Below, piece after piece: positions 1-64,000 of a DNA stretch of 64,000 nucleotides. The DNA lies in UHGV virus genome UHGV-0038496; one strand, given 5' to 3'. Positions within the stretch are counted from its first letter, which is position 1. Every line of letters starts with the position of its first letter. Below the pieces are notes generated by a model, which was not told where the DNA came from, made no database searches, and was given only the letters and a program-made list of their open reading frames with translations. The translations under genes and the position numbers were made by a program. This DNA is from a virus.

Positions 1-504
1 TACAACCTGTGAACGTTTCTTAGGCCACCCAATGGTGAAAGTTTGGGTATCCGCTAAATAAACAATGTTGCATTGTTCATCGTTTATAGCCACTTTTTTA
101 GGCATTCCAACAGGATCCCACAAATAACCTTCTGCCACGGAAACTTTGAAAGCAGCATCTACTTCTTTAAACACTGACGGGGTAAGTGTGATATGAGCAT
201 CACCACTTTGCAGTGTTAAAGTGCTTTCATCAAGTTTCTCTGTGAAAAACAGAAGAACTGTACCCATACGGATGGTGGAGGCTTTCGTGTCGATTGGCAA
301 TCCAGTTTGTTCTGCAATCTGTTCGAAGAAATCCACAATTGTTCTGCATGGGAAGTGTTTTTCACCAACAACAAATTCGGTTGGTGGTAATAACGCAGAC
401 AGGCCTACATTGATTTCTGGATTGGCTTCTGCCAGAAATTCGTAGAAGTCTACCTGGTTATTGAAAATCCGTAATCTCGGATCATATTCAACTGGATAGA
501 ACAC
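1..504 (-). CDS. hypothetical protein, 3' end beyond window (head module, downstream of major capsid gene)
   Basis: Open frame from GTG at 504 to window edge, no stops; GGAG 6 nt upstream of GTG; not in ORF track because partial. Confidence 0.4.
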   Translation of the reverse strand, partial: MFYPVEYDPRLRIFNNQVDFYEFLAEANPEINVGLSALLPPTEFVVGEKHFPCRTIVDFFEQIAEQTGLPIDTKASTIRMGTVLLFFTEKLDESTLTLQSGDAHITLTPSVFKEVDAAFKVSVAEGYLWDPVGMPKKVAINDEQCNIVYLADTQTFTIGWPKKRSQVV

Positions 505-526
505 AAGAGTCTCCTTATAGCCCTAA

Positions 527-560
527 AACAAGAAAGGGGAGAGGGTCCCCCCTCCCCCCT
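527..560 (-). terminator. rho-independent terminator after major capsid gene
   Basis: GC-rich hairpin GGGGAGGGG...CCCTCTCCCC followed on minus strand by TTTCTTGTTTT. Confidence 0.55.
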
Positions 561-585
561 TCGAGGTTAGTCACCGATGTGACGA

Positions 586-1593
586 TTATTCACCTGCAAG
601 AGTGACTTTAACAACCAGTTCAGGACGGGTGTTAACAGCCAACATAGAGGTTTCAGACTCAACTTTTTCTTCACGCAGATAAGCGGAGTGTTTGTACCAC
701 ATGTACAATTCTTGTGCCGGAGCATTTGCTTCTTGCAGGTCATCTGCCGGAGCAAAGTGCAGCTGGAACATAGAATCGACACCCATCGGTACTAAACGTG
801 CTTCTTTTGCCGGGATGTTGCCGGAGATATCTTCGATGAAGGTCATACCTTTGTGTTCAAATACACGGTAGACTGAGTTTTCACCGCCAGCACCCAGACG
901 GCGACGCAGAGGTTCCTGTTGAGAGCCGTAGTAGGTGTAAGCCAGTTCTACCAGCGGATGATGAACCAGTGCACTGAAGAATTCAGGAGAGCACAGGCAG
1001 ATAATGCGGTATGCACCAGCATTGTCACCAGCTTGCAGAGCAATGTGCAGACGGCCTTCTTCGATGACTTCCATCGGGTCCTGAGCAGCATCAGCCGGAT
1101 CGATTTCGATAGCTTTCTGTTCTACGCCCCACAAGGTGTAGTAGTTGTACTGGCAGGTTGCATCGCCAGGAGCATAGGATTGACCCATGATAGCAGCAAA
1201 CAGTGCTTTTTCACGCAGTGCTTCATGAGAAATACGAATGCGACGAACTACACGGGTTACAACGTCTTCTACAGTTTTCGGAGCATCCGGGCTGAAATAA
1301 CGACGGAAGTTCTGAACGTCAGCAGCAGTGATACCTTTGTCGAGAGGGAAAAAAGGTATGTTCAAATTTTTAATCTGTGCACGTTCACTTCCGACGTAGT
1401 TTCTTTCGCCACCACGACGACGAGCAGGAATATCTGCTACAACTTCGTCAACGCGTTCGATTTGTGCGATGGTAGAAGTACCCAGGTGGGTTTCAAAAAG
1501 GTTCATGCCAGTGATCAGACGGAATTGGCGTGGAACCAGTTCAAGAGTTGCACCCAGGTCAACAATACCAAAATCATCTTTACGAGTGATCAT
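586..1593 (-). CDS. major capsid protein
   Basis: 335 aa ORF at end of portal-protease-scaffold-capsid order; size and position like lambda E-type capsid proteins; followed by strong terminator. Confidence 0.55.
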   Translation of the reverse strand: MITRKDDFGIVDLGATLELVPRQFRLITGMNLFETHLGTSTIAQIERVDEVVADIPARRRGGERNYVGSERAQIKNLNIPFFPLDKGITAADVQNFRRYFSPDAPKTVEDVVTRVVRRIRISHEALREKALFAAIMGQSYAPGDATCQYNYYTLWGVEQKAIEIDPADAAQDPMEVIEEGRLHIALQAGDNAGAYRIICLCSPEFFSALVHHPLVELAYTYYGSQQEPLRRRLGAGGENSVYRVFEHKGMTFIEDISGNIPAKEARLVPMGVDSMFQLHFAPADDLQEANAPAQELYMWYKHSAYLREEKVESETSMLAVNTRPELVVKVTLAGE

Positions 1594-1616
1594 TATTTTC
1601 TCCAGTATCAGTAAAA

Positions 1617-1994
1617 TTATTCTTGAACTTTGTTACCACGAGCTTCAAGAGCTTCTAAAACAGCTTTAGGAGCTTGTACACCGCCAGCGATAACCAGATG
1701 TTCTTTTGCAAAGGTAACGCCGCGAACAGCAACAACTAGTTTATATTTTTGACCAACAGTCAGCGGTTCAGCGAGGTTTACACGACCGCAGTCATCAGGC
1801 AGTAAAGCACGGTCTACCAGAACACCGAATGCATCAGAGCCATTTGCGTTAGCCAGAGCACCAGTAGCGGTAACTACAGCACCTGCTACATGGTCAGCAG
1901 TCAGTTGGATTTCGATTTCTTTAAAGTTGAAGCCAGCATCGCTTGCATCTACTTTGCCGAGCACGATATCAGAATATTGAGTGGTGATCATCAT
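1617..1994 (-). CDS. hypothetical head protein (possible decoration/auxiliary capsid protein)
   Basis: 125 aa Ala/Gly/Val-rich ORF between scaffold and capsid genes; assignment by position only. Confidence 0.3.
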   Translation of the reverse strand: MMITTQYSDIVLGKVDASDAGFNFKEIEIQLTADHVAGAVVTATGALANANGSDAFGVLVDRALLPDDCGRVNLAEPLTVGQKYKLVVAVRGVTFAKEHLVIAGGVQAPKAVLEALEARGNKVQE

Positions 1995-2006
1995 TTTCCC
2001 CTTGAA

Positions 2007-3062
2007 TTATTTGTTAGCTTTTGCAGCGAGAGCTTTCGCTACGTTTTCTGCAAGGATTTCTTCTGCGGATTTTTGAACATCATCCACAGTAGGTTCGCCG
2101 TCTTTACCGTGTTCGGCGGTTGCGAATTCTTCTTTGGTTTTTTCGACTTCGGTTTCAAGTTCAGCAATACGTGCCTGAGCTTTTTCAAGAAGTGCGACAA
2201 CTGCTTCATTAGCTTTTTCTAACATGAAGTCAACCAGCATTTCGTGATCTTCTTCAGTTACAAAGCTAAAAGATTTAGCTTTTTCAAGCATTTCTGCTTT
2301 TTTGAGTTCAACCTGAGCTTTGATGATTGCATCGGCTTCTGCTTGTTTAGCCTGCAATTCTTCAAATTGTTTCAACAGGTCAATGTACTCTTGAGATTTA
2401 GTTACATCTTCCACCGTATTCCCCTCGATATTTGCGGGTTCATTGTTATCAGTATTATCTGGGGTGTTTTCTGGAACTTCTTCCACAGAGTCAACTGGAA
2501 CTACTTCTTCAGGTACAGGTTCCGGTTTCGGCTCTGGTTGAGGTTCAGGTTCCACCACAGGTTCTACTGGGTCTTCGACCGCTTTAATAAGGTTCCCTTC
2601 TGCATCGAAGAGATCAGCGGTTACTTCCTCGAACTTCTGCTGTGCTTTCAGAAGCTCATATTGTTCGACTAAAGTAAGGTCTTTACCTTCCTGAGCAGCT
2701 TTGTGGAGCGTGACAGTGGAGTTTTCTTCTTCCAGCCATTCACGAACCATTTCAGCGTCGGCTTGCGCCCAATCATTGTCTGGGTGTTCTCTAGCGAAGG
2801 CTTCCTCTTCGATTTCAAACCCCAGTAGTGCAGCTAATTTTTTAGCATCATAGGACCACAAACCGAAGAATCTCATGAGGTATTCTTCAAAACTAAGATC
2901 CACCGTGACTTGACGCAGAGCTTTGACGATATCATCCGTCAGTTGTTCTGGTTCAAGATCACTTTTCATCAGCAAAGAGATTGGGCGTTTATTAGCACTG
3001 AAGCCTTGTGCTTCATGGCACAGTGCAATGCCTTTCTCTTGAATTTTGATGGTGTCTGCCAT
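2007..3062 (-). CDS. putative scaffolding protein
   Basis: 351 aa, very acidic, coiled-coil-like, PEPEPQPEPKPEP low-complexity tract; located between protease-like and capsid genes. Confidence 0.45.
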   Translation of the reverse strand: MADTIKIQEKGIALCHEAQGFSANKRPISLLMKSDLEPEQLTDDIVKALRQVTVDLSFEEYLMRFFGLWSYDAKKLAALLGFEIEEEAFAREHPDNDWAQADAEMVREWLEEENSTVTLHKAAQEGKDLTLVEQYELLKAQQKFEEVTADLFDAEGNLIKAVEDPVEPVVEPEPQPEPKPEPVPEEVVPVDSVEEVPENTPDNTDNNEPANIEGNTVEDVTKSQEYIDLLKQFEELQAKQAEADAIIKAQVELKKAEMLEKAKSFSFVTEEDHEMLVDFMLEKANEAVVALLEKAQARIAELETEVEKTKEEFATAEHGKDGEPTVDDVQKSAEEILAENVAKALAAKANK

Positions 3063-3490
3063 TATTCATCGCCCTCTTCATTTTCCACGATTGTGGCCCC
3101 GAAATTGATATCTGTAATCTCACCTGTCTCTTCGTCAACATGACCTGTGCACTGGATGCTTAAGCCACCGACAATGCCAGCTTTCTTAGCTTCCCACAAG
3201 GCTTCGTTGTTGTATTTGACTTTGGCGACCCATGAGCCAGCCTTGATAGGCTGTCCCGTTTCTGCAACAATCACATCGAATTCTTCCTGAATCCAGGTTT
3301 TTTCGATAGTGAATGCGTTGGTGGAGGTGAGATGGAAAAGGTTTTCTCTGGCGATGCCAGCGGCGTATGCCATATCCCAGCTCTCTTTCGCTTTGCGAAG
3401 AGTTTCTTCGGTCATCCATTCGCCGTGAGCATCTTTGGTGTTTGGTTCGTAGATGATCTCGTACGAAATCATCTCTTCAGTTGTAGACAT
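3062..3490 (-). CDS. hypothetical protein (candidate head maturation protease)
   Basis: 142 aa ORF immediately downstream of portal; position typical of prohead protease; no catalytic motif confidently recognised. Confidence 0.3.
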   Translation of the reverse strand: MSTTEEMISYEIIYEPNTKDAHGEWMTEETLRKAKESWDMAYAAGIARENLFHLTSTNAFTIEKTWIQEEFDVIVAETGQPIKAGSWVAKVKYNNEALWEAKKAGIVGGLSIQCTGHVDEETGEITDINFGATIVENEEGDE

Positions 3491-3556
3491 TTTTACCTCA
3501 TGTAAACTATTCTACCACACTGCAAATTAAAATGCAACCCTGTTTATGAAAATTTT

Positions 3557-5116
3557 TTAATTTTCCATATTTGATACAGAATTATCGCGTGTGGATGACA
3601 TTCTGGACGTGCCATTACCGTTGGTCCCCGCTGCCATACCGTCACCTGACCGACTTACATTCTGACCCAGTATTTGCATTAACTCTTCATTATCAATATC
3701 CTCTTCGACACGGTAGTCAAAACCACCAACTTCAAGGATTTTATTGATAACGCCTGGAGTTTTAGGCAGATAACCAACTGCACCGATACGCTGTACGAAT
3801 TTGGAGAACTCTTCCATGTCAACTTTTTCAGTCAACCCTGGTTTGAGTTTCGGCATATCCTCGTTGGAGAGGTAGATACCGTTCAGCGCCAGCATCTGAG
3901 GAATGAAGTCTTTGTTGAAAGCCTCAACAATAATGTCAATATCACGGTTAACGAAGTGACCATGTAAGGACTGTTTGGACTCAGACAACGAATAAGAACC
4001 AACGTTGTCGTTACCCAAGTTAATGAAACCAGCACCAAATCTATCAAGGATAGCTTTCTTACGTGCATCAACAAGATCTTTGGTGGAGTATTGTTTACCA
4101 GCACCATTGATCCCTTTCAGGTCCATAGAATACTGTTCTTTACCTGATTTATCACGATCCGATGGGAGAATAAAGAAACTCTGTTCACCGGAGTGGGCAT
4201 TTGCAGCATCTGCCATCAGGTTAGCAACCATCTGACCTTCCATAGAGGTGGGGTCGATACTTGCTTTATTCAGAATGTTGGATGGTATTTTCAGCTCAAG
4301 TACACCACCAAGGTCTTTAGAGCAACCAACCACTTCGAGGTTTTCAATCAGCACTTTCTCACGGAAGGATCTGTAACAACCGATCATGGGTGAAACACCT
4401 GCCGGATTGGACTCTGTACCGGAGAGAGTCATGATCATGATTTTCTTAGCAGGAATGAAAATTTCTTCCCCATTGAAGTCTGCCGGGGCAGAAAGCAGTG
4501 GGCCAGCGTATTTACCTTTCTTAGCTCCAGAGAACGCTGCGGGGTCCTGCCATATACCTTCAAGTTTGCGACTGTTTTTATCAAACTGGAACGGGTTACT
4601 GCGGGACAGGCTCGCTTGAGGCCTGAATGCAAACTTGTCGATAACTAATTTACCAGCGTACTCACCTTCCTGTTCACGACGGTAAACTTTCTCAAATACT
4701 GAGAAGCCGTATTCGTTAAAAGTGGCTGCACTTCTTGCGATATCGCGGAGTGTTTGCTGGTTAGCGAGATTACGCAAAGCATAATCAATAAAGGCTGCTG
4801 CTTTCTTAGATTCTTCACTCTCTTCGTTGCAGAGAATTTTGAAATCGTTGAAGGCTTTGGTGATCAGTACGTATTTAGAATCCAGAGCGGTAGCTACTGT
4901 TGAGTCGCATTTCATCGTCTCTACGGTAGCAATAAGGTTGGGCCAACGCAATTCCTCAACCATCATCTGCTGAGATTCAAATTGGATCTGAGCCAGTGCA
5001 CCGGAACCAATCTCTCCCAGACGAACATTATGCACCTGGGCATCTTGATTTCCAGCTTTTTTCACAGCCCTTACTTTGGCTGCTGCGTTGTTTTTCCTAC
5101 GGCTTTTCTTGGACAC
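3557..5116 (-). CDS. portal protein
   Basis: 519 aa ORF directly downstream of terminase large subunit, basic N-terminus and acidic C-terminus; gene order. Confidence 0.55.
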   Translation of the reverse strand: MSKKSRRKNNAAAKVRAVKKAGNQDAQVHNVRLGEIGSGALAQIQFESQQMMVEELRWPNLIATVETMKCDSTVATALDSKYVLITKAFNDFKILCNEESEESKKAAAFIDYALRNLANQQTLRDIARSAATFNEYGFSVFEKVYRREQEGEYAGKLVIDKFAFRPQASLSRSNPFQFDKNSRKLEGIWQDPAAFSGAKKGKYAGPLLSAPADFNGEEIFIPAKKIMIMTLSGTESNPAGVSPMIGCYRSFREKVLIENLEVVGCSKDLGGVLELKIPSNILNKASIDPTSMEGQMVANLMADAANAHSGEQSFFILPSDRDKSGKEQYSMDLKGINGAGKQYSTKDLVDARKKAILDRFGAGFINLGNDNVGSYSLSESKQSLHGHFVNRDIDIIVEAFNKDFIPQMLALNGIYLSNEDMPKLKPGLTEKVDMEEFSKFVQRIGAVGYLPKTPGVINKILEVGGFDYRVEEDIDNEELMQILGQNVSRSGDGMAAGTNGNGTSRMSSTRDNSVSNMEN

Positions 5117-5132
5117 AAGATTACCCTCAAGT

Positions 5133-5164
5133 TAGACAAAAGAAATAGCCCTCCGAAGAGGGCT
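5133..5164 (-). terminator. rho-independent terminator between terL and portal
   Basis: Hairpin AGCCCTCTTCGGAGGGCT followed on minus strand by ATTTCTTTTG; same hairpin sequence reused at 37614 on plus strand. Confidence 0.5.
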
Positions 5165-5216
5165 TAGTTATGCTCTATAGATTATTGTAACACATTCATC
5201 TAAAATTGGCAACTAC

Positions 5217-6021
5217 TTAAATCATCCTCTTATACATAGAGGGTGAAACAATCTTCGGAATAACACATGGCATCGCAACTTCCTCTTTTTCAAGGTAGTT
5301 GATTGCAGAAGCAATGGAGTCGGCCCAGTCATCTTTACGGCTAAAGGTTGACCGTTCGCCGTTGAATTTCTCCAGCTCTGTCAAAAATGCTTCCAGTGTA
5401 TCAGGGTCGAAACTTGACCTGACAAGCCGAACCATACCCTGTTGGGCAAGGTTGGCAAACGGTGAGAAACGGGTGAGTTTTGATTTGTTAGACGGCATTG
5501 GGTCTTCTTCCACCCTGAAACCTCCAGCAAGGAGTTTGCGGGATGAAGTAAGAAACTCACTCTTACCTGCCTGACCGGGGTCCACAGAGAAGACAATCAC
5601 ACAATCTTCACCATCAAACTCTGCCTGTTTCCTGATAATAACATCGCGTTCACCAGCTTTCTTGCAGAACTTACCGCTCAAGCCTGTGGAATACCTGCCA
5701 TCATCTACGTTTTCAGGACAATAGTCACCAGAGATGTAGTAGTAACCATCGCTATCCTTGCTGACTTTGATACTGGCTGTATAGTCGGGGAATTTGTTGC
5801 CAGAGGTACGTTCTGTACCAGCTTTATCCCACGCTCTTACAGAAACTGCTCCTAGGGGGACATGATCCGCATCTTTCAAGAATGTGCGACTGAAATAGTT
5901 TGCGCCTTCCGGTTTAGCGAACCAGTTACCATAGAGAAGTTGTGCTTTTTCCAGTTCTGGCAGACCTTCTAGGAATGCAAGATATTCTGGGTTATCACGC
6001 AAGCAGATAGGGTTATCGTGT
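5217..6021 (-). CDS. terL: terminase large subunit, exon 3 (C-terminal nuclease domain)
   Basis: Frame contains LLYGNWF-type terminase C-terminal motif; upstream boundary set where conserved intron 3' core ends (approximate). Confidence 0.55.
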
Positions 6022-7009
6022 CCTGGTGTTCAGGGCCGGACGCAACTCCGACCCCCGTTGGTTCCATCCACCGCATCCATGCTCGGCTGCATGTTACCAT
6101 GCAGAGCAGACTATATCACGATCCTGTTTCTCACAGGACCCTTCGCTTTTCGAGCACCATCAGCTTGTGCCCTACTCCCTTTCGGGATAGTCGTTGAACT
6201 ACAATTACCAATCATAATTGTTTGAAATGTAAGTATAAGTTTTCCTTTCCTTGATACTTTTCACTGTACGGTGAGAAACCCCCCACAATCTTGCCACCGC
6301 ACCAACGGATAAGCCTTTTTGTAAATCTTCGCAGATACCAATCACCTTGTGCTCACTTATTCTGTTAGCTGAAGGTATTTCCCTAAAGTGAAACTCCGCA
6401 GAGATATCTGGGTATACTGATCCATTCTTTATACCACTTACAAGGGTTTGATTGACACCGAACATCTGACAGATATCTTTTACCCTTGCACCTTGCTCTA
6501 ATAGCCTGCATATTTCAAGGGCAGTGGCATCATCCAAATACCTGTATTTATTTACATAATCTTTTTTAAGTCCAGTTTCATGGGCGTGGTGTGTGTTTTC
6601 CTCTGGGGTTGTCCACTCAAGGTTCCATGCGGCGTTATTCAACTTATTACCGTCCAAGTGATTTACTTGGGTTTTCACGCTAGGATTATCATTATCAACA
6701 AAAACCTCAGCAACAACTCTGTGAACAAGCACTTGGAACTTTTTGCCGTCCTCACACAGGGAAACCACAGCATAGCCTGTCTTTTTATGCGTAACAGGTT
6801 GAAGGAATTTATTAGAATACAAACTATAAATTCTGCCATCATATGTCACGCAATAGTGTGGGTAACCTAAAAATCCTAAATTCTTCATTTCAAACACTCC
6901 CTACTACAGTTTCGGAAGAATAATTATAGCTGCTGATTATCTGAAAGTCAATCAGATTTTCCAGCAATTAACGAAGTTATTCGACGTGCATTACTGCACG
7001 AAGCCACTA
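6022..7009 (-). mobile_element. group I intron A in terL (contains HNH homing endonuclease gene)
   Basis: Separates two in-frame terL fragments; RNA sense has AACGACUAUCCC and GAUAUAGUCUG (S-element-like) plus CUGCAUGG..ACAUGCAG hairpin; core near-identical to nrdD introns; 5' end approximate. Confidence 0.55.
6205..6897 (-). CDS. HNH homing endonuclease (intron-encoded)
   Basis: 230 aa; HRVVAEVFV...NHLDGNKLNN...NLEW HNH motif; lies inside terL intron A. Confidence 0.7.
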   Translation of the reverse strand: MFEMKNLGFLGYPHYCVTYDGRIYSLYSNKFLQPVTHKKTGYAVVSLCEDGKKFQVLVHRVVAEVFVDNDNPSVKTQVNHLDGNKLNNAAWNLEWTTPEENTHHAHETGLKKDYVNKYRYLDDATALEICRLLEQGARVKDICQMFGVNQTLVSGIKNGSVYPDISAEFHFREIPSANRISEHKVIGICEDLQKGLSVGAVARLWGVSHRTVKSIKERKTYTYISNNYDW

Positions 7010-7333
7010 CAGATTAATGGTTGCACCAATAAAGGCGATAGAGAGGGGTTTTGGAACTATCTCAACACCTTTACCGTTAACATACGTGTACTTCTCGATC
7101 AACTCTTCTGGCGTATCGCCGAAGATAAATTCCCCATCCCTACGGATGAAATAACGCTTAACGCCACACTTACTTTCATCGGGGTAGCCTTCGTCATCAA
7201 GCCACCAACGAACAAGTTTGGCTAAATAATGTTCAGAATCGGGGTTACAGCTGATCACCATTCGCGAAGAGTATTTTGATTTCGACCTCATACGGGAAAT
7301 CAGGTAGTCGATTTGCTCCCATTCGAACTGAGT
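7010..7333 (-). CDS. terL: terminase large subunit, exon 2 (boundaries approximate)
   Basis: Frame encodes ...MVISCNPDSEHY... terminase-like segment flanked by intron-like sequence on both sides; true splice donor probably within 7010-7080. Confidence 0.45.
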
Positions 7334-7966
7334 CGTTTGTGTTCAGGCAAGGTCGCTAATCTTGCCCCGCCACCATGTGGCAGCTGCATGTCTCCATGCA
7401 GACCAGACTATATCTTATAAGCGGTAACAACCGCCTATCCTCCCGTTTCGGCAGTCTTAAAAGACTGTGGGTTTCCCCAGCCGCTTGGCCCTAACGCCCG
7501 TAAGCGATAGTCGTTGAGCACACATCCTATCAGGATGCTTCGCTGCGGATTATCTAAATCAACACACTATTACCATACCTTCGGTCTTTCTCCAAAGCCA
7601 ATATTATGTTACCATAATAGATTGGTGGTGTCAATAGTAAAGATTTCCCCGCAATTAGGGAGGTTTTACGAGAGCTACCAACTAACCCTCGTCAAAGCAT
7701 ATTAAAGTATATTCCACTTTTGTCCCGCCGGATCGCTACTCCGACGCGGTGTGCTAAGACACCCGCCACATATTACCATGTGGAACAGACTATCTCTTCC
7801 ATCCTTGGCGTGCCGTTTGGATCACCAATCGCTTGTGATTCTACTCCCCTACACTCATCGGGGATAGTCGTTACACTCGGTTTCAATTAATCCTTTAACC
7901 GTAGCTCGGTATTGTCCTTTTGTCAAGGAGTTTCACCGAATTAGGCACGAAGGGCAGGTTTGTTTA
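7334..7966 (-). mobile_element. group I intron B in terL (ORF-less, duplicated core; possibly two tandem introns)
   Basis: Two copies of the AACGACUAUC(C/G)C ... (A/G)AUAUAGUCUG ... hairpin ... CCUGAACAC core in RNA sense; no credible ORF; boundaries by analogy with nrdD intron 2. Confidence 0.45.
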
Positions 7967-9079
7967 CCCTTGATGATTCAGCTTATCTTGGACGTATTCC
8001 ATGTGGCAGTACTTGATTACCGCACCATCCCTTTTCTTATTCCACTTACCTGTCTTTGCATCGTAATATGGAAAAGTAAACTTATGATCTTTCTCCCTAA
8101 ATTTTGGCCTCATATATTCAGGAAGATCCAGATACACACTTAGTGCTTTAGGCCACAGACCGCCTTCACCTTCCAGTTGTGGGGTTGTCCTACGGAACAT
8201 CACCACAGAGGTGTTTGGGTCATCTATCATCTTTAGTGGGAGAAGCTGCAAAAGAAAGGATTTACCACTGTTGCCTGTCACTGCAATGCAGTTTTCCAGT
8301 CTGGTGATAAAATAGCCTGTTGTGGTAGCAAAACAATATTTGTAACCATCTTCCGGCTCAAACTCTTCGAACGTTGCATCGTTATTAAGAGCAATCGTAC
8401 CTGCACGTTCGTTGGAGAACACAACTTTGTAACCCTTTTCGAAGAAGATCTGTGCATTGAATCCCAGAGATGATCCGAGGTATTGCAAGAAATCAGCCTG
8501 TTCTTTCGTTGGAACAACGTAGACATGCGAGTCATTACCGTTCAGGTAAATCTCATACCAGATCTGCAACAACTGGCGACGATCACAGTTATACCATTCA
8601 TCTGTGAATTTGTAATATCTTGCCTTTTCTTTCAGCTCTTCGTCAGAAATATCAAGGCCAGTACCACCCATGTTCACAAACGTGGTTTGCATACGCATTG
8701 CCAACTCATCGTTAGCATGTTGTTCGGCCACTTCACTGAAACAAAGTGTACCGTAATCTGTTCCGTCTTCTGGTACATACAGGACTGTGTGCTCGTCAGA
8801 CAATTCCTGACAAATACCATCCTGCACAACCCTGGTCAATTTATCGCATTCCAGCTTAACAAACTCTTCAGGCTGGATAAACATAGCCTTACCAGTTTCT
8901 TTATCAAACTGGAGGATATCTTGACCATCCCAGTCTGAGATTCTGATCCAACCGTTAGGTGTCATCACCTCATGTCGCATTGACAAACAACCCGCTGCCC
9001 CACCAATGATCAGGAAGTCGGCATCATTTTCCAGAATCATTTGTTGTTTACGGGAGCATGGGCCATACATTTTAGCCAT
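7967..9079 (-). CDS. terL: terminase large subunit, exon 1 (ATPase N-terminus, contains intein)
   Basis: N-terminus ...FLIIGGAAG then, after 240 aa insert, SGKSFLLQ: restored Walker A GGAAGSGKS; ATG at 9079 overlaps o-spanin stop. Confidence 0.6.
8270..8989 (-). mobile_element. intein inserted in terL Walker A (P-loop)
   Basis: 240 aa in-frame insert starting with Cys (CLSMRHEVMTPNGWIRISD, intein block-A-like) and ending ...IAVTGN before Ser+1; removal restores Walker A. Confidence 0.6.
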
Positions 9080-9375
9080 TAATTCTCCTTATTGAATAAA
9101 GATTTTACATAATCCTGCAAGATGATTAATTTGGCACGATCATTGCTACAGGAGAGATTGTTCTGCCTCATAATTGCAGAGTTCTCCGCATCTGGTGCAC
9201 CTTTCACCAGAGGGATAGCTTTTGCTGGTGGGATCATAGCTGCCGCAGGAGCCTCTACAGCGAGTTGTTCAACTTTCTGCGGTGCAACTGTGACTGTCGT
9301 ATTTTTAGGTGAGCTACAACCTACCAAGGACATAGAAAACGTAAGTGCAATAGCTAATGCAAGTAACCACCTCAT
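9079..9375 (-). CDS. putative o-spanin (outer-membrane lipoprotein)
   Basis: 98 aa; signal peptide with lipobox LVGC; overlaps upstream i-spanin-like gene. Confidence 0.45.
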   Translation of the reverse strand: MRWLLALAIALTFSMSLVGCSSPKNTTVTVAPQKVEQLAVEAPAAAMIPPAKAIPLVKGAPDAENSAIMRQNNLSCSNDRAKLIILQDYVKSLFNKEN

Positions 9376-9791
9376 TGCTGCACCTCCGAATTAATACTTT
9401 CGTTGTAGATATCGATCACTTTATCTGGGATCTGGCTCTGTTGCCCTTCAGGAGATGACTGGAACTGCTGTTGTGTAGCCCCACCAAAAGCTCCTGGAGA
9501 GTTCATGGCGTTCTGCATATTAGCCAGCTTCTGCTCAAGCTCCCTGACTTCATAAGCGTGTTCCAGCTTCGTCTGGTTTGCTTGCAGCTTCTGCTCCATC
9601 ATCAACTTATCCCATTTCTGCTCAGTTACAGCGACTCCTTCGTTGTAGGCATTCTGTATCTGGGTGTTGTACCAACTGTGCACTCCAGCGCAGGCTACAA
9701 CCAGTAAGACAGCCGCGATAGTCCATTTTATCACGCGCTTGTATTTTATCAGGAATGCAAGTACTGCTGGCACGAAACCTCCAGAATCCAT
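9372..9791 (-). CDS. putative i-spanin
   Basis: 139 aa; N-terminal transmembrane helix then coiled-coil-like periplasmic region; adjacent to lipoprotein gene. Confidence 0.4.
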   Translation of the reverse strand: MDSGGFVPAVLAFLIKYKRVIKWTIAAVLLVVACAGVHSWYNTQIQNAYNEGVAVTEQKWDKLMMEQKLQANQTKLEHAYEVRELEQKLANMQNAMNSPGAFGGATQQQFQSSPEGQQSQIPDKVIDIYNESINSEVQQ

Positions 9792-9828
9792 AAATAAAAA
9801 AACCCCGTGACCATTTCAGTCAACGGGG
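9792..9828 (-). terminator. rho-independent terminator
   Basis: Hairpin CCCCGTTGACTGAAATGGTCACGGGG followed by TTTTTTTTATTT on minus strand. Confidence 0.6.
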
Positions 9829-9896
9829 CGGGTTAAAACTTATAAACCAATGAAAGGAGATGTATCAATGAAACTGATTACGAACTGAAAACCACC

Positions 9897-10163
9897 TTAG
9901 TTGAACTGAACACGATGAATGATACGGACTGTAACAGCATTTTCATTCATTAGGTAAGCAGAAGTGTCATCATAAATGTAGACCTTCTGTTCACCATCCA
10001 TTACCACAGCAATGATACCTTCCTGATTTGGTTCATAGAAGATAACATCTGTGTTTTTATTCATGTCATAGTATGACTCGCGGAGATACGGTTTCGATGG
10101 GATGTTGGTATCTTCCGGTTCACCTTCTGGCATTACACGTTCTACGATTTTTAATGTATACAT
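9897..10163 (-). CDS. hypothetical protein
   Basis: 88 aa ORF followed by terminator. Confidence 0.45.
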   Translation of the reverse strand: MYTLKIVERVMPEGEPEDTNIPSKPYLRESYYDMNKNTDVIFYEPNQEGIIAVVMDGEQKVYIYDDTSAYLMNENAVTVRIIHRVQFN

Positions 10164-10206
10164 AGTATAAGTTCCTTTAAGTAAGTAGTGTTTTGGTTAA
10201 AAGTGT

Positions 10207-10282
10207 TGGCACCCCGTACAGGACTCGAACCTGTAACCTATGGCTTAGAAGGCCACTGTTCTTCCATTTGAACTAACGGGGC
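10207..10282 (-). tRNA. tRNA-Arg (anticodon TCT)
   Basis: 76 nt cloverleaf on minus strand: acceptor GCCCCGT/ACGGGGT (G1-U72), D stem GTTC/GAAC, anticodon stem GTGGC/GCCAT with loop CTTCTAA, T arm ACAGG-TTCGAGT-CCTGT, encoded CCA. Confidence 0.8.
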
Positions 10283-10351
10283 ACTGTTGAGCGGTGTTTC
10301 CAGTGCTTACCGCCCAAGCACTCTTCTCTCTTCAAGGAGACACAACAACGA

Positions 10352-10699
10352 TTACTGATCGTTGATCGGGATAATCTCTGTAGTAAACGGAGAGAACGGT
10401 GTTGGGGTCGCATCTACAACCGTAGATTCTTCTTCCTCTTCCCCGAACATTTCATCGTACTCTTCCTGCATGGAAGCAGCTTTCTCCAGAACGTATGTTG
10501 CGATGCCCTGACGAATGTTTTCTTTCGTTTTCGGGTTATTCATCATATCGCGGAGAACTTTGTGTGCTTCTGGAATCATTGCAATGAACGCTTCTTTCAT
10601 CTCAATAAGATTTTTATCAAGTTGGATAGCGTTTGATTCCTCTTTCAGAGGTCTGCCCCTGCGACGACGTTTTTTCGCTTTCTCTTTTTTGTCCACCAT
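10352..10699 (-). CDS. hypothetical protein (basic N-terminus, acidic C-terminus; small terminase candidate)
   Basis: 115 aa; KKRRRRGRP basic tract; GGAGG RBS; own promoter; function guessed only. Confidence 0.45.
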   Translation of the reverse strand: MVDKKEKAKKRRRRGRPLKEESNAIQLDKNLIEMKEAFIAMIPEAHKVLRDMMNNPKTKENIRQGIATYVLEKAASMQEEYDEMFGEEEEESTVVDATPTPFSPFTTEIIPINDQ

Positions 10700-10726
10700 A
10701 TAACCTCCAGAACAGTTGATAGGTCG

Positions 10727-10755
10727 AGTTTATCACGTATTCTGGAGATTGTCAA
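10727..10755 (-). promoter_or_regulatory. sigma70-like promoter
   Basis: Minus strand TTGACA-17 nt-TAAACT upstream of gene starting at 10699. Confidence 0.5.
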
Positions 10756-10996
10756 TAGATTGCTGGTCCGTCCCCAGCACTTTCAAGCCCTCTATGGGAT
10801 AGGGGCAAGCCATTACCGCACTCAGGCTCGACCTTATTACAGGTTGCCGGAACCCTACGCGTCCGTAGCCCCCACGTTCCTACCATTTTTCAGTGTGGTG
10901 CACTATCAAGCCCTCTAGGGGGAACACTGTAAGTATAGCGTTTTAACTTAACATTGTCAAGCTAAAAGCCATCAAATTCGTCTCTCATGGCGCTCC

Positions 10997-11239
10997 TTAT
11001 TGCAATACACAGAAGAACAATACATATTTCACATGTCTGCATTCTGGATCCGGGTAAAAATAGAAGATTTTGCTTTTATCTATTTGTGCACCTCCTTCCC
11101 AGAACTCCAATCCGTAACCTGTGTTCTCGCAGGCAATATCGTTTGCAACTTCAAAGGCATCATCAAAGAATCTGTGTTCAGATTCGTGTTCTAAGTAATC
11201 TCCTTCTAAGGATCTGAAAACGAGCTTAACCTTAAACAT
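10997..11239 (-). CDS. hypothetical protein
   Basis: 80 aa ORF in minus-strand block. Confidence 0.4.
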   Translation of the reverse strand: MFKVKLVFRSLEGDYLEHESEHRFFDDAFEVANDIACENTGYGLEFWEGGAQIDKSKIFYFYPDPECRHVKYVLFFCVLQ

Positions 11240-11318
11240 AGCATTTCCTGTAGACCTCTCAAACTAAAATTGTTTACCTCACCTCATGCTTCAATCTTAC
11301 CAAACAAACCGGGTATTG

Positions 11319-11573
11319 TCAACAAATTCTTGCAGCTTTCGCTCTTTCTGCATATTCTCTAATCGCAATCTCTTGAGCGTTATCTGCCAGGTCTTCCAGT
11401 TCATCTTCGAAGTACTCTTCAAGTCCTTCATCTAAATCTGGACACCAACCTTTCTTCCGATCAGCATGAGTTGCAGCCTTGTTAAACTTGTTGCAGTTTT
11501 TAGCAACAGGATTATTCATGATGTACCTCCTTTCGATAAGAAGAATATTAGCATGTTCGGTTGTGTTTGTCAA
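11319..11573 (-). CDS. hypothetical protein
   Basis: 84 aa ORF; acidic. Confidence 0.4.
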   Translation of the reverse strand: MTNTTEHANILLIERRYIMNNPVAKNCNKFNKAATHADRKKGWCPDLDEGLEEYFEDELEDLADNAQEIAIREYAERAKAARIC

Positions 11574-11577
11574 TCAT

Positions 11578-11910
11578 CTAAACCAGGTACTCAATAAAAT
11601 TGTACACCTGTTGCAAATCTTTATCGCCTCTGAAAACCGTATCTATCTCTTCGTCTAAGCACATCGGGTCTTCATGTGCGTCTTCTTTTGCCTGGTCAAT
11701 TGCCTGCTGGTATTTTTCAATATACTCATCCCTTCTCCTGCTGCTCAGTCCGAGGTAGATGAGATGGTCCATTCCTCTACCAGATACAGAAAGATAGATG
11801 GATGGGTCTTCAGGGTCATTCTGATGGCGAGGGTTTGGTATGCAACATACATCACACCCCTCACGGATGAATGCCAGTGCCATATCGTGTACTGTTTCTT
11901 GACTAATCAT
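11578..11910 (-). CDS. hypothetical protein
   Basis: Start moved to internal ATG (MISQETV...) preceded by GGAGGA; longer track ORF would overlap divergent promoter region. Confidence 0.45.
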   Translation of the reverse strand: MISQETVHDMALAFIREGCDVCCIPNPRHQNDPEDPSIYLSVSGRGMDHLIYLGLSSRRRDEYIEKYQQAIDQAKEDAHEDPMCLDEEIDTVFRGDKDLQQVYNFIEYLV

Positions 11911-12037
11911 GTTGTGCGTCCTCCATTTATCCGCTTGTGGGCGAACGATAACATATTCTGATCTCGTTGTCAATACTATTTTATTCTTGACTCCTACAAC
12001 GAGGTGTGGTATGTTTTGCACATAGGAGGAAACCACC

Positions 12038-12196
12038 ATGAGAAGAATCGTTTTCTACAGCGTTCAAACGTTCTGTGACGAAGAGAAGGTGTACATGCTC
12101 CCAATCCTGAGGGCGTACCCACAAATTCGCTGTAGCGTTCTTTTTATGACGTTTAAAGATGCATTACTCCTGATGATTGAAGCTGATAACAAGTGA
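12038..12196 (+). CDS. hypothetical small protein
   Basis: 52 aa ORF below track cutoff; AGGAGG RBS; TTGACT-17-TATGTT promoter upstream. Confidence 0.4.
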   Translation: MRRIVFYSVQTFCDEEKVYMLPILRAYPQIRCSVLFMTFKDALLLMIEADNK

Positions 12197-12204
12197 GGTG
12201 GCAC

Positions 12205-12324
12205 ATGCGTGGCGTTGAATACGTTGTTTATCGTTACTACTATAAAGAGGCACTTCTGAACAAACATTATGATGATGCAAGGAGATTCTTCGAGCAGATG
12301 ATAAAAGCATTACGTGATGAGTAA
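12205..12324 (+). CDS. hypothetical small protein
   Basis: 39 aa ORF with GAGGTGG RBS. Confidence 0.3.
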   Translation: MRGVEYVVYRYYYKEALLNKHYDDARRFFEQMIKALRDE

Positions 12325-12327
12325 ACA

Positions 12328-12356
12328 TTGACAGCAGGCCTTGTGCCTGCTATACT
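12328..12356 (+). promoter_or_regulatory. sigma70-like promoter
   Basis: TTGACA-17-TATACT; spacer GCAGGCCTTGTGCCTGC is itself palindromic. Confidence 0.55.
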
Positions 12357-12384
12357 CTGTTAAAAACAGAAGAAGGTAACAGAG

Positions 12385-13062
12385 ATGGCAGAACAAGAGA
12401 TCAAAGCAAGTGTACTGGAGAACTGGTTCAACAAAAACATCTGCTTTGGCAATGATGATTGCTACCGGAAGGTTGACAACCTGTTTGCTGTGTGGGTGAA
12501 AAATCCTGATGCTGTGACCAACAGGAAAGATTTCGATAAGCGAAGAATCCCTGAGGCGGGTAGTGTGTGGGCAGAAAAAAGCTGCCTGTTTCTGACCAAC
12601 ATTGATAAGGCAGTACTGAGTCATCTTGCTGACCAGAACAGAATCCAGTTCAAGTGCTACCAGATTCGTAAGCAGACAAGCTACGAAGATATGCACAGGA
12701 ACAACTGGTGCGGTGATTCCACACATGTGATCGCCATGGAAGCAGGGTTGCCGTACGACAAGAACCACAACAGGAACCGGAAGGTGGCAGAGAGTATCAA
12801 ATTCCTAGAGTCAATCGGCCTTGTGATTAGCAAACCACATGCACGGAGATTAGCGACTATTGATGAAATATCCACACACGAAGACGTGGAATATTTTCTT
12901 CTGCACCCTTCTAAAGACAGAACTTTAAGATCTGTTTTCAGCAGCAGAGCAGGTTTCCTGAAATGGGTAGAAGAAAACAGAGGTTGTGGATACAGCCAGT
13001 TACCTTACCAAGAGCATCATATTGACACGGATGTTCTCTTGTGGTATCCTTGTTACGATTAA
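12385..13062 (+). CDS. hypothetical protein
   Basis: 225 aa ORF after strong promoter. Confidence 0.5.
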   Translation: MAEQEIKASVLENWFNKNICFGNDDCYRKVDNLFAVWVKNPDAVTNRKDFDKRRIPEAGSVWAEKSCLFLTNIDKAVLSHLADQNRIQFKCYQIRKQTSYEDMHRNNWCGDSTHVIAMEAGLPYDKNHNRNRKVAESIKFLESIGLVISKPHARRLATIDEISTHEDVEYFLLHPSKDRTLRSVFSSRAGFLKWVEENRGCGYSQLPYQEHHIDTDVLLWYPCYD

Positions 13063-13079
13063 AAACAGGAGATGGGCTT

Positions 13080-13478
13080 ATGACAAATTTAGGGCAGTAC
13101 CACAAAATCTACTGGGAGATGACAGAGATAAAATACATCAGAAACAAGAAAGATGGTGGAGTAATCAGAGTAAAATCTGCACACATTTTAATCTACTCAT
13201 ACCTCCGTAGCTGTTTTGAAAAATATCTCAAAGCTATCAAGTTACGCAAAAACCAAGGTATGAAGGTTGTTCGGGCAGAGTTATGTGAGAAAGCAATGGT
13301 TGACAAATCTGTAGTCTGCAAAACTCTTAACGACCTTTCAGATGCTGGGTTGATATCTTTAATGAGTAACTCTGGTAAAAGGGGGTACGTATTCAATTTT
13401 GTAGCGGATGTTGAGTCTTTCTACAAAGCAGCAGTTGATGAGGATGGAGAGTCTATCTATGCAGTGGATACAGAGTGA
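13080..13478 (+). CDS. hypothetical protein (possible winged-helix DNA-binding protein)
   Basis: Start at ATG after ACAGGAG; immediately upstream of iteron array; DNA-binding call is tentative. Confidence 0.4.
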   Translation: MTNLGQYHKIYWEMTEIKYIRNKKDGGVIRVKSAHILIYSYLRSCFEKYLKAIKLRKNQGMKVVRAELCEKAMVDKSVVCKTLNDLSDAGLISLMSNSGKRGYVFNFVADVESFYKAAVDEDGESIYAVDTE

Positions 13479-13514
13479 TTATGACTGGTGCATTTTTGGC
13501 GGTTATAACCTCTC

Positions 13515-13640
13515 ATCAGTATGGAAACCATACCGTTTATCGGTATGGAAACCATTCATTATCGGTATGGAAACCGAAGAAAAAAGTGCGGTTTTATTTT
13601 TAAGAATATACCGATAAGAGGCGGTTTTCATACCAATAAG
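13515..13640. repeat. iteron array (3 direct 23-bp-period repeats ATC(A/G)GTATGGAAACC plus inverted partial copies)
   Basis: Direct repeats at 13515, 13538, 13561; inverted GGTTTTCATACC and repeated ATAAGAGG nearby. Confidence 0.6.
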
Positions 13641-13702
13641 AGGTGGAAATCGCCTAAAAACTCCAGAATTATCTTTATAAATCCTAGGGTTAAGTGCTGA
13701 CA

Positions 13703-13716
13703 GATCAGATCAGATC
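13703..13716. promoter_or_regulatory. cluster of three GATC sites
   Basis: CAGATCAGATCAGATCAG; three GATC within 14 bp next to iterons and AT-rich tract. Confidence 0.4.
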
Positions 13717-14391
13717 AGGGATAGTAACTTCGTTAGCATTCCCTCTAACTCGTTACTATGTAGTACTAAGCTCGTACTCTCGCTTACTACCGTAAGCTCG
13801 GTACTCACTAAGTACTACCATAAGCAATGTCTTGCTTAATTAATTTATCAATTAATTTTATCAGTACAAAATCAATCAATAAATTAATTAATCAATCCAT
13901 TGATACCACTAAGTTCGTTCCTCACTAAGTGGTATACATGCTGATAGCATTCCCTCTATCAGATGATACTAAGTTCACACTTCGTATCCACTCGTGTTCA
14001 CTAAGTATCATTGATCCATTATTGCTCAAATTTATTTTTTCTTTTCCCACAAATATGGCGCTCCTTTTACCGCTCGCTCGCGCTCGGCGGGTCGCGCCTG
14101 ATCATCGTCTGCTATCAACAAGTGGGCCTGTGGCAACAGAGCTGCCTGAGTTGTGTGGGAAGATCACCGACCGTAAGGGAGGTGCTAATGTGGGGATGAC
14201 GGTGAAAAGCGAAGCTGCCGAGAGGAACCGTCGAATTGTCTGCGCCGCCGCTTCAACCATACCCAGATACCAGAAATCAGTTTTGAGGCCTCTGGTAGCT
14301 TCTGTGGTTAGCTAATAGTGCCTGATGGCTACAGTTGCATTACTAAACTATCAACATCGTTACAGAGCGTTTGAGAGCGTTTAAATTAGTA

Positions 14392-14420
14392 TTGACAGCA
14401 GATGAAAATTATGTTATTGT
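14392..14420 (+). promoter_or_regulatory. sigma70-like promoter
   Basis: TTGACA-17-TATTGT upstream of 14462 gene. Confidence 0.45.
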
Positions 14421-14461
14421 TCGCCTACTGGTAAAAGTATGCATGAGAAGAGAGGTGCTAC

Positions 14462-14935
14462 ATGCAAGACGGTCGTAAAATGCGTGAAGAGAAAATGCTG
14501 ATCGTTCAGCTTATCCCTAAACCGTTGTGGGGAGTAGCAGGACGTGAAGCTATTGGTCGTAGCTTGTGGGATAAAGCTCGTAAACGCTGCTATAAAGAAG
14601 CAGAGTACAGATGCGAAGTCTGCGGTGGTAAAGGGCCTAAACACCCTGTGGAAGCCCATGAGTTGTATCTGTTTGAAGATCACAAGATCACCTGTGTGGG
14701 GCTGATCGCATTATGCCCAGACTGCCATATGAGCGTGCATCCTGGACGCTGCAACTGCCTCGGCAGAGATGTTTACCTCAAGGCAAGAAAGCATTTTGCT
14801 GACGTAAACTGGTTGACAGAACAGCAGGCACAGGAGTATTATGAAGAGTGTTTCGAAGAGTGGAGAGAACTAAGCAAGATCAAGATCTGGGAAACTGATT
14901 TTTCATGGTTGGAGAATTACGCAAAAGGTAACTAA
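14462..14935 (+). CDS. zinc-finger protein (CxxC...CxxC-H)
   Basis: 157 aa; CEVCGG and CPDCH pairs; AGAGAGG RBS. Confidence 0.45.
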   Translation: MQDGRKMREEKMLIVQLIPKPLWGVAGREAIGRSLWDKARKRCYKEAEYRCEVCGGKGPKHPVEAHELYLFEDHKITCVGLIALCPDCHMSVHPGRCNCLGRDVYLKARKHFADVNWLTEQQAQEYYEECFEEWRELSKIKIWETDFSWLENYAKGN

Positions 14936-14936
14936 G

Positions 14937-15215
14937 ATGAAACTGAAAGATCTCGAAGGAGACTTCGTGTTCGGTGGACAATTCGCTGCGCTGAAGGGCA
15001 TTGTTCAGGATATTGAACACAAGTTTGATGAAAAATTGTACTTTGATACCTGTGTGGTGAATGGTAGTAACTGGCGTAATGTCTGTGTAGGCCTGCACGG
15101 TGATCGTAACTTGATCAACCTTGTGGTGATCCGATTTATCAGCTGGCAACATATGAATGTACGTTACGATGATTGCCACTTGTTAGTTTACCCTGTTGAG
15201 GAGTTACCGGAATGA
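14937..15215 (+). CDS. hypothetical protein
   Basis: 92 aa ORF, tightly packed operon. Confidence 0.45.
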   Translation: MKLKDLEGDFVFGGQFAALKGIVQDIEHKFDEKLYFDTCVVNGSNWRNVCVGLHGDRNLINLVVIRFISWQHMNVRYDDCHLLVYPVEELPE

Positions 15216-15481
15216 AATTTGAACTGATTAAACCGATTGAAGCACACCAGTTTGATGGATCAAGCACAAGCGTGTCTGAATTGCAACACTGGCATGATAC
15301 TGAGGTGTTTGTTCGTCATGCTGTACGGACGAGAGATATCCGACCACAAGCCCTCATCTATGACGATTTTGGTGGGTATGTCCTCCATCGTGGTGACTGG
15401 TTGGTGAATTTCTTCGGGGATTTTTTGGTGATGAGCGATGAATCGATGCACCAGATATTCAAGGAGGTGGAAGATGCCTAA
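15212..15481 (+). CDS. hypothetical protein
   Basis: 89 aa ORF, overlapping start/stop with neighbours. Confidence 0.45.
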   Translation: MKFELIKPIEAHQFDGSSTSVSELQHWHDTEVFVRHAVRTRDIRPQALIYDDFGGYVLHRGDWLVNFFGDFLVMSDESMHQIFKEVEDA

Positions 15482-15767
15482 GGCAAAACAGCCGAAGAAA
15501 GCGCCTTTTGATAAAACAGCTTTTGTGTTTGATACCCCGCTCGATGATATTATTGCTGGTATGCAGAAGCTGTACCGAAAAGCAGAAGAGGAGAAGCTGA
15601 CAGAGAGTGAGCTGTATTGGCTTGGCTGGTGGGAACTAAATCTTCCGATAGCACAAGCCTACGGTCTGAAAACAGTCAAAACATGTGCCCAGGAGAACGC
15701 TGCTCTCGATATCTACCACAAACGCCGCAGAGCTACGAAGAAAGTGGCAAGGAAATCTGCAAAATAG
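15474..15767 (+). CDS. hypothetical basic protein
   Basis: Start at ATG after AAGGAGGTGG; Lys/Arg-rich termini. Confidence 0.45.
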   Translation: MPKAKQPKKAPFDKTAFVFDTPLDDIIAGMQKLYRKAEEEKLTESELYWLGWWELNLPIAQAYGLKTVKTCAQENAALDIYHKRRRATKKVARKSAK

Positions 15768-15784
15768 GGAGAAGGGGTGTATAG

Positions 15785-15982
15785 ATGTTTGTAAAATGTA
15801 CGAAAACACCAGCAATAGGTGATTACCTGTTCTCAACAGGTGGTGTTTACTACGCTTACCTCGAAGGTTGGGACTTAATGGTGGATTCACCCAATGGTGG
15901 TCTGGCGATCCGGTTGATAGATCTCGTGGTCGCCGGATACGAGTTCGAGGAAGAAAACGGTGCAGCTTGCCCGGAGGAGTAA
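15785..15982 (+). CDS. hypothetical protein
   Basis: 65 aa ORF with GGGAGAAGGGG upstream. Confidence 0.4.
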   Translation: MFVKCTKTPAIGDYLFSTGGVYYAYLEGWDLMVDSPNGGLAIRLIDLVVAGYEFEEENGAACPEE

Positions 15983-16060
15983 TCCTCCGGGCTATTTCCA
16001 CTTGACAATGCATGGATGTTTTGGGTATAATTGATAATCACACAGAATAAGGAGAGTAGC

Positions 16061-16345
16061 ATGTACACGTATAGAGTTCACCACCTTGAATCTGATGATA
16101 TTAAAGAGATTTCTCATGGCCTGAGCACTATGGTAATAGCTCTGAAGCGCAAGAAAGGTCTGCATGAGGTTTACATCCAGCCGAACGATGTTCTCCAGCT
16201 GGGAGATATGAAAGGGGTTAAAGTGAACCAGGTGGCAGGTGTGGATCAGAAAAGGTTTGTGAAAGGAAGCAAATGGAACGTAGTCTTCTTGTGTGCAACA
16301 AGTGAAGAAGCGTTGTACTACACAGTGACAGAATTTTGGTATTAA
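16061..16345 (+). CDS. hypothetical protein
   Basis: Start at ATG after AAGGAGAG. Confidence 0.45.
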   Translation: MYTYRVHHLESDDIKEISHGLSTMVIALKRKKGLHEVYIQPNDVLQLGDMKGVKVNQVAGVDQKRFVKGSKWNVVFLCATSEEALYYTVTEFWY

Positions 16346-16359
16346 CAGGAGCACCACGC

Positions 16360-17637
16360 ATGAATCAAGTAAAAACAACCCTCTATGCACTCAACCGTGA
16401 CGGAAGCGTACAGCGGTGGAAAGTGTTTACAGAGGGTGAAAAAGTAATAGTTGAGTTCGGTAAGAAAGACGGTAAAATGCAGTACAAGGAGACGATCTGC
16501 AAAGCTAAAAACGTAGGCCGTGCCAATGAGACTACTCCAGAGCAACAGGCCGTTCTGGAAGCAACCAGTAAGTGGGAGAAGCAAGTTCGCCTGGGTTATG
16601 TTGAAGATGAAAGCAATCTTGTGGTGGAAGAAAATCTGATTCCGATGCTGGTCCATGATTACCTGAAACGCGGTAAATCACTTATTCTGCCGTGCTGGGG
16701 ATCACACAAGCTGGATGGTCTGCGGCTGCTGGTAAACTTCGAAGGGGATACTCCTGTGTTTATCTCACGCGGTAACAAATCGTATCCTATCGAAGGGGAC
16801 ATTATCAAACAACTTAAACAGCTCCGTATCCGCACTGGATTCAGCCGTTTTGACGGTGAGATTTACATTCATGGTCTGCCGTTGCAGAAAATAGTGTCTC
16901 TGGCGAAACGCTGGCGCACACAGGAAGAAATTCAGGCCGAGATCGATAAAGACTATGCCGCCGACATAAAACGCCGTCAGGCAGCGATTAAGGCAGGAAA
17001 ACCGACGTATCTGAACTTCAACAAAGAAGAGTTTCCTGTTGAAGTCGAACCTGTGCGTGATGACATGCGTTACGGTGGTTACTCAAGCTACGATCTGCAA
17101 TACCACATCTTCGATATTCCGAGTAACAAAGTATGGTGGGATCCTGAAACAGAGCAAGGGCGTTGTGCAGATCTTCTTGGCATCAAAGATTTCATTGAAG
17201 ATCTTGACCACATCTTCACTGCTGAGCCGGAACTGTTCCACACGGTTGAAGAGTGTGAAGAATCGGTGGGACGCTACATGGCTGAAGGTTATGAAGGTAC
17301 AGTACTGCGTAATTTCTGTGGTGAATATGAATACGGTCAACGTTCATGTAATGCTTTGAAATGGAAGAAATTTAACACGGATGAGGCCAAAGTTGTCGGT
17401 GCTGAAGAAGATAAAAACGGTGAAGGTGTATTGATTTGCCAGCTGAAAAATGGTAAAGTATTTAAGTGCAAAATGAAAGGCACACATGGTGAACGGTTGT
17501 ACTGGAGGATGGCTAATCTGAAAGGTAAATTTATCACGTTTAAGTACCAGGCTCTCACAGAAGACGGTCTTCCTAGTTTCCCTACAGGTATAGCGGTACG
17601 GGATGTAGACCCAATTACCTGGGAGGTTTTAGAATGA
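16360..17637 (+). CDS. ATP-dependent DNA ligase
   Basis: 425 aa; adenylation motif I KxDG (SHKLDGLR) and downstream nucleotidyltransferase-like motifs; ACAGGAG RBS. Confidence 0.7.
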   Translation: MNQVKTTLYALNRDGSVQRWKVFTEGEKVIVEFGKKDGKMQYKETICKAKNVGRANETTPEQQAVLEATSKWEKQVRLGYVEDESNLVVEENLIPMLVHDYLKRGKSLILPCWGSHKLDGLRLLVNFEGDTPVFISRGNKSYPIEGDIIKQLKQLRIRTGFSRFDGEIYIHGLPLQKIVSLAKRWRTQEEIQAEIDKDYAADIKRRQAAIKAGKPTYLNFNKEEFPVEVEPVRDDMRYGGYSSYDLQYHIFDIPSNKVWWDPETEQGRCADLLGIKDFIEDLDHIFTAEPELFHTVEECEESVGRYMAEGYEGTVLRNFCGEYEYGQRSCNALKWKKFNTDEAKVVGAEEDKNGEGVLICQLKNGKVFKCKMKGTHGERLYWRMANLKGKFITFKYQALTEDGLPSFPTGIAVRDVDPITWEVLE

Positions 17638-18278
17638 AAAAGAGAAATAGAAAACCTGTAGAGTGGTATTTGTTAGATTTTGACTTTAAATTCAGAGATG
17701 GTACATGGTGCAACTGTACTGAAGTTGTTGTAGGTGATAAATCTTACAAAGTTTTAACAAAAGCAGGTATGATATGGTTTAATATCAAACAGAGAACAAG
17801 GTTGGGGTCAGCTTACCAGAAAAATAAGCCCACTTATGCTGGAGTAAAAAATTGTTTTAAGGATTTTCAAGATTTTTGTGATTTTTGCCAAACAGCCCCA
17901 GGGTATCACATGAAGGATAAGTATGGTAGAAACTATGCTTTAGATAAAGACATTCTTGATAGAAGTGGTAGAAAAGAGTATAGTAGAGACACCTGTTGCT
18001 TTGTTCCTTTGGATGTAAATAATATGTTGTTAACTAGAGGAGGTAAAAAGGCTTCAGACTGTCCACCAGGTATATGTATGACTTCTTGTAAAAAATATGT
18101 AGTTCGTGATGGTCGTGGTAAAAGCAAAGTCTGTAATACGTTAGAGGAAGCCATAGCTGTTAAAAATAAGTTAAAAGCCGAGAGAATCTTGAGCAAGGTG
18201 GAAAGTGGTTATCTCGATTATGACAAAAGGATAGCTTTGCGTTTAACGGAGATAGCTGAAGATCTTCTAGGAGGGTAG
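17634..18278 (+). CDS. putative homing-endonuclease-like protein (AP2-like C-terminal DNA-binding segment)
   Basis: 214 aa, Cys-rich, markedly AT-rich codon usage; C-terminal ...NTLEEAIAVKNKLKAE resembles AP2 domains of HNH-AP2 endonucleases. Confidence 0.35.
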   Translation: MKKRNRKPVEWYLLDFDFKFRDGTWCNCTEVVVGDKSYKVLTKAGMIWFNIKQRTRLGSAYQKNKPTYAGVKNCFKDFQDFCDFCQTAPGYHMKDKYGRNYALDKDILDRSGRKEYSRDTCCFVPLDVNNMLLTRGGKKASDCPPGICMTSCKKYVVRDGRGKSKVCNTLEEAIAVKNKLKAERILSKVESGYLDYDKRIALRLTEIAEDLLGG

Positions 18279-18282
18279 TCAA

Positions 18283-18783
18283 ATGGCTATAATAGATCGG
18301 ATGCCGATGCTGCAAAAAGCATTGCTGTACATACTGATTTTCACGCTGTGTAACATTGCGGTTGGTGTTTGGGGATGGTTGGTTATCCCGATAACGACTT
18401 CTTGCTGTGTTGCTGCAAACATGTTTCTGCGTGACAACGTGATCCACCAGTATGGAGCATTCTGGTCTATAAGCATGGTGGCAATAGCTGGTATGGTTAC
18501 AGCAGCTGTATCTCCTGTTGCCACACAGGCCGCGATAGGTTGCTTTGTGGCTGTTGTAGCAAGCTGCGGCGCTGCTAACATACTTTATAGATTCACAGAT
18601 AACATAGTGGTTGTTAATATCTGCACTGCTGCTGTAGATGCATTGATATTCAGTCCGGTTGCATTCCTGGAGATTATGCCAGGTGTTATGGCTATGCAGT
18701 TTGGGGTGAAATGCATTGCGGTTGTGCTGGTTGGGGTACTGATTGCTAAACTTGAACGAAGAGAGGCTCACAACAATGATTAA
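18283..18783 (+). CDS. integral membrane protein
   Basis: 166 aa, 4-5 hydrophobic helices. Confidence 0.5.
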   Translation: MAIIDRMPMLQKALLYILIFTLCNIAVGVWGWLVIPITTSCCVAANMFLRDNVIHQYGAFWSISMVAIAGMVTAAVSPVATQAAIGCFVAVVASCGAANILYRFTDNIVVVNICTAAVDALIFSPVAFLEIMPGVMAMQFGVKCIAVVLVGVLIAKLERREAHNND

Positions 18784-19480
18784 ACTGTACCGTAAGCTGG
18801 AAGAACTTTCACTTAGTAATAACTTCGTATGGGCTGCTGACCACGTACGAGACTGGAACCTCACTGCTGCACAGGCCAAAGGTGGTAAGTTTACACCTCT
18901 GGATCTGCAACTAAGTTTTGTGGAAGAAGAGTTCAACGAGGTGCTGGAAGCAATTGACGAAGGAAATATTGATCATCTGATGAAAGAGGCTTGTGATCTC
19001 TTCGTGGTGACAAGCTATGCCGGATACTTGCTCCGTGAAACATTGGTCTGGAGGGATTTATTCGAGCGTGACACAGAAAGCAAGTTTGAAATCGGAACGT
19101 TTATGCATCTCCTGAGTCGTGCGATGGTTGGTGATCATCAGTCAATGAACGTTGCTAAACTTTGCCGTATGTCAACTGCTCTGCTGTTCCAGCTCCGTGG
19201 CGATACTGAAGGCATGATGAAAAAAGTTCTGGAATCAAACGACAGTAAGTTTGCCACATTACAGAAACTTCGTGCAGCACACGGTGTTCCTGCTGTGCAG
19301 GTAGATATTCCGTCACTGATAGGTTTGGAGCTAAAAGAGTTGACAAACCGCTTCGAAGGGCGTTATACTGGTTTCACTTGCTCAGAAGTCGTCTACAAAG
19401 GTGAAAAACGCTTCGTCTTCCTTGACGGAAAAGGTAAGATCATGAAGCCTTCGAGCTTTGTAGATGTTGATGAACTGTAA
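18776..19480 (+). CDS. hypothetical protein (possible MazG-like nucleotide pyrophosphohydrolase N-domain)
   Basis: EEEFNEVLEAIDEG...EACDLFVV resembles MazG EExxE...ExxD; tentative. Confidence 0.35.
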   Translation: MIKLYRKLEELSLSNNFVWAADHVRDWNLTAAQAKGGKFTPLDLQLSFVEEEFNEVLEAIDEGNIDHLMKEACDLFVVTSYAGYLLRETLVWRDLFERDTESKFEIGTFMHLLSRAMVGDHQSMNVAKLCRMSTALLFQLRGDTEGMMKKVLESNDSKFATLQKLRAAHGVPAVQVDIPSLIGLELKELTNRFEGRYTGFTCSEVVYKGEKRFVFLDGKGKIMKPSSFVDVDEL

Positions 19481-19539
19481 CAACAATCGCCAGGGCTAGT
19501 CCCTGGCTTTGATCGTTGAAACTGCACACGGAGACTACT

Positions 19540-20103
19540 ATGAAAGTGACAGACGATAAAGATCGTGAAGAACTTGCCAAAAAATACGAAATCCCAGGTA
19601 AAACGTTCACATGGACACACGGTTATCAGAGAAACCATTCTGATATTAATGACCGTAAACACCCTGATTTGTGGTTGAAACCTCCTGTACAAGAGGAGGA
19701 GAAGAAACACGAAACAGTTACCCCACGCAAAGATGGTAACTACATTAAGTGTGGTAAATCATCCACACAGAAAGAGGGCTATGCCCTTGATGAGGTGTTG
19801 CATGATGTAGAAACTGTTGTTGATGAGCGCAAACAGCTGATGCTGCAATGGTATCAGAAAGGTTTCTTTGATATGCAAGCTATCAGGAAAGTTTGTGATG
19901 TTAAGAAATCTCAATACGATGATGACTCATTGCATCGTGCACTAAAACACTACGCAGAGCGCTACGGTATGGCTTTGGTTGAACTTGATAAAACAGTACT
20001 GTACCCGCTTGAAGCGATTGCTGGCAGGTTTGGTGATGCTTACGGCGAGATGCTTGGCAACGGGGACGATGTGCTGTTCAATAAAATTTATAGCGGCAAA
20101 TAA
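19540..20103 (+). CDS. hypothetical protein
   Basis: Start at ATG after CGGAG. Confidence 0.45.
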   Translation: MKVTDDKDREELAKKYEIPGKTFTWTHGYQRNHSDINDRKHPDLWLKPPVQEEEKKHETVTPRKDGNYIKCGKSSTQKEGYALDEVLHDVETVVDERKQLMLQWYQKGFFDMQAIRKVCDVKKSQYDDDSLHRALKHYAERYGMALVELDKTVLYPLEAIAGRFGDAYGEMLGNGDDVLFNKIYSGK

Positions 20104-20115
20104 CAGGAGGATACT

Positions 20116-21255
20116 TTGAGAGACTACCCATTACTTACCTCTATTGAGGAGTTAAAAGATCTTCTTGAACCTGATGCTAAAATCTACTACGACTTTGATC
20201 AGGTGGCTTATCAGGCTGCTGCAAGCTGTGAGAAACGCACCATCGAGGTCACTCACAAAGCGTCAGGACACAAGAAAGAGTTCAAGACCAGAACAGAGTT
20301 CTGGGGCAGACAGAAAAAAGCTGTAGGTGGTTGGCTGAAAGCTGAGAATGCTAACCGTGAAGCACGTTGCAAGAAAGCTGGTAAAGAGTTCGTACCCTGG
20401 ACCCGCGATGATTTTGATGTGCTGGATATACAGACACCTGAGCCTGTTGAGAATTGCCTCCACACACTGAAATGCAAAGCTAACGCAGTGCTCAACCACC
20501 TCGGTATCCCAGTTGAAAGATGTGTTGGCGTGCTCGGTGGGGAAGGGAACTTCCGTCTGGATCTCCCTATGCCGGAACAGTACAAGGCCAACAGGGCTGA
20601 CATGCTGCGACCCCTGATGCTGCCGGATGCACGTAGATACCTGCGAGAGCACTTCAACGCACAAGTGATCGACGGTATGGAAGCCGATGACTGGTTGGCA
20701 ATCCAGCAGTATTCCGGTTGGCTACATTACCAACAGACAGGTAAATTCGACAAACTGGTGATCAGTATCGATAAAGATCAACGCCAGACTCCTGGCCTGC
20801 TGTTTGATCCGATGCGTAATGACAAAGGTGATTTTGTTCGTGAAACACCGATGCTGATCGACGATTCCATAGGCCACATCTTCATGAAGCCGAACGGGGA
20901 TGTTGGTGGCTGGGGCCAGATGTTCTTCCATTACCAAATGTTGTGTGGGGATACCGCTGATAACATCAAACCCTATCAGGGGTTGATTGCTAAAGGCCGT
21001 TTTGGTGATGCTTCTGCATTCCAGCTGTTATCCGTATGCGAGAGTGAACTGGAGCTGTGGGAAGCAACGATCCAGCAGTATAAAGAGTGGTTCCCAGATG
21101 GGCGGGTGAAATACACCGACTTCAACGGCATTGATCGGGACATTTCGGTTGGTCAGTGGATGGGCGTTATTTTCGATGCTGTCTATATGAAGCGTGTTTT
21201 CAATGACAAAACTTCTTTATCTTCGACTTTACGTCGAGTGGGGATTATCAAATGA
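20116..21255 (+). CDS. putative 5'-3' exonuclease / flap endonuclease-like protein
   Basis: 379 aa; GMEADDWLA acidic motif similar to FEN/5'-exonuclease family; TTG start after AGGAGG. Confidence 0.4.
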   Translation: MRDYPLLTSIEELKDLLEPDAKIYYDFDQVAYQAAASCEKRTIEVTHKASGHKKEFKTRTEFWGRQKKAVGGWLKAENANREARCKKAGKEFVPWTRDDFDVLDIQTPEPVENCLHTLKCKANAVLNHLGIPVERCVGVLGGEGNFRLDLPMPEQYKANRADMLRPLMLPDARRYLREHFNAQVIDGMEADDWLAIQQYSGWLHYQQTGKFDKLVISIDKDQRQTPGLLFDPMRNDKGDFVRETPMLIDDSIGHIFMKPNGDVGGWGQMFFHYQMLCGDTADNIKPYQGLIAKGRFGDASAFQLLSVCESELELWEATIQQYKEWFPDGRVKYTDFNGIDRDISVGQWMGVIFDAVYMKRVFNDKTSLSSTLRRVGIIK

Positions 21256-21584
21256 ATAAAATCGATGGCGGTGACTTAGCAATTATGGCAGCAGTGTTCG
21301 AAGACGAACATAAAGTTGGTGTAACACAGCTTAAGCCGACGTTCATCGTAGCCACAGGGATGTGGCGTTTGTACGATGAAAATGACTTTGCTTTCATCCT
21401 TTGTACAGATGATTTTGCGAGTGATCGTGTTTTCGCATTGACTCTGAATAAGGATTGTGAGATAATTGAGGGTGAAAACTTATGTGTGTTCACCAGTGTG
21501 CAGGAAGATGCGACTGGTCCAGCATATTCTCTGGTACTTTTCAAAGAAAAAGCGTGGGATGGTGAGGAGGTTCCCGAAGAATGA
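21252..21584 (+). CDS. hypothetical protein
   Basis: 110 aa ORF, overlapping start/stop. Confidence 0.45.
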   Translation: MNKIDGGDLAIMAAVFEDEHKVGVTQLKPTFIVATGMWRLYDENDFAFILCTDDFASDRVFALTLNKDCEIIEGENLCVFTSVQEDATGPAYSLVLFKEKAWDGEEVPEE

Positions 21585-22135
21585 AATTCGTAACAGCAGA
21601 TCTACACCTATTGCATAAAAATATCCTGAATTTTGATTCATCGCAAAAACACAGGGGTATGTACAAAGGTAATCTGGACTCCATGCACAGGGGAATTATC
21701 ACTACGTGGAATGATCAAGTGTCTCCTGATGATACTGTGTTCCTTCTGGGGGACATTTGTTGCGCTAAGGATAAAGATATCGCACACGATCTGCAATACT
21801 TTTTGGATATTATGAACGGTCATATTATTCTTGTCCGTGGGAATCATGATACCGAAACCACAGTGCGGATCATGAAAGAGTTTGGTCATGAAGTGGTTGA
21901 CTACTACGAATGCCGGGACTTCGAAGATCTGATCTGCATGAGCCACTACCAGTTTGCTACATGGAATAAGAAACGCTACGGTGCAAGGCAGCTGTACGGG
22001 CATGATCATGGTACGGGGACTGAGTGCTACGGCAGGCAGATGGATTGCGGCTGGGATCTGTGGGGCAGACTGTTAACGCTGGAGGAGGCCTACAACATGA
22101 CAGGCGCACTTCCGGTATGGAATAAACATTGTTAA
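21581..22135 (+). CDS. calcineurin-like metallophosphoesterase
   Basis: LLGDICCA (GDxxD-like) and GNHD motifs. Confidence 0.6.
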   Translation: MKFVTADLHLLHKNILNFDSSQKHRGMYKGNLDSMHRGIITTWNDQVSPDDTVFLLGDICCAKDKDIAHDLQYFLDIMNGHIILVRGNHDTETTVRIMKEFGHEVVDYYECRDFEDLICMSHYQFATWNKKRYGARQLYGHDHGTGTECYGRQMDCGWDLWGRLLTLEEAYNMTGALPVWNKHC

Positions 22136-22144
22136 GGAGAACAA

Positions 22145-22879
22145 ATGATTAATTTCTTCTTTAATGATAATTTCCCATTTTGGTACAAAGATGGGGAGTT
22201 GATTTGGACAAAGAATCACTACAGAGGTAGAGGCAAAAGTCAACTCTTTATAAAAGCTGGCACAAAAGCGGGTTGTAAAGATAGGCAAGGGTATATCGGT
22301 ATTAAATCCTCAGAGGTTCGTGAGAGGAAACGTCATAGAATAATTTATGATATGTTTTATAACTCCTTAACAAAAAACTTTCTTGTCAGGCATTTAAATG
22401 ACATAAAAGGTCAGGATAACATAGAAAATCTCGCTATGGGCACGTACAGCGAGAACAATAAGGATCGCATAAGAAATAATTTACTACAGAAAAATAACTT
22501 GTACGGTCACGCAGGTGTTCATAAGAAACGTGAGAACGGTTTATGGTACGCAGAATATAACACCCTTGCGGGAGGGACAAGATTTGCTGGGTATTTTAAG
22601 ACCAAAGACGAGGCTGTAGAGGCAAGGAAACAGCTAGTTTCAGGCACTTACAAAGGCAAAACACTTAAACTCAATAACACATCTGGGTGTACAGGTGTTA
22701 AATGGAGACATGACACAGGCAAGTGGCAAGTTCAGATTGCTGAAAACAGCAAAAGGTATCACTTAGGGCAATACGCAGAGTGGTGGGACGCTGTATGTGT
22801 CAGAAAATCAGCAGAATATGCAAAACATAATGGTTTGTTGGAAGAGTGGTTGATTGGAGGTTCGAATGAAATTGAATAA
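22145..22879 (+). CDS. HNH-AP2 homing endonuclease (free-standing)
   Basis: HRIIYDMF...RHLNDIKGQDNIENL HNH motif; C-terminal AP2-like repeats; AT-rich. Confidence 0.6.
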   Translation: MINFFFNDNFPFWYKDGELIWTKNHYRGRGKSQLFIKAGTKAGCKDRQGYIGIKSSEVRERKRHRIIYDMFYNSLTKNFLVRHLNDIKGQDNIENLAMGTYSENNKDRIRNNLLQKNNLYGHAGVHKKRENGLWYAEYNTLAGGTRFAGYFKTKDEAVEARKQLVSGTYKGKTLKLNNTSGCTGVKWRHDTGKWQVQIAENSKRYHLGQYAEWWDAVCVRKSAEYAKHNGLLEEWLIGGSNEIE

Positions 22880-23345
22880 AGATAAGCAATTAAGAGCATT
22901 TTTTCGTCTTATTTCGTTCAGCGAGGGGACCGACCGTTATGGTGGAGAAGATGCTTCGTACCACATCCTGGTTGGTGGAAAGTACATAAGGGATCTCAGT
23001 AAGCACCCCGGTATCTATGTTAAACTGCGTCCAGGCTTAACGTCATCAGCATTCGGCAGATACCAGATCTTGGAGAAATATGCCAAGCATTATATGAAAC
23101 AACTTGGCTTAAAAGATTTTGGTCCGGCGAGTCAGGATGCTATAGCAAAACAACTGATCCGTGAATGTAAAGCCCTTGATGACATATATGAAGGAAGGAT
23201 CCGTTCAGCTATCTACAAATGCCGTAGCCGTTGGGCAAGTTTCCCACCGCCTCCTGGTTCTGGTAAACTTTATGATCAGCGGGTTGAGGATGTTGAAAAA
23301 ATGTTGAAAATCTTCCGCGATGCTGGAGGTGTGGTCACGGATTAA
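22866..23345 (+). CDS. endolysin, lambda R-like lytic transglycosylase
   Basis: FSEGTD...GRYQ...LGLKDFGP...SQDA...AGG matches lambda R hallmark segments; start at ATG after GGAGG. Confidence 0.7.
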   Translation: MKLNKDKQLRAFFRLISFSEGTDRYGGEDASYHILVGGKYIRDLSKHPGIYVKLRPGLTSSAFGRYQILEKYAKHYMKQLGLKDFGPASQDAIAKQLIRECKALDDIYEGRIRSAIYKCRSRWASFPPPPGSGKLYDQRVEDVEKMLKIFRDAGGVVTD

Positions 23346-23351
23346 GTTTAT

Positions 23352-23380
23352 TTGACAGCCTGCTTTGTTTTTGGTATACT
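23352..23380 (+). promoter_or_regulatory. sigma70-like promoter
   Basis: TTGACA-17-TATACT. Confidence 0.55.
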
Positions 23381-23407
23381 TCGGTTGTTGATAAAAAGGA
23401 GGGCACT

Positions 23408-23611
23408 ATGAAAACACTGTGGGCTGTCTTTATTTCTGCTATGATGTTTGCTTCTGGTTCTGCATGGGCAGGTGATACAGCTTACCTTGTGGACACTTAT
23501 CGTGGCAACGGGCAGAAAGTTTGTATCTATGAAACGAGCCAAGGTGAAGTGTACGAACTGGTGAAACAGGGTGAGGCTGGTAGTTGCCCACGTACACATT
23601 ATTTTGACTAA
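23408..23611 (+). CDS. small secreted protein (signal peptide)
   Basis: 67 aa; N-terminal MKTLWAVFISAMMFASGSAWA signal-like sequence; AAAGGAGGG RBS. Confidence 0.5.
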   Translation: MKTLWAVFISAMMFASGSAWAGDTAYLVDTYRGNGQKVCIYETSQGEVYELVKQGEAGSCPRTHYFD

Positions 23612-23628
23612 TATACAGGAGCGGGATC

Positions 23629-24066
23629 ATGAACCCACAAGATATGGCGAGCATTGAGGATGCTTTGCTATTTGTGAAGGGGGCTTCTGAGATCCTCGAA
23701 CTTGATGAAGAGCAGAGGGTAAACCTGTTGTGCAGAGTGCAGCAGGCTTACAATCTTCCTCAAATCCTGCTTCGGGATGATGAGCTATATAAAGAACCAG
23801 ATCCACAACTGATTCCTCTGGAGACAATCCTCCACCGGATGGGTTGGAGTCGTTCAAAGATTGCCAATAACATTGTGCTGGCTTTTCAGCATCTGGTGAA
23901 CAAAGGGGCTATGGTGCTTACGCAACAAGGCTTCTGCCTCACAGAAGAATCTGAGATTGGTCTGGGAAAGAATTTGTACGATGACGGGGCTGTACATCCA
24001 CGATTCTACGAAGATCAAATGAAAATTATTATCAATTTGCTGCGGGATTTCGATCCTGTAGTATAA
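23629..24066 (+). CDS. hypothetical protein
   Basis: 145 aa ORF, ACAGGAG RBS. Confidence 0.5.
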   Translation: MNPQDMASIEDALLFVKGASEILELDEEQRVNLLCRVQQAYNLPQILLRDDELYKEPDPQLIPLETILHRMGWSRSKIANNIVLAFQHLVNKGAMVLTQQGFCLTEESEIGLGKNLYDDGAVHPRFYEDQMKIIINLLRDFDPVV

Positions 24067-24076
24067 GGAGTTGACA

Positions 24077-24688
24077 GTGATTTTACTTTCTGTTGACCAA
24101 TCACTAACACATTCGGCCTGCTGTATATGGCAGGATGGTGTTCCGGTGCACAAAGCCGTCTTTAAGACAGCAGATAGCTGTGCCAAAGAGGTGAAGAAGG
24201 GGGCTTATCAAGCCCATTTTACCGTTGAGCGTATACAGTGGTTATGCGAACAAATAGCTGCACTTGCTGAAGAGTGGAAAATAGACCACTTTGTGATGGA
24301 AGACTTACCTTTCAACCTTGCCCGTGGCAACGCTGGCAAGGATTTGGCAGGTCTGTTCTATGCTATTGAGCTTGCCATGTTGAAGACGCTCGGAGACATA
24401 TCGAAAATTCACACAGTGAACGTAACTGCCGCTAAGAAGCAGGCTCACAGCTTTTTACCACCAGAACTTGCCTTTTATGAAGAAATAAAGGTTGACAAAC
24501 GTTCCGGTAAGGAGCATACTATTACGAAGCAAGTGAAAATGGATAAGAAACTTATGATCGCCGCTGCTGAAAGTAAGTGGCCTGGGTTTCTTGACGGTAT
24601 GAACTTGACTATGGGCAAGGCTGACGTAGCGGATGCTTTGTGGATAGGCTATTGTTGGTGGGAGGGTATATCAGGAAGCGCAAGGTAA
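24077..24688 (+). CDS. hypothetical protein (possible RuvC-like resolvase)
   Basis: N-terminal ILLSVDQSLTHSA resembles RuvC-family start; GTG start after AAGGAG; tentative. Confidence 0.3.
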   Translation: MILLSVDQSLTHSACCIWQDGVPVHKAVFKTADSCAKEVKKGAYQAHFTVERIQWLCEQIAALAEEWKIDHFVMEDLPFNLARGNAGKDLAGLFYAIELAMLKTLGDISKIHTVNVTAAKKQAHSFLPPELAFYEEIKVDKRSGKEHTITKQVKMDKKLMIAAAESKWPGFLDGMNLTMGKADVADALWIGYCWWEGISGSAR

Positions 24689-25221
24689 AAGCAAGGCGTA
24701 AGGCTGTGAAAGCCCCTGTGACGGGCAGGTGGTTGAAGGATTCGAAAGAAATTGCAGCTTTGCGTGAAGAAATGTCTGAGGAACAGGGTGGTCTGGATCC
24801 TGTACTTGGCGAGCCACTTCGCAAACCAGTACTCGACCATGACCATGCAGACGGACACTGTAGAGGTGTTTTATCACAGTGTGTGAATACCTGGGAGGGG
24901 TATATCACGAAATACTGGATGAAATACGTTGCAGAGTACACAGATTGCAGTCTATCAGAGGCGTTGCGCCGGATGGCTGACTATCTTGAAAATGACTACA
25001 GTGATCTCCCGTTCCACAAGAATTACAGAGATGATATGACTAAGTTCTTAAGGCGCTGTTCTAAGGCCACAATCATCGCCAGAGCGAAGAAAGACCTTAA
25101 TCTGGACATACCTGAGGACTTAACCAAACATGAAGCCATAGAGGCTTACATGAAGGAATTTATTAAGTATACAGAGGAGAGAGACTTTTATGTCGGAGAT
25201 CAGAGAGAAACCCGTGTTTAA
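24640..25221 (+). CDS. endonuclease VII-like recombination endonuclease
   Basis: LDHDH...G..RG.L...CN motif typical of T4 gp49 family. Confidence 0.55.
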   Translation: MDRLLLVGGYIRKRKVKARRKAVKAPVTGRWLKDSKEIAALREEMSEEQGGLDPVLGEPLRKPVLDHDHADGHCRGVLSQCVNTWEGYITKYWMKYVAEYTDCSLSEALRRMADYLENDYSDLPFHKNYRDDMTKFLRRCSKATIIARAKKDLNLDIPEDLTKHEAIEAYMKEFIKYTEERDFYVGDQRETRV

Positions 25222-25420
25222 ACCATGTGAATCAGTTGTACTAAGATTTCTTTACCGTAACTACAAAGGTAAATACTCTGATCGGATAGTCACAGAACCA
25301 CAAATCTGGTTCGGACATACAGAATGGCATCCTGAAGATTGTTACCTGATGCACGCTTTTGACATAGAGAAAGGCGAGTATCGGGACTTCAAGGTTCAAG
25401 ATATCGTACGATTCTACTAA
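25190..25420 (+). CDS. hypothetical protein
   Basis: 76 aa ORF. Confidence 0.4.
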   Translation: MSEIREKPVFKPCESVVLRFLYRNYKGKYSDRIVTEPQIWFGHTEWHPEDCYLMHAFDIEKGEYRDFKVQDIVRFY

Positions 25421-25430
25421 GGATAACGAA

Positions 25431-26414
25431 ATGGCTGATTTAACAGTAGAAAAAATCGTAGAGCTTAAGACTCAGGGTTGGACCAATAGGCAGATAGCTC
25501 GTGAGTTATTAGGTAAAGAATCCCGTGAAAGCTGGGTTCGTCTACAACTGAAAAAAGCCCAGGCTAACTTCAATGAGATTGCTGGCGAAGCTGCTGAGCG
25601 TTTCATGGAAGAGAACCGTGGTGCTAAAATCTGGATTTACGATACAGAAACCTCTCCAACCTGTGGGTGGTTTTTCGGTCACTATAAAACAAACATCCAA
25701 CCTGCTGGTATTGAAATATTACCATACATGCTGACGTTTGCAGGTAAATGGCTGGACAGTCCTACTGTTGTAGACTGTGGTTTGCCAGACTACCCTATGT
25801 GGCAGCAGGATATACACAACGACCACGATTTGATTGAAGATTTGTGGTATTACATGGATGCTTGTGATATAGCTGTGGCCCATAACGCCCCATTTGACGA
25901 TGGCTGGGGCAATATGCGGTTCGCTTTTCACAACATGCCACCAGTATCGCCGTACAAAGAAGTGGATACTTTGAAGATGATCAAGAAAGCATTCCACTTG
26001 AACGCCAACACACTGGAATATGCTTGCAAGTACTTCCAGCTTGAGCGTCAGAAACTGATGGATCATACTTTCCAGATGTGGGTAGATTGCGTGCACGGTG
26101 ATTTGAATGCGTTTGCCAAAATGCGTGAGTACAACGTAGGTGATATTCTTTCTCTGGAAGGGTTATACCTGCTTGCACGTCCGTTTGCGAAACAGCATCC
26201 AAACCTGTCGCTGTATTATCAGGACGAAGAACCTGTTCTGCGTTGCCCACGCTGTGGTGGTGTACACTTGACCAAGCAAGATGGTGTTCATGCTTACACC
26301 CAGATAAGTAAGTTCGAAGTGTATCGTTGTGAAGATTGTGGTTCAGTTGCCCGTGATCGTCGCAACATCCGTTCACGCGAAGAAATGAAAGAAACGTTGA
26401 TTCAGATCATCTAA
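25431..26414 (+). CDS. DEDD-family 3'-5' exonuclease-like protein
   Basis: IWIYDTETSP Exo I-like motif; C-terminal CPRCGG...CEDCG zinc ribbon. Confidence 0.5.
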   Translation: MADLTVEKIVELKTQGWTNRQIARELLGKESRESWVRLQLKKAQANFNEIAGEAAERFMEENRGAKIWIYDTETSPTCGWFFGHYKTNIQPAGIEILPYMLTFAGKWLDSPTVVDCGLPDYPMWQQDIHNDHDLIEDLWYYMDACDIAVAHNAPFDDGWGNMRFAFHNMPPVSPYKEVDTLKMIKKAFHLNANTLEYACKYFQLERQKLMDHTFQMWVDCVHGDLNAFAKMREYNVGDILSLEGLYLLARPFAKQHPNLSLYYQDEEPVLRCPRCGGVHLTKQDGVHAYTQISKFEVYRCEDCGSVARDRRNIRSREEMKETLIQII

Positions 26415-26452
26415 TAGAAGATGGAGGGGCTTAGGCCCCTCAGGAGCGGGTA

Positions 26453-26620
26453 ATGTTGAAAGCAAAATGCCTCAAAGAAGATGCCGATAAAACTTTGCAG
26501 ATCGGTTGTGTCTATTTGGTTGAGCAGGTCGGTTGTGATGTGCTGGTATATCTTCCCCACGGTATGAACAGATACCTCGGTATGTTTCCGGCATCATGGT
26601 TTGGAGTTGTTCAGCAGTAG
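26453..26620 (+). CDS. hypothetical small protein
   Basis: 55 aa ORF after CAGGAG; preceded by GAGGGGCTTAGGCCCCTC hairpin. Confidence 0.35.
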   Translation: MLKAKCLKEDADKTLQIGCVYLVEQVGCDVLVYLPHGMNRYLGMFPASWFGVVQQ

Positions 26621-26629
26621 GAGATTGTT

Positions 26630-27259
26630 ATGGATGTGATTGTTTTGAATGCTCCGATGAAGTCAGGTAAAGACTACCTTGCAGATCTGCTGGTAGGTAT
26701 CATGGATCAGAATGGTATTCCTGCTGCTCATCGTGAAGTGAAAGAAATGTTGTTCTCTGTAGTAATCAAAGCTGCTGGGATTACCCCACAACTATGGGCT
26801 GCGATCTATGATCGCCATTATAAAGAGGAGCCTTGCCCCTATTTGATGATTGATGGCAAGCATGTTTCCCCACGGGAGTGGATGATCCACTGCTCTGAAG
26901 ATTTGATTAAGCCCCTATTTGGTAATCATGCCTTCGGGGACGCAGCGGTCAACTCTCTGAGAAAAGATTATCCTGAAGGTGATGGAGTAATCATCTATTC
27001 AGACGGTGGCTTCATAGAAGAGGTTGAGCGTATTTCTGAGTATGCTTACAGCACTGGCGGTGATTTCATGCTGGTCCGTGTGCACAGAAAAGGTTACGAT
27101 TGGGGTATTGACTCACGCTCATACCTGAATTTAGCCTTAAATAATGTGCGTGGATATGAAATGGATATTGACAACAAGGAGGGATGTGCGTTAGAATGTG
27201 CGGAAACGATAGCAGAAGTCTTCTTCGCAGTTAAAGAGGGGACACAATTCGAGGAGTAG
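26630..27259 (+). CDS. putative deoxynucleoside monophosphate kinase
   Basis: N-terminal P-loop-like GxxxxGKD (NAPMKSGKD); size and context. Confidence 0.45.
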   Translation: MDVIVLNAPMKSGKDYLADLLVGIMDQNGIPAAHREVKEMLFSVVIKAAGITPQLWAAIYDRHYKEEPCPYLMIDGKHVSPREWMIHCSEDLIKPLFGNHAFGDAAVNSLRKDYPEGDGVIIYSDGGFIEEVERISEYAYSTGGDFMLVRVHRKGYDWGIDSRSYLNLALNNVRGYEMDIDNKEGCALECAETIAEVFFAVKEGTQFEE

Positions 27260-27263
27260 CAGT

Positions 27264-27866
27264 ATGTTAATAGGCGTTGATGTTGATCTCACACTTGTTC
27301 CTACAGATGGTGCATGGTGGAACTGGATGGAAGCAATGTACAGGGTGAATGGTGATTTCACTCTGCCAGAAGAGCCTCCTAAGAATGGCAGATTGTTCTA
27401 CGACCTTGGCAAATACTTCCCTGAGCCAGGTAAGCACATGCTGAAGCCTAAAGATTTCTGGGAAGATCCGTATTTGTATGATCGTCTTCGCCCGTATGGT
27501 CATGCAATGGATGTTCTTAAGAAATGGGTTAAACAAGGCCATCAGATTGCGTTTATCTCGATGTGCAACAAAGGTCATCAGGCTTCAAAAGTTCGCTTCT
27601 TGAAGCGTTGGACTCAGGATTTCATGGACTTGGATGATCACTCGCAAGGACACGGTTTCTATGCCACACATTTCAAAGGCAACATCAACTGTGATGTGAT
27701 GATAGACGACCGTAATGAGTTCCTTAACCAGTTTAATCCGGCTAAAACGATCCTGATTAAAATGAAAACTCCGTACGAACAGTATCATGAACTGACTAAC
27801 CCTGTTGACTGCTTGGCAGATGACTGGTATGATATTGAAGACTTCATGGACACTATTCTGGAGTAG
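27264..27866 (+). CDS. HAD-family 5'(3')-deoxyribonucleotidase
   Basis: N-terminal DVDLT (DxDxT) HAD motif I and C-terminal MIDD. Confidence 0.55.
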   Translation: MLIGVDVDLTLVPTDGAWWNWMEAMYRVNGDFTLPEEPPKNGRLFYDLGKYFPEPGKHMLKPKDFWEDPYLYDRLRPYGHAMDVLKKWVKQGHQIAFISMCNKGHQASKVRFLKRWTQDFMDLDDHSQGHGFYATHFKGNINCDVMIDDRNEFLNQFNPAKTILIKMKTPYEQYHELTNPVDCLADDWYDIEDFMDTILE

Positions 27867-27868
27867 TC

Positions 27869-28075
27869 ATGAGTCGGTGTGCTAAAGGTGGTGATCTTGT
27901 AGTGCATGAAGGTGACTGGCTGGAAGTGCGGGATAAGGACGGAAAGCTGGTCTTTGCCAACAGGATCAATCACGACATGTGTCAAGAAATGCTCAATCGC
28001 TACTTGGTGTTTAAAGCAGACATTGACATGACAAAAGATAAAGAGTATCATATCAGGGTAAGGAAATGCCAATAG
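27869..28075 (+). CDS. hypothetical protein
   Basis: 68 aa ORF, CTGGAG RBS. Confidence 0.4.
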   Translation: MSRCAKGGDLVVHEGDWLEVRDKDGKLVFANRINHDMCQEMLNRYLVFKADIDMTKDKEYHIRVRKCQ

Positions 28076-28181
28076 GCAAAACCTTACCCAGCGATAGATA
28101 ATTTGTAATTGATAAACCACAAGATATAGTGTAAAATAGAAGTTCGTCTCGCCCAAAAGACGGCTTCAAGGAGAGACAGAA

Positions 28182-28646
28182 ATGAGCGATATGATGACAC
28201 CTAAGAAAGTATTTATCTCTGTGACCCTTGATTTTCTGGCACAGTTGCCAGGTGTTAATCTTAAGACAAGAAACGGGCTACGAGCTGCACTCTATGCTGT
28301 AGGCTTTGACCTCAAGAACATAGATGTGATGAAAGGTAAGAACGTCCGTTGTAAAAACAAAACCACACATTATCGTAAAGCAGATATCTTTGCTGGTGCA
28401 ATGCGTAAAGATTTCCTGTATCCAGAAATTTATCATGGTGTGGATATTCTTGACGTAGAAGAAGTACCAGAAGATGCATTACTGGTTTCTGATCTGCCGT
28501 ACGATATTCCGGTTGAAGACCGCGTGAATGTTCGTAAGTACACAAAACGCCAGGACAAAGAGCAACAAATGTCTATAGGCGAAGATGAACCTTTCGACAT
28601 TGACGATTTCAAACGTCTGGAAAAATTGTTTGGACTTGAAGCATAA
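28182..28646 (+). CDS. hypothetical protein
   Basis: 154 aa ORF, AAGGAGAG RBS. Confidence 0.5.
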   Translation: MSDMMTPKKVFISVTLDFLAQLPGVNLKTRNGLRAALYAVGFDLKNIDVMKGKNVRCKNKTTHYRKADIFAGAMRKDFLYPEIYHGVDILDVEEVPEDALLVSDLPYDIPVEDRVNVRKYTKRQDKEQQMSIGEDEPFDIDDFKRLEKLFGLEA

Positions 28647-28659
28647 TACAGAGGGCAAA

Positions 28660-28905
28660 ATGAGTAAAAAATGGGAAGAAAGAGGTTTTGGTAGTCGTGC
28701 AGAATACGTCGGATGGTTGTGGTTTAATGGCCTCACTGATGACAACCGACTACGTGACGATGTTTATTTTGATGAATTTAAAGGAAAAGTCATCAATATA
28801 ATGGAAGAACTTGACAGACAAGAGCTGGAAGCTCAAATACGGGACGCCGATGTTGATATTGCCGAAAAAGAGTTTGGCATTGGTGATCCGAAAGATTATC
28901 AATGA
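28660..28905 (+). CDS. hypothetical protein
   Basis: Start at internal ATG after AGAGGG to avoid overlap with upstream gene. Confidence 0.4.
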   Translation: MSKKWEERGFGSRAEYVGWLWFNGLTDDNRLRDDVYFDEFKGKVINIMEELDRQELEAQIRDADVDIAEKEFGIGDPKDYQ

Positions 28906-28926
28906 TAAAATTAGAGGAGTTTTGCT

Positions 28927-29439
28927 GTGTTAAACGTAATCAAGAGAGATCTGACAACAGAACCTTTTGATGCTCGTAAAATAGTGGTAGCTGCACAAAA
29001 AGCCCTGGAGGCATCCGGGGCTGATGTGACAAGAGCATTTCATGCTGCACATTTTATTGCTGACGAGATTGTTTCTGAATTGGAGAGCTATGCTCAACAT
29101 GAAGAGGAGATAACAGTACCTGAAATCCACACAATGGTGGAAAACGCTTTGATGCGTTATGGTTATCTGGATGCTGCCCGTGCTTATATTGAGTACCGTA
29201 AAACCCGTGATAACAACCGTGAAGCTGCTGGTAAACTGCTGGCAGATGTTAATGGTTTCCTTGACCAATCCTGTGATGAATTCACTAAGGAGAATGCTAA
29301 CAAACCCACCAAGCATGTGCACACTCATCGTGATTTACTGGCCGGGATTCTAAGTAAGCACTTAGCTGTTACACAGATCCTACCGGAACATATTTCGAAG
29401 GCACATACTGATGGTTTTATACATGTCCATGAACAACAT
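28927..29439 (+). CDS. nrdD: anaerobic ribonucleoside-triphosphate reductase, exon 1 (ATP-cone); 3' boundary approximate
   Basis: N-terminus VIKRDLTTEPFDARKIVVA is ATP-cone-like; frame ends in intron-like sequence. Confidence 0.55.
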
Positions 29440-30452
29440 CGTGGCCTTACTGAGTGATCAGTATTGAATAACTCTGTTAACGCTAATTGCAAAGCGGTGT
29501 GCAGCGAAAAGCTGTGCTAACGGTTCAGAGGCAGGTGACTGCATTATGAGTAAGGGAGCCTAAACCCTTTGGACTAGGGGCAAGGTAATACCGTGCTAAG
29601 AATAGTGGCATCCTCTTAACTAGGAGGATGGTATGAATTTAGAATATGTTGATTGTGGGGATTACACAATCTATGAAGACGGTTATGTGGTTGACCATAT
29701 AGATGGCTATTGTGGTTGGGGGTACAGAAACGGTGGATACAGAGAAGCCTATGTTTACATAGGTGGAGAAAAGAGAAGAATGAAAGTTCACAGGTTAGTA
29801 GCTATGGCTTTTATTCCAAACCCTCTGAATTTGCCAGTTGTTAATCATCTGGATGGGAATAAGATGAACAACCACAGAGACAATCTTGAGTGGTGCACAC
29901 AAGGTCGTAACAATATACATGCAATTGAGACAGGATTAAGAAACGTCGCTGAATCGAACAGTAAGAGGTGGGATGACTCTGCATTCAGAGAAAGAACGGC
30001 TTCCAGAATAAGTGCGACACAAAAAGAACGCGGGACAACCGCTGGTAGGAATAATCCTCGTTTCAAGTATGAGATTGTTAAAGACGGAGATGTGTACACG
30101 GCTCCAGAGTTCTTCAATAAATTCAAAGATGTTTATGGTTTAAAACATTTGGAAAATCTGATAGGTAATTGTTGTGCATACCTCAAGCACAACTTGAAAA
30201 GAAAATTCTGGCTTAAAGTTGGAGCAGAGCCACGCTACGCCAAGAAAGAGTAAAACCTTCGGATGCCACTATTTATGTGTATCGACTATCCCGTAAGGGA
30301 GTAGGTGGGAGATGCTCCCCATCCAAAAGCAGAGGATCTCTAACTAGAGATCGTGATATAGTCATTGCCTACAGAAATGTAGGAGAATCAAGGATTTAGA
30401 TTACATAATTAGTCCATTAACGAACTGTTGTCTTGTAAATTATCCAGACATG
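29440..30452 (+). mobile_element. group I intron 1 in nrdD (HNH endonuclease-containing)
   Basis: Interrupts nrdD frame; contains ATCGACTATCCCGTAAGGGAGTAGG and GATATAGTC elements shared with terL introns; 3' end ...CAGACATG fits phase of exon 2. Confidence 0.5.
29633..30253 (+). CDS. HNH homing endonuclease (intron-encoded)
   Basis: HRLVAMAFIPNP...NHLDGNKMNN...NLEW; AGGAGG RBS. Confidence 0.65.
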   Translation: MNLEYVDCGDYTIYEDGYVVDHIDGYCGWGYRNGGYREAYVYIGGEKRRMKVHRLVAMAFIPNPLNLPVVNHLDGNKMNNHRDNLEWCTQGRNNIHAIETGLRNVAESNSKRWDDSAFRERTASRISATQKERGTTAGRNNPRFKYEIVKDGDVYTAPEFFNKFKDVYGLKHLENLIGNCCAYLKHNLKRKFWLKVGAEPRYAKKE

Positions 30453-31055
30453 CTGGAGCATGGATTTACAATAGGTAACGCAACCATAGGAACACCAAAT
30501 TCTATTAATGTAGCTGCAACAGTTCTTTCACAAATTTCAGCTGCTGTTTCTGGTGGGCAGTATGGTGGGCAGACGTACAGTCACATAGACCGCTACCTTG
30601 TCCCCTATGTAGAAAAAACACATAATAAAAACTTATCTTTCTGTAAAAAACACGGTTTGCCGGAAAGCGTTGCTGATGAAATGACAGAGAAAGATGTATA
30701 TGATAGTATGCAATGTTTTCTCTATCAAATCAACACCTTAACCAGCACCAACGGGCAAACTCCGTTTTTGACTATCAGTTTAGGTCTTGATACTTCTAAA
30801 TTTGGGAGGATGATCACTAAAAACTATCTTATGGTTCATAAAGGTGGCATTGGTGAAGACCATATAACCCCAGTATTCCCTAAAGTCTTGTTCTTCCTTG
30901 AAGAAGGGGTGAACATGAACCCAGGTGACCCAAATTACGATTTGAAACGCCTGGCTTTGGAATGCTCAGCAGAGCGAATTTACCCAGACTTCGTTTCTGT
31001 GCCTTTGAACAGAAAAGTGACAGGATCTACTGCTGGCGATGTTACAAGCATGGGT
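30453..31055 (+). CDS. nrdD: anaerobic ribonucleoside-triphosphate reductase, exon 2
   Basis: Frame continues reductase body; ends with U before splice donor. Confidence 0.55.
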
Positions 31056-31833
31056 AAACTACTATTGCTCATGTAAAACCTATCTAAACGGGGGAACTCT
31101 CTACGGAGAAAATCCCGTGCTAAACGTAACAGAACTCCCGGAGAAAAGGAGTCCTGAAATGAGAAAACAAATTCGTGATTTTGAAGGGTATGAAATTGAC
31201 GAGATGGGAAATGTTTATTGCACCCGCTACGAAAAGGAAAGAATCATCCATCCGTGGGAAGAAATAAACACAGGCTACCTTCTTGTCAGGATACGCAAGA
31301 ACAAGAAAACTGTTTGCCTGAGGGTTCACAGACTTGTTGCTGAAGCGTTTTTACCGAATCCAGACAATTTGCCCTATGTTAAGCATAAGGGTGACAACAA
31401 GAAAGATAACAGCGTATACAATCTTGAGTGGGGTGCTTGCCCAGATAATACCCAGGAAGGTTACGACAACAACTGTTATACTTTTTACACAAGGTGTCAC
31501 GGTGTGAAAGCTACCAACAAACTGACTGGTGAAGTTTTCCACTTTAAGAGTCTGAGATGCTGTGCTGATACTTTAGGGGTGGATAGAAAAAGAATATCTG
31601 CTATCCTGAAGCGTGGAGCACCTAATAACTATGATTACGAGTTCTGTTACGAAATGCCGAACGACTAACCGTGATGAATGTAGCGGTGTAGGGTGCAAGC
31701 CTATGGCACTCCAAAAGATAGGCACACGAAAGTGTGAAGATATAGTCTGATCTGCATGGTGACATGCAGCCGAGCATGGATGCGGTGGATGGAACCAACG
31801 GGGGTAGTGTTGCGAGCTACTCTGAACACAATG
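31056..31833 (+). mobile_element. group I intron 2 in nrdD (HNH endonuclease-containing)
   Basis: Exon 2 ends ...ATGGGT, intron ends ...CACAATG (omega-G), exon 3 begins TGT giving continuous ...SMG/CRSF...; AAGATATAGTCTG and CTGCATGG..ACATGCAG hairpin near 3' end. Confidence 0.6.
31159..31668 (+). CDS. HNH homing endonuclease (intron-encoded)
   Basis: Start at MRKQIRDFEGYEIDEMGNVY after AAAGGAG; VHRLVAEAFLPNP...NLEWG. Confidence 0.65.
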   Translation: MRKQIRDFEGYEIDEMGNVYCTRYEKERIIHPWEEINTGYLLVRIRKNKKTVCLRVHRLVAEAFLPNPDNLPYVKHKGDNKKDNSVYNLEWGACPDNTQEGYDNNCYTFYTRCHGVKATNKLTGEVFHFKSLRCCADTLGVDRKRISAILKRGAPNNYDYEFCYEMPND

Positions 31834-32808
31834 TGTAGAAGTTTCTTGAGTAAATACAACGATCCTGTAACAGGTGAAGAGAAATATCTCGGTCGTTTCA
31901 ACTTAGGTGTGGTAAGCCTGAACCTACCTATGATTGCAGCTCGTTCCAAAGCTGAACAGGTAGATTTCTTCAAACTGCTTGACGAGTATCTTGAACTGGC
32001 GTATGATGCTCATATGGTACGTGTGAACCGTTTGAAAGGCACAAAAGCTGGACAGAACCCGATCATGTGGTGTGAAGGTGTTCTGGCTCGTCTTGATCCT
32101 AATGAGGAGATTGACAAACTGTTCTACGATGGCTATGCTTCTATAAGCATCGGCTATATTGGTGTTTATGAAACATGCCAGATCCTTGGCAGAGAAGGCG
32201 ACAAAAACCTTGCTCTGGGTATCCTCCAGCACATGAAGGATAAATGTGTTGAGTTCAAAGAACGCAGCAGATTAGGTTTTAGCCTGTACGGCACACCAAG
32301 TGAAAATCTCTGCTATAAAGCGGCTACTTGCTTAGACAGGGCGTATCCTGGAGTTCTGGAGCACGAAAGGGAATATCTGACTAATTCGTTTCATCAGCCA
32401 GTCTGGATCAAGAGCAGTCCTTTCGACAAGTGGGACTATGAAACCGGATTCGCAGCGATCTCCAACGGAGGGTTCATAGGTTACGTTGAACTACCTAATT
32501 TACGTAACAATCTCGATGCTTTGGAAAAAATTGTTGATTACGGGTACACCCATTTGCCATATTTCGGCATCAACATGCCTGTTGACCAATGCTTCAAATG
32601 TGGCTTCCGTGGGGAATTTTCTGCCACTGCAAAAGGGTTCTGCTGCCCTGAGTGTGGTAACCATGACGAAAGTAGCATCAGTGTGATCCGAAGAGTATCA
32701 GGCTATCTGTCTGCACCTAATGCTCGCCCATTCAATCGAGGGAAACAATCGGAGGTGTTAGAAAGGGTTAAACATGTCGGCAACGTAGATTGTTGTAGTA
32801 TCTGTTAA
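31834..32808 (+). CDS. nrdD: anaerobic ribonucleoside-triphosphate reductase, exon 3 (C-terminal zinc ribbon)
   Basis: C-terminal CFKCG...CCPECG zinc ribbon as in class III reductases. Confidence 0.6.
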   Translation, partial: CRSFLSKYNDPVTGEEKYLGRFNLGVVSLNLPMIAARSKAEQVDFFKLLDEYLELAYDAHMVRVNRLKGTKAGQNPIMWCEGVLARLDPNEEIDKLFYDGYASISIGYIGVYETCQILGREGDKNLALGILQHMKDKCVEFKERSRLGFSLYGTPSENLCYKAATCLDRAYPGVLEHEREYLTNSFHQPVWIKSSPFDKWDYETGFAAISNGGFIGYVELPNLRNNLDALEKIVDYGYTHLPYFGINMPVDQCFKCGFRGEFSATAKGFCCPECGNHDESSISVIRRVSGYLSAPNARPFNRGKQSEVLERVKHVGNVDCCSIC

Positions 32809-32862
32809 CAGAGGTAGGAGCCACCTCTGGTGGGTGGCTCTATACCTTCGTAGGGAGGAGTT

Positions 32863-33372
32863 ATGAATGGAAGATGTTCTATACCTGTTCCTAAAGGTAG
32901 TAACGGAGAAATCTTATGGGATGAAATTTTCATAGCCAAAGATAAAGGTTTAGTGTGGAAATACGACAGAAGGATGGTTAAAGCTGGCGAGAAGGCAGGT
33001 ACAAAACAGAAAAATGGCTACTTTGCTGTCTATGTTTGTGGGAAACAGTATTATGTTCACCGAATAGTTTGGGAAATGCATAATGGTCCTATACCGAAAG
33101 GTAAAATGATTGACCATGTGGATCACGACAGAGAAAACAATGATATAAGCAATCTTAGGCTTGTTGATGATAAAGGCAATACGAGAAATGTATCCTTGAG
33201 AGCAGACAACAAGTGTGGTTGCCCTGGTGTGTGCTTCGACAACACAAGGCAGAAATGGCTTGTCACTATTTGCGGGAAATACATAGGTAGGTTTGATACC
33301 TTGTTTGAAGCAATTTGCGCCAGAAAATCTAGAAACGCAGAGCACGGCTTCCACAAGAACCACGGGAGGTGA
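32863..33372 (+). CDS. HNH-AP2 homing endonuclease (free-standing between nrdD and nrdG)
   Basis: VHRIVWEMHNGPIP...IDHVDHDRENNDISNL HNH motif; AP2-like C-terminus. Confidence 0.6.
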   Translation: MNGRCSIPVPKGSNGEILWDEIFIAKDKGLVWKYDRRMVKAGEKAGTKQKNGYFAVYVCGKQYYVHRIVWEMHNGPIPKGKMIDHVDHDRENNDISNLRLVDDKGNTRNVSLRADNKCGCPGVCFDNTRQKWLVTICGKYIGRFDTLFEAICARKSRNAEHGFHKNHGR

Positions 33373-33615
33373 CTATCGTAGCCCATAGAGGCCATTTAAA
33401 TAAGGATAGCCAAAGAACACAAAGAGGTGCTGTTAAGATAAGCAAATGCTGATTGTTAGGTAAAGAAGAGGTTTAATTGATTAAAGAAAAGGTTGAGGAA
33501 ATTGTCGAAAGTCCTGTAGAATGGTGTAAGCGAATGCAGGATGAAGCCGAGACAACAGAAGATGTGATGAATCACTATAAACTGGCCCAGATGTGGATGG
33601 GACGGGAGAAAAAAG

Positions 33616-34101
33616 ATGAACATAGTGGGGTATGACTCTACCTCTTATACAGAGGGTCCAGGTATCAGGGTTGCTGTGTGGGTGTCTGGTTGCGTACATC
33701 ACTGCAAGGGGTGTTTTAACGCTCATTATTTCGATCCGAAGGTAGGTACACCATTTTCAGAAAAACATCTTGACAAAATACTTCAAGATCTGGATAATAG
33801 CTACATCGACGGAATCAGTTTCCTCGGTGGTGAACCTCTTGCACCTTACAACGTGGAAGGCGTTCTTTCAGTAATGCGAGAAATCCGCAAAAAATTTGGT
33901 GACAAGAAGACAATTTTAGTGTATACTGGCTACGTATTGGAAGAACTACCGATTTGGGTACGTGCCCAGGTAGAATGCCTTGCTGACATGATTATCGACG
34001 GCAGATATGAGAAAGACCTGCCAACAAAGAAACCTTTCCGTGGTTCTGATAATCAGTGCTTTTATGTTAAGAAAGACGGCATCTGGCACAAGGTTGATTG
34101 A
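33616..34101 (+). CDS. nrdG: anaerobic ribonucleotide reductase activating protein (radical SAM)
   Basis: CVHHCKGC = Cx3Cx2C radical-SAM cluster motif near N-terminus; next to nrdD. Confidence 0.65.
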   Translation: MNIVGYDSTSYTEGPGIRVAVWVSGCVHHCKGCFNAHYFDPKVGTPFSEKHLDKILQDLDNSYIDGISFLGGEPLAPYNVEGVLSVMREIRKKFGDKKTILVYTGYVLEELPIWVRAQVECLADMIIDGRYEKDLPTKKPFRGSDNQCFYVKKDGIWHKVD

Positions 34102-34138
34102 AAAGCAAGCAAACAATACGTAATACTTAAAAGATTGG

Positions 34139-34168
34139 TTGACAAAGCCCAGTAAACTTTGCTATACT
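34139..34168 (+). promoter_or_regulatory. sigma70-like promoter
   Basis: TTGACA-18-TATACT. Confidence 0.5.
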
Positions 34169-34199
34169 TAGTTCAACAAAACAGAGGAGGAGCCTTGAA

Positions 34200-34322
34200 A
34201 TGGCTAAGAAAATGCTGAAAAAAGCTCTGAAGAAAGAAATGGCACTAGAGCTTAAACGTAGGCGTAAACACGAAGAGATTGAAAGGGCAAAACGTAAAGC
34301 AAAAGAAGAGGAAGAAGAATAA
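34200..34322 (+). CDS. hypothetical small basic protein
   Basis: 40 aa Lys/Arg/Glu-rich ORF after AGAGGAGG; stop overlaps next start. Confidence 0.35.
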   Translation: MAKKMLKKALKKEMALELKRRRKHEEIERAKRKAKEEEEE

Positions 34323-34681
34323 TGCCGATCAATGTAGACAAACGCAGAGCTTTGGCTCAGGAATTTGTGGATTTAGTATTTCCACGTATGATGGCAGGCC
34401 ATGCTGAAAGTATTCAGTTTGAACTGGAAGGTATTCGCCTGTTACTACAGAAATCTACCGATCCTCGTTTGATGAAAGACCTGGAAGCAAAAGCCAAACA
34501 GCTTGAAAAAGCATTGTTAGCTGAAACTCAGGCCAAAGTGCGGGAGATTATGGTGGATGCGATGGCGAAAGAGTTCTCCGTGAAAGAGTTGGAAGAACTG
34601 ATCCACACAGAGAAACTTAACATTCGTGTACAAGGTGTAGCAGCCGGACTTGATCAATCTTTAACTGAACTCCTGGGATGA
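34322..34681 (+). CDS. hypothetical protein
   Basis: 119 aa coiled-coil-like ORF. Confidence 0.5.
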   Translation: MPINVDKRRALAQEFVDLVFPRMMAGHAESIQFELEGIRLLLQKSTDPRLMKDLEAKAKQLEKALLAETQAKVREIMVDAMAKEFSVKELEELIHTEKLNIRVQGVAAGLDQSLTELLG

Positions 34682-34775
34682 TTCAAGAAAACAGCCGTTG
34701 ATTAGGCCGTGCGGTGCTGAAGTGTAGCGGTCTGAAACAATATTCCCCAATTATCCTCAACTAAGGAGTCCCAAA

Positions 34776-35585
34776 ATGGGCAGAAGTTTAGAGACTAAAA
34801 TGCGTCGTCAAGAGGCTCGTGAGGCTCGTAAAGAAAAACGCATGAAACATGCTGTTGAGAAATTTGCAGAGGAACGTGAAGAGATTCAGAAAGTTGAACC
34901 TCTGGTGGGCCTCAATCCTAAGCAAAAAGCTATGCTCCGTGCTCTGCGTGAAAAAACTCTTATTGTGGTAGACGGTTTAGCAGGGACTGGGAAAACATAT
35001 CTTGCGGCGGCTTTTGCAGCAGACCTTTTCCGTGAAAACCAGATCGATAAAATCGTTGTTACTCGCCCTTTAGTATATTGCGGGGGGAAAACAAGCGGTT
35101 ACAAACCTGGTGGCGTTGTAGAGAAAATGGGGCCGTATGTACGACCAATGCTGGAAGTAATTATGTCTCGCCTGGGTAAAGGTGCTTATAAAACTGCACT
35201 GGCGAATGGTACTGATGGTCGTATTGAAATTCTTGAGTTTGAAAGTGTGCGTGGTCGTTCTATTGGTTCAAGCAAGTGCCCGACAATTCTGATTGTTGAC
35301 GAAGCACAGAACGCAACACCAGAAGAACTTTTCAGTATGATCACTCGTATTGGTGAAGGCTCTAAAGTTATCTTACTTGGCGACGTATACCAACGTGATA
35401 CTCGCAATTCTGGTCTGAAATGGTTAACAACTTTCATTGAAAACCATGAAGGTCTTGACGAGTTTGCTGAGGTTATTCACTTCAACCGTCCAGAAGATAT
35501 TGTTCGTTCTGGCTTAACTAAAGCTATGATTACTGCTGTTATGGAAGATGCTGATGACGGTCTGTATGTTCCTATCAGTAAATAA
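34776..35585 (+). CDS. phoH: PhoH-like ATPase
   Basis: Walker A GLAGTGKTYLA and Walker B ILIVDEAQN. Confidence 0.7.
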   Translation: MGRSLETKMRRQEAREARKEKRMKHAVEKFAEEREEIQKVEPLVGLNPKQKAMLRALREKTLIVVDGLAGTGKTYLAAAFAADLFRENQIDKIVVTRPLVYCGGKTSGYKPGGVVEKMGPYVRPMLEVIMSRLGKGAYKTALANGTDGRIEILEFESVRGRSIGSSKCPTILIVDEAQNATPEELFSMITRIGEGSKVILLGDVYQRDTRNSGLKWLTTFIENHEGLDEFAEVIHFNRPEDIVRSGLTKAMITAVMEDADDGLYVPISK

Positions 35586-35625
35586 TTGACAGGAGGGAGG
35601 GGTGTCATGCCCCTCTTTTGCATAA

Positions 35626-36162
35626 ATGTCAAAAGCAAGAGAGATAGAGTTAAAATACGGTCAAGAAGGCTTCAATAAATTATTCCTTATAGACCAAAAG
35701 AACAATTTGGTGTGGAAAGTAAATAGAGGTGGTGGAGCAAGAATCGGGGATGTATCTTGCAACAGCAAAGACACTTCTGGTTACTTCATTGTTACAGTAG
35801 ACGGTGTGCATCTGGCAGCTCATAGGGTTATTTGGATTATGAGGCACGGCGATATACCGGATAACATGCAGATTAATCATATAGACCTGTGTAAAACCAA
35901 TAATGCTGACTCTAACCATGAGCTTGTGGCACATGCTACAAATTGCAGGAGGAGAGGTCCCCAGAGGAAAAGCAAAACGGGTTATGGTGGTGTGCATTAC
36001 CGTAAAGATCGGGATAAATGGAGAGTTTGCACAAGAAACGAGAAAGGTGAACGTGTAAACCTTGGGTGCTATGACGATCTCGACATGGCTAATACAGTTG
36101 TTACTTTGTACAAGATAACATTAGAAGCATTATTCGGAGAAGATTTTAAATATTTGTGTTGA
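35626..36162 (+). CDS. HNH-AP2 homing endonuclease (free-standing)
   Basis: HRVIWIMRHGDIP...INHIDLCKTNN HNH motif; AP2-like C-terminal repeat. Confidence 0.6.
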   Translation: MSKAREIELKYGQEGFNKLFLIDQKNNLVWKVNRGGGARIGDVSCNSKDTSGYFIVTVDGVHLAAHRVIWIMRHGDIPDNMQINHIDLCKTNNADSNHELVAHATNCRRRGPQRKSKTGYGGVHYRKDRDKWRVCTRNEKGERVNLGCYDDLDMANTVVTLYKITLEALFGEDFKYLC

Positions 36163-36187
36163 CAACCATCGTCGTTTCTGTTATAGT
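36159..36187 (+). promoter_or_regulatory. sigma70-like promoter
   Basis: TTGACA-17-TATAGT overlapping end of upstream endonuclease gene. Confidence 0.5.
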
Positions 36188-36213
36188 TAGTCCCATCAAG
36201 AGGAGAACGAAGT

Positions 36214-36531
36214 ATGGCAGAAAAGAGATTTCTATCATTGCAAGAAAGACTTAACAAAGTGTATTGCCTTGTCCCTAAAGGTGAAGGTTATATCGTAGCC
36301 AACAAGGGAACACGTAATGCATGGGTCAAGAATCCTGACGGTTCTGTAGAAAGTGTGGCAATCTTGACAAATTCGTCTTACAAGATGTTCACAGAGTCTA
36401 TGGAATATTTCACAAGTGAAGTAAAATTTGTTGGAGAAAAGGTTGACATAGACGGTGTAATCTGGTACATTGTTGACATTGCAGGAATCCCAGAGAACGA
36501 CAACACTTACAAATACGTTGTAGCAAGATAA
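36214..36531 (+). CDS. hypothetical protein
   Basis: 105 aa ORF. Confidence 0.5.
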   Translation: MAEKRFLSLQERLNKVYCLVPKGEGYIVANKGTRNAWVKNPDGSVESVAILTNSSYKMFTESMEYFTSEVKFVGEKVDIDGVIWYIVDIAGIPENDNTYKYVVAR

Positions 36532-36585
36532 GGTGGTGATGCAGTAACGCTACAACAAGTCTACCCTCACATAAGGATCGCTATC

Positions 36586-37599
36586 ATGAACAAATTTTAT
36601 AACAATCGTCGTCAGCCTGAACGCAACGAGAAAGCAGTAGAACCGATGCAGAACAAAATGTTTGGTATGCCTGGTGGCATCATGGAAACATACAGCTATC
36701 CTGCTCCGGTTATGGATCACGTCATCTATATTGATGACTTAGAAGACCTTCAGGACCATCTATCTCGTTTACAACTGATCCGTATGCTGCAACCTGATGA
36801 TTCTATTCGTATTATCATCAATAGCCCAGGGGGTTGCGTTAACATTGCTATGGCTTATCTCCAGGCAATGCGTGAATCTCAGGGCCATGTAGTTACTCAT
36901 GCGGAAGGTATGGTTTGCTCTGCTGGTACTATTTTGTGGTTAGGTGCAAAAGAACGTACTTTGTCTCCGAACTGTGAGTTCATGTTCCACAACTATCAGG
37001 GCGGTACTTTCGGAGACGGTGCTAACATGCACGATCAGGTGACTTTCTTCAAACGTCATTTTGATCGCTTGATTGATAAAATGTATACTGGGGTGTTAAC
37101 TGAAGAAGAGATTGCTAAAATTAAAGGTGGTGGTCAGGTTTGGTTGAACGAAGAAGAGATCGCTGAACGTACTGGTGCAATCATCCTTGACGAAGAGAAT
37201 ATTGCACGTATTCAGGCTGGTCAGCAGGCTTTACCTTTCAACAAAGACCGTGGCGTGTTAGGTGAAGAAGGTTTACCGGAAGTTCATCAATGCAGCTCTA
37301 TGGAAGAACTGGTAAAAGCTATCCATGAAGCGAAAGCAAAAAGCAATGAAGAAGATAAACCGAAAGATGTTTATCTGAATCTGCTGATGGACGATGGTCG
37401 TAACTTTAAACTGAACGTTGCAACGTTAAGTGAAGAAGAGCTGAAAGACTTCACTGTTGCAGAACTTCGTGAGATTCTGGTTCAATTACACGGTGCTTTA
37501 ACTGGTGAAGAAATTGAAGTTAAAGACAACAACCGTGGTCGTCTGGTTAAGAAAATCATCAAAGCTGGCAAAGATCTTCATGATAAATTGCTGGGCTGA
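36586..37599 (+). CDS. ClpP-like serine protease with C-terminal extension
   Basis: ClpP-type motifs around INSPGG and MVCSAG (Ser) in N-terminal half; about 150 aa acidic coiled-coil-like extension. Confidence 0.55.
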   Translation: MNKFYNNRRQPERNEKAVEPMQNKMFGMPGGIMETYSYPAPVMDHVIYIDDLEDLQDHLSRLQLIRMLQPDDSIRIIINSPGGCVNIAMAYLQAMRESQGHVVTHAEGMVCSAGTILWLGAKERTLSPNCEFMFHNYQGGTFGDGANMHDQVTFFKRHFDRLIDKMYTGVLTEEEIAKIKGGGQVWLNEEEIAERTGAIILDEENIARIQAGQQALPFNKDRGVLGEEGLPEVHQCSSMEELVKAIHEAKAKSNEEDKPKDVYLNLLMDDGRNFKLNVATLSEEELKDFTVAELREILVQLHGALTGEEIEVKDNNRGRLVKKIIKAGKDLHDKLLG

Positions 37600-37613
37600 T
37601 TAACATAACGCTA

Positions 37614-37637
37614 AGCCCTCTTCGGAGGGCTTTTTTG
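37614..37637 (+). terminator. rho-independent terminator
   Basis: AGCCCTCTTCGGAGGGCT followed by TTTTTT. Confidence 0.65.
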
Positions 37638-37653
37638 ATCTGGAGATTTATTT

Positions 37654-38172
37654 ATGACCTGTGCTCGCAAGCCAGATAGTGAACGTAAACCCTATGATGA
37701 GTATGTCACCCCACAATATTTAGCGGATGCACTGTTTGAACTGATTGACTTCCCTGACCACTTCACATTCATGGAGCCATGCAGAAACAGTGCAACAGGG
37801 CCGTTCTACAGTAATATGCCGTTAGGTTCAGCCTGGGGTGAGATTCAGGAAGGTGTAGACTACCTTGAAACAGATTATCCACATGTTAACTGCATTGTGA
37901 CCAACCCGCCATTCTCTAAAGCCAAAGAGTTTATTGAGAAAGGCATGGACGATGCTGATGTGGTGATCATGTTACTCCGTCTTAACTTCCTTGAGTCAAA
38001 GACACGTTATGAGTGGTGGCAAACTCACCAACCCACAACGATAATCACCATTGCCAAGCGTCCATCCTTCCAGGAGAACGGCAGAACCGATGGTCAGGCC
38101 TATGCCTTCTTTGTGTGGGATAAACAGGACCTGCTGAAACTTCCACCATTTATGTGGATAGGGCCAGAATAA
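37654..38172 (+). CDS. putative DNA methyltransferase-like protein (NPPF motif)
   Basis: VTNPPFS motif IV-like and EPCRNSATGPF motif I-like; short (172 aa). Confidence 0.35.
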   Translation: MTCARKPDSERKPYDEYVTPQYLADALFELIDFPDHFTFMEPCRNSATGPFYSNMPLGSAWGEIQEGVDYLETDYPHVNCIVTNPPFSKAKEFIEKGMDDADVVIMLLRLNFLESKTRYEWWQTHQPTTIITIAKRPSFQENGRTDGQAYAFFVWDKQDLLKLPPFMWIGPE

Positions 38173-38450
38173 TGAACGCCAGAGATACGCTACACAACCT
38201 AGCCAAAAAAGCTCCTATAACACTCCCAAAAGAGATGAACGAGCTTTATGATGCAGTTGTGGCTACAGCCAAAGAAAAGGCGGTTGCAGGCTTCTTTGGC
38301 TGCTCATTTACGCTGAAAATACCTGAGCATCTGTCAGATTACATTCCTCACATGATAGCTGACCTAAGATCTGGCGGCATATCTGTAGATGTGATCGGGA
38401 TGAATCCAGAAAAAGATGCCGTATTTGTGTTTTTGATGTTGACATGGTAA
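38172..38450 (+). CDS. hypothetical protein
   Basis: Start at ATG overlapping upstream stop (TAATG). Confidence 0.4.
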   Translation: MNARDTLHNLAKKAPITLPKEMNELYDAVVATAKEKAVAGFFGCSFTLKIPEHLSDYIPHMIADLRSGGISVDVIGMNPEKDAVFVFLMLTW

Positions 38451-38487
38451 GAGAGGTGTGCTACTATTCACAACATCGGAGGTGCTT

Positions 38488-38718
38488 ATGGCTTACGTTA
38501 AATTCAATATCTGGTTCCGCAAAAACAAACACTATACAGAGCTGTTCATCACACAAGGTGAAAAGCCTGAGGGGAATGGTTGGTGGTGCCGTGAGATGCT
38601 GCGTAAGGATGAGCACTTCAAAAGGCTGATTGGCATGATTCCGGCTGATGAAATTTATGATCTGGATCATGGCAGAGATGTGTTAGATTTAATAAAATAC
38701 ATGAACACTTGGAAATAA
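38488..38718 (+). CDS. hypothetical protein
   Basis: Start at ATG after GGAGGTG. Confidence 0.45.
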   Translation: MAYVKFNIWFRKNKHYTELFITQGEKPEGNGWWCREMLRKDEHFKRLIGMIPADEIYDLDHGRDVLDLIKYMNTWK

Positions 38719-38730
38719 CAGGAGTCCACG

Positions 38731-39141
38731 ATGAAAATCGAAATCGTAACAGGTGAGAGCGGTAAGAAAGAAGTGAACGGTGAATTCGCCACAGTGGTGA
38801 AAGACACAATGTTCGAGAAAACTCATTTCGGTGAAAGTGTTGTTGGTGACACTGTTCAGGTGATGGGTTTTGTACCTAAAGGTGCAACAATCCTGATCCT
38901 TGTAGCAGGTCAGGAACCTATGGAAGGTACTGTTGGCACAGACGGATACATCTGCATGACTGAACACCCTCGTATGCAGATGGAAGATAGTGCAGGCAAT
39001 CGTATCGGTTGCAAATTTGATGAAGTGGCTCTGATTTATGCAGAAGACCCTGAAAACTGCGAAAAAGAAGATATCATTGTTGGTAACGAACTCTTTGCTA
39101 TTGAAGAGTTGTCAATGGTAGCTCCGAAAACAGTTCAGTAA
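38731..39141 (+). CDS. hypothetical protein
   Basis: 136 aa, ACAGGAG RBS. Confidence 0.5.
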   Translation: MKIEIVTGESGKKEVNGEFATVVKDTMFEKTHFGESVVGDTVQVMGFVPKGATILILVAGQEPMEGTVGTDGYICMTEHPRMQMEDSAGNRIGCKFDEVALIYAEDPENCEKEDIIVGNELFAIEELSMVAPKTVQ

Positions 39142-39182
39142 GTTTCTTTAGCCTGCCAGGGATGGCCTTTCAGGAGGTTTAA

Positions 39183-39416
39183 ATGAAAGTTAAATTCCTT
39201 ACCGACCACGGTTACCCATCCCTTTGTGATTGTGTTGGCAAAATTGTCCCCTGTAAACGCTTGACAACCGATCCAACAATTGTTATAATCCGTGGTGTTG
39301 ACTTACTGGAGGCAGGTGCAAAAGAGGGAAGAATATCTCCCGGATACACCTACTACATGTCCCTTCTGCCACTCCCAGAGCATGGCGGCTTGGGGTTCGA
39401 AATAGTTGAGGAGTGA
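39183..39416 (+). CDS. hypothetical protein
   Basis: 77 aa, CAGGAGG RBS. Confidence 0.45.
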   Translation: MKVKFLTDHGYPSLCDCVGKIVPCKRLTTDPTIVIIRGVDLLEAGAKEGRISPGYTYYMSLLPLPEHGGLGFEIVEE

Positions 39417-39421
39417 CCACT

Positions 39422-39928
39422 ATGAGCAAGCTACTGTACACTTGGAAAGACTTTTACGTATCACCGGATAAGATCCACACATATTATTACTATGCTTCAG
39501 GAAAACATACTGAAGCAGATGTAAAACGTCATCAAATCATGATGGCTAAAGCTAAATATGCTTACTTTATCGCTGGTGTTTCTGAGGCAGTAGCTGCTTT
39601 TGTATCTTGCATGGATAAAGCGTTCGATGATAATACGCTTTACTTTGTTGAAGGTGAGGAAACAGGCCATCCAGAGCGCCGGGTAACACCATTCACTCTC
39701 GAAGGTCATGACCTGCCTGTTAAAATTGCTGTGAATTGGTATGATGGCTACAATGAATGTGGTCTGTATTCTTACAAAACTGTAGAAATAGAAGAGGAAG
39801 GACTCCTAACTAAAGCTGAGCGAGATTACATTGCAAGATTTATCTCTGAAGTGTTTGAAGAGTGTATGCGTGCTCATCACAGAAAAGCTCGTGATCGGAT
39901 GATCCGCAATATGGCAGAATTTAAATAG
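39422..39928 (+). CDS. hypothetical protein
   Basis: Start at ATG after GAGGAG. Confidence 0.5.
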   Translation: MSKLLYTWKDFYVSPDKIHTYYYYASGKHTEADVKRHQIMMAKAKYAYFIAGVSEAVAAFVSCMDKAFDDNTLYFVEGEETGHPERRVTPFTLEGHDLPVKIAVNWYDGYNECGLYSYKTVEIEEEGLLTKAERDYIARFISEVFEECMRAHHRKARDRMIRNMAEFK

Positions 39929-39939
39929 GAGTTGACACA

Positions 39940-40158
39940 ATGGGCATTGTTGAGCTATATTTCGGGGTAGCAGGATTGCTAATGATTGTTCTGGCAATTC
40001 TGTGTCTGAAGACTAAACGTCGGATCGATGGTGATGACGTTCACAATATCCTTGGGTTGGCAGGACTGTGGCCTTTCCTGTTCCTGGGTTTACTGATCGG
40101 CGTAATCGATTGGGTTAAGAATATGCGTAAGTTGAGAGGAGGTGGTGATGGAAGATAA
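39940..40158 (+). CDS. small membrane protein
   Basis: 72 aa, two hydrophobic helices, AGGAG RBS. Confidence 0.45.
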   Translation: MGIVELYFGVAGLLMIVLAILCLKTKRRIDGDDVHNILGLAGLWPFLFLGLLIGVIDWVKNMRKLRGGGDGR

Positions 40159-40315
40159 TATTCATGCCCAATTGCTGTGGCAAGTTCTCCACATCATAAA
40201 AGACCACAGAAACAATGCTGAAACGTTGGCTGATCAAATGTTGTTGCAAAACTTGCTGCATGAAGTTGTTGAACTGATCGAAGAGGTTGACCATGGGCCA
40301 AGCAATGCTGGTTGA
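40148..40315 (+). CDS. hypothetical small protein
   Basis: 55 aa ORF below track cutoff; GAGAGGAGG RBS; overlaps neighbours. Confidence 0.3.
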   Translation: MEDNIHAQLLWQVLHIIKDHRNNAETLADQMLLQNLLHEVVELIEEVDHGPSNAG

Positions 40316-40389
40316 GATGTTGACTGGGGTGTGCCTGTTCTTTGTTATCTTAGCGGGTGCAATTATCCTTTATCACAAACTGAAAGAGG

Positions 40390-40602
40390 ATGATGAAGAT
40401 GATTGACATTTCAAAGATTAATCCTGACAACATGTCTCTTGAACAGGCCAAAGAGTATATGCACCAGCTAATAGATGTGTGGGAGATGGACTACCGCGCC
40501 CACAACGTTGAGCATGGTGATGAATCTTGGCCTATGATCCGTTCTAATTGGGACTGGATTGATGATTTTAACTTCTTTTTGACTTTCGGCAAGGAGGATT
40601 AG
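40390..40602 (+). CDS. hypothetical protein
   Basis: 70 aa, AGAGGA RBS. Confidence 0.45.
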   Translation: MMKMIDISKINPDNMSLEQAKEYMHQLIDVWEMDYRAHNVEHGDESWPMIRSNWDWIDDFNFFLTFGKED

Positions 40603-41058
40603 ATGTTTGTGAAGTACGTCAGGTCTGGTCTTGAGAATCTGGATAAGAAGCACTGGATGATGCTCCTTGAGGCTGGTAAGATTGAAACGACAACTGGTGT
40701 GATTAAACTTTCACCATCAATTGACCATACCAAAGAGGTTCTTAGCATTTATGATTCTGAGGCGAATACACATTATTCTGTGTCAATGAATCGACTCATT
40801 GTGACTCGTGGTTCTGGAGGTAGCACAAAAGACTACGCTTTCGATGTGGTTACGGAGAAAGACGAAGGATCTGATAGTTTTAAAATGGCTGTCCATGATA
40901 TGAATCGCTCAGTTGAGCGTATCCTGAAAGCTCTGCCTGAATCACGTTCTGAAAAGATTCGTAAAATTGTTAACAATAAGGTCAACTGGGTAGTTCTTGC
41001 CATCGTGATAGTGCAATTAATGCTTATTTTACACCACGTAGAGCTACTCTTTGAATAA
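40603..41058 (+). CDS. hypothetical protein (C-terminal membrane anchor)
   Basis: 151 aa, AAGGAGG RBS, hydrophobic C-terminus. Confidence 0.5.
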   Translation: MFVKYVRSGLENLDKKHWMMLLEAGKIETTTGVIKLSPSIDHTKEVLSIYDSEANTHYSVSMNRLIVTRGSGGSTKDYAFDVVTEKDEGSDSFKMAVHDMNRSVERILKALPESRSEKIRKIVNNKVNWVVLAIVIVQLMLILHHVELLFE

Positions 41059-41190
41059 ATGTTACACAAGGATGTGTAAGAGGAGATGGTAACATGAAAA
41101 ATTCATTAAGGAGTTGGCAGAGGGGGTGTACTGGTTTGCGTTCGGTGCAGTGTTAGGTCTTCTGTTTGTTGAAGCTATGAGGCTCATTGT

Positions 41191-41580
41191 ATGAAAAATT
41201 TTCTGTTCAGTGTTGCTTTCGCCAAGTGTATGCTTGCTTTAGGTATCCTTCTGTTTTGCGGATTAGGCCTAGGATTCATTATTCATACACTGGGTGAAGA
41301 TTATAAAGATCAGGAGGCTTACGCTTGCCAGGTTGCAACGTACACGCTCCAACAAAGTGGCTACGAAGAAGTCTGTGTTGAAGCGACAATTGATGAAAAG
41401 TTGACTAAGAACAAAGATTTCTTCCACGGTTATGCTATTCTTTCTTCTGGTGAAGAGATAGAGTTCTGGCTTTATATGGATGAAGACCAGGCTCAGATGA
41501 GAATGGAAGCTCCAGCCGCCAGTGATCCGGTAACGGAACCTGAGCGGTACTCTGGGCCAGCAGATGGGGTTCGTATATGA
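41191..41580 (+). CDS. hypothetical membrane-anchored protein
   Basis: 129 aa with N-terminal hydrophobic segment. Confidence 0.45.
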   Translation: MKNFLFSVAFAKCMLALGILLFCGLGLGFIIHTLGEDYKDQEAYACQVATYTLQQSGYEEVCVEATIDEKLTKNKDFFHGYAILSSGEEIEFWLYMDEDQAQMRMEAPAASDPVTEPERYSGPADGVRI

Positions 41581-41780
41581 CAAAAGAGCAATTTGAGGTA
41601 TTCCAACGCATTTTTGACGAACTGGATCGGGATATCGTAGCTCGTCGCTACAACCCAACAATGGAGTCTCCTCTGGAAGATATGTTGCGTCAGCAGGGTT
41701 TTGACGTTGCATATGATGCCATTATGGATATCTACCACCAGATGTTGAAGGAGGAAGACAATGCTGTGGATCCATCATAG
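41577..41780 (+). CDS. hypothetical protein
   Basis: 67 aa; ATGA overlap. Confidence 0.4.
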   Translation: MTKEQFEVFQRIFDELDRDIVARRYNPTMESPLEDMLRQQGFDVAYDAIMDIYHQMLKEEDNAVDPS

Positions 41781-42069
41781 TGACGGTACACTTTTCTACA
41801 CGGCAGGTGTCCGTTATGAGACAGAAGAAAACGGGAAAACAATTATTATAAAAACATTTGACAAGGACGGTAAACTTCTGTTAGAATTGCCATACAAGGT
41901 CGGAGAGGTTGAGTCAGTAGAGATTGACATTGAAGAACATGACAATCCTTTGAAGAAACCTGGCCTTGGAAAGAACTCTCAGGCACATCTCATGCAGATG
42001 TTTAATGCAGATGATGAAGCTGGGGAATCTAAGAAAACAGCAAAAAGAAAAGGTAGAGGTAGACGCTGA
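41761..42069 (+). CDS. hypothetical protein
   Basis: 102 aa; AGGAGG RBS; basic C-terminal tail. Confidence 0.45.
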   Translation: MLWIHHSDGTLFYTAGVRYETEENGKTIIIKTFDKDGKLLLELPYKVGEVESVEIDIEEHDNPLKKPGLGKNSQAHLMQMFNADDEAGESKKTAKRKGRGRR

Positions 42070-42266
42070 TGGCTAACGAATTTAAATATGACACTTATTA
42101 CTTCAACAAGCAGAACGGCCTGTATTACATCGTGCACTCAGACGCTCCTGGTGTTGTAATGGTGTGCAGACCTGAAAATATAAGTAAGGGTAAGGCTTCT
42201 GCTTTCACGCAGGATCTTATGATAAAAGCTATTCAAATAGGTATTTTTGAAGAGGAGATCTTCTGA
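42069..42266 (+). CDS. hypothetical protein
   Basis: 65 aa ORF. Confidence 0.4.
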   Translation: MANEFKYDTYYFNKQNGLYYIVHSDAPGVVMVCRPENISKGKASAFTQDLMIKAIQIGIFEEEIF

Positions 42267-42460
42267 TGCCTACAGAAACAACTTTCATCATATCTGGTCG
42301 TATGTCTGTTGACGAAGACTGGCATTTGGTCAGGGTTCTTGTTTTTAAAGAAGGCACGACTCCTGAGTACATCCGTGATACTCTTGATGACGCTGGTGCC
42401 CTCTATAGCCGGACGTGGCGCTATGTGAAGCTGGAGGAGGTTACAGATGTGGCTCTTTAA
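42266..42460 (+). CDS. hypothetical protein
   Basis: 64 aa ORF, GAAGAGGAG RBS. Confidence 0.4.
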   Translation: MPTETTFIISGRMSVDEDWHLVRVLVFKEGTTPEYIRDTLDDAGALYSRTWRYVKLEEVTDVAL

Positions 42461-42716
42461 CTGGTGGCAGAAACGTAAATTCCACACAGTAGCTTATTGC
42501 CGCTGGAGTATAGAGTGGCTTGATGAGAGCGGCATGAAAATACCTGGAGATGCTGACACAGGTTTCTGGCTCTTCCAGGAGAACGGTTATGGTGAACGTC
42601 GTTTCTGCACCACAACTAAACCTTGTGGAATATCCCGCATTCCAGGGTATGCTCAGTGCGAGCTTTGGGTTGAAACAGGTATTTATCCAGCAGGTGCACA
42701 GCTGGTGGGAGGGTGA
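42447..42716 (+). CDS. hypothetical protein
   Basis: 89 aa, GGAGGAGG RBS, Trp/Cys-rich. Confidence 0.45.
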   Translation: MWLFNWWQKRKFHTVAYCRWSIEWLDESGMKIPGDADTGFWLFQENGYGERRFCTTTKPCGISRIPGYAQCELWVETGIYPAGAQLVGG

Positions 42717-42719
42717 CCG

Positions 42720-42983
42720 ATGGAAGTGGAATTTAAAATCTTCTTTGATGGTGTATGGTGGAGAGCACAGGTGAAGAAAGTTCACTTTGGCTTTATACCA
42801 ATGTGGCATGATATCTGGCTAAACGGTCAGCGTAAATGGCACGCTGAAGAACAGGCCGTTTGGGCTGCTGATTGCTACTTGAAAGACAGAGCTTTAACAG
42901 AGCAAGGTGCACAGTATTACACTGCTGACCAGATTCATGCTAAAGCTCATATGCCTAAGGCAGCACCGCCAAAAAAGCCGTAA
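42720..42983 (+). CDS. hypothetical protein
   Basis: 87 aa, GGGAGGG RBS. Confidence 0.45.
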   Translation: MEVEFKIFFDGVWWRAQVKKVHFGFIPMWHDIWLNGQRKWHAEEQAVWAADCYLKDRALTEQGAQYYTADQIHAKAHMPKAAPPKKP

Positions 42984-43055
42984 AGGACGATAAACCACGT
43001 CCACCTGAACCACCACAACCAATTATCCGCTATGAAGGCTGGTAAGGAGAGAGTT

Positions 43056-43331
43056 ATGCGTCATGTTCGTTTACTTGATGGCCTCGATGACGATCCGGTA
43101 GTAAACCGGGTAGCTGAATTAGTCAATAAGATGATGGAATACCAATACCGTTTGTCAAACGGCACATTCCGCATGTTCCGACGCAAAGATGCACAACGTA
43201 TGGAAGAGACGGTTGAGAAAATCCGTCGCCATATAGGCATACTGCTGGGTAAAGTTTATCCAGGTGGTGGCTACTGGGAGGTAACTGGGGTGCCGGATAC
43301 TCGTATCTTGCTCATGTATGTAGATGAGTAG
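43056..43331 (+). CDS. hypothetical protein
   Basis: Start at ATG after AAGGAGAG. Confidence 0.45.
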   Translation: MRHVRLLDGLDDDPVVNRVAELVNKMMEYQYRLSNGTFRMFRRKDAQRMEETVEKIRRHIGILLGKVYPGGGYWEVTGVPDTRILLMYVDE

Positions 43332-43340
43332 AGGTGGGTT

Positions 43341-43703
43341 ATGGTTATCGAGACAGTAATCCCTTCTGACTTCATGTATCAATTTTACATGGAGTACAGG
43401 AGCTGGGCATGGGGAGGTGCTAAAGACACTGATCCTGTGTTCCAGGATCATCGCGGTTTATGTGGTAACCTGGCTGAGTATGCCTCTTATCAAGGTCTTG
43501 ATACAGAGACGTACCATCAGCTCCAGGAAGAGCTGGAAACTGCTCTGGAAAAAGTTTATGGTGACACACAATTTCCGTTTGACAACGGGGATGCATACGT
43601 GTATTATAGTCGTAAGAACAAACACCTCAACGTTATGAGGATGTTGTTTGTAGATGCCATGATTCTGAACTATGAGGAGGCCCACAGAGGTGAATCTCTA
43701 TAA
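43341..43703 (+). CDS. hypothetical protein
   Basis: 120 aa, AGAGGTGGG RBS. Confidence 0.45.
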   Translation: MVIETVIPSDFMYQFYMEYRSWAWGGAKDTDPVFQDHRGLCGNLAEYASYQGLDTETYHQLQEELETALEKVYGDTQFPFDNGDAYVYYSRKNKHLNVMRMLFVDAMILNYEEAHRGESL

Positions 43704-44076
43704 AATAACTGCGCTGGTGGAAGATGCCTGGGATGTTGAGGATGACCACCAGAAAAGAAAACGTGTAATTGGCTACGCCATTGCGGGGGATGGTGTCTCT
43801 GCTGGCTGGTTAGCCGGATATTTATTTGCAAGATCGAATTTCGACCGTGGATATCAACGTGGTGGGTTTAATGGTAAAGTCCACGTAGATTTTGAAAAAA
43901 TTGACTTGACAACAGCACCTGAAGTGTTTATAATCAAACATCCTGATAGCAGATCTCCTTACTATTGGGACAATGATAAAAAACAGTGGACACCAGATAA
44001 AAACTGTGCTACAATGCTTAAAAATAGCAATCTTGATGACATGCCTCCGTATGGCAAAATTGAGATTAAAAAGTAG
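43690..44076 (+). CDS. hypothetical protein
   Basis: GTG start after GAGGAGG. Confidence 0.4.
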   Translation: MNLYKITALVEDAWDVEDDHQKRKRVIGYAIAGDGVSAGWLAGYLFARSNFDRGYQRGGFNGKVHVDFEKIDLTTAPEVFIIKHPDSRSPYYWDNDKKQWTPDKNCATMLKNSNLDDMPPYGKIEIKK

Positions 44077-44105
44077 TTGACAACACGATTTGAATCTGGT
44101 ATAGT
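44077..44105 (+). promoter_or_regulatory. sigma70-like promoter
   Basis: TTGACA-17-TATAGT. Confidence 0.5.
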
Positions 44106-44134
44106 TACCACATCAAAACAAAGAGGGTGCCAAG

Positions 44135-44395
44135 ATGAAACAAGAACTCGTTATCGACAACAACGGTGCATTCGGCCTTATCGCTGGTGTAGATTACGTT
44201 GAAGAAAGTATGGACCAATCTTGTCCTGGGGTACTTCCGGTACGTGGTGAACTCCATGCGGAAGATGGTGAGTTGAAAGCAGTACTCGAAGCATTACGCT
44301 TCGATCCTCAAGACGGACTTTCTCCTTTGGAACACGCCAAAGCGGTTCGTCAACTGGCCGACGCGCTCATTAAACTGGCGCAAGGTCACTTTTAA
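44135..44395 (+). CDS. hypothetical protein
   Basis: 86 aa, AGAGGG RBS. Confidence 0.45.
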   Translation: MKQELVIDNNGAFGLIAGVDYVEESMDQSCPGVLPVRGELHAEDGELKAVLEALRFDPQDGLSPLEHAKAVRQLADALIKLAQGHF

Positions 44396-44769
44396 TTAAC
44401 TAACTGGAGATTGCACTTATGGCATGTGGCAAAAAAGGTGGTTGTAAAGGAAAAGGTAAAGGGAAAGGTAAAAAATAATTTACCTCTTTTCCGAATTTTA
44501 ACTTTACACGAGCAGCAAGATGGTGTAGTATGTACGACATGATTTTGATGTTTCTCATCTATACTTTTCTTGTCTGTGGAATCATTGGAGGGCTGGACTT
44601 TGTAATCCAGCTCCTCCGTGAACACTACAAACAAGATAAATAACTACCAACTAAGGAGAATATGTAATGCGTTTAGAGATAGCTTGTCTGTTAATTATGA
44701 TTTTCTTGATAGCTGTTGTTAACTTCTTAGGCTACGGCTATTAATTCTACCCAAAAAGAGGACCTTCTG

Positions 44770-45042
44770 ATGAAAATTAAATTACTGAACACTGAAATTG
44801 CTGATCCAATCCATGGCCTGACTGAAGGTATGATCGTAGAAGCTAAAATGCCTACACCGGAAGATGTTGCTCGTGATGCTCTGGGCGACGAAACATTCGA
44901 AGGCATGGGCGAAGCTGAACGTGAAGCTCTGCTCACTATGGTTGAACTGCACCTGCCAGAAGGTATGGCTACTTTTGATGCCCCAGGGAGCGGTGAAAAC
45001 CTGATTGTTTTACCTGAAAACTACGAGGTAGTTGAGGAGTAA
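44770..45042 (+). CDS. hypothetical acidic protein
   Basis: 90 aa, AAGAGGA RBS. Confidence 0.45.
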   Translation: MKIKLLNTEIADPIHGLTEGMIVEAKMPTPEDVARDALGDETFEGMGEAEREALLTMVELHLPEGMATFDAPGSGENLIVLPENYEVVEE

Positions 45043-45215
45043 AGCATGTTAGCGGTCGCTTATCTCTTAACTGTCGTAACAGCACCTGTAGTTCTTGCTT
45101 ATGGTGTCTTTATGGTCACTCAAGCTAAAGTTTTGAAAGAGTTTCTCTGATAAACTTGCAGTTACCTCACTAACTTAGGCACAGCGGATGTGCCCTTTTA
45201 CAAAAGGTACTCACA

Positions 45216-45509
45216 ATGCGCCAACCAGATTTTAAAGTAGTGCTTAAAGGTGTAGACGAAGAAACAGCAAAAATCTTCGGTATCAAAGACGGCGAAATTC
45301 ATGATGCATTTGTCCCAAGTCCGGCAGATGTGTTGAAAGAGATCACTTCTCACGGTGATCCTGATCCTGGTGAAGATGCATTACAGCAGGTCACTCTGAT
45401 GATGATCCTCGAAGGTGTTGTTTTCATTTTCCCGAATGGTGATGAAAGTAACGGTCTGGCTATACCTGGTGATTTCTGGGATGTTGTTGAAGAAGAGGAG
45501 GACGAATAA
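45216..45509 (+). CDS. hypothetical acidic protein
   Basis: 97 aa; similar in composition to 44770 and 45509 ORFs (possible paralog family). Confidence 0.45.
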   Translation: MRQPDFKVVLKGVDEETAKIFGIKDGEIHDAFVPSPADVLKEITSHGDPDPGEDALQQVTLMMILEGVVFIFPNGDESNGLAIPGDFWDVVEEEEDE

Positions 45510-45781
45510 TGAAAATTCGCCTGACTAAAGTTGAAGACGGCATGACTCCTGATGACATGAAAGAAATGGTTGAAGCAACTGGGATGATCAAGGTAGGTGC
45601 GGTGCTTGATGCACACTACCCGGATAAAGAAGAACTGCTTCGCTTGGGTGTCGCAGAAGAAGATGTTGGTATTCTCCTGGTTATGCTGACTCTCGACCAA
45701 GCGATCGTTCTTGAAAATATCCCTGGCTTCGAAGCAGACCCAATGATTGTTTGCGGTGATTGCTACGAAGTAATCGAATAA
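45509..45781 (+). CDS. hypothetical acidic protein
   Basis: 90 aa, GAGGAGG RBS. Confidence 0.45.
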   Translation: MKIRLTKVEDGMTPDDMKEMVEATGMIKVGAVLDAHYPDKEELLRLGVAEEDVGILLVMLTLDQAIVLENIPGFEADPMIVCGDCYEVIE

Positions 45782-45796
45782 CAGGAGGACTCTCCC

Positions 45797-46072
45797 ATGC
45801 TGGTTAAAGTTAGATTGATTGGTGTGGGAGATGTTTTAGCAGAGTACGGGGTTCACGAAGGTGACAAAGTTGTTGGTGAAACTCCTACTAAAGAATCTGT
45901 AGCTAAAGCACTCTCACACGAGGACCTCTCCACTTGTGGATTGACTGAAGATGATATCTTATTCCACATGGTAAGAGACAATGTAATTATCTGTTACTTC
46001 TATCGTAATGGTGCACCAGAAGCCTTCATATTCAAACCTAACCATTATGAACTTTTGGAGATCATACCATGA
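45797..46072 (+). CDS. hypothetical protein
   Basis: 91 aa, CAGGAGG RBS. Confidence 0.45.
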   Translation: MLVKVRLIGVGDVLAEYGVHEGDKVVGETPTKESVAKALSHEDLSTCGLTEDDILFHMVRDNVIICYFYRNGAPEAFIFKPNHYELLEIIP

Positions 46073-46161
46073 ATAAAGAGATGCTGAAATTGTTTTTAGG
46101 AACAATGGCTATTACAGCGGCAGCAGTTATCGCACTTATCATTCTGATCTAAGGGGACTTT

Positions 46162-46419
46162 ATGGTGGTCAGTACATTGACCGCCATTCTTCTGGCAATC
46201 TTGATCCTGTTTATTATTTGCAGGGTTGCCGTAGAATGGTGTAAGATAGAACTTCGTAAACAGGGTTTCAGTGAGTTTGATATCAGCCGTCTGGAACTTC
46301 GTGGTGAACTGTTTGTAGCCTGCCGCTTGTGTAAAGAATACTACTACACAGCGGAAGAAGTTATCCATGCGATTGACGAAGGCTATAAACTTGAAGATAT
46401 CCTGAAAGGTATTCGATAG
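46162..46419 (+). CDS. small membrane protein
   Basis: 85 aa with N-terminal transmembrane helix. Confidence 0.45.
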   Translation: MVVSTLTAILLAILILFIICRVAVEWCKIELRKQGFSEFDISRLELRGELFVACRLCKEYYYTAEEVIHAIDEGYKLEDILKGIR

Positions 46420-46429
46420 GGGGTGGCTT

Positions 46430-46576
46430 GTGGACGTTTCCATGGTAGATATCTATGTCCTGTTGTTGATCTTCGGTGTATCCATTGTACTTGGCGGGAT
46501 ACTTGCTGGGGTATCGTATCTGCTGAAAGTGGCTTGTGACCGGATTCGTGAGGAGTTGAAAAATGACAAACGGTGA
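46430..46576 (+). CDS. hypothetical small membrane protein
   Basis: 48 codons from GTG after AGGGGGTGG; hydrophobic core. Confidence 0.3.
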   Translation: MDVSMVDIYVLLLIFGVSIVLGGILAGVSYLLKVACDRIREELKNDKR

Positions 46577-46781
46577 TTGCTTCGCAGTGAAATGCCTCGG
46601 TGATTACTGGGGGTTCACTAAAGGTGGAATCTACGATGGTTACGTTGTCCACCATCCGAATATTGAAAGTGAGTTAGCTTTCTATACGATTGATGACGAT
46701 GGGGATAGCCGTTACATCTGCCTGAATGTGATTGAATCGCCAGAGTACTTCAAAATCGTAGATATTTTTGATCAGGAGTAG
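46563..46781 (+). CDS. hypothetical protein
   Basis: 72 aa, GAGGAG RBS. Confidence 0.45.
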   Translation: MTNGDCFAVKCLGDYWGFTKGGIYDGYVVHHPNIESELAFYTIDDDGDSRYICLNVIESPEYFKIVDIFDQE

Positions 46782-46785
46782 CACT

Positions 46786-47121
46786 ATGCACTGTAAACAT
46801 TGTGGTCACAAAGTATTAGACGAAGCTGTTATTTGCCCATCTTGTGGGTGCGAATTGAAAGAAAAGACTCAGGTTGGTAAATCGAAATGGGTTGCATGGA
46901 TACTCAGCTTTTTCTTTGGTGGCTGGGGTATTCACCGCTTCTACATGGGCAACCCGATGATTGGTATCATCTATTTGTTAATTAACCTGGCTGGTTGGTT
47001 GGTTACTGGTGGTATTCTCAGTATGTTCTTGTACATCTTCTTAATTTTTGAAGGTATCTACATCATCACTCGTAACGACGAAGACTTCCAGAACATGTGT
47101 GGCAAGAAAGGGGACCTCTAA
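46786..47121 (+). CDS. zinc-ribbon / TM2-domain membrane protein
   Basis: N-terminal CKHCG...CPSCG zinc ribbon; WGIHRFYMGNP...G TM2-like segment. Confidence 0.5.
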   Translation: MHCKHCGHKVLDEAVICPSCGCELKEKTQVGKSKWVAWILSFFFGGWGIHRFYMGNPMIGIIYLLINLAGWLVTGGILSMFLYIFLIFEGIYIITRNDEDFQNMCGKKGDL

Positions 47122-47122
47122 G

Positions 47123-47428
47123 ATGGCACGTACTAAAGTTGAACTGTTTACTTCTCTTCCGGCTGATCCAGCAGAACGTGAACGTCTGCGTAAAACAGTT
47201 GAAGAACTGGTTGATCTCCAGTTGAAAATTAAAGACATGAAGGAAGCAATGAAGGATATCATCAAGGTGGAAAAAGAAGACCACCTGATTTCTCCTAAAT
47301 TCCTGAAGTCACTGGTGGCTACTGAATTTGACCGTCGATTTGAAGCAGAGAAACGTCGTGCAAGACTGGAAGCCGAAGTGGATGCTATGGAAGAGACTGA
47401 TATCCTCTTCAAGCGTTCAGCAGAATAA
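47123..47428 (+). CDS. hypothetical coiled-coil protein
   Basis: Start at ATG after AAAGGGGA; followed by terminator. Confidence 0.45.
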   Translation: MARTKVELFTSLPADPAERERLRKTVEELVDLQLKIKDMKEAMKDIIKVEKEDHLISPKFLKSLVATEFDRRFEAEKRRARLEAEVDAMEETDILFKRSAE

Positions 47429-47431
47429 CCT

Positions 47432-47458
47432 GGAGGGAGCTTCGGCTCCCTTTTTCTT
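47432..47458 (+). terminator. rho-independent terminator
   Basis: GGAGGGAGCTTCGGCTCCC followed by TTTTTCTTT. Confidence 0.6.
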
Positions 47459-47472
47459 TATCTGAGGTTTAC

Positions 47473-47778
47473 ATGTTCAGTGATCACGAATTGTTACCTG
47501 GTGACAGCCCTACACTTGTAGCTGTCTGCACAGGTATTGACAGAACATTCAATATCATTAGCCCCGATGATAGCACTATCGATGAAATCTTTCCAAACCT
47601 TGACAAGAAAGATGCTCTGGATAAGATGCTACCCAGGGACTTCTGTCAGGTTATGATAGATCTGCACTGGCTGAACACATGCAGAGAATCTTTGTGTACC
47701 AGGACTGATGCCGATCTCAATGCTTTGCAGGATTTCACGAAAAACCGCAGGGCCGCTTGTGAAGCAATCTTTGGATGA
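47473..47778 (+). CDS. hypothetical protein
   Basis: 101 aa ORF. Confidence 0.45.
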   Translation: MFSDHELLPGDSPTLVAVCTGIDRTFNIISPDDSTIDEIFPNLDKKDALDKMLPRDFCQVMIDLHWLNTCRESLCTRTDADLNALQDFTKNRRAACEAIFG

Positions 47779-47789
47779 TGGAGGACGAG

Positions 47790-48065
47790 ATGAGATACAC
47801 TATGCGAGAACTGAGCAAATTGACCTGTGAAGAAGGTTTATACCCTCTCATGAGTGTCATGTGCGTAAAAACAGGCAATATCGAAGGGTTGTACCTCGGT
47901 GAGATCTATACGGTGCTCTATGCCCATCAGAGAAATTTTGAATGCATCGTTACAGAAACTGGGCAGACTATCTTCCTGCAAGGTCTTACTACTGGTGAAG
48001 TTGTTGCCCCTGGCCTTGATTGTGAATTTCTCCCCTGGAAAGACTATGACGCTGATCATAAGTGA
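47790..48065 (+). CDS. hypothetical protein
   Basis: Start at ATG after GGAGGA. Confidence 0.45.
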   Translation: MRYTMRELSKLTCEEGLYPLMSVMCVKTGNIEGLYLGEIYTVLYAHQRNFECIVTETGQTIFLQGLTTGEVVAPGLDCEFLPWKDYDADHK

Positions 48066-48081
48066 TCGGAGGTAATGCAAA

Positions 48082-48297
48082 ATGGAGTTCAGTGTGCTCT
48101 GCTCTGAAGGTGAGGTGCATAATTACCCTTTCGAGAACTCTTATCTAGCCAGTATGCCTCTGGACTTCTGGACAACAATAACTGCGGTGCACAATAGAAA
48201 CACCAGACGTGCACTTGCACAGGATCTTGATATGATCACAGACACTGCCTGGCTTGAAGAGTTCACTAAAATACTTCGTGAAAGGGAGGAGTTTTAG
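48082..48297 (+). CDS. hypothetical protein
   Basis: 71 aa, CGGAGG RBS. Confidence 0.45.
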   Translation: MEFSVLCSEGEVHNYPFENSYLASMPLDFWTTITAVHNRNTRRALAQDLDMITDTAWLEEFTKILREREEF

Positions 48298-48504
48298 CGT
48301 ACCCTAAGACTAAAAACAGGCCCCAGATTTCAAATTTAAGGGGCCTAGACGCAATTCTGACGCATTTTTCTCAGGAATGTGAGCAAACGCCTTACCCTAA
48401 CATAAAAACCCTTCACAGGCCTTCTTATAGCGTTTTAGGAGGTCTGTATACTTTCTCGCCAGCGGCGAGCTGTCCAAAATTTTTCCCATCTTACCTTCAC
48501 TGCT

Positions 48505-48570
48505 CAGAAAATGTACTATTTTCTTCGAGGCTCTGCCGAGATACTGCCAGAAAATGTACTATTTTCTTCG
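48505..48570. promoter_or_regulatory. two direct copies of 23-bp operator-like element CAGAAAATGTACTATTTTCTTCG
   Basis: Exact repeats at 48505-48527 and 48548-48570, each with an imperfect palindrome GAAAATGTACTATTTTC; immediately upstream of promoter at 48581. Confidence 0.5.
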
Positions 48571-48580
48571 CGGTTTATGC

Positions 48581-48609
48581 TTGACTCCTTCTCCTGTTTG
48601 TGCTATTAT
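48581..48609 (+). promoter_or_regulatory. sigma70-like promoter
   Basis: TTGACT-17-TATTAT. Confidence 0.5.
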
Positions 48610-48634
48610 CAGTTTGCATTTGAAAGGAGGGGCT

Positions 48635-48787
48635 ATGTACAAGCTGATAATCGTTTTACAATCGGGTGAGCGTATAGAGCTTGGAGATCGCTTCCACACA
48701 ATTGAAGAAGCAGACAGGGAGGGTTATCGTATCCTGCAAGAATCAAGATATGCAGACTATTTTGAAGTAGCAAAAGCAATGCAATAG
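48635..48787 (+). CDS. hypothetical small protein
   Basis: Start at ATG after AAAGGAGGGG (MYKLIIV...). Confidence 0.45.
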   Translation: MYKLIIVLQSGERIELGDRFHTIEEADREGYRILQESRYADYFEVAKAMQ

Positions 48788-48796
48788 GAGGAGCGT

Positions 48797-48937
48797 ATGA
48801 AATCAAGTGAAGTCACAGACGGAATCATCGTCTATTGTCTGGTTACACTGGCAATCCTGTGTGCTGTATTGTGTATAGCTGGAGCATATACAATGCTATC
48901 TTTGCTACTGGAGTATGTTGCAGGGCTATTGTTCTGA
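48797..48937 (+). CDS. hypothetical small membrane protein
   Basis: 46 aa with single hydrophobic helix after AGGAGGAG. Confidence 0.35.
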   Translation: MKSSEVTDGIIVYCLVTLAILCAVLCIAGAYTMLSLLLEYVAGLLF

Positions 48938-49447
48938 CACGTAACTCCTCTGCCCACACATCCACAACAATCGCAAGCTCTGTTGCCTGAAGAGTCAGAC
49001 AAACTTCAGCGATAAGTGCTTTAGCAAGTAGCTTTTAGCTAATTGTGCTGTTCACACATGCCTACCAATTCTGGTAGGTATCTTCCGTATTGCAATTCCT
49101 TTCATCTCCTGCTATAATTTAGATCTTCTCTCTCTTTTCCAGAATACGCTTCTGGGTTTCTCTCTCTTCGGATTGAAGGAGATAGGGGAATATCGACTGA
49201 GTGAACAGTGTGAACATCCGAACGAATGGAGTATCGCACGAGCTTGTCGAGGTTGGAGAGCGGGAGCGGTTATAGCGACCAGCCAACTGCGATGTAATAT
49301 AGGCAGTAAGGCACAATAACGGTAGAGTTTAAGTACCAGCGTTGTTGGGGAGACTAGAACCGGGGGTAGGGGGTTAGGCACATATAGATACTTAGCCTGC
49401 TAATTATTGCATAACTAAGTGATTATAATGGCTTCCTTGCCTGAAAA

Positions 49448-50158
49448 CTACATTCCATAATCCTCATCCTGCTTCTGAGCCATTCCATGATAAACTTCCC
49501 AGTACTTAGAGGCATACACCATATCCCATTCTTCCTGAGTCACCCATGCAATCATCCCACTGAGAATGTCTCTCACCTGTTCCCATTCTTCCCTTTGAGC
49601 AATAGCCTCTTCCTGTGTTTTGAATGCTTTCGCTATACGTTTTGTAACGGTATGACGAGTGACAGCAATACTTGCCCTCCAGTAAGTGTACGGGCCATTA
49701 TGATATTCACTTACCCCACAAATACCAGACTTGTTAGTTTTGTGCATACCACTGTTAGTCATGTTCTGTAGGCGACTAACCAGTCTGAGATTGTCCAGGT
49801 GGTTGTTACCAGGGTCACGATCAATATGGTCAATCTCCATACCTTCCGGGATTGGACCATGATGCATCACCCAGATAATCCTTGCACCCTGGAGCAGAGT
49901 CTGTTTCCCGTCCACCAGCCAGCCTACAACATAGCGACCATCTTTAGCTGCATAGCTACCAGCAACAGCCCCCTTCTTCGCATTAGAAGAACGAGTAAAT
50001 TTATTCCTCAACACACCAAACTCAGCATCATAAACGAAATAGATGCTCCAGTCTGTAGTGTTATACACCTCCTCAAATTTCACCACAACTGTTTTGTTGT
50101 GATTGTTCTTCACAGCGTTATCATAATACGCCTGGGCATCAGCCTTGAACTCAAACAT
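49448..50158 (-). CDS. HNH-AP2 homing endonuclease (free-standing)
   Basis: WVMHHGPIPEGMEIDHIDRDPGNNHLDNLRLV HNH motif and AP2-like segment; isolated in ORF-poor region. Confidence 0.6.
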   Translation of the reverse strand: MFEFKADAQAYYDNAVKNNHNKTVVVKFEEVYNTTDWSIYFVYDAEFGVLRNKFTRSSNAKKGAVAGSYAAKDGRYVVGWLVDGKQTLLQGARIIWVMHHGPIPEGMEIDHIDRDPGNNHLDNLRLVSRLQNMTNSGMHKTNKSGICGVSEYHNGPYTYWRASIAVTRHTVTKRIAKAFKTQEEAIAQREEWEQVRDILSGMIAWVTQEEWDMVYASKYWEVYHGMAQKQDEDYGM

Positions 50159-50199
50159 CCTGACCTCCGAAACCTTTTACCAGTATCGAAAATATACCA

Positions 50200-50525
50200 C
50201 AAATGGCCTGAAGAGTCAAATCATTTCCCCTCTTTAAGCCTCTTTGATCCGATTAACATGCTAATTATTCACAGAAAATACCCACACATAGCCTAAGCAC
50301 TTGATTTCATTGTGAAATATGGCCTGAAGAGCACCACATATTTTAACATACCTTTAACATAATACTTCCCCCGTATATACCTCCCCGCCCTGTCCAGGAG
50401 TCCCGTAAATACTGGCTTCCCCACAAATATCAGCACCACAAATATCACAGGCCTGAAGAGGGCCTCATTTTTTTTTATTCGCACCTCCCCCTCCCCCGTA
50501 GGGCGGTACATAGCCTGAAGAGGCA
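50200..50525. repeat. four dispersed copies of (G)GCCTGAAGAG
   Basis: Copies near 50208, 50322, 50449, 50512 in ORF-free DNA. Confidence 0.45.
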
Positions 50526-50921
50526 TTCATACAATCAGGGGCAAATATCCCAGACTTACATTTGAGGTATTAGGCAGGCGAAACGCGACTCCTTCTCATA
50601 ATGCGAATGATTCTCAAATATCACGGCTGCTTTCGTTATTGATAGCCTGGGCCTTGCAGCTATTGGCCTGGTTATTGCACGGTAGTTACTCACAGCGATT
50701 AATAGTTACACACAGAGATTATAGGGTTGACTGTTCACGCCCTCATTGTGTGGGGTTGAATAATAACATGCGTTACAGTTTTCCACAGGAGCATTTAAGT
50801 TGATGATAAGCCTTCTCATTTGGGAATAATTATTACTTCGTATTGTTCATCATACGTAACACCAGTTATACGCACTTATGATCATCTGTACAGTAGTTCC
50901 ACACAAAGGTAGGACACTGGG

Positions 50922-50961
50922 TTATCCACAGGTGGCAGGGTTATCCACAGACTTATCCACA
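50922..50961 (+). promoter_or_regulatory. three tandem DnaA boxes (TTATCCACA)
   Basis: Exact consensus 9-mers at 50922-50930, 50941-50949, 50953-50961, same orientation. Confidence 0.6.
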
Positions 50962-51299
50962 GCTCACGTATGACGCTACGCGGAATAATCACAGGTCAAA
51001 CGACAGGAAACGAAAGGAAACGAAAACAATCGAAAGAAGATTAATTGCGGTTTATTACAGCACGAAAAGATTAATCATTGCAATAGTTAGCCTGCTATTA
51101 ATTATATTTACAGGGGTGACAGTTACGTCATGTTACAGATGACTGGGCATCATATTGCACTGGCACACTACCATACCAGCTATATAACATGCCCCACAGA
51201 TGCATCTTATAACTGGTCTGACCACTTACGCATAAAAAATCGTTGACAAAAAGAGCGAAATTTGTTAGGCATACTTTCCCCATACTTCGGTCATACTCC

Positions 51300-51480
51300 C
51301 CCCACAGTTTACAGTTTGAAAAGCCCATAATCACACCTCAGGCCTCTGGCCTTCGAGGTAACGCAGTTACGAGACACGCATTGAAATCATAACATCCCAT
51401 GACTGTTTACACAGCGTAGCACTGAGGCCCCGCCGATTTTACACATCTGACAGTTTACACGCATGACAGTTTACGCCTTG
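51300..51480. repeat. ACAGTTTAC(A/G)C repeat family
   Basis: At least five copies (about 51308, 51315, 51402, 51449, 51465). Confidence 0.45.
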
Positions 51481-51596
51481 ATTTACAAGGAAATAGTTGC
51501 GACATGTAACTACCGCAAGACGGTATAGTTGCGCCGTGTTATCGTTGCATGTGTAACTTTACCGTGAAGCCATAGGCTGAATGTGTAACATTACTT

Positions 51597-51928
51597 CAGC
51601 GTTATTGTCACAGATCTGATAGTTTGCACTCTACTCTTAACCAGTGTTATAGTAACACCTGTTACTACTACTTTTGACATAATAACGCTGGGAAAACGTA
51701 ACCGTTTTTGATTATTAACATGTAATAACCCAGCGTTACCATAACAATTTTTATTGTTATTGGAGGACATAATAACGCTGAGGATTATTACATGATAATT
51801 TATGATATAATTTCGCTGGCTATGCCAGGTGGACTACGTCCACCCCGTAGGGCGTTATCATAAATTAGCGAGATAATAATGCTGGATAATAACACGGGGG
51901 TGTTATTGTCACTCAGCGTTATTATGTC
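51597..51928. repeat. iteron family GACATAATAACGCTG (direct and inverted copies)
   Basis: Direct copies at 51677, 51767, variant 51872; inverted CAGCGTTATT at about 51597, 51732, 51914. Confidence 0.5.
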
Positions 51929-52651
51929 GCTCCCTCCGGTCGCGCCATGTTATCGTTGCATAATGTGATTATTGCATTCGCAAATTATTATTTATCTTAT
52001 TTTACTTTATGCAATTTATATATTTTCATTGATTGTAATTTTATTTATTTTATATTTTATTGTATCTCATAATCTAATTATATTACTAATATTATACTAT
52101 ATAGATTATTGAGATACAGAATAATCACCGCCTGAAAGTATATTAATCCCACAGCAGAATAGTCACTGCATGAAATAATGTGGGGTGGGATAGTCACACC
52201 TCGGCATGACTGCCTTGCGGAATAATCACCATATTTACCACACCTGCCAGGTTGTTGAGAATATTTCTCATATGTTAGCTATGCACTAATATTGCATAAT
52301 TAAAACATACCTATCAGATGCATCTTATCGTGACGCTACGTGAAAAATAGAATTTTGCGCCTATAGTTATACCCGATTTTTCAAAAAATGGACTTTATAA
52401 CTCACTGTTTTATAAAGATTTATAGTTGTTGACACAGCCATATAAAATGTGCATCAGCCGAAAAGTGTGAGATACTTCACAAAATGCCCTACATTTGACA
52501 GCCGAAAACTGAAAAAACTTAAAAACTATGTATGCAAATACAGCTATTTTACTGTGTGGTTAATTTTTAGGCATTTTATTTTATGCATTGTTTGAATACC
52601 GGATTCACAGCTTGCCCATGAAGCTACGCTGAATAAATCACTATATTACAG

Positions 52652-52683
52652 ACAACAAAAAGGCCGCTTATTTGCGGCCCCTT
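52652..52683 (-). terminator. rho-independent terminator
   Basis: AAGGGGCCGCAAATAAGCGGCCTTTTTG on minus strand after gene ending at 52701. Confidence 0.6.
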
Positions 52684-52700
52684 ATTATTTCGTTGATAAA

Positions 52701-53120
52701 TTATAGCGCTTCGTATATTTCATAGATTCGATTTGCAAGGTCGTTACGGTAGCGGAATTTTTCGTCACGCTTGATCATTAAATCTTTATAGCCATACTCC
52801 TTAAGCACTTCATTAACTTTATGGCGGCATACCTGCATATTGTCCTGAGCGTCACCAATAAACTTGTTGCTGTGGTGCATTGCTTTAATTTCTTCTTCCA
52901 GGACCAGGGCAACTACCCGGACCGGATCAAGCTGGTAGGCGTTAACATCCATGCGGCACTGTAGGCGGCTTTTAACATCGTTTACCGGATATACTGCAAC
53001 CTCTTCCCCGTCCACGTTGACAATAACCAGCTTGTCGCCGATCTCGAATCCTTTAGCCGCTGGACCGTGGCAAAAAGCGTTATCAAAACTATATGCGGGA
53101 TTGTTTGATTCAATGTTCAT
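52701..53120 (-). CDS. hypothetical protein
   Basis: 139 aa, GAGGAAAA RBS. Confidence 0.5.
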   Translation of the reverse strand: MNIESNNPAYSFDNAFCHGPAAKGFEIGDKLVIVNVDGEEVAVYPVNDVKSRLQCRMDVNAYQLDPVRVVALVLEEEIKAMHHSNKFIGDAQDNMQVCRHKVNEVLKEYGYKDLMIKRDEKFRYRNDLANRIYEIYEAL

Positions 53121-53177
53121 GGTGTTTTCCTCTTCGTTGTGTCTTAGTTGGGCCTTTCGGCCCTTGCAATTATCTTA

Positions 53178-53450
53178 TTACTTGATGCGGCAAAATTCAA
53201 GCGTTTTTAATTGATAATCTTCTTCGGCTTGCATCACCACGCAATTGATCATGTGGTCGGCGTTATCGAATCCACATTTCACAGCGAAATCATCGGCCCC
53301 GCCTTTGTGGTCATGTTCTGCGTTCATAGCCTCTACAAAATGGTACTCAAGATTATTCAAGTAAGGGCTAGATGTGCCGTCTTCTTTTTCAATAAGATCC
53401 CAGATAGCATTAAAACGTTTTTCAGTCGCCTTTTTAATCCACCCTTTCAT
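53178..53450 (-). CDS. hypothetical protein
   Basis: 90 aa, AAGGGG RBS. Confidence 0.45.
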   Translation of the reverse strand: MKGWIKKATEKRFNAIWDLIEKEDGTSSPYLNNLEYHFVEAMNAEHDHKGGADDFAVKCGFDNADHMINCVVMQAEEDYQLKTLEFCRIK

Positions 53451-53729
53451 AATTTTGCCCCTTATTGTGTGAGATATTTACTTCTTCCATTTTCATTATA
53501 GCCTATTTGTGGATTGATGCAAGATTGTTTTTTAGTTACAACATTCCAACCCCCTCCAACCGGACCGGACCGCCGTCACGGCCTGGACCGGACCACAGGA
53601 AACGCAACAGGAAGCATTTTAGGGGCATGAAAAAGGAGGCTATGCACTTGCAAGGCCTCCTCCAGTTTATCCCGCCTGTGTGGCGATTATGTGGGCTATT
53701 TTTGATTTGCAGCTTTCGAGTATAGTCGG

Positions 53730-54026
53730 CTATTCTTCAACAGGGAAAACATCGTTCACGAAAGCGATGATCGCACCCTGGACCAGGTAGCGCGGGAAGA
53801 TGGCTTGATCCCCTGCCTCCTGGTGACCGTCTTCAAAGAGGCGATAGATCACCAGATAACTTTTTTCGTCAACCTTTTGGATCTCGACCTCCAGCCATCG
53901 ATCATGGTCATGGTCATCACGGAATGCCATCACCTGGCCGCCGTTTTTGTTGGCAATCTCAACCATTACAGCGGCATTGTCGATCATGCCGTCAAAGAAG
54001 AATAAACCGTTTGCAGGGATAAACAT
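53730..54026 (-). CDS. hypothetical protein
   Basis: Start at ATG after AAGGAG (MFIPANG...); His/Asp-rich. Confidence 0.45.
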   Translation of the reverse strand: MFIPANGLFFFDGMIDNAAVMVEIANKNGGQVMAFRDDHDHDRWLEVEIQKVDEKSYLVIYRLFEDGHQEAGDQAIFPRYLVQGAIIAFVNDVFPVEE

Positions 54027-54085
54027 AATAATCACTCCTTTCGATTTGGTGGATAGCTGGCGGGGTATCGTCCCCGCCTGGTTGC

Positions 54086-54376
54086 TTATTTGTTTTCTTT
54101 AATCATTTTGCCGATATACTCGATCACTGCTTTCAGCTGGCGGCGATCCTTGATCCAGGCTGGGAGGTCTTCCAGGTAGCTGCATAAGCTGCCACGGAAA
54201 AACATTTCTTCACCCTGTAAGTGATACAGTACTAAAGGCTCGCATTCATTTTCAAGATCCCAGATCCAGACTACGGGAACGGCCTTTTCTTCCACCTCGT
54301 TCCATGCTTCTTCAATCGTTACGTCCACACCGCGATTATTAGCAAAGTTAATTAGTTTTTTATCGATGATGCTCAT
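54086..54376 (-). CDS. hypothetical protein
   Basis: 96 aa, GGGAGG RBS. Confidence 0.45.
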   Translation of the reverse strand: MSIIDKKLINFANNRGVDVTIEEAWNEVEEKAVPVVWIWDLENECEPLVLYHLQGEEMFFRGSLCSYLEDLPAWIKDRRQLKAVIEYIGKMIKENK

Positions 54377-54453
54377 TTTATTTTCCTCCCTTCCTGCTCT
54401 TTATGATTAGTTTAATACCCTGGGGACTGCATTGCAAGCCCCTATCTTAAAAT

Positions 54454-54618
54454 TTACATAATTACCGCCTTTTTGCCTTCGGCTATTGCGATCCGGTAAA
54501 CTTCCATTGCTCGCATCCAGTCGCCTCCCTCGTACATCAAACGATAATTGCCGTTTTCCAACACTTCATAAATGGCATAGGCGGGAGCGCCATAATCTTT
54601 TACTAAATCTGCGTTCAT
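54454..54618 (-). CDS. hypothetical small protein
   Basis: 54 aa ORF below track cutoff; GGGGGAAAA upstream. Confidence 0.35.
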   Translation of the reverse strand: MNADLVKDYGAPAYAIYEVLENGNYRLMYEGGDWMRAMEVYRIAIAEGKKAVIM

Positions 54619-54631
54619 GATGTTTTCCCCC

Positions 54632-54724
54632 TTAAGCTACCACGATTGCCACAGCTGCCACTACACCTATTACAACTGCCGCCATAGTCAGAGCTAACAC
54701 ACTGCCTACGAATAAAGTTGCCAT
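54632..54724 (-). CDS. hypothetical small hydrophobic peptide
   Basis: 30 aa all-hydrophobic ORF after GGGGAGG. Confidence 0.3.
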   Translation of the reverse strand: MATLFVGSVLALTMAAVVIGVVAAVAIVVA

Positions 54725-54928
54725 AATCTTTTCCTCCCCTTCGTGTTACTGTTTACTGCCTTCACCTATAGAATACAGTATGGGGGGCAGTAGTCAACAC
54801 CTTTTGTAAAAAAAAATCCTGGTAGTCGTTGGCATCGGCGGCACTGACTAACCAGGATGGGCAAACATCAAAAATAAGGCATCAAACGGGGCGTAGGACG
54901 CAAAAAACTTAGTTCCCTTTGTACTTCT

Positions 54929-55282
54929 TCATAGCTGGATAATATAGCCCTTAGAATCGTATAGACGGCGTTCCAGCGCTTCATAATAAAAACCCGCAAG
55001 GCTAAAAAGGCAGTGATTAGCACGTAAAACTTCCGCTGCATAAGCCGGATCCGCTTCCATTCGTTTGATTAGAATATTCTGCCACGCCAGGCGACGGATC
55101 TCACCGTTAACGTTACGTTTGATCAAAGTGTCTACTTTGTAGAGTCGTGCGGCTTGAGCGGCTTTTTTCGCTTTTACCCGCAAGGCCTCTTTTTCGTAGG
55201 CTATCACCGCGCCGATGGCCTCATCCTGGGCTTTTGCTGCCAATAGGTCGAAAGTTAACAGGCTAACGCTTGCACGTTTCAT
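54929..55282 (-). CDS. hypothetical protein
   Basis: 117 aa ORF. Confidence 0.45.
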   Translation of the reverse strand: MKRASVSLLTFDLLAAKAQDEAIGAVIAYEKEALRVKAKKAAQAARLYKVDTLIKRNVNGEIRRLAWQNILIKRMEADPAYAAEVLRANHCLFSLAGFYYEALERRLYDSKGYIIQL

Positions 55283-55308
55283 AGTAATTTACCTCTTATG
55301 CTGTTGCA

Positions 55309-55536
55309 TTATTTATTATCATTCCGGTAAATAACTTTTCCGTTCCGGTCCATCAGCACGCCGATTAATCCGTGGCGTTCGTGGTAGTATTTTTCCATTT
55401 TGAAGATTAAAAAATCTTCTGCTTTATCATATTCATAGCAAGAAACGATATAATCAGGGCGAAAATATATAAAATGGTTAGCATGTGGATTTTTTTCTTT
55501 TGCCTGATTAAATGCTTTGCTGTCAACGATAATCAT
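55309..55536 (-). CDS. hypothetical protein
   Basis: Start at ATG after GGGGAG (MIIVDSK...). Confidence 0.45.
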   Translation of the reverse strand: MIIVDSKAFNQAKEKNPHANHFIYFRPDYIVSCYEYDKAEDFLIFKMEKYYHERHGLIGVLMDRNGKVIYRNDNK

Positions 55537-55553
55537 GATCTTTACTCCCCTTG

Positions 55554-55802
55554 TCAACCGTGCAATGCCTGCACATTGAAAGCGCCATAGATAGGATCAG
55601 CCGGAACATCAATTTTGTATTTTTCGCATTTAAAGACGATATAAACATAGTCTTTTTTGTCCTGCCTGATCGCACGTTCGACCATTTTCCCATTGTGCAC
55701 AAATACAACGTAACCGCTTGCGATGTACTGGTTAATGGCGACAGGTATCATAGTACGGCGAACGTTAGTACCCTTGTCGATTAAAGCGCTTAGATTTTTC
55801 AT
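55554..55802 (-). CDS. hypothetical protein
   Basis: 82 aa, GAGGAG RBS. Confidence 0.45.
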   Translation of the reverse strand: MKNLSALIDKGTNVRRTMIPVAINQYIASGYVVFVHNGKMVERAIRQDKKDYVYIVFKCEKYKIDVPADPIYGAFNVQALHG

Positions 55803-55843
55803 TTTGCTTACTCCTCTTTTCTTGTTGGACTTAAGGCCCTGCC

Positions 55844-56023
55844 TTACAGGGCCATTTTTAACAATTCATGCATGTCGAAATTTTCAAGGTTTTTAGCCAG
55901 GTAGACGGCTTTTTCTGCCACCTCCTCATCGATATCGTCATCGGGGAGAAGGTCCAGAGCATTTTCACGTTCACGCATTGCAACATTTACCAGGTTGTTA
56001 ACTTTTTTGATATTCCGTTTCAT
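55844..56023 (-). CDS. hypothetical small protein
   Basis: 59 aa ORF below track cutoff; AAGAGGAG RBS. Confidence 0.4.
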   Translation of the reverse strand: MKRNIKKVNNLVNVAMRERENALDLLPDDDIDEEVAEKAVYLAKNLENFDMHELLKMAL

Positions 56024-56100
56024 GATTTAGTACTCCTCTTATTTGGTGTGGTACTTCTTTTATTTACATCTTACAACAACCTGGCAGCTTGTCAACCTTT

Positions 56101-56631
56101 TTATTTCATCATTTTGCGAATTTTGTTAGCCATTGCCGGGTTATCTAGTACAAGGTTGTAGAGGTCTTTAAAATTCTCGGCGGCATCCTCATAACCATTC
56201 AGGCCATAGCCTTTTACCATTTTGTTAAAACCTGCTTTATCTTCCTCTATAACTTCCTCTTTTTCTTTGAAAATTAATTCGCCGTTATCATCAACCAGGT
56301 TGGCCCCATTGTCAAAAACCAGATTCCCTTTTTCCCCTTTATAAACATGGTCACGGATCACGACCTCTTTTAAAGCCTCCTGTATAACATATTTTGCATC
56401 ATTTGCACAATTGCGATCCGCCTTTTTCAACCAGGCCCCTTTTTCCTTGATATCCGCATCAGGATTAAAGGCGACCATAGGGGCAACAACTTCCCCGGCG
56501 CAATTCATTATAATTTCTTTCACATAGACGGGATTGATATGCTCAGGGGCTTCAACTTTAAAGCCGCCAGCGTTTACATTCGCACCGATAACCATCGCCA
56601 GGGCAGCTAAAACATATTTGAATGCTTTCAT
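56101..56631 (-). CDS. secreted/periplasmic protein (signal peptide)
   Basis: Start at MKAFKYVLAALAMVIGANVNA after AGAGGA; hydrophobic signal-like N-terminus, no lipobox Cys. Confidence 0.5.
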   Translation of the reverse strand: MKAFKYVLAALAMVIGANVNAGGFKVEAPEHINPVYVKEIIMNCAGEVVAPMVAFNPDADIKEKGAWLKKADRNCANDAKYVIQEALKEVVIRDHVYKGEKGNLVFDNGANLVDDNGELIFKEKEEVIEEDKAGFNKMVKGYGLNGYEDAAENFKDLYNLVLDNPAMANKIRKMMK

Positions 56632-56711
56632 GATTTTTTCCTCTTTCAAGTGGTTAATACTGCTTTCAGTTTTATAATATACTATCCTGGCAAGGTGTCA
56701 ACACTTTTATC

Positions 56712-56897
56712 TTATTTTGCTTCTCTTTCTCTTCGTGCCAGGTACTTACACCGGGCCAGGGCTAGATCGAAATCTGCGTAAGCGCTATCACAAGTAGAAT
56801 GTGTTAAACCTTTTACCATCACCTGGTAAACTTCCGGCCTAACCTCAAGGATCCAGTAGTTGCCCTCTTCGTAAAGTATTTGAGATTCTTTAATCAT
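56712..56897 (-). CDS. hypothetical protein
   Basis: 61 aa, AAGGAG RBS. Confidence 0.45.
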   Translation of the reverse strand: MIKESQILYEEGNYWILEVRPEVYQVMVKGLTHSTCDSAYADFDLALARCKYLARREREAK

Positions 56898-56945
56898 GGT
56901 GTTTACTCCTTTTAGTGCTTTATGTTGTGTTTTTATGTTCTGTCG

Positions 56946-57212
56946 TTATTTATGAGCGCCTTTTACGCCAACCAGGCGATTATATTCTAAGTGCTCAACA
57001 ATTAACCAATCTTTGAAATCGCCGTCACGGTTTAACAGCCGCCAATCTTTGTTGATATTGTATTTATAGCCATAGCCGCAATTTAACTTAGTAGGATGCA
57101 CCGCTTTCGCGTTGTGTGCTTCCAGGATGCTCAGGGCTTTTTTAAGAACGTTTGCGGGAGTATTTTTTTGCATTTTAACGTTCTTGATACCTTTAACGTC
57201 GATCATTTTCAT
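56946..57212 (-). CDS. hypothetical protein
   Basis: Start at ATG (MKMIDVK...) after AAAGGTGA. Confidence 0.4.
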   Translation of the reverse strand: MKMIDVKGIKNVKMQKNTPANVLKKALSILEAHNAKAVHPTKLNCGYGYKYNINKDWRLLNRDGDFKDWLIVEHLEYNRLVGVKGAHK

Positions 57213-57308
57213 GATGGTCACCTTTTTGTGTTTTGTTAGTCTTAACTACTTCTTTTAATTTAATTGTATATCTTTTAGATTCTGTGTCAACTACTTTTTT
57301 CTAACTTT

Positions 57309-57518
57309 TTACCCCTCCCTGGCAAGGCGTTCAAGCCGGATAACCATTCTTGCGACCGCCCTCCAATCCGCATCATTAAATTCATCCATAGGGGCCGGAT
57401 TGTTCATTACTTCCAGGTTGTTGATATTGACGTGATACGGTACAGCTTTTACAGGTGCGGCCTTTGCTGCCGCTTTTCTTGCTTTCGCCGCTTTGCGTTT
57501 ATCTCTACCCATGCCCAT
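57309..57518 (-). CDS. hypothetical protein (basic N-terminus)
   Basis: 69 aa, GAGGAG RBS, KRKAAKARKAAAKAA tract. Confidence 0.45.
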   Translation of the reverse strand: MGMGRDKRKAAKARKAAAKAAPVKAVPYHVNINNLEVMNNPAPMDEFNDADWRAVARMVIRLERLAREG

Positions 57519-57611
57519 GATTTGTTACTCCTCTGGTTGTTGGCCTTACTTCTTTCTTCATCTTTATAGTAAGAAAAAGGCCTGCACATTGCAAGCCTTT
57601 ATGAAGATTTT

Positions 57612-57893
57612 TTAAAACAACGCATGTAGCGGGTAACGGTTACCAGGGTAATAAATCACCTTGATCATTTCGTCCGGCAGGAAGAAGTTAAACCATTCGC
57701 CAGTGTTATCGTCTGGATCTTCGTCCGCATACATGAAGAAGTAGTCTACAGTTTCCTCGCCAGGGGCCTGGCCTTCGTTGTATTCTACCCTAGTTAATTT
57801 CAACGGGCGATCATTACGGATTATAACCATACCAGCCTGTAAATAACGGGCTTCAAAATTGATAACCGCGCCAGGTAATAAGTTAGGGAACAT
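57612..57893 (-). CDS. hypothetical protein
   Basis: Start at MFPNLLPG after AGAGGAG; G10 tract in 5' leader. Confidence 0.45.
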   Translation of the reverse strand: MFPNLLPGAVINFEARYLQAGMVIIRNDRPLKLTRVEYNEGQAPGEETVDYFFMYADEDPDDNTGEWFNFFLPDEMIKVIYYPGNRYPLHALF

Positions 57894-57917
57894 AATTTTA
57901 ACTCCTCTGTTGTTGGT

Positions 57918-57927
57918 GGGGGGGGGG
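57918..57927. repeat. homopolymeric G10/C10 tract
   Basis: Ten consecutive G in 5' leader of 57612-57893 gene. Confidence 0.7.
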
Positions 57928-58200
57928 TATTCCCCTTTCAAGAATAAGTATACACACAACAGACCACATTGCAAGAAAAATTTTATCAGATGATAACTAT
58001 TCTCATTTTGCAGGAGGCAACACTTTTGAGTCTGGATCGCTTCGAGGTTGGCAATAGTGGAAGCGTTGAAATCGATTTTTAGGCACCTGGCAGGGCCTGT
58101 AACGGCCTGGAATGGTGGGGGCTTTACACTTGCATATCTTGCTGGTAAATCTTGATGGCGGGGCTTACAGGAAGGATTTAAAACACAGGAGGCAGGGCCA

Positions 58201-58228
58201 TAAAAAAGGCCGCTGATTTGCGGCCCTT
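58201..58228 (-). terminator. rho-independent terminator
   Basis: AAGGGCCGCAAATCAGCGGCCTTTTTTA on minus strand. Confidence 0.6.
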
Positions 58229-58246
58229 CATAATAGTTTCACATTG

Positions 58247-58363
58247 TTATCTTTTCGCGTCGTGTTTATCGCCAGCTATACCGAAGACCTTCCAGCCTAC
58301 ACCGATCCCGATGATACAGATAAACCAGACAACCAGGGCACCAAGCCCGATCAAGATGTGCAT
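58247..58363 (-). CDS. hypothetical small membrane peptide
   Basis: 38 aa hydrophobic ORF after GAGGG, followed by terminator. Confidence 0.35.
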   Translation of the reverse strand: MHILIGLGALVVWFICIIGIGVGWKVFGIAGDKHDAKR

Positions 58364-58368
58364 TGTCG

Positions 58369-58719
58369 TTACCCTCTAAAATAATGTTTTACGATTGCAA
58401 TAATTACAGGCGCAACATAATAGACCACTGCACCCAAGACGGCCCACGGGGCCAGTTTTTTGGCGACTGGATAAATGTATTCACCGCACACATAGCACAC
58501 GATCCAGGCCAACATAATTTTAATCGGTGCATTGTAAAAGATGTTATGCACCCAATCAATATAAGCGTATGCCATACCGAAAAGCACCGCACCGATAGCG
58601 GCCCCACGGCATTTAATTTTACGGGCCGCTTTTTCGGCAGCTTCTCGATCAATGGCGTTCATCTCTGGGGCCATCTCGTTGACGTCCGGCATACGGTTTA
58701 ACAGGTCGATGATTCTCAT
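58369..58719 (-). CDS. integral membrane protein
   Basis: 116 aa, GAGGAAG RBS, three predicted hydrophobic helices. Confidence 0.5.
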   Translation of the reverse strand: MRIIDLLNRMPDVNEMAPEMNAIDREAAEKAARKIKCRGAAIGAVLFGMAYAYIDWVHNIFYNAPIKIMLAWIVCYVCGEYIYPVAKKLAPWAVLGAVVYYVAPVIIAIVKHYFRG

Positions 58720-58752
58720 TGTTTTTCTTCCTCATGGTTGTTTCCTTCTGCG

Positions 58753-58872
58753 TCAATTATAGATCGCTATAAAGTAAATGCCAACCCCCATAAGTGTTTC
58801 AATCGCCAGGATCTCACACCACGTTATCAAGTGGCTGATTGTATCATTGCAAGGTCGAGGCTTGTCTTTCAT
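58753..58872 (-). CDS. hypothetical small protein
   Basis: 39 aa ORF after AAGGGGAA. Confidence 0.3.
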   Translation of the reverse strand: MKDKPRPCNDTISHLITWCEILAIETLMGVGIYFIAIYN

Positions 58873-58933
58873 TTTCTTATTCCCCTTGTTGGTTGATGAT
58901 AGGGCCGGACTTCCGGCCCTGGTTGAAATTGTG

Positions 58934-59164
58934 TTACATGATAGTAAGTTTACGGCCTTTGATCATGATGTAACCGTGTCCAGCATTGCCCCAGATATCA
59001 ACGTAGACGCGGCGCATCCGGCCCTCGAAGTTGATCATCCAGTTAGTCGGTAATTTTTTACCGTAACCGCTTGCAGGCATTTTGGCGTTGACTGGTTTTT
59101 CAATCATGACTACATCAAAAAAGTTTTTATAGTCAAATGTTGCAACAGCTGGCATAAGGTCCAT
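58934..59164 (-). CDS. hypothetical protein
   Basis: 76 aa, AAGGGG RBS. Confidence 0.45.
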   Translation of the reverse strand: MDLMPAVATFDYKNFFDVVMIEKPVNAKMPASGYGKKLPTNWMINFEGRMRRVYVDIWGNAGHGYIMIKGRKLTIM

Positions 59165-59245
59165 GATGTTTCCCCTTCTTACTGTGTGGTTGAGTTCTCT
59201 TTATTGATGATCCACTTTCTCATCGTGGACCATCTAAAAGCTAAC

Positions 59246-59440
59246 TCATGCGGCTATTGCAATGATTCGTTCTGCTGCCTCAACCGCTTCATAGTCCAGA
59301 TTATTGTGGTGCGCTACATCCAGGAGGAAAGTTAGTGCATCTTTATAATCTTCGTAGTCGCAACGATAAGCCTCTACACCTTCAACAAGAATCGCAATTT
59401 TACCAGCTTTTTTCAGGTTTACGATGTTAATGTGTTTCAT
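59246..59440 (-). CDS. hypothetical protein
   Basis: 64 aa, AAGGAG RBS. Confidence 0.45.
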   Translation of the reverse strand: MKHINIVNLKKAGKIAILVEGVEAYRCDYEDYKDALTFLLDVAHHNNLDYEAVEAAERIIAIAA

Positions 59441-59515
59441 GATTTGTCACTCCTTTTAAATTGTTTACTGCTTTCGATTATCAGTATACTTGTTTTTTCT
59501 GATTTGTCAACCTTT

Positions 59516-59743
59516 CTAGACTTCTTCCGGTGCCGCTTTAAAGAATCCTCTAATGATCCGGCCTCCCCTTACACTTCTTGAAAAAATTGCGTCAACCTCG
59601 CGCCTGAATGCCTCTACCCAGATATCGCCCTTACTATCGCTATTCCTAACAATCCAGGCCATACGGTAGACCTTGTTATCGAAATTAATCACACCTTTAG
59701 ATGGTTTAACTCGATTCATGGGGAACTTGATAACGTTGCTCAT
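59516..59743 (-). CDS. hypothetical protein
   Basis: 75 aa, GAGGAAAATAAA-ATG. Confidence 0.45.
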   Translation of the reverse strand: MSNVIKFPMNRVKPSKGVINFDNKVYRMAWIVRNSDSKGDIWVEAFRREVDAIFSRSVRGGRIIRGFFKAAPEEV

Positions 59744-59907
59744 TTTATTTTCCTCGCTTAGTTGTTTATTTTTGTAGTGGGAGGTTTATAACCTCCCTCC
59801 TCTGTGTTTATAATGCTGCCCGTATATGATGTACCAGATGTTTAAAAGCTCGCGCCAGGTAAATTTATCATCTTCGGGCTTTTCTTTATCGTTTTTCATA
59901 CCCAACC

Positions 59908-59994
59908 TCATTTTTTGTTATTCAGACCTTTTAACATTTCTTTAATGAAATCTTCCACCCTTTCATATTCGTTTGCTTTGTAGTAGTCTTTCAT
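59908..59994 (-). CDS. hypothetical small protein
   Basis: 28 aa ORF with the same GAGGAAAATAAA-ATG context as the 59516 gene. Confidence 0.25.
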   Translation of the reverse strand: MKDYYKANEYERVEDFIKEMLKGLNNKK

Positions 59995-60300
59995 TTTATT
60001 TTCCTCGTTTTCTTTCAGCTTCCCCCGGTTTATCCGGTCCTTGTTGCCTCCCTGCATCCTTTCCTTTCAACTTTATTTTACTGCTTTGTGTTACCTTGTC
60101 AACCTTTTTTACTTCTTTCTAGTTTTAGGGCTTTTCGGCTCCCTCGGTCCTTCGGTTAGCTATGCTTCAAGGCTTTTCCTTTACCCTTCTTTTCCCGCTC
60201 CCGGAACTTTCCTTTCTGTTCCCTTTCTTCTCCTTTCGACTATAGAATACCAAACCGGGGGGCCGTGTCAATACCTTTTTCACAACTTTCTTAAAAATTT

Positions 60301-60405
60301 TTACTTCCGCATGTTGCTTAAGATAAAACCAACAACCAGGCAGCAGATAACCACAAAGGCCAGGCCCACAGCGATAAACGGATTCATCAGCATTTCAAGT
60401 AACAT
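60301..60405 (-). CDS. hypothetical small membrane peptide
   Basis: 34 aa hydrophobic ORF after GGAGG. Confidence 0.3.
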   Translation of the reverse strand: MLLEMLMNPFIAVGLAFVVICCLVVGFILSNMRK

Positions 60406-60407
60406 GA

Positions 60408-60617
60408 TCAGGCCTCCAATACCATAATTTCAAAGCGTGCGACGATAGGGCTAACGTCTACGAGGCACATCGGATCGACTACGCGATGGATAACGACTAG
60501 ATGATCATCATGCTTATCGATGTAATAATCCTCGTTATCAATTATTTCGCTTAGGTCATAATAACGGCCTTTCTCATAGCGGCCCCGTGCATCATTGGCA
60601 TAATCACAGTAGACCAT
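60408..60617 (-). CDS. hypothetical protein
   Basis: Start at ATG after AGGAGG (MVYCDYAND...). Confidence 0.45.
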   Translation of the reverse strand: MVYCDYANDARGRYEKGRYYDLSEIIDNEDYYIDKHDDHLVVIHRVVDPMCLVDVSPIVARFEIMVLEA

Positions 60618-60773
60618 TTTGCTTTCCTCCTGCTGTGTTTCTTCTTTCAATTAAAATAATACGCAGATCCTACAAGAAGTAAATAAGGTTTTACCTATTG
60701 ATTTTTGCGTTAGATGTGTTTTACAGGTTGGGGAGTGGCAAACGAAGAAAGGCCCCACCAGGGGGCCTATCGG

Positions 60774-60995
60774 TTAAATTTCGTCTGCTTTCATGCGTTC
60801 ACGCCGTGCTGCATATTTCATTTGCTGGCGTTCACGTTCAAGTAACAGGCGGCGTAAATTACGGTCGTAATAGTTGCGCCACAGTTTACCGAAGCGGCGC
60901 GGCTTGTTCAATTTGTTGTTACGCTGGCGGCGTTCCGGCAGTTCATCAGATAAATGATTGCGTTTAGTGATTTTTTCAAAGTTTACCATGTTCAT
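60774..60995 (-). CDS. hypothetical Arg-rich protein (possible nucleic-acid binding)
   Basis: 73 aa, about 25 percent Arg/Lys; AGGAGC RBS. Confidence 0.45.
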   Translation of the reverse strand: MNMVNFEKITKRNHLSDELPERRQRNNKLNKPRRFGKLWRNYYDRNLRRLLLERERQQMKYAARRERMKADEI

Positions 60996-61009
60996 AATCG
61001 GCGCTCCTG

Positions 61010-61348
61010 TTACTCGTTATCGTCGTTTTCTTCTGCTGCAATATTTGCCGCTACTGCTTTAATAAATTTTTTCGCGTCACCGTTGCGGCCCCACAGGTCA
61101 ACGATTAAAAATCCTGCCTGCTTTATCTTATTCGTGTACTCCAGCAAGTTGTAAGCCGGGATCGGCGACGGCGTTACATATTGTTTCCCGTGTCGGTCCT
61201 GGTACTTGATAACATAATCAGCACCCGGATCAATATCCCACGGATTCACCCGAAAAGCCTGGCACCTGGCGTAATAACTTTGATTTCTTACTTTGTTCCA
61301 GACTACCCCGATTGCAATAAATGTAAGTATGCACGTCACTAGATCCAT
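61010..61348 (-). CDS. membrane-anchored protein
   Basis: Start at MDLVTCILTFIAIGVVW after AAGAGGA; one N-terminal transmembrane helix. Confidence 0.45.
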   Translation of the reverse strand: MDLVTCILTFIAIGVVWNKVRNQSYYARCQAFRVNPWDIDPGADYVIKYQDRHGKQYVTPSPIPAYNLLEYTNKIKQAGFLIVDLWGRNGDAKKFIKAVAANIAAEENDDNE

Positions 61349-61435
61349 AGATTTTTCCTCTTTGCTATTGTGTGGGCATAATGTCACCTCCTCCTGGTTG
61401 GATAGGGGGCCGGACTCCCGGCCCCGCCTGGTATG

Positions 61436-61684
61436 TTATCCTAACATTTTAAAATAGTTGACGTTCAAAATTTTTTCAATATCGTCAACCGCTTTGATAT
61501 GCATGAAAGCAATCAATTTACCATCGATGCGGATAACCGGGCGGCCCAGGTGATAACCTTTAATCATACGCGCTTTTACTTTTCCACCTGCTCCCCCTTC
61601 ACGCCACCAAATGGCTTTTCCGTTGCTGTAATACCAATCAGCTTTTACCAGGTCCACCGCTGCAAAGTTAATTAATTTAGCCAT
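61436..61684 (-). CDS. hypothetical protein
   Basis: 82 aa, GAGAGGAG RBS. Confidence 0.45.
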   Translation of the reverse strand: MAKLINFAAVDLVKADWYYSNGKAIWWREGGAGGKVKARMIKGYHLGRPVIRIDGKLIAFMHIKAVDDIEKILNVNYFKMLG

Positions 61685-61761
61685 TGCGTAACTCCTCTCT
61701 TATTGTGGTTACACTAAATTATCTTTATGGATGGCCCCGCCAGGGCCATCTAAAAGGCAAC

Positions 61762-62100
61762 TTAGTTACGTAACGCTTCCTCTACTTCCTGCAATTCTGC
61801 TTCAAGGTCGGCCAATTCGTCGCACAAATCACAATAGTTTGCGTCATCGCTTACGTCTACGCTGTCTACATAGTCATTCAATCCGCAACGATAAGCAATC
61901 GGATCCAATTCGCGTAAGATTCTAGACGGTAAAAATTCGCAACCGCCTACCACTACCGCACCGCCTTCGTCTAGTACTTCATTGTAGTCATCTTCATAAT
62001 CAGCCGGATCGATTTCAAAATTCTCGATTTTATTGTTCAGTTGTTCGATAGCTGCAACCAGAGCGGCACGACGTGCAATCATTTCGACGTTAGCGTTCAT
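61762..62100 (-). CDS. hypothetical highly acidic protein
   Basis: 112 aa, Asp/Glu-rich; AGAGGAGA RBS. Confidence 0.5.
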   Translation of the reverse strand: MNANVEMIARRAALVAAIEQLNNKIENFEIDPADYEDDYNEVLDEGGAVVVGGCEFLPSRILRELDPIAYRCGLNDYVDSVDVSDDANYCDLCDELADLEAELQEVEEALRN

Positions 62101-62137
62101 AATGTTTTCTCCTCTGTTGTTACTTATTACTGTGGTT

Positions 62138-62166
62138 AGTTTACTTTATTGATGGCCCCGTGTCAA
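62138..62166 (-). promoter_or_regulatory. sigma70-like promoter within inverted-repeat module
   Basis: Minus strand TTGACA-17-TAAACT; -35 flanked by inverted repeat GATGGCC (62151-62157) / GGCCATC (62177-62183). Confidence 0.5.
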
Positions 62167-62198
62167 TACTTTTTGAGGCCATCTAAAAGCAAGCTATT

Positions 62199-62558
62199 TT
62201 ATTTGTATGCTAGTTCCACATAAAACCGCGCCATCAGTTCAAACCATTCTTCAATGTAACGTTCTTTAGTATCTTCTTTAGTTTTTTCATCAATGATCCC
62301 GAACTCACGCAGGCGGTTTAAAATGTCATCGTTGCAAAAATCGATATCAACACCGCTAGGAAGACCAGCCAGCCAGTCAGCCATAGCCTTCACACGATTG
62401 CCATTGAAGCGACGGATATAATAGCCGTCGAAATGCTCAGCTTCAAAGCGTGCTTTCAGTTCCTCAACGTCGTTGTCGTGTTCCATGTCATCAAAGTTCA
62501 AGCTATCAACTACATACTCACGAATTGCGTTAGCCATAGCCTTATTGATGCGTTTCAT
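62199..62558 (-). CDS. hypothetical protein
   Basis: 119 aa, AAGAGGAAAA RBS. Confidence 0.5.
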   Translation of the reverse strand: MKRINKAMANAIREYVVDSLNFDDMEHDNDVEELKARFEAEHFDGYYIRRFNGNRVKAMADWLAGLPSGVDIDFCNDDILNRLREFGIIDEKTKEDTKERYIEEWFELMARFYVELAYK

Positions 62559-62650
62559 AATATTTTCCTCTTTGTGATTTACTAATTACTTCTTTCAGTT
62601 TTAAGTTTACTTATTTTTGCTACCGTGTCAACTAATTTTTTGAATTTATT

Positions 62651-62743
62651 TTACATCATTACACGAAAGACCAACATAACCAGGTAGACCAGTACCATAA
62701 TCATAACATCGCGGCGGATCTGATAGCGAGAATAATTTTTCAT
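62651..62743 (-). CDS. hypothetical small membrane peptide
   Basis: 30 aa ORF after GAAGGGGAAA. Confidence 0.3.
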   Translation of the reverse strand: MKNYSRYQIRRDVMIMVLVYLVMLVFRVMM

Positions 62744-62774
62744 GATTGTTTCCCCTTCGTTGTGTGGATTTTTA

Positions 62775-62803
62775 GGTTACTTTATAGATGGCCCGGTGTC
62801 AAT
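62775..62803 (-). promoter_or_regulatory. sigma70-like promoter within inverted-repeat module
   Basis: Minus strand TTGACA-17-TAACCT; inverted repeat GATGGCC (62788-62794) / GGCCATC (62810-62816) around -35. Confidence 0.45.
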
Positions 62804-62825
62804 ATCCAGGCCATCGAAAAACAAC

Positions 62826-63236
62826 CTATAAGCTCATATAGTCACGATGTGCAATCATCCATGCAGCGTCTTTGTTTTCACAATAGCCGACGTGGCGAGA
62901 CTCCCCATCATAACGATAGATAACCTGGTAAACTGCTTCCCCTCTAAGGTCCAGGACGTGGCGCACTTCGTAACGTTTGCAACGTTTAACTTGTGCGATA
63001 CGTGCCCCGAAAATTAGTTTTACCAGTTCTTTCCAATGGCGACGGGCATCAGTTAAAGACACCACACTAAACCATGCTTGCCGCTCGCCATCAGCATTAA
63101 AAGCGCGAACATGGTAGCAACCGTGGGCCTTAAACAGATCCACCATTTCACGATCCCGCCCCTCTACCATTTGAACATATCCGCAAGCTAAAGCGAACGC
63201 AGTTAAACCATTTGCATTACGGAAAGTAGTTTTCAT
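62826..63236 (-). CDS. hypothetical protein
   Basis: 136 aa, CAGGAGAAAGG RBS; Cys/His-containing. Confidence 0.5.
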   Translation of the reverse strand: MKTTFRNANGLTAFALACGYVQMVEGRDREMVDLFKAHGCYHVRAFNADGERQAWFSVVSLTDARRHWKELVKLIFGARIAQVKRCKRYEVRHVLDLRGEAVYQVIYRYDGESRHVGYCENKDAAWMIAHRDYMSL

Positions 63237-63315
63237 GATCCTTTCTCCTGTGTTTTATTAATCTCGTTTACTGCTTTCATTGTTAAGTATACTTGTTTTT
63301 TATCGCCTGTCAACT

Positions 63316-63426
63316 CTATTTTTCATCTTTTTTAAAGAAATCGATCAGGCCTTTGATAACTGCCGCCAGGTGCAAGCCCAGCAAAAAGAAGGCATAGCCT
63401 ACAATGATTGCCGCGATAATGTTCAT
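63316..63426 (-). CDS. hypothetical small membrane peptide
   Basis: 36 aa ORF after CAGGAGG. Confidence 0.3.
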   Translation of the reverse strand: MNIIAAIIVGYAFFLLGLHLAAVIKGLIDFFKKDEK

Positions 63427-63500
63427 AATGTTGCCTCCTGTTGTGTGAATAGTAACTTTATTCATGGGGCCGTTGCTACAGCCCCAGGGTAAAGCGGCTA

Positions 63501-63746
63501 TTAGTGCGGCATTCCTACCATAGCGGCGCGGATGTTAGTTTTATTGTAAGGCACTCCATCAGGCGTATGAGTGATCCCCTCTTCTTTCAAGCGGTAAACC
63601 ATTAAATCAGCTGCCGCGTCTTTATTGCCACACTCATTAATCAGGCCCATCGCTAAAAACCATAAACCTTCGTCATTGTTGATCCAAAGTGCGACGTTCC
63701 ATTGATTGTAATTTTTCCAACCGTTATAACCTTTATTGCCTTTCAT
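63501..63746 (-). CDS. hypothetical protein
   Basis: 81 aa, AAGAGGA RBS, Trp/Asn-rich. Confidence 0.45.
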   Translation of the reverse strand: MKGNKGYNGWKNYNQWNVALWINNDEGLWFLAMGLINECGNKDAAADLMVYRLKEEGITHTPDGVPYNKTNIRAAMVGMPH

Positions 63747-63802
63747 AATTTTATCCTCTTTAGTTTTTGCCTCTGGGGAAATTTCTTTCCCTTTCGGTTT
63801 AT

Positions 63803-63830
63803 ATACTACATCTTTATTCTACCGTGTCAA
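63803..63830 (-). promoter_or_regulatory. sigma70-like promoter
   Basis: Minus strand TTGACA-16-TAGTAT; -35 overlaps stop codon of upstream partial gene. Confidence 0.45.
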
Positions 63831-64000
63831 CATTTTTTAAAGAATTTTTCTACCGTGATATCTTTCCCAGCAGGTTTAGCCACTTTCAGAATTTTATCAT
63901 GCACCGGGCGCCCGAAAGAATAAGCGCCATACACAGTAAGCCAATAATCCCCGTTAGGCTGTACTATTACCGCTGCATATGGTACGCCTTTCTCGTTATC
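63827..64000 (-). CDS. hypothetical protein, 5' end beyond window
   Basis: Open frame from window edge to TGA at 63827-63829; not in track because partial. Confidence 0.35.
   Translation of the reverse strand, partial: DNEKGVPYAAVIVQPNGDYWLTVYGAYSFGRPVHDKILKVAKPAGKDITVEKFFKKC

Follow-up and report, generated by a model that had tools for sequence, protein, structure and literature searches.

HNH-bearing mobile group I introns have been known in phage ribonucleotide reductase (RNR) genes since T4, and the nrdD gene described here therefore introduces no new principle. RNR genes are the phage genes most often split by introns, with nrdD the commonest among them, and more than one intron can share a gene: the nrdE gene of Twort has two, and that of Brochothrix A9 has three together with one intein (PMC3653736). 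In T4, mobC lies between nrdG and nrdD, and the intron endonucleases are controlled through sequestration of their ribosome-binding sites (RBSs) (PMC2988022). Splicing of HNH introns has been seen by RT-PCR in a Vequintavirinae phage (PMC7344957).

We analyzed a stretch of 64,000 nucleotides from the virus genome UHGV-0038496 (hereafter the window), in which nrdD spans positions 28927-32808 and consists of three exons and two inserts. All features described below lie on the plus strand. The ORF listing and the sequence place two inserts, each with one HNH ORF, between three NrdD-coding segments. Exon 1 (28927-29430) opens with a GTG start, encodes an ATP-cone (Pfam, E = 2e-20) and the beginning of the NrdD core, and ends in ...IHVH with U as its last base. 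Exon 2 (30393-31055) encodes DLDY...TSMG and also ends in U, and exon 3 (31834-32808), starting with CRSF, holds the active-site cysteine, the glycyl-radical motif RVSGY and a zinc ribbon (CxxC...CxxC). The exons cover positions 1-48, 66-263 (E = 4e-47) and 263-562 (E = 9e-86) of the Pfam NRDD profile, and exon 3 additionally matches Gly_radical (E = 1.5e-24). An earlier note on this DNA had described nrdD as three exons, the first with an ATP-cone and the last with a zinc ribbon, separated by two HNH-bearing inserts, and the ORF listing, the sequence and the Pfam segments agree with that description. Its further statement that the exons lie in different frames is right for exon 2, and wrong for exons 1 and 3, which share a frame (start coordinates modulo 3 equal 1, 0 and 1).

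All three exon lengths are divisible by 3 and both junctions are in phase 0. Removal of intron 1 (...GTCCAT/GAAC...ATCAAG/GATTTA) gives IHVH/DLDY, and removal of intron 2 (...ATGGGT/AAAC...CACAATG/TGTAGA) gives SMG/CRSF, exactly the junction that had been claimed. The boundary of exon 1 was set by alignment to an intron-less homologue (L027), to which exons 1 and 2 are 92% and 90% identical at the nucleotide level. The joined exons encode a protein of 713 amino acids. When compared with class III reductases, which had been proposed as a check, it is colinear with T4 NrdD (1h78; E = 9e-169) and gap-free at both junctions, as it also is against 9d3x (E = 2e-161). The translation contains MGCRSF with the finger-loop cysteine, RVSGY, and the zinc-binding cysteine pairs CFKC...CPEC; the full-length colinear match and the complete set of hallmark motifs place the protein among the class III NrdD enzymes. 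The gene is very probably an intact class III ribonucleotide reductase gene that carries two unrelated mobile group I introns at codon boundaries, and both introns are predicted to be spliced.

The two introns share the same basic design. The last exon base, U, pairs with a G of the internal guide sequence, the intron ends in G, and helices P3 to P9 can be assigned, with (C/A)ACGACUA as the 5' strand of P7 and GAUAUAGUC as the 3' strand. Both also have P7.1 and P7.2 between P7 and P3', a trait of subgroup IA2, with compensatory changes in each intron.

Intron 2 (31056-31833; 778 nt, ending in G31833) is a member of the T4 td/sunY-type (IA2) family, with no P2. In P1, its guide GCUCAU (31067-31072) and the exon end AUGGGU form 6 bp, with the U.G pair marking the cut site; this P1 is conserved in 9/9 sequences, and the intron ends in ...AAUG. 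P7 is formed by 31663-31667 with 31743-31747 and P6a by 31125-31137 with 31639-31651, the loop of P6a holding the HNH gene. In the alignment of intron 2 homologues, 99.6% of the cells are paired and 20 pairs are compensatory, a result equaled by 0 of 500 shuffles. These pairs fall in P3 (five), P4 (two) and P7 (one), as well as in P7.1, P8 and P9.2, so that covariation covers the helices of the P3/P7 pseudoknot. Since the MAFFT alignment misplaced the strands of P6a, we read this helix directly from the sequences; it spans 13 bp in the window copy, 9 bp in that of Vibrio phage F97 and 4 bp in ORF-less copies. ORF-less homologues at the same site score 70-75 bits against the Rfam model Intron_gpI (RF00028; threshold 50), and the window copy, because it is split by the ORF, reaches only 34 bits over the 3' core (E = 4e-6). 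A scan of the whole window at the Rfam gathering level picked up neither nrdD intron, and the relaxed scan returned sub-threshold matches. An intron in the terminase gene and a tRNA were the only gathering-level matches in the window.

Intron 1 (29431-30392; 962 nt, ending in G30392) is a probable group I intron of IA2-like type. Its guide, AUCGUGG at 29438-29444, can base-pair with ligated CCAU/GAU: CCAU/GA pairs with UCGUGG in 8/8 sequences, with U.G at the 5' splice site, and the guide also fits the 3' exon (P10). The intron ends in ...CAAG, and P7 is formed by 30284-30288 with 30359-30363. P6 is a 14-bp stem with 10 compensatory pairs over three sequence versions, and because its 5' strand (29600-29613) pairs with 30261-30274, its loop encloses the HNH gene; two ORF-less copies (L172 and L032) have the same stem with short loops. 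Across an alignment of eight distinct homologues, 99.7% of the cells are paired, 16 pairs are changed on both sides and 0 of 500 shuffles were as good. RNAalifold independently returned P1, P2, P3, P6, P7.1, P7.2, P8 and P9. The compensatory changes lie in P2, P6, P7.2, P8 and P9; P3, P4 and P7 are invariant in all eight sequences and covariation is therefore uninformative on them. An extension of P5 was omitted from the tested structure because alternative pairings fit equally well. All helices can be drawn in the canonical order, and a non-canonical piece of 46 nt with two extra hairpins lies between P3 and P4.

Against the Rfam group I model, intron 1 of the window scores 16.9 bits (E = 0.59) and does not reach the threshold of 50, and the ORF-less copy in L032 has no match at E < 1. 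The order P7-P7.1-P7.2-P3'-P8-P7' that forms the P7...P7' signature of intron 1 is common to more than 120 viral-contig loci, and 9 of 20 sampled loci have a Rfam group I match above threshold at the signature spot. Intron 1 is an intron type that the Rfam group I model misses, at a new insertion site. The claim that both inserts are group I introns finds support in the U.G pair of P1, the terminal G, P3 to P9, the compensatory changes, the ORF-less homologues of intron 2 above the Rfam threshold, and the complete, colinear NrdD that the joined exons encode.

The lack of recognition by Rfam, the non-canonical P3-P4 segment and the core helices without covariation would also fit an intron 1 that is decayed or defective in splicing, with nrdD either a pseudogene or dependent on rare splicing. 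We consider this unlikely. Intron 1 is maintained in nine distinct alleles with 99.7% of the pairs intact and with open, conserved exons, and the exon partner of the guide is preserved in all carriers. Identity to the intron-less gene is moreover 90-92% in exons 1 and 2, with intact motifs.

It is very unlikely, too, that the HNH genes are simple insertions comparable to mobE and that NrdD assembles from three polypeptides with no splicing. Such an arrangement has a precedent in the nrdA gene of Aeromonas phage Aeh1, where mobE accounts for a known split phage RNR (cited in PMC7344957), and both gene callers and GenBank records give the nrdD pieces as separate CDS. However, the true 5' ends of exons 2 and 3 lack a start codon with an RBS, and the first in-frame ATG lies 19 codons inside exon 2 and, for exon 3, 26 codons upstream in the intron. 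The breaks fall within invariant motifs (IHVH/DLDY, and one residue before the active-site cysteine), both inserts contain conserved group I cores with covariation, for which a mere endonuclease gene would have no use, and both also exist without an ORF. Inteins, programmed frameshifting or bypassing can be given almost no weight in place of RNA introns. Phage RNR genes do often carry inteins (PMC3653736), and the terminase gene in this window apparently has one. In nrdD, however, reading on in the exon frame meets a stop after 9 codons of intron 1 and after 6 to 7 codons of intron 2; besides, Pfam scans of the ORFs of the region found no Hint/intein domain, and both inserts have group I cores.

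Each of the two introns encodes an HNH protein. We compared them with I-HmuI (PDB 1u3e), a nicking homing endonuclease of the HNH type from the intron in the DNA polymerase gene of Bacillus phage SPO1. The gene in intron 1 (29633-30253; 206 aa) encodes an I-HmuI-like protein (1u3e, E = 7.6e-9) that matches Pfam HNH_3 with 34.1 bits, above the curated cutoff of 24.8, and PHROG 59 (E = 4.5e-32). Its AGGAGG RBS lies in a local hairpin of -14.6 kcal/mol (z = -4.3). A search of IMG/VR with this protein returned only matches of at most 67% identity, limited to parts of the N-terminal HNH region. The gene in intron 2 (31159-31668; 169 aa) has ATG 31159, preceded by AAGGAG, as its most likely start, rather than the in-exon ATG 31039. 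Its final codons and TAA stop overlap P6a, P6, J6/7 and P7, as read from the sequence. The protein aligns over its full length with I-HmuI (residues 3-166 to 4-172, E = 1.5e-7), matches PHROG 59 (E = 2.5e-34) and scores 19.9 bits on HNH_3, under the cutoff, and the gene is 91% identical at the nucleotide level to one in phage PQ014731. The hairpin at its RBS has a modest advantage over shuffles (z = -1.8). A scan for promoters and terminators found nothing convincing for independent transcription of the endonucleases.

The distribution of the two introns differs. Intron 2 occurs at the same site, with 85-91% nucleotide identity, in many deposited rV5-like coliphages, and it is about 90% identical to the copies of these phages as compared to about 72-79% for the flanking exons. 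Intron 1 is absent from 50,697 phage records: blastn returned only short matches to the HNH core and, in Vibrio phage phi3/JSF10, one of 90 nt. The 12 kb neighboring nrdD have no megablast match in the same records. At the same codon, intron 1 is present in 13 metagenomic contigs, and its copies carry the same HNH gene, its deleted remnant, a different gene, or none. When all fetched loci were searched with the 5' half of intron 1, L032 was the sole blastn match, and the exact pattern GTGATATAGTCATTGCC returned, besides one contig already known, only chance matches in coding DNA. The nrdD gene is uninterrupted in two close relatives (L027 and L028). UCCAU, which matches the guide, precedes the intron 1 site in 9/9 carrier alleles and in 0/8 intron-less alleles, which use synonymous codons instead. 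Exon 3 is 74% identical to L027 versus 82-83% to two other relatives (L030 and L163), and nrdD is thus mosaic at intron 2.

Related phages have five insertion sites in nrdD (codons 168/169, 226/227, 289/290, 389/390 and about 545), occupied in differing combinations; in the window, intron 1 lies at codon 168/169 (site A) and intron 2 at 389/390. The second intron of L163 and L164 was placed by tblastn at codon 289/290 and not at the T4 site. One contig, IMGVR_UViG_3300045988_157310, has group I-like inserts at all five sites of its 2.1-kb nrdD, which may surpass every other known phage protein gene in intron density. On balance, we find it probable that nrdD is an unusually dense homing target in this uncultured clade, which is distantly related to the rV5-like phages, with five sites and one contig occupied at all of them, and that the site-A intron is a group I variant not described before, with a J3/4-P4 segment that looks duplicated, missed by current covariance models.

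A third HNH gene (32863-33372) lies between nrdD and nrdG. It begins 54 nt past the nrdD stop and interrupts no reading frame, its protein matches HNH_3 (72.7 bits, above the cutoff) and PHROG 99 (E = 1.6e-54), and a relaxed Rfam scan found no group I signal in the surrounding 32809-33615, all of which bears out the view of it as free-standing. It is variably present, being found only in L030, downstream of nrdD and with 92% nucleotide identity. The AP2 label that the gene had been given drew no support: AP2 (PF00847) has no Pfam match at E <= 5, phmmer found no AP2/ERF structure in the PDB at E <= 10, and BLASTP returned no alignment with an AP2 sequence of AtERF1. The protein may still have a remote AP2-like fold, as profile searches are not exhaustive. 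Further downstream, the C-terminal 52 codons of a DUF8272 gene, with a TTG start (33477-33635), were identified by alignment to relatives. This remnant aligns to the C-terminal half of proteins of 90-107 aa in L161, L163 and L172, and in relatives the gene is intact between nrdD and nrdG. The N-terminal half is missing from the window and the free-standing HNH gene occupies its place. The nrdG gene (33616-34101) encodes the activating radical-SAM enzyme (Pfam Fer4_12, E = 2e-39; Radical_SAM).

Together, these features suggest how the locus may work. After transcription, each intron RNA would fold into a group I core, and the guide would pair with the end of the upstream exon, placing a U.G pair where the cut is made. 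This point would be attacked by an external guanosine, and the freed exon end would then attack after the terminal G of the intron, joining the exons into one mRNA for the complete NrdD. The RBS hairpins of both intron endonuclease genes would allow translational control as in the T4 intron endonucleases. In a mixed infection, the HNH enzyme would, by analogy with its family, make a nick or a cut close to the insertion site in an nrdD that lacks the intron, and recombinational repair would transfer the intron, along with exon sequence beside it, to the intron-less genome. The presence/absence polymorphism, an intron more conserved than the exons, and the mosaic flanks lend indirect support to homing of this kind. 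The third HNH gene would encode a free-standing homing endonuclease comparable to T4 mobC.

In annotation, the three exons of nrdD are best merged into one 713-aa product, and the same correction is due for many deposited rV5-like phages and for Vibrio phage F97, where the pieces are separate CDS. The series of intron 1 copies, from full gene through remnant and replacement to empty, suits a study of gain and loss of homing endonucleases. The clade is also a compact natural system in which to ask how many introns one essential gene can tolerate, and why the same few codons beside catalytic residues recur as targets.

Compared with known systems, intron 2 has a core homologous to those of the T4 nrdD (sunY) and td introns, with which it has in common the guide sequence (GCUCAUGUAAAA...), P3, P4, P7.1, P7.2, AAGAUAUAGUCUG and P9 (CUGCAUGGUGACAUGCAG), and T4 sunY likewise has no P2. 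The T4 nrdD intron also shares the host gene and an endonuclease RBS in a hairpin (PMC2988022), but it lies at about codon 278 in the window numbering rather than at 389/390 beside the active-site cysteine, and it encodes the GIY-YIG enzyme I-TevII downstream of P9 instead of an HNH protein in P6a. The rV5-like coliphages (Vequintavirus, Justusliebigvirus and Phapecoctavirus; for example PQ014731 and MT932211) have intron 2, its site and its HNH gene, as well as the nrdD-nrdG-phoH neighborhood; unlike the window, they have a single nrdD intron and lack intron 1. In Vibrio phage F97 (OZ195764), two HNH CDS separate the nrdD pieces and the second insert is a same-site homologue of intron 2. The first insert, however, lies at codon 226/227 (site B) and not at 168/169, NrdD is only about 35% identical to that of the window, and the record gives separate CDS and not introns. 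All three HNH proteins of the window match I-HmuI, with low identity, and differ from it in host gene and target. For the intron 2 protein the alignment runs throughout, including the C-terminal NUMOD-like/helix-turn-helix part, whereas the intron 1 and free-standing HNH proteins have C-terminal halves unrelated to I-HmuI. The third HNH gene resembles T4 mobC in position and type, as a free-standing HNH gene beside nrdD and nrdG. Finally, in gathering several mobile elements within one RNR gene, nrdD of the window is comparable to the nrdE genes of Twort and Brochothrix A9.

Three open segments on the plus strand at 28927-32808 match anaerobic ribonucleotide reductase in Pfam. The first covers the ATP-cone and NRDD profile positions 1-48, the second NRDD positions 66-263, and the third NRDD positions 263-562 together with the glycyl-radical domain. 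They are parted by two inserts, each with an HNH ORF. We set the boundaries by alignment to L027, an uninterrupted IMG/VR homologue with 90% amino-acid identity, and obtained exon 1 at 28927-29430 (504 nt), intron 1 at 29431-30392 (962 nt), exon 2 at 30393-31055 (663 nt), intron 2 at 31056-31833 (778 nt) and exon 3 at 31834-32808 (975 nt), all on the plus strand. The length of each exon is divisible by three, and the joined exons encode a complete NrdD of 713 aa that matches T4 NrdD (1h78, E 9e-169) and 9d3x (E 2e-161) and aligns to both gap-free at the two junctions, IHVH/DLDY and SMG/CRSF. The product retains the finger-loop Cys, the RVSGY motif and the two Cys pairs of the Zn site. At nucleotide level, splicing would join GTCCAT/GATTTA at the first junction and ATGGGT/TGTAGA at the second. 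The corresponding target sequences in intron-less nrdD of the L027 type are ATACATGTGCAC/GATCTTGACTAT and AGCATGGGA/TGTAGAAGC. The earlier note's reading of nrdD as three exons parted by two HNH-bearing inserts, with a conceptual spliced protein colinear with NrdD, is thus borne out, and its description of the SMG/CRSF junction of intron 2 was exact. It had also placed the exons in different frames, which is true of exon 2; exons 1 and 3 share one frame.

The same segments could in principle form an unspliced gene in pieces. We consider this improbable because the exon ends have no start signals, the breaks fall within catalytic motifs, and the RNA cores are conserved. Both inserts have group I folds with covarying pairs.

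Clear homology to the T4 introns of nrdD (sunY) and td extends over the 5' part of intron 2, with the guide GCUCAU, P3, P4 and P5, and over the 3' part, which runs through P7, P7.1, P7.2, P3', P8, AAGAUAUAGUC, P9 and P9.2 and ends in ...GAACACAAUG. P2 is missing, as it is in the T4 sunY intron. Because its core is interrupted by the ORF, the window copy reaches no more than 34 bits in Rfam. Three related contigs have copies at this codon that lack an ORF, and these reach 70-75 bits, above the threshold of 50. The hand-drawn structure was assessed on nine aligned sequences: those of the window, Vibrio phage F97, two coliphages and four metagenomic contigs, plus the T4 sunY core. Pairing holds in 99.6% of cells, and 20 pairs changed on both sides, pairs of P3, P4 and P7 among them; shuffles and slid registers all fell far behind. 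A P6a stem of 13 bp (31125-31137 with 31639-31651) encloses in its loop the HNH gene, which encodes a 169-aa protein. The final codons of the gene, TAA stop included, overlap P6a, P6, J6/7 and P7. The start of the gene is most plausibly the ATG at 31159, preceded by AAGGAG, rather than the in-exon ATG at 31039. A copy of the intron at the same site (codon 389/390, site D) in the homologous locus L161 (8138-8389) has P7 as GACCA/UGGUC in place of GACUA/UAGUC, a compensatory change in the guanosine-binding helix.

The same intron and endonuclease gene occur at this site, with 85-91% identity, in many deposited genomes of Vequintavirus, Justusliebigvirus and Phapecoctavirus. Intron 2 is therefore already present in public genomes, usually annotated as separate CDS. 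Identity to these phages falls to about 72-79% in the flanking exons, and an element better conserved than its host gene is a signature of mobility.

Intron 1, at codon 168/169, has no counterpart among 50,697 phage records. Used as a query against the protein collection, the ORF of exon 1 returned products that end in the same intron-encoded tail (...IHVHEQHRGLTE), and a homologous insert occupies the same codon in 12 metagenomic contigs and in the IMG/VR contig L032. These copies measure 962-966 nt with the same 206-aa HNH gene, 461 nt with an internally deleted remnant of it, 970 nt with a different ORF, and 334 and 311 nt without an ORF. Once ORFs are removed, eight distinct sequences align well, and RNAalifold predicts P1, P2, P3, P6, P7.1, P7.2, P8 and P9 unaided. 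In the full structure, which includes the P3/P7 pseudoknot and places the ORF in the P6 loop, 99.7% of cells pair and 16 pairs show compensatory changes: ten belong to P6 and the rest to P2, P7.2, P8 and P9. None of 500 shuffles was as good. The guide AUCGUGG complements the ligated junction CCAU/GAU. The motif UCCAU precedes the site in all nine intron-bearing alleles and in none of the eight intron-less ones, which use synonymous codons there, a pattern consistent either with P1 pairing being under selection or with the flank having been co-converted in homing.

Covariation is silent on P3, P4 and P7 of intron 1, as these helices are invariant across the eight sequences, and Rfam detects neither the window copy nor an ORF-less one. 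Rfam probably misses the family because of a 46-nt segment between P3 and the J3/4-P4 motif (29479-29527). This segment bears two conserved hairpins (CGCU/AGCG and GUGCAGC/GCUGUGC, at about 29481-29517) and matches no named element of the canonical scheme. It repeats UAACG and GUGCUAA, which are usually found on either side of P4, and looks like a partial duplication of J3/4-P4. The P7...P7' signature of intron 1 (CGACUAUCC, 50-75 nt, GUGAUAUAGUC) recurs in more than 120 viral contigs, and 9 of 20 sampled loci have an above-threshold Rfam group I match at that spot, which partly offsets these weak points. A dead intron 1 is unlikely, given that pairing is kept and the exons stay open in nine alleles. 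Intron 1 is a new insertion site and a new core variant.

The inserts are variably present in close relatives. Between them, the relatives fetched use five nrdD sites, combined in many ways, and T4 uses a sixth. All five are occupied in L032 (IMGVR_UViG_3300045988_157310, 4001-8514), at codons 168/169, 226/227, 289/290, 389/390 and approximately 545. Each insert follows an exon U for which a guide-like sequence nearby offers a pairing partner (the boundaries of the last, site E, are approximate), and an A(A/U)CGACUA P7-like motif is present in every one. Rfam group I gives 75 bits for one insert and 32.9 bits for another. The second of the five inserts has a 317-codon open frame for an HNH-type endonuclease.

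The three HNH proteins of the locus have strong PHROG HNH family matches and also match I-HmuI (1u3e), in the case of the intron 2 protein over its full length. The two intron-encoded proteins share 46% identity over a 59-aa HNH core and otherwise differ; the ribosome-binding sites of both genes lie within local hairpins. The third gene (32863-33372) is free-standing before nrdG, as the earlier note had it: it starts 54 nt past the nrdD stop, with no group I signal around it. The AP2 label once attached to its product found no support in Pfam, PDB phmmer or BLASTP against a plant AP2 domain. Among relatives only L030 shares the gene (92% identity). Relatives have an intact DUF8272 gene of 90-107 aa between nrdD and nrdG. 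The window keeps only its C-terminal 52 codons (33477-33635, TTG start), directly downstream of the third HNH gene and overlapping the nrdG start by 20 nt, so that the HNH gene stands where the lost half would lie.

Comparison of 28927-34101 with five homologous loci (L027, L030, L163, L172 and the E. coli phage PQ014731) revealed a mosaic. Exons 1-2 are nearest L027 (90-92%); exon 3 is nearest L163 and L030 (82-83%; 74% for L027); the intron 2 endonuclease gene is nearest PQ014731 (91%); the 3' part of intron 2 and the third HNH gene are nearest L030 (90-92%); and the DUF8272 remnant and nrdG are nearest L172 (91%). The break points fall at mobile elements. The nearest relatives come from IMG/VR sample 3300045988, as metagenomic contigs of about 117-141 kb, and from Logan/ENA assemblies. 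Positions 34000-46000 have no megablast match among 50,697 deposited phage genomes.

We propose that the mRNA would be restored by guanosine-initiated self-splicing, and that during co-infection the HNH enzymes may nick or cut intron-less alleles, whose repair would copy the intron in. The hairpins at the ribosome-binding sites may hold down endonuclease translation. An intein or a recoding event would hardly account for the inserts, since the exon frame runs into stop codons.

The large terminase gene (5217-9079, minus strand) is likewise in pieces. In its first piece (7964-9079) the Walker A motif is split by an intein-like insert (...IIGGAAG/CLSMRHEV...AVTGN/SGKSFLL). An ORF-less group I intron follows (7384-7720, Rfam 80.3 bits), and an HNH plus helix-turn-helix ORF (6205-6897) lies between the Terminase_6N-like (7007-7291) and Terminase_6C (5217-6002) pieces. 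A tRNA gene is found at 10210-10282 (Rfam 68.3 bits); all these features are on the minus strand. The rV5 terminase is reported to consist of three segments with a homing endonuclease (PMC3606486), and the nrdD-nrdG-phoH order of the window resembles that of rV5-like phages.

Phage ribonucleotide reductase genes are a classic home of group I introns with endonucleases; nrdD was the one most often split among 128 phage genomes surveyed, and multi-intron cases were already known in Twort and Brochothrix A9 (PMC3653736). The nrdD of L032 possibly exceeds every other phage protein gene in intron density. Splicing of HNH introns has been demonstrated in a Vequintavirinae phage (PMC7344957), and T4 mobC is likewise a free-standing HNH gene between nrdG and nrdD (PMC2988022). 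As in the window, Vibrio phage F97 (GenBank OZ195764) has nrdD pieces with two HNH genes between them, annotated as five CDS fragments and two 'HNH endonuclease' CDS (L173, 26-4160) in a record that annotates no introns. By tblastn, its first insert lies at codon 226/227 and its second, homologous to intron 2 of the window, at codon 389/390.

Follow-up and report, generated by a model that had tools for sequence, protein, structure and literature searches.

In Gordonia phage DirtyBoi (gp5), Vibrio phage K278 and Clostridium phage phiSM101 (clpP), the genes of ClpP-fold proteases sit between those of the portal and the capsid protein. Other phage ClpP-like proteins are encoded elsewhere. One of them is gp211 of phage ICP1 (326 aa, with an acidic linker), whose gene lies downstream of NrdAB and PhoH. 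RNA-seq of ICP1 has located middle genes of nucleotide metabolism within gp176-gp211, apart from the late capsid operon gp122-126, in which gp125 was taken as the maturation protease. Another is ORF45 of phage BF23, a 'Clp protease' whose function was stated as 'currently unknown' and which was detected in purified virions in traces, at low intensity, beside the real prohead protease ORF164 (PMC10644984). This was the one explicit statement found in the literature on non-head phage ClpP-like proteins, in which an experimental characterisation of such a protein was not found. A third kind comprises the 'ATP-dependent proteases' of rV5-like myophages, which are catalogued as PHROG 5410.

The protein described here is a further member of this last family, which itself was already annotated. 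It is encoded in a window of 64,000 nt from virus genome UHGV-0038496, the whole stretch of DNA that was analysed. An earlier note on this DNA had proposed that the gene might encode the true prohead protease, fused to a scaffold and encoded remotely from the head genes, or a protease aimed at host proteins. The reading that we favour, with a probability of roughly 0.6, is that of a non-structural, ATPase-independent ClpP-fold serine protease whose tail would select a partner or substrate and which would not serve capsid maturation.

The protease gene and its neighbours

The gene (36586..37599, plus strand, ATG to TGA) encodes a ClpP-like protease of 337 aa. A Shine–Dalgarno sequence, AAGGA, can be read 8 nt 5' of the start codon (36573..36577, plus strand). 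Met21, where the 4MG-like orthologs begin, was considered as an alternative start and dropped; the ATG at 36586 was preferred because it has a Shine–Dalgarno sequence of its own and because the N-terminal extension is conserved in the closest relatives. The strong terminator that had been claimed to follow the gene is present 13 bases past the stop codon (37613..37642, plus strand). This intrinsic terminator has the form AAGCCCTC-TTCG-GAGGGCTT: five of the 8 bp of its stem are GC, TTCG forms the loop, and a T-run follows.

Directly upstream, a small conserved ORF of unknown function (105 aa; 36214..36531, plus strand) was assigned to PHROG 5456 by a profile match (E 1.3e-22). The same ORF is found directly 5' of the protease gene in phage JES2013 (ORF113) and in two metagenomic relatives whose proteases are 98% and 42% identical. 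A sigma-70-like promoter candidate (TTGACA, 17-nt spacer, TATAGT, with TG; 11 of 12 consensus matches) is located 5' of this two-gene unit (36159..36187, plus strand). Since promoter-like sites in the region were no more frequent than in shuffled sequence, it is listed as a candidate and was not relied on. The PADLOC defence models gave zero matches to the protease and to the 105-aa protein.

The profile of PHROG 5410 ('ATP-dependent protease') matched the protein over its full length (aa 22-336, E 1.1e-129). The amino acid sequence identity amounts to 62-63% with the proteins of Escherichia phages V18, JES2013 and PDX, ~50% with that of 4MG and ~48% with those of Klebsiella phages, and a 98%-identical protein is encoded on a 128-kb metagenomic contig. 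Judged by these similarities, the protease is an ortholog of the rV5-like 'ATP-dependent protease', and the source phage is related to the rV5-like myophages (Vequintavirinae). A megablast search with positions 36000-38200 against GenBank phages returned zero matches, so that the relatives are recognisable at the protein level only.

The protease gene lies within a nucleotide-metabolism block characterised by NrdD/NrdG, PhoH and a Dam methylase. The gene order, NrdG, two small ORFs, PhoH, the 105-aa ORF, the protease and the Dam-type methyltransferase, is common to JES2013 (ORF109-115), W70 (W70_199-206) and the 98%- and 42%-identical metagenomic relatives. The sole difference from these relatives is that PhoH and the 105-aa ORF are separated by an inserted gene for an HNH endonuclease (35626-36162). 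PhoH, which came into question as an ATPase partner of the protease on account of the conserved adjacency, was dropped as an unsupported candidate, because it does not belong to the AAA+ unfoldases and because this adjacency is explicable by inherited gene order.

Active site and docking surface of the ClpP-like core

The N-terminal region (aa 1-43; 36586..36714, plus strand) is predicted to be disordered, with pLDDT values below 50 for aa 1-35 in the AlphaFold monomer model, and carries a conserved FG..G..YSYP motif. It is followed by a ClpP-fold catalytic core with Ser112, His135 and Gln184 (aa 44-210; 36715..37215, plus strand), which was delimited by Pfam, PDB, AlphaFold and alignments. 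Pfam CLP_protease matched aa 59-166 (E 2.4e-15, 57 bits, cut-off 20), more than 100 solved ClpP chains in the PDB matched the protein (best E 1.8e-10), and the core is ClpP-like with a pLDDT of ~90 in the AlphaFold model, which was built on 60 homologs. The ClpP-type serine protease features that had been noticed in the N-terminal part are thus borne out, and the resemblance to ClpP does not extend into the last third of the protein.

The search with profile HMMs that the earlier note had suggested gave a divided answer. In contrast to the Pfam model, both curated models stayed below their cut-offs, TIGR00493, the ClpP equivalog, with 38.3 bits (cut-off 308.6) and NCBIfam NF045542, the ClpP-related head maturation protease, with 55.4 bits (cut-off 120). 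The latter was nevertheless the best match outside the PHROGs. From the failure of both models we place the protein on a separate branch of the ClpP fold, catalogued as PHROG 5410, which belongs to neither curated family.

Conservation was counted in 60 homologs with 40-98% identity. Ser112, His135 and the oxyanion glycine Gly83 are invariant (60/60 each). The third position of the triad differs from cellular ClpP: the equivalent of Asp171 is Gln184, and position 184 is occupied by Gln in 55, by Glu in four and by Asp in one of the homologs, so the Ser-His-Asp triad is not found here in its classical form. The RDRF motif of ClpP (with its Asp and Arg) is replaced by GGQVW. The Gln in place of the catalytic Asp could mean a weak or altered activity. 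It speaks for the alternative of a weakened or non-catalytic ClpP-like binder, which would sequester a host factor via its C-terminal module or disturb host ClpP rings in a ClpR-like manner, and the conserved polar patch described below (R75, E97, H105, E107, T125) suggests an interaction surface that would suit such a role. However, the invariance of Ser112, His135 and Gly83 over this range of identities is hard to explain without catalysis. Moreover, position 184 is Glu or Asp in a few members, the ICP1 and T5-type relatives keep the Asp, and at ~23% identity to E. coli ClpP the formation of mixed rings is unlikely. A mere binder is therefore considered rather unlikely, and we continue to favour an active, ATPase-independent protease.

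For the comparison with the docking sites of cellular ClpP, the E. coli sequence that is identical to PDB 3MT6 was used as the landmark (mature numbering, i.e., precursor minus 14), and the pocket positions were mapped by profile alignment at 23-28% identity. The pocket residues that dock the IGF/IGL loops of ClpX and ClpA, which we take to be Y60, F82, I90, M92, F112 and L114, correspond to R75, E97, H105, E107, T125 and S127 in the phage protease. The first five of these charged or polar residues are each conserved in 58-60 of the 60 homologs. In addition, the ClpP segment containing L48 and F49 is lost through a 5-residue deletion. The hydrophobic ClpX/ClpA docking pockets of cellular ClpP were hence not found in the phage protein, and, as far as the alignment allows such a statement, the surface needed for docking is absent. 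Together with the failure of the ClpP equivalog model, the polar pockets indicate that the name 'ATP-dependent' is a homology transfer without verification, which makes this label doubtful.

The same findings bear on the possibility that the protein is a true ATP-dependent substitute for ClpP, the phage rings docking host ClpX or ClpA and redirecting ATP-dependent degradation. The ClpP fold with its conserved Ser, His and oxyanion Gly83 would fit this possibility, as would the wide annotation as 'ATP-dependent protease'. Yet the annotations are transfers by homology, the pockets have given way to conserved charged or polar residues, the L48/F49 segment is missing, the N-terminal region that would form the axial loops is not alignable and predicted to be disordered, RDRF reads GGQVW, and the ClpP equivalog models were missed by a wide margin. 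We judge dependence on a host unfoldase unlikely and hold to a protease that would act without one.

C-terminal tail and head module

The core is followed by a variable linker (aa 211-260; 37216..37365, plus strand), which was delimited from AlphaFold and from the lengths of the homologs. It is modelled with low confidence (pLDDT 45-58) and differs in length between homologs, some of which have up to ~40 aa more. The protein ends with a family-specific module of 77 aa (aa 261-337; 37366..37596, plus strand), in which AlphaFold predicts a beta-hairpin together with two long helices. Its fold is compact, with a pLDDT of 85-91 in the full model and a pLDDT of 89.5 and a pTM of 0.77 when modelled alone. 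The tail had been described as acidic and coiled-coil-like. Neither term fits well: the model consists of a disordered linker and the compact hairpin/two-helix module, and the acidity of the tail is slight (pI 5.06; 28 acidic against 20 basic residues) and exceeded by that of the core (pI 4.87).

Searches with the tail alone recovered PHROG 5410 (E 1.3e-25) as the sole match in Pfam and the PHROGs, apart from a sub-threshold hint to HeH. Any resemblance of the module to helix-extended-helix domains of the HeH, Rho N-terminal or SAP-like kind is weak. In 1.84 billion representative proteins, the module was found solely at the C-terminus of PHROG 5410-type proteins. When the module was compared by Foldseek with predicted structures of viral proteins, a single ortholog was the only match. 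Similarity of the tail to scaffold proteins was not found in Pfam, the PHROGs or the representative proteins, and homology of the module to the tail of ICP1 gp211 was not detected by profile comparison (probability 0.4%).

In the scenario that we favour, the protease gene and the 105-aa ORF 5' of it would share one short transcript, closed by the terminator described above, within the nucleotide-metabolism block. Cellular ClpP forms a double heptameric ring with gated axial pores. The core of the phage protein would assemble into a ClpP-like ring and, as is presumed for ClpP-related proteases of phages, need no AAA+ unfoldase of the host; Gln184 would take the place of Asp in assisting the Ser112-His135 pair. 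The flexible linker would tether the C-terminal module, which may bring in one particular interaction partner or substrate inside the infected host, be it a host protein or a non-virion protein of the phage. Both catalysis and ring assembly are inferred, as is the substrate. Expression in the middle phase would be expected by analogy with ICP1, whose gp211 has a tail that is not detectably homologous. The suggestion that the protease is aimed at host proteins is possible and compatible with everything found.

The question of capsid maturation can be addressed at the head module, which is encoded on the minus strand in the order portal, 142-aa protease, 351-aa scaffold homolog, decoration protein and major capsid protein. 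Some 27.5 kb separate the ClpP-like gene from the end of this module that carries the terminase, in agreement with the ~27 kb stated earlier, and ~31 kb separate it from the portal gene. The portal (3557-5116, minus strand) belongs to PHROG 113 and Pfam Portal_Mu. The canonical position of the prohead protease is occupied not by a ClpP-like protein but by an XkdF/S78_2-type protein of 142 aa (3062..3490, minus strand; Pfam Peptidase_S78_2, 60.3 bits, cut-off 24). The earlier note had seen no clear catalytic motif in this small ORF. The alignment of its product with relatives from Pectobacterium, two Vibrio, Lactococcus, Clostridium and Limnohabitans phages contradicts this, because D20/H22 (DAHG) and G109/S111 (GLS) are invariant across the seven very diverse phages and represent the His/Ser pair expected for the XkdF-type class of serine proteases. 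The protein is 78% identical to the rV5-like 'prohead protease'/peptidase and 34% identical to the 'capsid protease' gp125 of ICP1, and it is most likely this gene whose product matures the capsid. It is followed by the scaffold protein homolog (351 aa, PHROG 2970; 2007..3062, minus strand), which shares 28% identity over 317 aa (E 3e-9) with ICP1 gp124, for which scaffolding of the coat protein has been shown experimentally (PMC10945586). The genes for the decoration protein (1617-1994, minus strand) and the Phage_cap_E major capsid protein (586-1593, minus strand) complete the module. Its order matches that of ICP1 (TerL, portal, a hypothetical protein, gp125 protease, gp124 scaffold, gp123 decoration and gp122 coat protein), and the protein sizes are nearly equal to those of gp127-gp122. 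With a complete conventional set for head maturation present, the ClpP-like gene forms part of another block: it lies outside the head module and is surrounded by Nrd, PhoH and Dam genes, both in the window and in all relatives that were inspected.

Proteomes of related phages are in line with this arrangement. In virions of W70 (Vequintavirinae), the capsid protein (PHROG 29), the decoration protein (PHROG 2680), the PHROG 2970 protein and the portal were detected, as was W70_136, a 'capsid maturation protease' of PHROG 1530, whereas the ClpP-like ortholog W70_205 is missing among the 28 proteins detected (PMC11370258). PHROG 1530 is also the PHROG of the 142-aa ORF in the window. Virions of the Certrevirus phage CB7 contained the prohead protease encoded beside the portal, and all but one of the proteins identified in them are encoded in the morphogenesis region (PMC7344957). 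In the literature on rV5, the ClpP-like protein is not mentioned as a virion component. Virion proteomes are filtered by abundance, and mature heads frequently no longer contain their prohead protease. For both reasons, absence from virions is weak evidence.

A protease packaged in the virion at low copy number, which would be ejected into the host or act on virion proteins other than the capsid, has in its favour the low-intensity signal of the non-head BF23 ORF45 in purified virions, and this trace detection keeps such a role alive as a minor reading. Against it stand the lack of detection in W70 virions, the silence of the rV5 literature and the origin of the CB7 virion proteins. Furthermore, BF23 virions also showed dihydrofolate reductase, so that a contamination by abundant cytoplasmic proteins is possible, and the BF23 protein has no counterpart of the rV5-like tail. 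Packaging thus seems quite improbable, and a non-structural protease is preferred. That the protein is instead a remote prohead protease/scaffold fusion, whose core would cut capsid or scaffold inside the procapsid and whose tail would be a scaffold or capsid-targeting segment, could be argued from the 'head maturation protease, ClpP-related' annotation of the best NCBIfam match and of several PHROG matches after its own family, from the 5-aa deletion and polar pocket positions common to true ClpP-type head proteases and from the frequency of C-terminal extensions among these, but it is very unlikely in view of the NF045542 score far below the cut-off, the S78_2 protease with invariant motifs and the scaffold homolog already present in the head module, the location of the gene in all relatives examined, the missing ortholog in the W70 virion proteome, a tail that is unlike any scaffold and confined to its own family, and an ICP1 counterpart in a block separate from the late capsid operon. 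The earlier description is therefore partly confirmed: the ORF, the ClpP-like core, the presence of a C-terminal extension, the terminator and the distant position outside the head module stand, while the character given to the tail, the statement on the motif of the small head-module ORF and the interpretation as a prohead protease/scaffold fusion do not.

Comparison with other ClpP-fold proteases

The ClpP folds of DirtyBoi gp5, Vibrio phage K278, phiSM101 clpP, ICP1 gp211, a T5-like version and E. coli ClpP were compared with that of the protease. All phage sequences aligned have the 5-residue deletion and polar residues at the pocket positions, which suggests that the PHROG 5410 protease groups with phage ClpP-related proteases and is not a recent capture of a host clpP. 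The third position of the triad varies by group, with Asp in E. coli, ICP1 and the T5 type, Glu in the three head proteases and Gln in the protein studied here.

Tentatively, the non-head proteins of the rV5-like phages, ICP1 and the T5 type may be seen as a distinct class of ATPase-independent phage proteases, which would have derived from phage ClpP-type proteases and would act in the cytoplasm in the middle phase of infection. The module of the rV5-like members might direct them to a specific host target, e.g., a defence or nucleoid-associated protein, and the patch R75/E97/H105/E107 together with the Ser-His-Gln site might represent a new mode of regulation. This wider view is a possibility that we put forward with reserve.

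The analysis corrects two misreadings, since the protein appears to be neither a capsid-maturation protease nor, despite its database label 'ATP-dependent protease', a true ClpX/ClpA-dependent ClpP. It marks out a widespread and unstudied class of genes, namely those for non-head ClpP-like proteases that virulent phages of the rV5-like, ICP1-like and T5-like groups encode in addition to their prohead protease. Many of these phages serve in therapy and biocontrol or have been suggested for such uses. Once found, the substrates could reveal a proteolytic step of host takeover or counter-defence. Ser112, His135, Gln184, the polar patch and the orphan tail are defined as targets for mutagenesis.

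With cellular ClpP (E. coli, PDB 1TYF/3MT6; MEROPS S14), the phage protease has in common the crotonase-like fold, the Ser, the His, the oxyanion Gly and a predicted helix E handle. It differs in the exchange of Asp171 for Gln184, in the loss of the hydrophobic pockets, in axial loops that are not alignable and in the additional linker and C-terminal module. The head maturation proteases of the NF045542 type, which are presumably ATPase-independent, resemble it in the ClpP fold, the aligned Ser and His, the deletion of the L48/F49 segment and the polar docking positions. In contrast to the gene described here, theirs are located between portal and capsid genes, and their Glu is replaced by Gln; the tail of the protein studied is unrelated and family-specific, and its phage already possesses another prohead protease.

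ICP1 gp211, ORF45 of the T5-like phage BF23 and the Sugarlandvirus protein are non-head proteins with a homologous ClpP core; for ICP1 gp211, hhalign of the core gave a probability of 99.7%. The genes of such non-head proteins in rV5-like phages, ICP1, T5-like phages and Sugarlandvirus are situated among early or middle metabolism genes, alongside a separate prohead protease. ICP1 gp211 and the T5-type proteins retain the Asp, whereas the rV5-like family has Gln. The tail of gp211 is not detectably homologous, and in the T5-type proteins (~203 aa) a tail is entirely missing. The closest correspondence is found within PHROG 5410 (JES2013 ORF114, 4MG and W70_205), whose members share the three-part architecture of the protein described here and its gene neighbourhood (NrdG, PhoH, the small ORF, the protease and the Dam methylase); it is set apart from them by sequence divergence and the HNH insertion upstream, and by nothing else.

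Conserved surface and upstream neighbors of the ClpP-like protease

In the ClpP-like protease (36586-37599, plus strand), five polar residues, R75, E97, H105, E107, and T125, form a nearly invariant cluster (amino acids 75 to 125, window 36808-36960), which is located where ClpP has its hydrophobic docking pocket. Conservation of this degree implies that the cluster has a function, for example, as a subunit interface or as a partner-binding or regulatory site. Directly 5' of the protease gene and on the same strand, an ORF of 105 amino acids (36214-36531, PHROG 5456) was identified, for which no match was found in Pfam, NCBIfam, or PADLOC. In relatives with as little as 42% identity, it always adjoins the protease gene on the upstream side, and the two products may work together. 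Further upstream, this ORF is separated from PhoH by an HNH homing endonuclease gene (35626-36162, plus strand; PHROG 99, E 8e-40). The gene is a mobile insertion of recent date, since the corresponding site is empty in the rV5-like phage JES2013 and in the metagenomic relative with a 98%-identical protease (L015).

Relationship of the phage and its split terminase gene

The proteins of the phage are approximately 62-78% identical to their Vequintavirus counterparts, which suggests, at the level of protein sequence, an undescribed relative of the rV5-like phages at genus level. No nucleotide-level match was found among GenBank phages for the region tested. Near-identical contigs are present in public sequencing runs (Logan ERR5086527; one contig of 128 kb). 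A single tRNA gene, tRNA-Arg with the anticodon TCT (10207-10282, minus strand), adjoins the lysis and terminase region.

The large terminase (TerL) gene is present in two pieces on the minus strand (5217-9079), the N-terminal part at 7964-9079 and the C-terminal part at 5217-6002. The sequence between the two parts contains an ORF for an HNH endonuclease (6205-6897) and, at 7384-7720 on the minus strand, a group I intron (Rfam RF00028, 80.3 bits, full model). A split TerL has likewise been reported for the Certrevirus phage CB7.

Size and annotation of the prohead protease

The XkdF/S78_2-type prohead protease of the head module (3062-3490, minus strand) comprises 142 amino acids, the maximum ORF length possible at this site. 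In contrast, its homologs in W70, CB7, and DU_PP_IV have approximately 190 amino acids (21 kDa) and an additional N-terminal segment, and ICP1 gp125 has 278 amino acids. Although PHROG 1530 includes this type of protease, it is labeled "DNA methyltransferase." The label is wrong for the XkdF/S78_2-type protease, and the mistaken name is also found in the GenBank records of phage FV3 and Lactococcus phage 50901.

ClpP-like genes outside the head module in other phages

A ClpP-like gene that is not part of the head module is likewise present in ICP1-like and T5-like phages, which encode a separate prohead protease as well. This points to a broader class of non-head ClpP-like proteases in phages. 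Examples are ICP1 gp211 (ICP1 locus, L003:4953-5933) and the Sugarlandvirus gene (T5-like locus, L002:4902-5513). ICP1 gp211 resembles the protease of the window in its position after PhoH and is also long (326 amino acids), but the tails of the two proteins show no detectable homology.

Follow-up and report, generated by a model that had tools for sequence, protein, structure and literature searches.

Identical UUCG-loop hairpins on opposite strands of an uncultured rV5-like phage genome are probably two separate intrinsic terminators

The intercistronic C(UUCG)G hairpins of phage T4, which Tuerk et al. are said to have examined experimentally in 1988, are reportedly unusually stable. Hairpins of this T4 type have a terminator or mRNA-stabilising role, and are found repeatedly both in a single phage genome and across different ones. 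Intrinsic terminators of the E. coli type, reportedly described by d'Aubenton Carafa et al. in 1990, consist of a hairpin followed by a U-tract. In phage lambda, the promoter PR' is closely trailed by the terminator tR', which is read through only with Q.

Among the 20 terminators predicted for the coliphage rV5, five have TTCG loops (Kropinski et al. 2013, Virol J 10:76, PMC3606486, Table S4). The terminator t122, GCCCTCTTCGGAGGGCTTTTAT with -14.9 kcal/mol, follows the ClpP-like gene. The terminator t064ABC, GCCCTCTGACGAGGGCTATTTTGTTAT (GCCCTC-TGAC-GAGGGC) with -11.5 kcal/mol, lies between terL and portal at 57949-57975, and the predicted late promoter P064 (57980-58016) is located immediately upstream of it (PMC3606486, Table S4). 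In the other neighbouring pairs of late promoter and terminator in rV5, the terminator comes first and then the promoter (t041/P040, t049/P048 and t052/P051) (PMC3606486). The terminators t213 and t232 have the same hairpin sequence (PMC3606486, Table S4).

The window, which is the whole stretch of 64,000 nucleotides analysed here (virus genome UHGV-0038496), is by sequence comparison an uncultured sister lineage of the genus Vequintavirus (rV5-like coliphages; Vequintavirinae). This placement follows from the low nucleotide identity to the rV5-like coliphages, only 67-79%, together with the 89-98% identity of the ClpP-like and TerL proteins to those encoded by a few IMG/VR contigs, all from one metagenome. 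The sequence around the two sites described below was only about 67-76% identical to that of rV5-like phages. The megablast search of the ClpP region against phage genomes gave no match, and a more sensitive blastn mode was needed to obtain matches. Approximately 18 GenBank records (MG0656xx) titled 'Campylobacter phage', 129-143 kb long and unannotated, aligned with the rV5-like coliphages over terL, portal, nrdD and ClpP. The identity of these records to the rV5-like coliphages equalled that of Escherichia Vequintavirus genomes, and their host labels look doubtful.

The 16-mer GCCCTCTTCGGAGGGC was present in exactly two copies in the window, at 37615-37630 on the plus strand and at 5148-5163 on the minus strand, and no further copy was found there when up to two mismatches were allowed. 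The expected number was 0.01 in 100 dinucleotide-preserving shuffles. The repetition was thus not at chance frequency, and a chance origin of the two copies was ruled out by this random-sequence null. A sequence-only reading of the same DNA had reported an identical terminator hairpin on both strands, with the second site at 5140, and had regarded the hairpin as its own reverse complement. The repeat itself stood, but the second copy lies a few bases away at the position given above, and GCCCTCTTCGGAGGGC is not a true palindrome, as its loop TTCG has the reverse complement CGAA. The second copy is the same sequence on the minus strand, and therefore each copy is oriented with its own surrounding genes. 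With each copy on the same strand as its genes, both RNAs would contain a hairpin with a C(UUCG)G tetraloop and then a U-rich run. The exact stretch common to both sites was 21 nt, CTAAGCCCTCTTCGGAGGGCT, which took in 2-3 nt outside the stem. When the comparison was extended, 24 of 25 positions matched, so that the two sites form a 25-nt inverted repeat with 96% identity, 32.4 kb apart. The features of the two sites, and of a third hairpin in the window, are as follows.

5217-6002, minus strand: last terL exon with the nuclease domain (Pfam Terminase_6C; terL of rV5 is annotated as joined from three pieces)
5184-5212, minus strand: promoter-like element, TTGCCA, 17 nt and TACAAT, with TG before the second hexamer (promoter scan; matches P064 of rV5, TGGTACAATA)
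5147-5164, minus strand: hairpin with a 7-bp stem, AGCCCTC/GAGGGCT, and a UUCG tetraloop (sequence, folding of 5133-5178, relatives)
5137-5146, minus strand: interrupted U-rich tail, AUUUCUUUUG (sequence)
3557-5116, minus strand: portal gene with a GTG start and the SD GAGGG at 5124-5128 (Pfam Portal_Mu)
36586-37599, plus strand: ClpP-like protease gene, 337 aa (Pfam CLP_protease, 2.4e-15; annotated as ClpP-like protease in relatives)
37613-37632, plus strand: predicted terminator hairpin with an 8-bp stem, AAGCCCTC/GAGGGCTT, and a UUCG tetraloop (terminator scan, folding, relatives)
37631-37636, plus strand: U-tract TTTTTT, of which the first two T also pair in the stem (sequence, terminator scan)
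37637-37656, plus strand: leader of the next gene, GATCTGGAGATT, with the SD GGAG at 37642-37645 and the ATG at 37654 (sequence)
37654-38172, plus strand: downstream gene, whose counterparts are annotated as DNA N6-adenine methyltransferase (annotation of relatives)
47432-47453, plus strand: third predicted UUCG-loop terminator, located between two plus-strand ORFs, with a stem, GGAGGGAGC/GCTCCCTTT, unlike that of the pair

The gene context proposed in the sequence-only reading, namely the end of a ClpP-like gene and the gap between terL and portal, was confirmed by the Clp_protease, Terminase_6C and Portal_Mu domains. The distance from the stop codon to the copy was 13 nt for the ClpP-like gene and 52 nt for terL, on the coding strand both times. 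The stems were perfect, with 8 bp in the plus-strand copy and 7 bp in the minus-strand copy, and each had five G-C pairs and a 4-nt loop. The 46-nt contexts gave minimum free energies of -13.8 kcal/mol (plus-strand copy, z = -2.6) and -14.3 kcal/mol (minus-strand copy, z = -3.1). All six positions of the tail were U in the plus-strand copy, and seven of nine in the minus-strand copy, in which the sequence after the stem reads ATTTCTTTT (interrupted, AUUUCUUUU). On the opposite strands no T-run followed either hairpin, and the sequences there read AGCGTTATGT and TAGTTATGCT. The stem of the plus-strand copy is followed by TTTTTT, by GATCTGGAGATTTATTT and then by the ATG of the next plus-strand ORF. 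The hairpin at 47432-47453 has the same layout as the ClpP site, with a stop codon, the hairpin, a U-run, an SD and an ATG in this order. Three perfect-stem tetraloop hairpins with a T-rich tail were found in the window, and all of them had TTCG loops.

These hairpins resemble E. coli-type intrinsic terminators in the G+C-rich stem of 7-8 bp, the 4-nt loop, the U-tract starting from the stem and the stop codon just before. Unlike those terminators, the minus-strand copy has an interrupted U-tract and is located downstream of a promoter-like element. With the C(UUCG)G hairpins of phage T4 they share the G+C stem, the C-G-closed UUCG loop and the intergenic position, whereas the phage family is a different one, no sequence homology is implied, and the stability of the hairpins in the window is a predicted one. 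A G+C stem of about 5-14 bp with a loop of 3-8 nt, a U-tract on the transcribed strand only, an upstream stop codon and a structure kept in relatives are the sequence-level marks of an intrinsic terminator, and both copies show all of them. The earlier identification of the copies as terminators was further supported by matching annotated or published terminators of rV5-like phages. Termination itself and its efficiency are predictions from the observed anatomy, orientation, matching sites, conservation and generic distribution of the hairpins.

The 16-mer at the ClpP site was identical to that of rV5 t122, in the same position and orientation. The terL site and rV5 t064ABC were alike in position, orientation and the stem of 6-7 bp, and the upstream P064 was also conserved. 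In Vequintavirus the loop at the terL site is TGAC, TGACAC or TAACAC, so that the two terminators of these phages are not identical; in contrast, the loop TTCG in the lineage of the window gives rise to the identity of the 16-mer. A terminator is annotated at the ClpP site in the Murica record, and the rV5 and HdK5 records have a rho-independent terminator annotated between terL and portal with the same stem. Judged from these correspondences, the repeated 16-mer most probably represents ordinary, already known intrinsic terminators, the counterparts of those published for rV5.

Conservation was seen at both sites. The hairpin at the ClpP site was identical in four IMG/VR relatives, in RudolfGeigy and Murica of Vequintavirus and in one more IMG/VR contig; in RudolfGeigy and Murica, the ClpP-like gene is followed by an identical AAGCCCTCTTCGGAGGGCTTTT. 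The 36-nt block at this site, AAGCCCTCTTCGGAGGGCTTTT-N-TGATCTGGAGATT (AAGCCC...GAGATT), had one variable position across both clades, and the surrounding sequence was approximately 67% identical. The stem arms AGCCCTC/GAGGGCT at the terL site were invariant, and the loop was TTCG, TGAC, TGACAC or TAACAC depending on the lineage. Such an invariant stem with a variable loop fits selection that would act on structure, and since no compensatory stem changes were seen at either site, the support comes from conservation and not from covariation. The hairpin at the ClpP site was absent from the Seunavirus, Henunavirus and Klebsiella-phage relatives examined, in which the ClpP-like and methyltransferase genes overlap instead. 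The hairpin between terL and portal was absent from the Seunavirus, Avunavirus, Certrevirus and Henunavirus relatives examined, in which the annotated spacer is only 15-48 nt. Within this sampling, both intergenic hairpins are features common to Vequintavirus and the lineage of the window. The outgroup genera examined, which lack the hairpins, give no indication of the ancestral loop.

The sequence downstream of the ClpP-site hairpin was also inspected. The Pfam search of the ORF at 37654-38172 gave no match at E <= 0.001, and the name methyltransferase is taken from the annotation of relatives. The leader at 37637-37648 contains GATC (a Dam-type site) and GGAG directly 5' of this gene, for which relatives have the annotation DNA N6-adenine methyltransferase. 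Every base of this leader is conserved in both lineages, and it may simply be the RBS region.

The hairpin turned out to be widespread. At least 120 unrelated viral contigs of IMG/VR contained the 18-mer AGCCCTCTTCGGAGGGCT, and the sequences upstream of it were unrelated to each other. It was also present in at least 120 contigs of bacteria or archaea, which spanned many phyla. Five or more T were found in the next 8 nt in 108 of the 121 viral copies listed (on the TTCG strand) and in 94 of the 122 bacterial or archaeal copies listed. The same stem with the permuted loops TCGT and GTTC, used as controls, gave 0 and 2 matches, respectively. Over 100 other contexts contained the stem with an ATTT tail, and the loops in them were of dozens of different kinds. 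Among the unrelated loci listed, 3 of 240 had AGCCCTCTTCGGAGGGCT twice within 8 kb, again with unrelated flanks. A set of 1 Mb of viral loci contained seven non-target UUCG terminators, a number too small for an estimate of the stem distribution, and a search for a published survey of UUCG loops in terminators gave nothing directly useful in the literature covered. The hairpin being generic, the random-sequence null is the wrong null for the two copies.

The explanation that we favour, with a probability of about 0.88, is that the copies are two separate intrinsic (rho-independent) terminators, each oriented with its own transcription unit and each probably inherited in place from the common ancestor of Vequintavirus and the lineage of the window. 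Their identity would reflect reuse of a generic, near-optimal hairpin and no shared mobile or recombining element. The most plausible reading of this identity is that a near-optimal terminator hairpin was arrived at repeatedly or was retained.

The terL-portal site raised the question of a further function, as the promoter-like element, the hairpin and portal are arranged there in the reverse of the order in the other late pairs of rV5. A terminator that simply ends a gene would not usually follow a promoter-like element, and this order suggests that the hairpin has a further role or another one; from its position, the hairpin may also attenuate or shape the portal leader. We consider it unlikely that this copy is mainly a promoter-proximal leader element and not the terminator of terL. 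In that case it would either serve as an attenuator, to be overcome by a phage factor in the style of lambda PR'-tR', or influence the stability or translation of the portal mRNA as a structure in its 5' UTR. The promoter-like element adjoins the hairpin upstream and is the counterpart of P064, which stands upstream of t064ABC; its -35, -10 and 17-nt spacing were kept in both lineages, and other positions of the spacer varied. The late-promoter motif TGKTAMAATA, however, was found at chance frequency in the window (two matches compared with 0.92 expected), and no hairpin followed the second match, at 50339. The predicted transcription start lies approximately 13 nt before the stem, as estimated from the position of the -10. 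Such a short distance speaks for a leader element, but 13 unpaired 5' nucleotides would be long for a protective 5' hairpin, given the 5'-end dependence of RNase E. The interrupted tail and the weak stem (-11.5 kcal/mol in rV5) suit partial termination. By its kind, the element would remain an intrinsic terminator on this reading as well. The site may be compared with lambda PR'-tR' in the order of promoter, terminator and head-morphogenesis genes. This likeness is in layout only, and the leader of approximately 13 nt before the hairpin is far shorter than that of lambda PR'-tR'. The more specific proposal, that the hairpin is a conserved promoter-proximal attenuator approximately 13 nt past the start of a late-type promoter, gating or scaling portal and the downstream head genes and possibly acting via a phage-encoded read-through factor, is in our estimate rather doubtful.

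The identity of the two sites might also have come about by short-patch gene conversion, or by copying of one hairpin of approximately 20 nt when the ancestral spacers arose, with a later change of the terL loop in the rV5-like phages; we regard either course as improbable. In both lineages, the two sites have one and the same 7-bp stem, AGCCCTC/GAGGGCT. The confinement of both hairpins, with this stem, to the same two sister lineages among the genera examined would be compatible with a common origin when the two spacers arose. The sharing of 21 nt, 2-3 of them outside the stem, by two of roughly a dozen terminators would be unlikely if G+C-rich stems were naively taken as independent, and this leaves room for reuse of a hairpin of approximately 20 nt within the genome. 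However, in close relatives of the window the stretch common to the two sites is only 19 nt long, and the 7-nt arms are very short and poor substrates for conversion. Other identical or near-identical terminator pairs in the group, t213/t232 of rV5 and 52657-52688 / 58203-58234 of the window (88%), and the recurrence of the 18-mer within 8 kb in 3 of the 240 unrelated loci, seemingly above independent draws, speak for copying. On the other hand, no other loop comes near TTCG in frequency, either on this stem wherever it occurs or in rV5 terminators, so that convergence is expected. Nothing beyond the hairpin itself supports conversion or copying, and no outgroup genus examined has either hairpin to indicate a direction of change.

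Several other elements were observed in the window. The near-identical pair at 52657-52688 and 58203-58234 is terminator-like (AAAAAGGCCGC-loop-GCGGCC..., 32 nt) and forms a direct repeat; reuse of terminator hairpins seems to be recurrent in this phage group. The long G-rich hairpin terminator at 533-562 on the minus strand, GAAGGGGGGAGGGG-GGAC-CCCTCTCCCCTTT, resembles rV5 t060 (GGGGAGGGGGTTCTCCCCCTCCCC) in sequence and is a candidate for a positionally conserved terminator. The region 59463-63835 contains the repeat families D1, D2, D5 and D8, which are blocks of 20-50 nt with 70-96% identity located 0.5-3 kb apart. These blocks contain TTGACA-like and RBS-like sequences in the minus-strand reading, and look like reiterated promoter/leader cassettes before an array of small, probably early, genes. 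A tRNA-Arg with the anticodon TCT was found at 10207-10282 on the minus strand.

Beyond the 21-nt core, the flanks of the two sites were unrelated. The ungapped flank identity over 120 nt was 31% and 28%, and Smith-Waterman alignment of the 300-nt flanks gave scores of 12 and 12 compared with shuffle means of 12.4 and 11.7; a search for flank homology thus found alignments no better than those of shuffled sequence. The window, four IMG/VR relatives, rV5 and Murica agreed in the order of the sites, their divergent orientation and the spacing of 27-34 kb. None of these seven genomes had an inversion isomer of the segment between the inverted copies, and both hairpins were present in every examined member of both lineages. 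The sequence-only reading had suggested a duplicated element or a recombination hotspot. It is very improbable that the pair represents a short element of the REP or MITE type that was duplicated or is mobile, or inverted repeats acting as a recombination or inversion hotspot. The excess of two copies over 0.01 expected, the long-range inverted repeat of 25 nt and the absence of both hairpins from the other Vequintavirinae genera examined would agree with such an element. Against it stand the number of copies, which is no more than two, the separate counterpart of either site in the sister genus, and the generic occurrence of the 18-mer in phages and bacteria that are unrelated. The class of REP-/MITE-like elements was rejected on the shuffle-level flanks, the two copies only and the lack of presence/absence variation among relatives, and the class of inversion or crossover sites on the single orientation among the seven genomes. 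A longer inverted repeat in the window, with 67 nt and 97% identity, corresponds to group I introns and not to the hairpin sites.

This 67-nt repeat was the strongest long-range repeat in the window and connects 6051-6117 with 31739-31805 (terL and nrdD regions). Further intron-related repeats were 7383-7416 with 31737-31770, and 6157-6197 with 7477-7517 and 7847-7877. Matches to group I introns in Rfam were located at 7384-7720, 7766-7986 and 6087-6395 on the minus strand and at 31663-31769 on the plus strand, one above the Rfam threshold (80 bits) and three sub-threshold (28-42 bits). The terL gene appears to be interrupted by two or three introns and nrdD by a related one; terL of rV5 was published in three segments. 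The near-identical segments of the terL and nrdD introns suggest recent intron spread or conversion between the genes. The ORF at 6205-6897 on the minus strand, located between terL exons, has HNH_3 and helix-turn-helix domains and is most likely an intron-borne homing endonuclease. The region 31600-31900 matched 329 phage records, and the best match was at least 95% identical in 229 of the 329. The matches included Tequatrovirus, Salmonella, Yersinia and Shigella phages, and the surrounding genome is only approximately 80% identical to any known phage. The best rows listed for this region were nrdD/HNH regions of rV5-like phages with approximately 83% identity. The high-identity matches likely represent a widely shared intron or homing-endonuclease-associated segment.

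If the copies are two separate intrinsic terminators, as we prefer, the G+C-rich stem, with the very stable C(UUCG)G tetraloop at its tip, would fold fast behind RNA polymerase. With the polymerase on the weak rU:dA hybrid of the U-run while the stem forms, the transcript would be released. The plus-strand copy (8 bp, U6) would be the stronger of the two and would end most of the ClpP-like transcripts. The promoter scan between this hairpin and the next ATG found nothing, and the 23 nt before that ATG are too short for a promoter, so that the methyltransferase gene must depend on read-through of the terminator. With the methyltransferase gene expressed only in this way and lacking a promoter of its own, the terminator should act as an intra-operon attenuator, which would lower the expression of the methyltransferase compared with that of the ClpP-like protein. 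The minus-strand copy (7 bp, interrupted tail) would be weaker and would stop part of the transcription before portal, both that coming from terL and that coming from the conserved putative promoter just upstream.

These results indicate that the arrangement of terminators published for rV5 is retained in an uncultured phage of the rV5 type. The pair would be an example of near-optimal C(UUCG)G terminator hairpins recurring independently, and such short 'repeats' of identical sequence at the ends of genes are not to be taken for mobile elements or recombination sites. If the attenuator reading of the terL-portal site were true, the switch of the loop to UUCG in the lineage of the window would have tightened the gate. 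In Vequintavirus-like phages, the conserved order of promoter, hairpin and portal could represent a leader that regulates the expression of head genes.

Follow-up and report, generated by a model that had tools for sequence, protein, structure and literature searches.

A conserved operator-like inverted repeat upstream of a small-gene promoter in an uncultured rV5-like phage

The region between positions 48505 and 48609 of the window (the whole stretch of 64,000 nucleotides that we analysed) carries a real and conserved operator-like inverted repeat tied to a real promoter, an arrangement that lies within the known kinds of promoter-upstream sites. We put the chance that this palindrome is a protein-binding regulatory site at the promoter at about even. 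In that case, AGAAAAT-N5-ATTTTCT would be recognised by a dimeric sequence-specific DNA-binding protein, either phage-encoded or of the host, whose contacts would be with both 7-bp arms along a single face of the helix, whatever the sequence of the 5-bp spacer. Bound on the same face about 23 or about 55 bp upstream of the -35 element, the protein would modulate the promoter at 48581-48609 and, through it, a gene for a 50-aa protein and a gene for a small membrane peptide. From such a position, the protein would most likely activate transcription in a class-I-like manner, or act as an architectural or anti-silencing factor, rather than occlude RNA polymerase. The second copy of the palindrome found in the window would represent an evolutionarily labile duplication, which may provide cooperativity without being essential.

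The phage, the locus and its promoter

The window belongs to an uncultured rV5-like phage related to the Vequintavirinae, with a portal protein 82% identical to that of rV5 and a syntenic capsid module. Neither the phages of GenBank nor complete E. coli genomes gave a match to the locus by megablast or blastn, and the clade is known from metagenomes only. Relatives were recovered from IMG/VR and from gut and wastewater metagenomes by searches with the 71-aa and 50-aa proteins of the locus and by exact-protein look-ups, and the comparison set consists of 20 distinct orthologous upstream regions. Over several kb, these relatives match the window at about 82-86% nucleotide identity. Genes in the window are directed leftward between 1 and 12 kb, rightward between 12 and 48.9 kb, and leftward again between 49.1 and 64 kb, which places the locus at the end of the rightward block as its final transcription unit. 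Upstream of it are found, in order, the genes for a TM2/zinc-ribbon protein, a 101-aa protein (47123-47428), two small ORFs and the 71-aa ORF, which ends at 48297. The features considered below are the following:

47123-47428, plus strand: T4 DsbA homologue of 101 aa (phrog_639), candidate binder, 1.1 kb upstream of the palindromes
48298-48500, plus strand: non-coding block separating the 71-aa gene from the palindromes (213 nt if taken as 48293-48505); the first palindrome always abuts it
48501-48530, no strand assigned: distal repeat unit CTGCTCAGAAAATGTACTATTTTCTTCGAGG, palindrome centre at 48515, about -101 (+1 taken as 48616)
48544-48573, no strand assigned: promoter-proximal repeat unit CTGC-CAGAAAATGTACTATTTTCTTCGCGG, palindrome centre at 48558, about -58
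48581-48609, plus strand: sigma-70-type promoter, -35 TTGACT (48581-48586), 17-bp spacer, -10 TATTAT (48604-48609)
48624-48787, plus strand: ribosome-binding site AAGGAGG (48624-48630) and ORF of 50 aa (48635-48787)
48797-48937, plus strand: ORF for a hydrophobic peptide of 46 aa with a single transmembrane-like segment, kept in some relatives and deleted in others

The initial annotation had proposed a TTGACT-17-TATTAT promoter followed by two very small genes, and both proposals are borne out, the promoter with the addition of an extended -10 TG at 48601-48602 and the first gene with the ribosome-binding site listed above. The promoter core is close to consensus, matching it at 10 of 12 positions (five of six in each hexamer) in addition to the TGn element and the 17-bp spacer. 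Across the orthologous loci, the -35 element is TTGACT in 19 of 20 cases and TTGACC in the remaining one, the extended -10 TG is kept in 19 of 20, the -10 element reads TATTAT, TATTGT or TACTAT, and the ribosome-binding site is conserved, while the sequence of the 17-bp spacer varies freely. Such retention of the -35, TG, -10 and ribosome-binding elements around a variable spacer is the pattern of a functional sigma-70-type promoter, and this conservation of a real promoter next to the palindrome speaks for a protein-binding site. The same promoter also provides an argument against it: TTGACT-17-TGnTATTAT is not the weak core of an activator-dependent promoter, and a near-consensus promoter should not need an activator.

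The 50-aa protein is acidic and shares 84-94% identity over 17 protein clusters; its AF2 model has a beta-beta-alpha-beta-beta topology (pLDDT 71). No homologue was found by tblastn in any GenBank phage, and the protein is specific to this phage clade. One relative (L156, ENA ERZ27298385, positions 1340-1500) has a 5' leader of 120 nt where about 25 nt is usual, owing to an insert of about 95 nt that separates the 50-aa gene from the conserved promoter.

Several other features of the genome deserve mention in their own right. About a dozen early-type promoters, roughly one per small gene, are spread on the minus strand between 55500 and 63900, with an A-rich UP-like tract, the pattern TTGACA-16/17-TAnAnT and a conserved leader GAAAGnAGTA; they resemble the Certrevirus promoter consensus AAAA(N3-4)TGTTGAC...TATAAT (PMC7344957). 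Promoters in the rightward block are instead of the type TTGACA-17-TGnTATACT. On the plus strand at 49090-49156, a promoter-like TTGCAA-17-TGnTATAAT is followed about 20 nt further on by a terminator-like hairpin (49138-49156) with a T-rich tail, an arrangement shared by rV5 that may correspond to a very short RNA or an attenuator where the gene blocks converge. Between 48985 and 50522 (plus strand), GCCTGAAGAG occurs in five exact copies of a single orientation, with 12 matches at one mismatch or fewer against 3.8 expected. Only two of the copies, with starts at 50450 and 50513, are able to fold into small hairpins, whose loop is GAAGA. A promoter-like site on the minus strand at 50219 has its -35 overlapped by one copy, and CCTGAAGAG recurs in the homologous region of rV5. 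Further downstream, 50200-52700 is an ORF-poor region of about 2.5 kb, matched by an unannotated region of about 2.4 kb in rV5, with an A/T-rich stretch (51950-52110) and several inverted repeats (51597-51928). It contains three of the four perfect DnaA boxes TTATCCACA found in the 64 kb, all within 40 bp (50922-50930, 50941-50949 and 50953-50961). At least 13 metagenomic contigs from relatives stop 0.4-6 kb beyond the 50-aa gene, on its downstream side, and the region 50200-52700 may be a replication origin, a hypervariable or terminal region at which assemblies break, or both.

The window also contains seven HNH_3 homing-endonuclease ORFs (for example, 6205-6888, which sits between terminase pieces, and 49448-50158), and the anaerobic ribonucleotide reductase NrdD matches three separate ORFs at about 25-33 kb, a gene that appears to be split by mobile elements. 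In one relative (L141, Logan SRR19918151, positions 1-813), an IS605 OrfB/TnpB (Cas12f-like) gene lies directly upstream of the 71-aa gene, replacing the genes found there in the window. Finally, the early-gene block encodes on the minus strand an 88-aa ORF (56946-57212) with a ParE-like toxin domain (Pfam PF24732, E = 3e-11), adjoining a 61-aa ORF at 56712-56897.

Anatomy, conservation and position of the palindrome

Two exact copies of the 23-bp repeat CAGAAAATGTACTATTTTCTTCG occupy 48505-48527 and 48548-48570, as had originally been noted, with a start-to-start distance of 43 bp and a gap of 20 bp. The repeat grows to 26 nt at 96% identity and, with one indel allowed, to a unit of about 30 nt (CTGC[T]C...TCG[A/C]GG); the 17 nt that follow each unit are unrelated, as they would not be if a long tandem repeat had decayed, and the two sites are thus discrete. 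A third copy is absent from the 64 kb even at three mismatches, and none of 100 dinucleotide shuffles gave two matches of the 23-bp repeat with three mismatches permitted. Each copy had been described as containing a 17-bp imperfect palindrome; a palindrome is indeed present, but it is better defined as a 19-bp sequence, AGAAAAT-GTACT-ATTTTCT, with perfect 7-bp arms around a 5-bp spacer (48506-48524 and 48549-48567). The arm centres are 12 bp, or about one helical turn, apart, which fits a dyad site for a dimeric DNA-binding protein. A single perfect 7-5-7 inverted repeat is not rare, since the window has 15 of them, mostly G+C-rich terminator-like hairpins; what goes beyond chance is the exact duplication together with the conservation in relatives. 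The perfect 7-5-7 dyad, its exact duplication and the failure of shuffled sequences to yield such a pair all argue for a site bound by a protein.

The site is also unique. We found no other match to the palindrome with two or fewer mismatches in the 64-kb window and the 10 kb beyond either end (about 84 kb in all), nor at any of the ~60 other promoter-like sites in the window. A binder would thus have a private target in this promoter, at least within about 60% of the genome, and uniqueness in the genome likewise favours a protein site. A scan of IMG/VR for the exact 19-mer returned two unrelated chance matches only, and one with a degenerate 14-base palindrome pattern gave chance matches among the matches listed. 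The window shows no enrichment of the heptamer AGAAAAT, with 25 copies observed and 18 +/- 4 expected, which counts against recognition by a protein.

At least one intact palindrome is present in 20 of 20 upstream regions. The palindrome orthologous to the distal copy was found in all of them, with arms invariant apart from the last base: the left arm is always AGAAAAT and the right arm is ATTTTCT or, in six of 24 palindrome copies, ATTTTCC. By contrast, the spacer exists in six variants (GTACT, AATCA, AATCT, AACCT, ACACT and ATACT) with only the fourth base, C, constant. Half-sites are thus conserved around a free central spacer, with one variable column out of 14 in the arms and four out of five in the spacer (Fisher p = 0.006, aligned ungapped region), and a contrast this strong between variable centre and conserved flanks occurs in just two of the 217 19-column windows of the aligned region. 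This difference between arms and spacer across the 20 loci supports a protein site, although invariant arms by themselves say little, given the ~82-86% identity of the clade and a neighbouring non-coding block in which 69% of the columns are also invariant.

Copy number is more variable than sequence. Sixteen of the 20 regions have a single palindrome, and two copies are found in the window and L142 with a spacing of 43 bp and in L008 and L158 with a spacing of 37 bp. An assembly artefact is excluded, as the two-copy layout recurs in independent assemblies (L007, L142, L008 and L158/L159). In two-copy genomes of the window type, the spacers agree within a genome (GTACT in both copies of the window, AATCT in both copies of L142), an indication that the copies evolve in concert. 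In one single-copy type, a right flank of the proximal kind follows the distal spacer AATCA, and a second type has the proximal spacer AACCT; single-copy forms look like recombinants between both copies, or they may represent the ancestral state. In five genomes, the proximal position is occupied by a non-palindromic sequence resembling that of rV5. In rV5 itself, a terminator and a related non-coding block are followed by a homologous promoter (TTGACA-17-TGnTAGTAT), whose product is an unannotated hydrophobic peptide of 29 aa, and both the palindrome and the 50-aa gene are missing. Other Vequintavirinae genera (4MG, a Klebsiella phage and W70) could not serve as outgroups because synteny is lost downstream of dsbA.

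This lability is the basis of the main rival explanation, that of a short A/T-rich palindrome, arisen beside the promoter and without a selected function, which slippage or unequal recombination involving its own arms would copy and remove, and whose symmetry would be kept by intrastrand template switching and not by selection. It agrees with a copy number of one or two, with the resemblance of single-copy forms to inter-copy recombinants, with the shared spacers, which point to gene conversion, with the equal invariance of much of the surrounding non-coding DNA, and with the lack of a palindrome at the homologous rV5 promoter. We nevertheless judge it unlikely: all 20 diverged genomes keep at least one intact copy amid frequent indels, the arms exhibit neither drift nor covariation while the spacer occurs in six states, and the nearest copy is confined to two phased positions.

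The position of the palindrome relative to the promoter is constrained in all 20 genomes. The centre of the promoter-nearest palindrome lies 22-23 bp upstream of the start of the -35 hexamer in 12 genomes (23 bp in the window) and 54-56 bp from it in the other eight, which represent three architectures. The two positions differ by 31-33 bp, or about 3.0-3.1 helical turns, and unrelated fillers of 30-35 bp sit between palindrome and promoter in several lineages. This offset of about three turns suggests that one face of the helix is required, as for class-I-type activators, and the existence of two phased positions supports binding by a protein. Two points weigh on the opposite side: distal copies lie 37, 43 or 68 bp from the proximal copy and are not all in phase, and the phasing depends on only two or three independent insertion events.

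These data refine the earlier view of the locus as a pair of repressor or activator binding sites directly upstream of a promoter. The site is conserved, but the pair is not a conserved unit, with 16 of 20 regions having one copy and the spacing being either 43 or 37 bp; likewise, "directly upstream" describes 12 of the 20 genomes and not the rest. Of the two functions proposed, repression does not fit well. The promoter begins 10 bp past the end of the proximal 23-bp copy, which therefore does not overlap the -35, the -10 or the start as an occluding site would, and the sites are wholly upstream of the -35 (about -58 and -101 in the window, about -90 elsewhere). From this position, a binding protein would more likely be an activator or an architectural protein than a classical repressor.

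The location and composition of the arms raise the possibility that no dedicated protein is involved and that they form an UP-element-like or curved-DNA module, in which phased A- and T-tracts would stimulate the promoter via the alpha C-terminal domains or through bending. One arm does hold an A4 tract and the other a T4 tract, 12 bp from centre to centre; the proximal copy (about -67 to -49) overlaps the usual zone of the distal UP subsite, and A-rich upstream tracts are present at the early promoters of this phage, as in Certrevirus (PMC7344957). However, the only or nearest palindrome of eight of the 20 genomes is at about -90, past the normal reach of the alpha C-terminal domain; the stretch from -59 to -38, compared by eye with the UP consensus, is too poor a match to qualify as an UP element; an A-tract function would need neither a strict dyad nor invariant G/C where the arms end; and bends would not add up in phase at the 37-bp spacing of L008 and L158. 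We therefore find this module improbable.

The surrounding non-coding DNA and candidate binding proteins

A non-coding stretch of 337 bp precedes the 50-aa ORF, and the 213-nt block that forms its upstream part is free of indels in 19 of 20 relatives. Its sequence is recognisably akin to that of the rV5 block which links the terminator to the homologous promoter. Two conserved hairpins lie in it, one at 48415-48447 with -15.3 kcal/mol and one at 48455-48469 with -8.6 kcal/mol. Its hairpin of 14 bp relies on G·U pairs, valid on the plus strand only, and the block may be a structured 3'-UTR or a terminator region. No covariation was detected in it, and the changes observed are one-sided ones compatible with G·U pairing. 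Coding functions were considered and rejected: a plus-strand stop-free frame running through the block and the palindrome has no start codon and no codon periodicity at variable sites, and is interrupted by stops or a frameshift in three relatives (L008, L141 and L012), and the start codon of a minus-strand 30-aa ORF (48397-48489) is not conserved.

If the region is transcribed, as the G·U-reliant plus-strand hairpins of the block suggest it may be, read-through transcripts could form AGAAAAU-loop-AUUUUCU hairpins or a duplex of about 19 bp between the two copies, and the palindrome would be an RNA processing or stability signal. A conserved stem with a variable loop is compatible with such a signal, and so is the mutual pairing of the copies, for which we calculated -25.6 kcal/mol (z = -4.6). 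Yet a single palindrome folded as RNA reaches only -2.6 to -3.5 kcal/mol with one G-C pair, far weaker than the two hairpins of the block, the duplex is impossible in the 16 single-copy genomes, compensatory changes in the arms are absent and the sole arm change (T to C) breaks a pair. The palindrome was not reported by a terminator scan and lacks the U-tract and G+C-rich stem of an intrinsic terminator, and Rfam gave no relevant match at E <= 1 between 48000 and 53000. The weak hairpin, the single-copy genomes, the missing compensatory changes and the lack of terminator or Rfam matches favour a site at the DNA level, also in the form of a protein-binding site, and make an RNA element very improbable.

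Another DNA transaction, such as replication initiation at iterons, packaging or site-specific recombination, seems to us a remote possibility, the least probable of the explanations. It would find support in the ORF-poor region with three perfect DnaA boxes located 2.4 kb downstream, in the many metagenomic contigs that break within 0.4-6 kb of the locus, and in the identical spacers within a genome, which recall the crossover regions of recombination sites. Against it, one or two copies do not make an iteron array or an origin of that type, 7-bp arms and a 5-bp spacer are far shorter than those of lox, FRT or dif-type sites, 43 bp is too short for synapsis, no adjoining recombinase or Rep gene was found, and the position of the palindrome tracks the promoter and not the putative origin.

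Returning to a protein-binding site, a candidate for its binder is the 101-aa protein encoded at 47123-47428. It matches phrog_639 at 8e-22 (2e-40 for T4 DsbA against the same PHROG) and is 37% identical to T4 DsbA over 60 aa by BLASTP (E = 3e-4); TPA records name it "Transcriptional regulator DsbA" and other records label it hypothetical. T4 DsbA is a double-stranded-DNA-binding protein of about 10 kDa, an accessory of "late transcription", that recognises specific A/T-rich sites at late promoters with a low, micromolar affinity (PMC2988020). Wherever the flanking sequence of a relative is long enough, the gene for the homologue is found 0.4-1.2 kb upstream of the palindrome. It is nevertheless a lead only, because it is conserved across the Vequintavirinae, including rV5 and genera devoid of the palindrome. 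That the palindrome is the specific target of a phage DsbA-family protein, bound at a phase-constrained position upstream of a sigma-70-type promoter, would be a long shot. In a weaker variant, identical spacers within a genome could be selected for pairing between the copies.

Other candidates fared less well. The 50-aa product co-occurs with the palindrome, both being present in the clade and absent from rV5, but as an autoregulator it was rejected: it is acidic, has no match in Pfam, PHROG, NCBIfam or PDB, and its AF2 model matches beta-grasp folds only non-significantly. No helix-turn-helix, ribbon-helix-helix or AbrB fold was recognised in it. The 71-aa upstream ORF is absent from four palindrome-bearing relatives (L140, L151, L157 and L158), and the HTH_23/CENP-B_N match, the sole helix-turn-helix among the matches listed for the 127 ORFs of the window, is part of the HNH homing endonuclease at 6205-6888. 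An Ogr-like zinc-finger or Mor/C-like protein did not appear among these 127 ORFs, with 25 of the 40 matched Pfam families listed. A host factor is a possible binder as well; the motifs known for Lrp (half-sites), IHF, Fis, ComK, CodY and TrpR do not appear to fit both arms and spacing across the variants, and these comparisons serve as leads only.

Significance and comparison with known systems

If confirmed, the site would mean that a small accessory operon of a common lineage of uncultured rV5-like gut phages has one regulatory input of its own, and would provide a compact, portable and apparently orthogonal 19-bp operator. Its conserved arms and variable spacer make clean mutational tests easy to design. 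Used as bait, the palindrome could also reveal the function of an orphan phage DNA-binding protein, the DsbA homologue for example. Should the latter prove to be the binder, this would be the first sequence-defined conserved site for a widespread and functionally obscure family found in T4-like and rV5-like phages, and DsbA proteins would be true promoter-specific regulators. A new mechanism is not indicated; the palindrome looks like an ordinary binding site and not a new kind of element.

Among known systems, the locus resembles phage and toxin-antitoxin operators in its tandem near-identical 19-bp palindromes, unique in the genome, before a tiny two-gene operon. Unlike in those operators, whose palindromes overlap the -35 or -10, the sites are here clear of the core promoter and, unlike in operators bound by the product of a downstream gene, the first product has an acidic charge and a beta-grasp-like model, and relatives can do without the second gene. 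With the sites of T4 DsbA, the palindrome shares A/T-rich arms and a DsbA homologue encoded nearby in every relative examined; the T4 sites, however, overlap late promoters of the TATAAATA type, whereas the palindrome is upstream of a sigma-70-type promoter.

Activator sites of other phages provide a closer positional parallel. The late promoters activated by P2 Ogr and P4 Delta have a dyad centred near -55 and those activated by Mu Mor and C have one just upstream of the -35; both groups have poor -35 elements and a strict need for their activator. Like them, the palindrome is a short inverted repeat at about -55 to -60 of a promoter for host sigma-70 polymerase, and its binder would presumably be a small phage-encoded dimer. 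It differs from them in the unrelated sequence of its arms and in the near-consensus -35 and extended -10 elements that it accompanies. Class I sites of the CRP type (TGTGA-N6-TCACA) are located at -61.5 and further upstream by integral helical turns. They differ from the palindrome in their half-sites, here AGAAAAT with a 5-bp spacer, and the distal copies of the two-copy genomes are not all in phase, but they share with it a location upstream of the -35, and the two positions of the nearest palindrome, about three helical turns apart, would be expected if its binder had to sit on one face of the helix.
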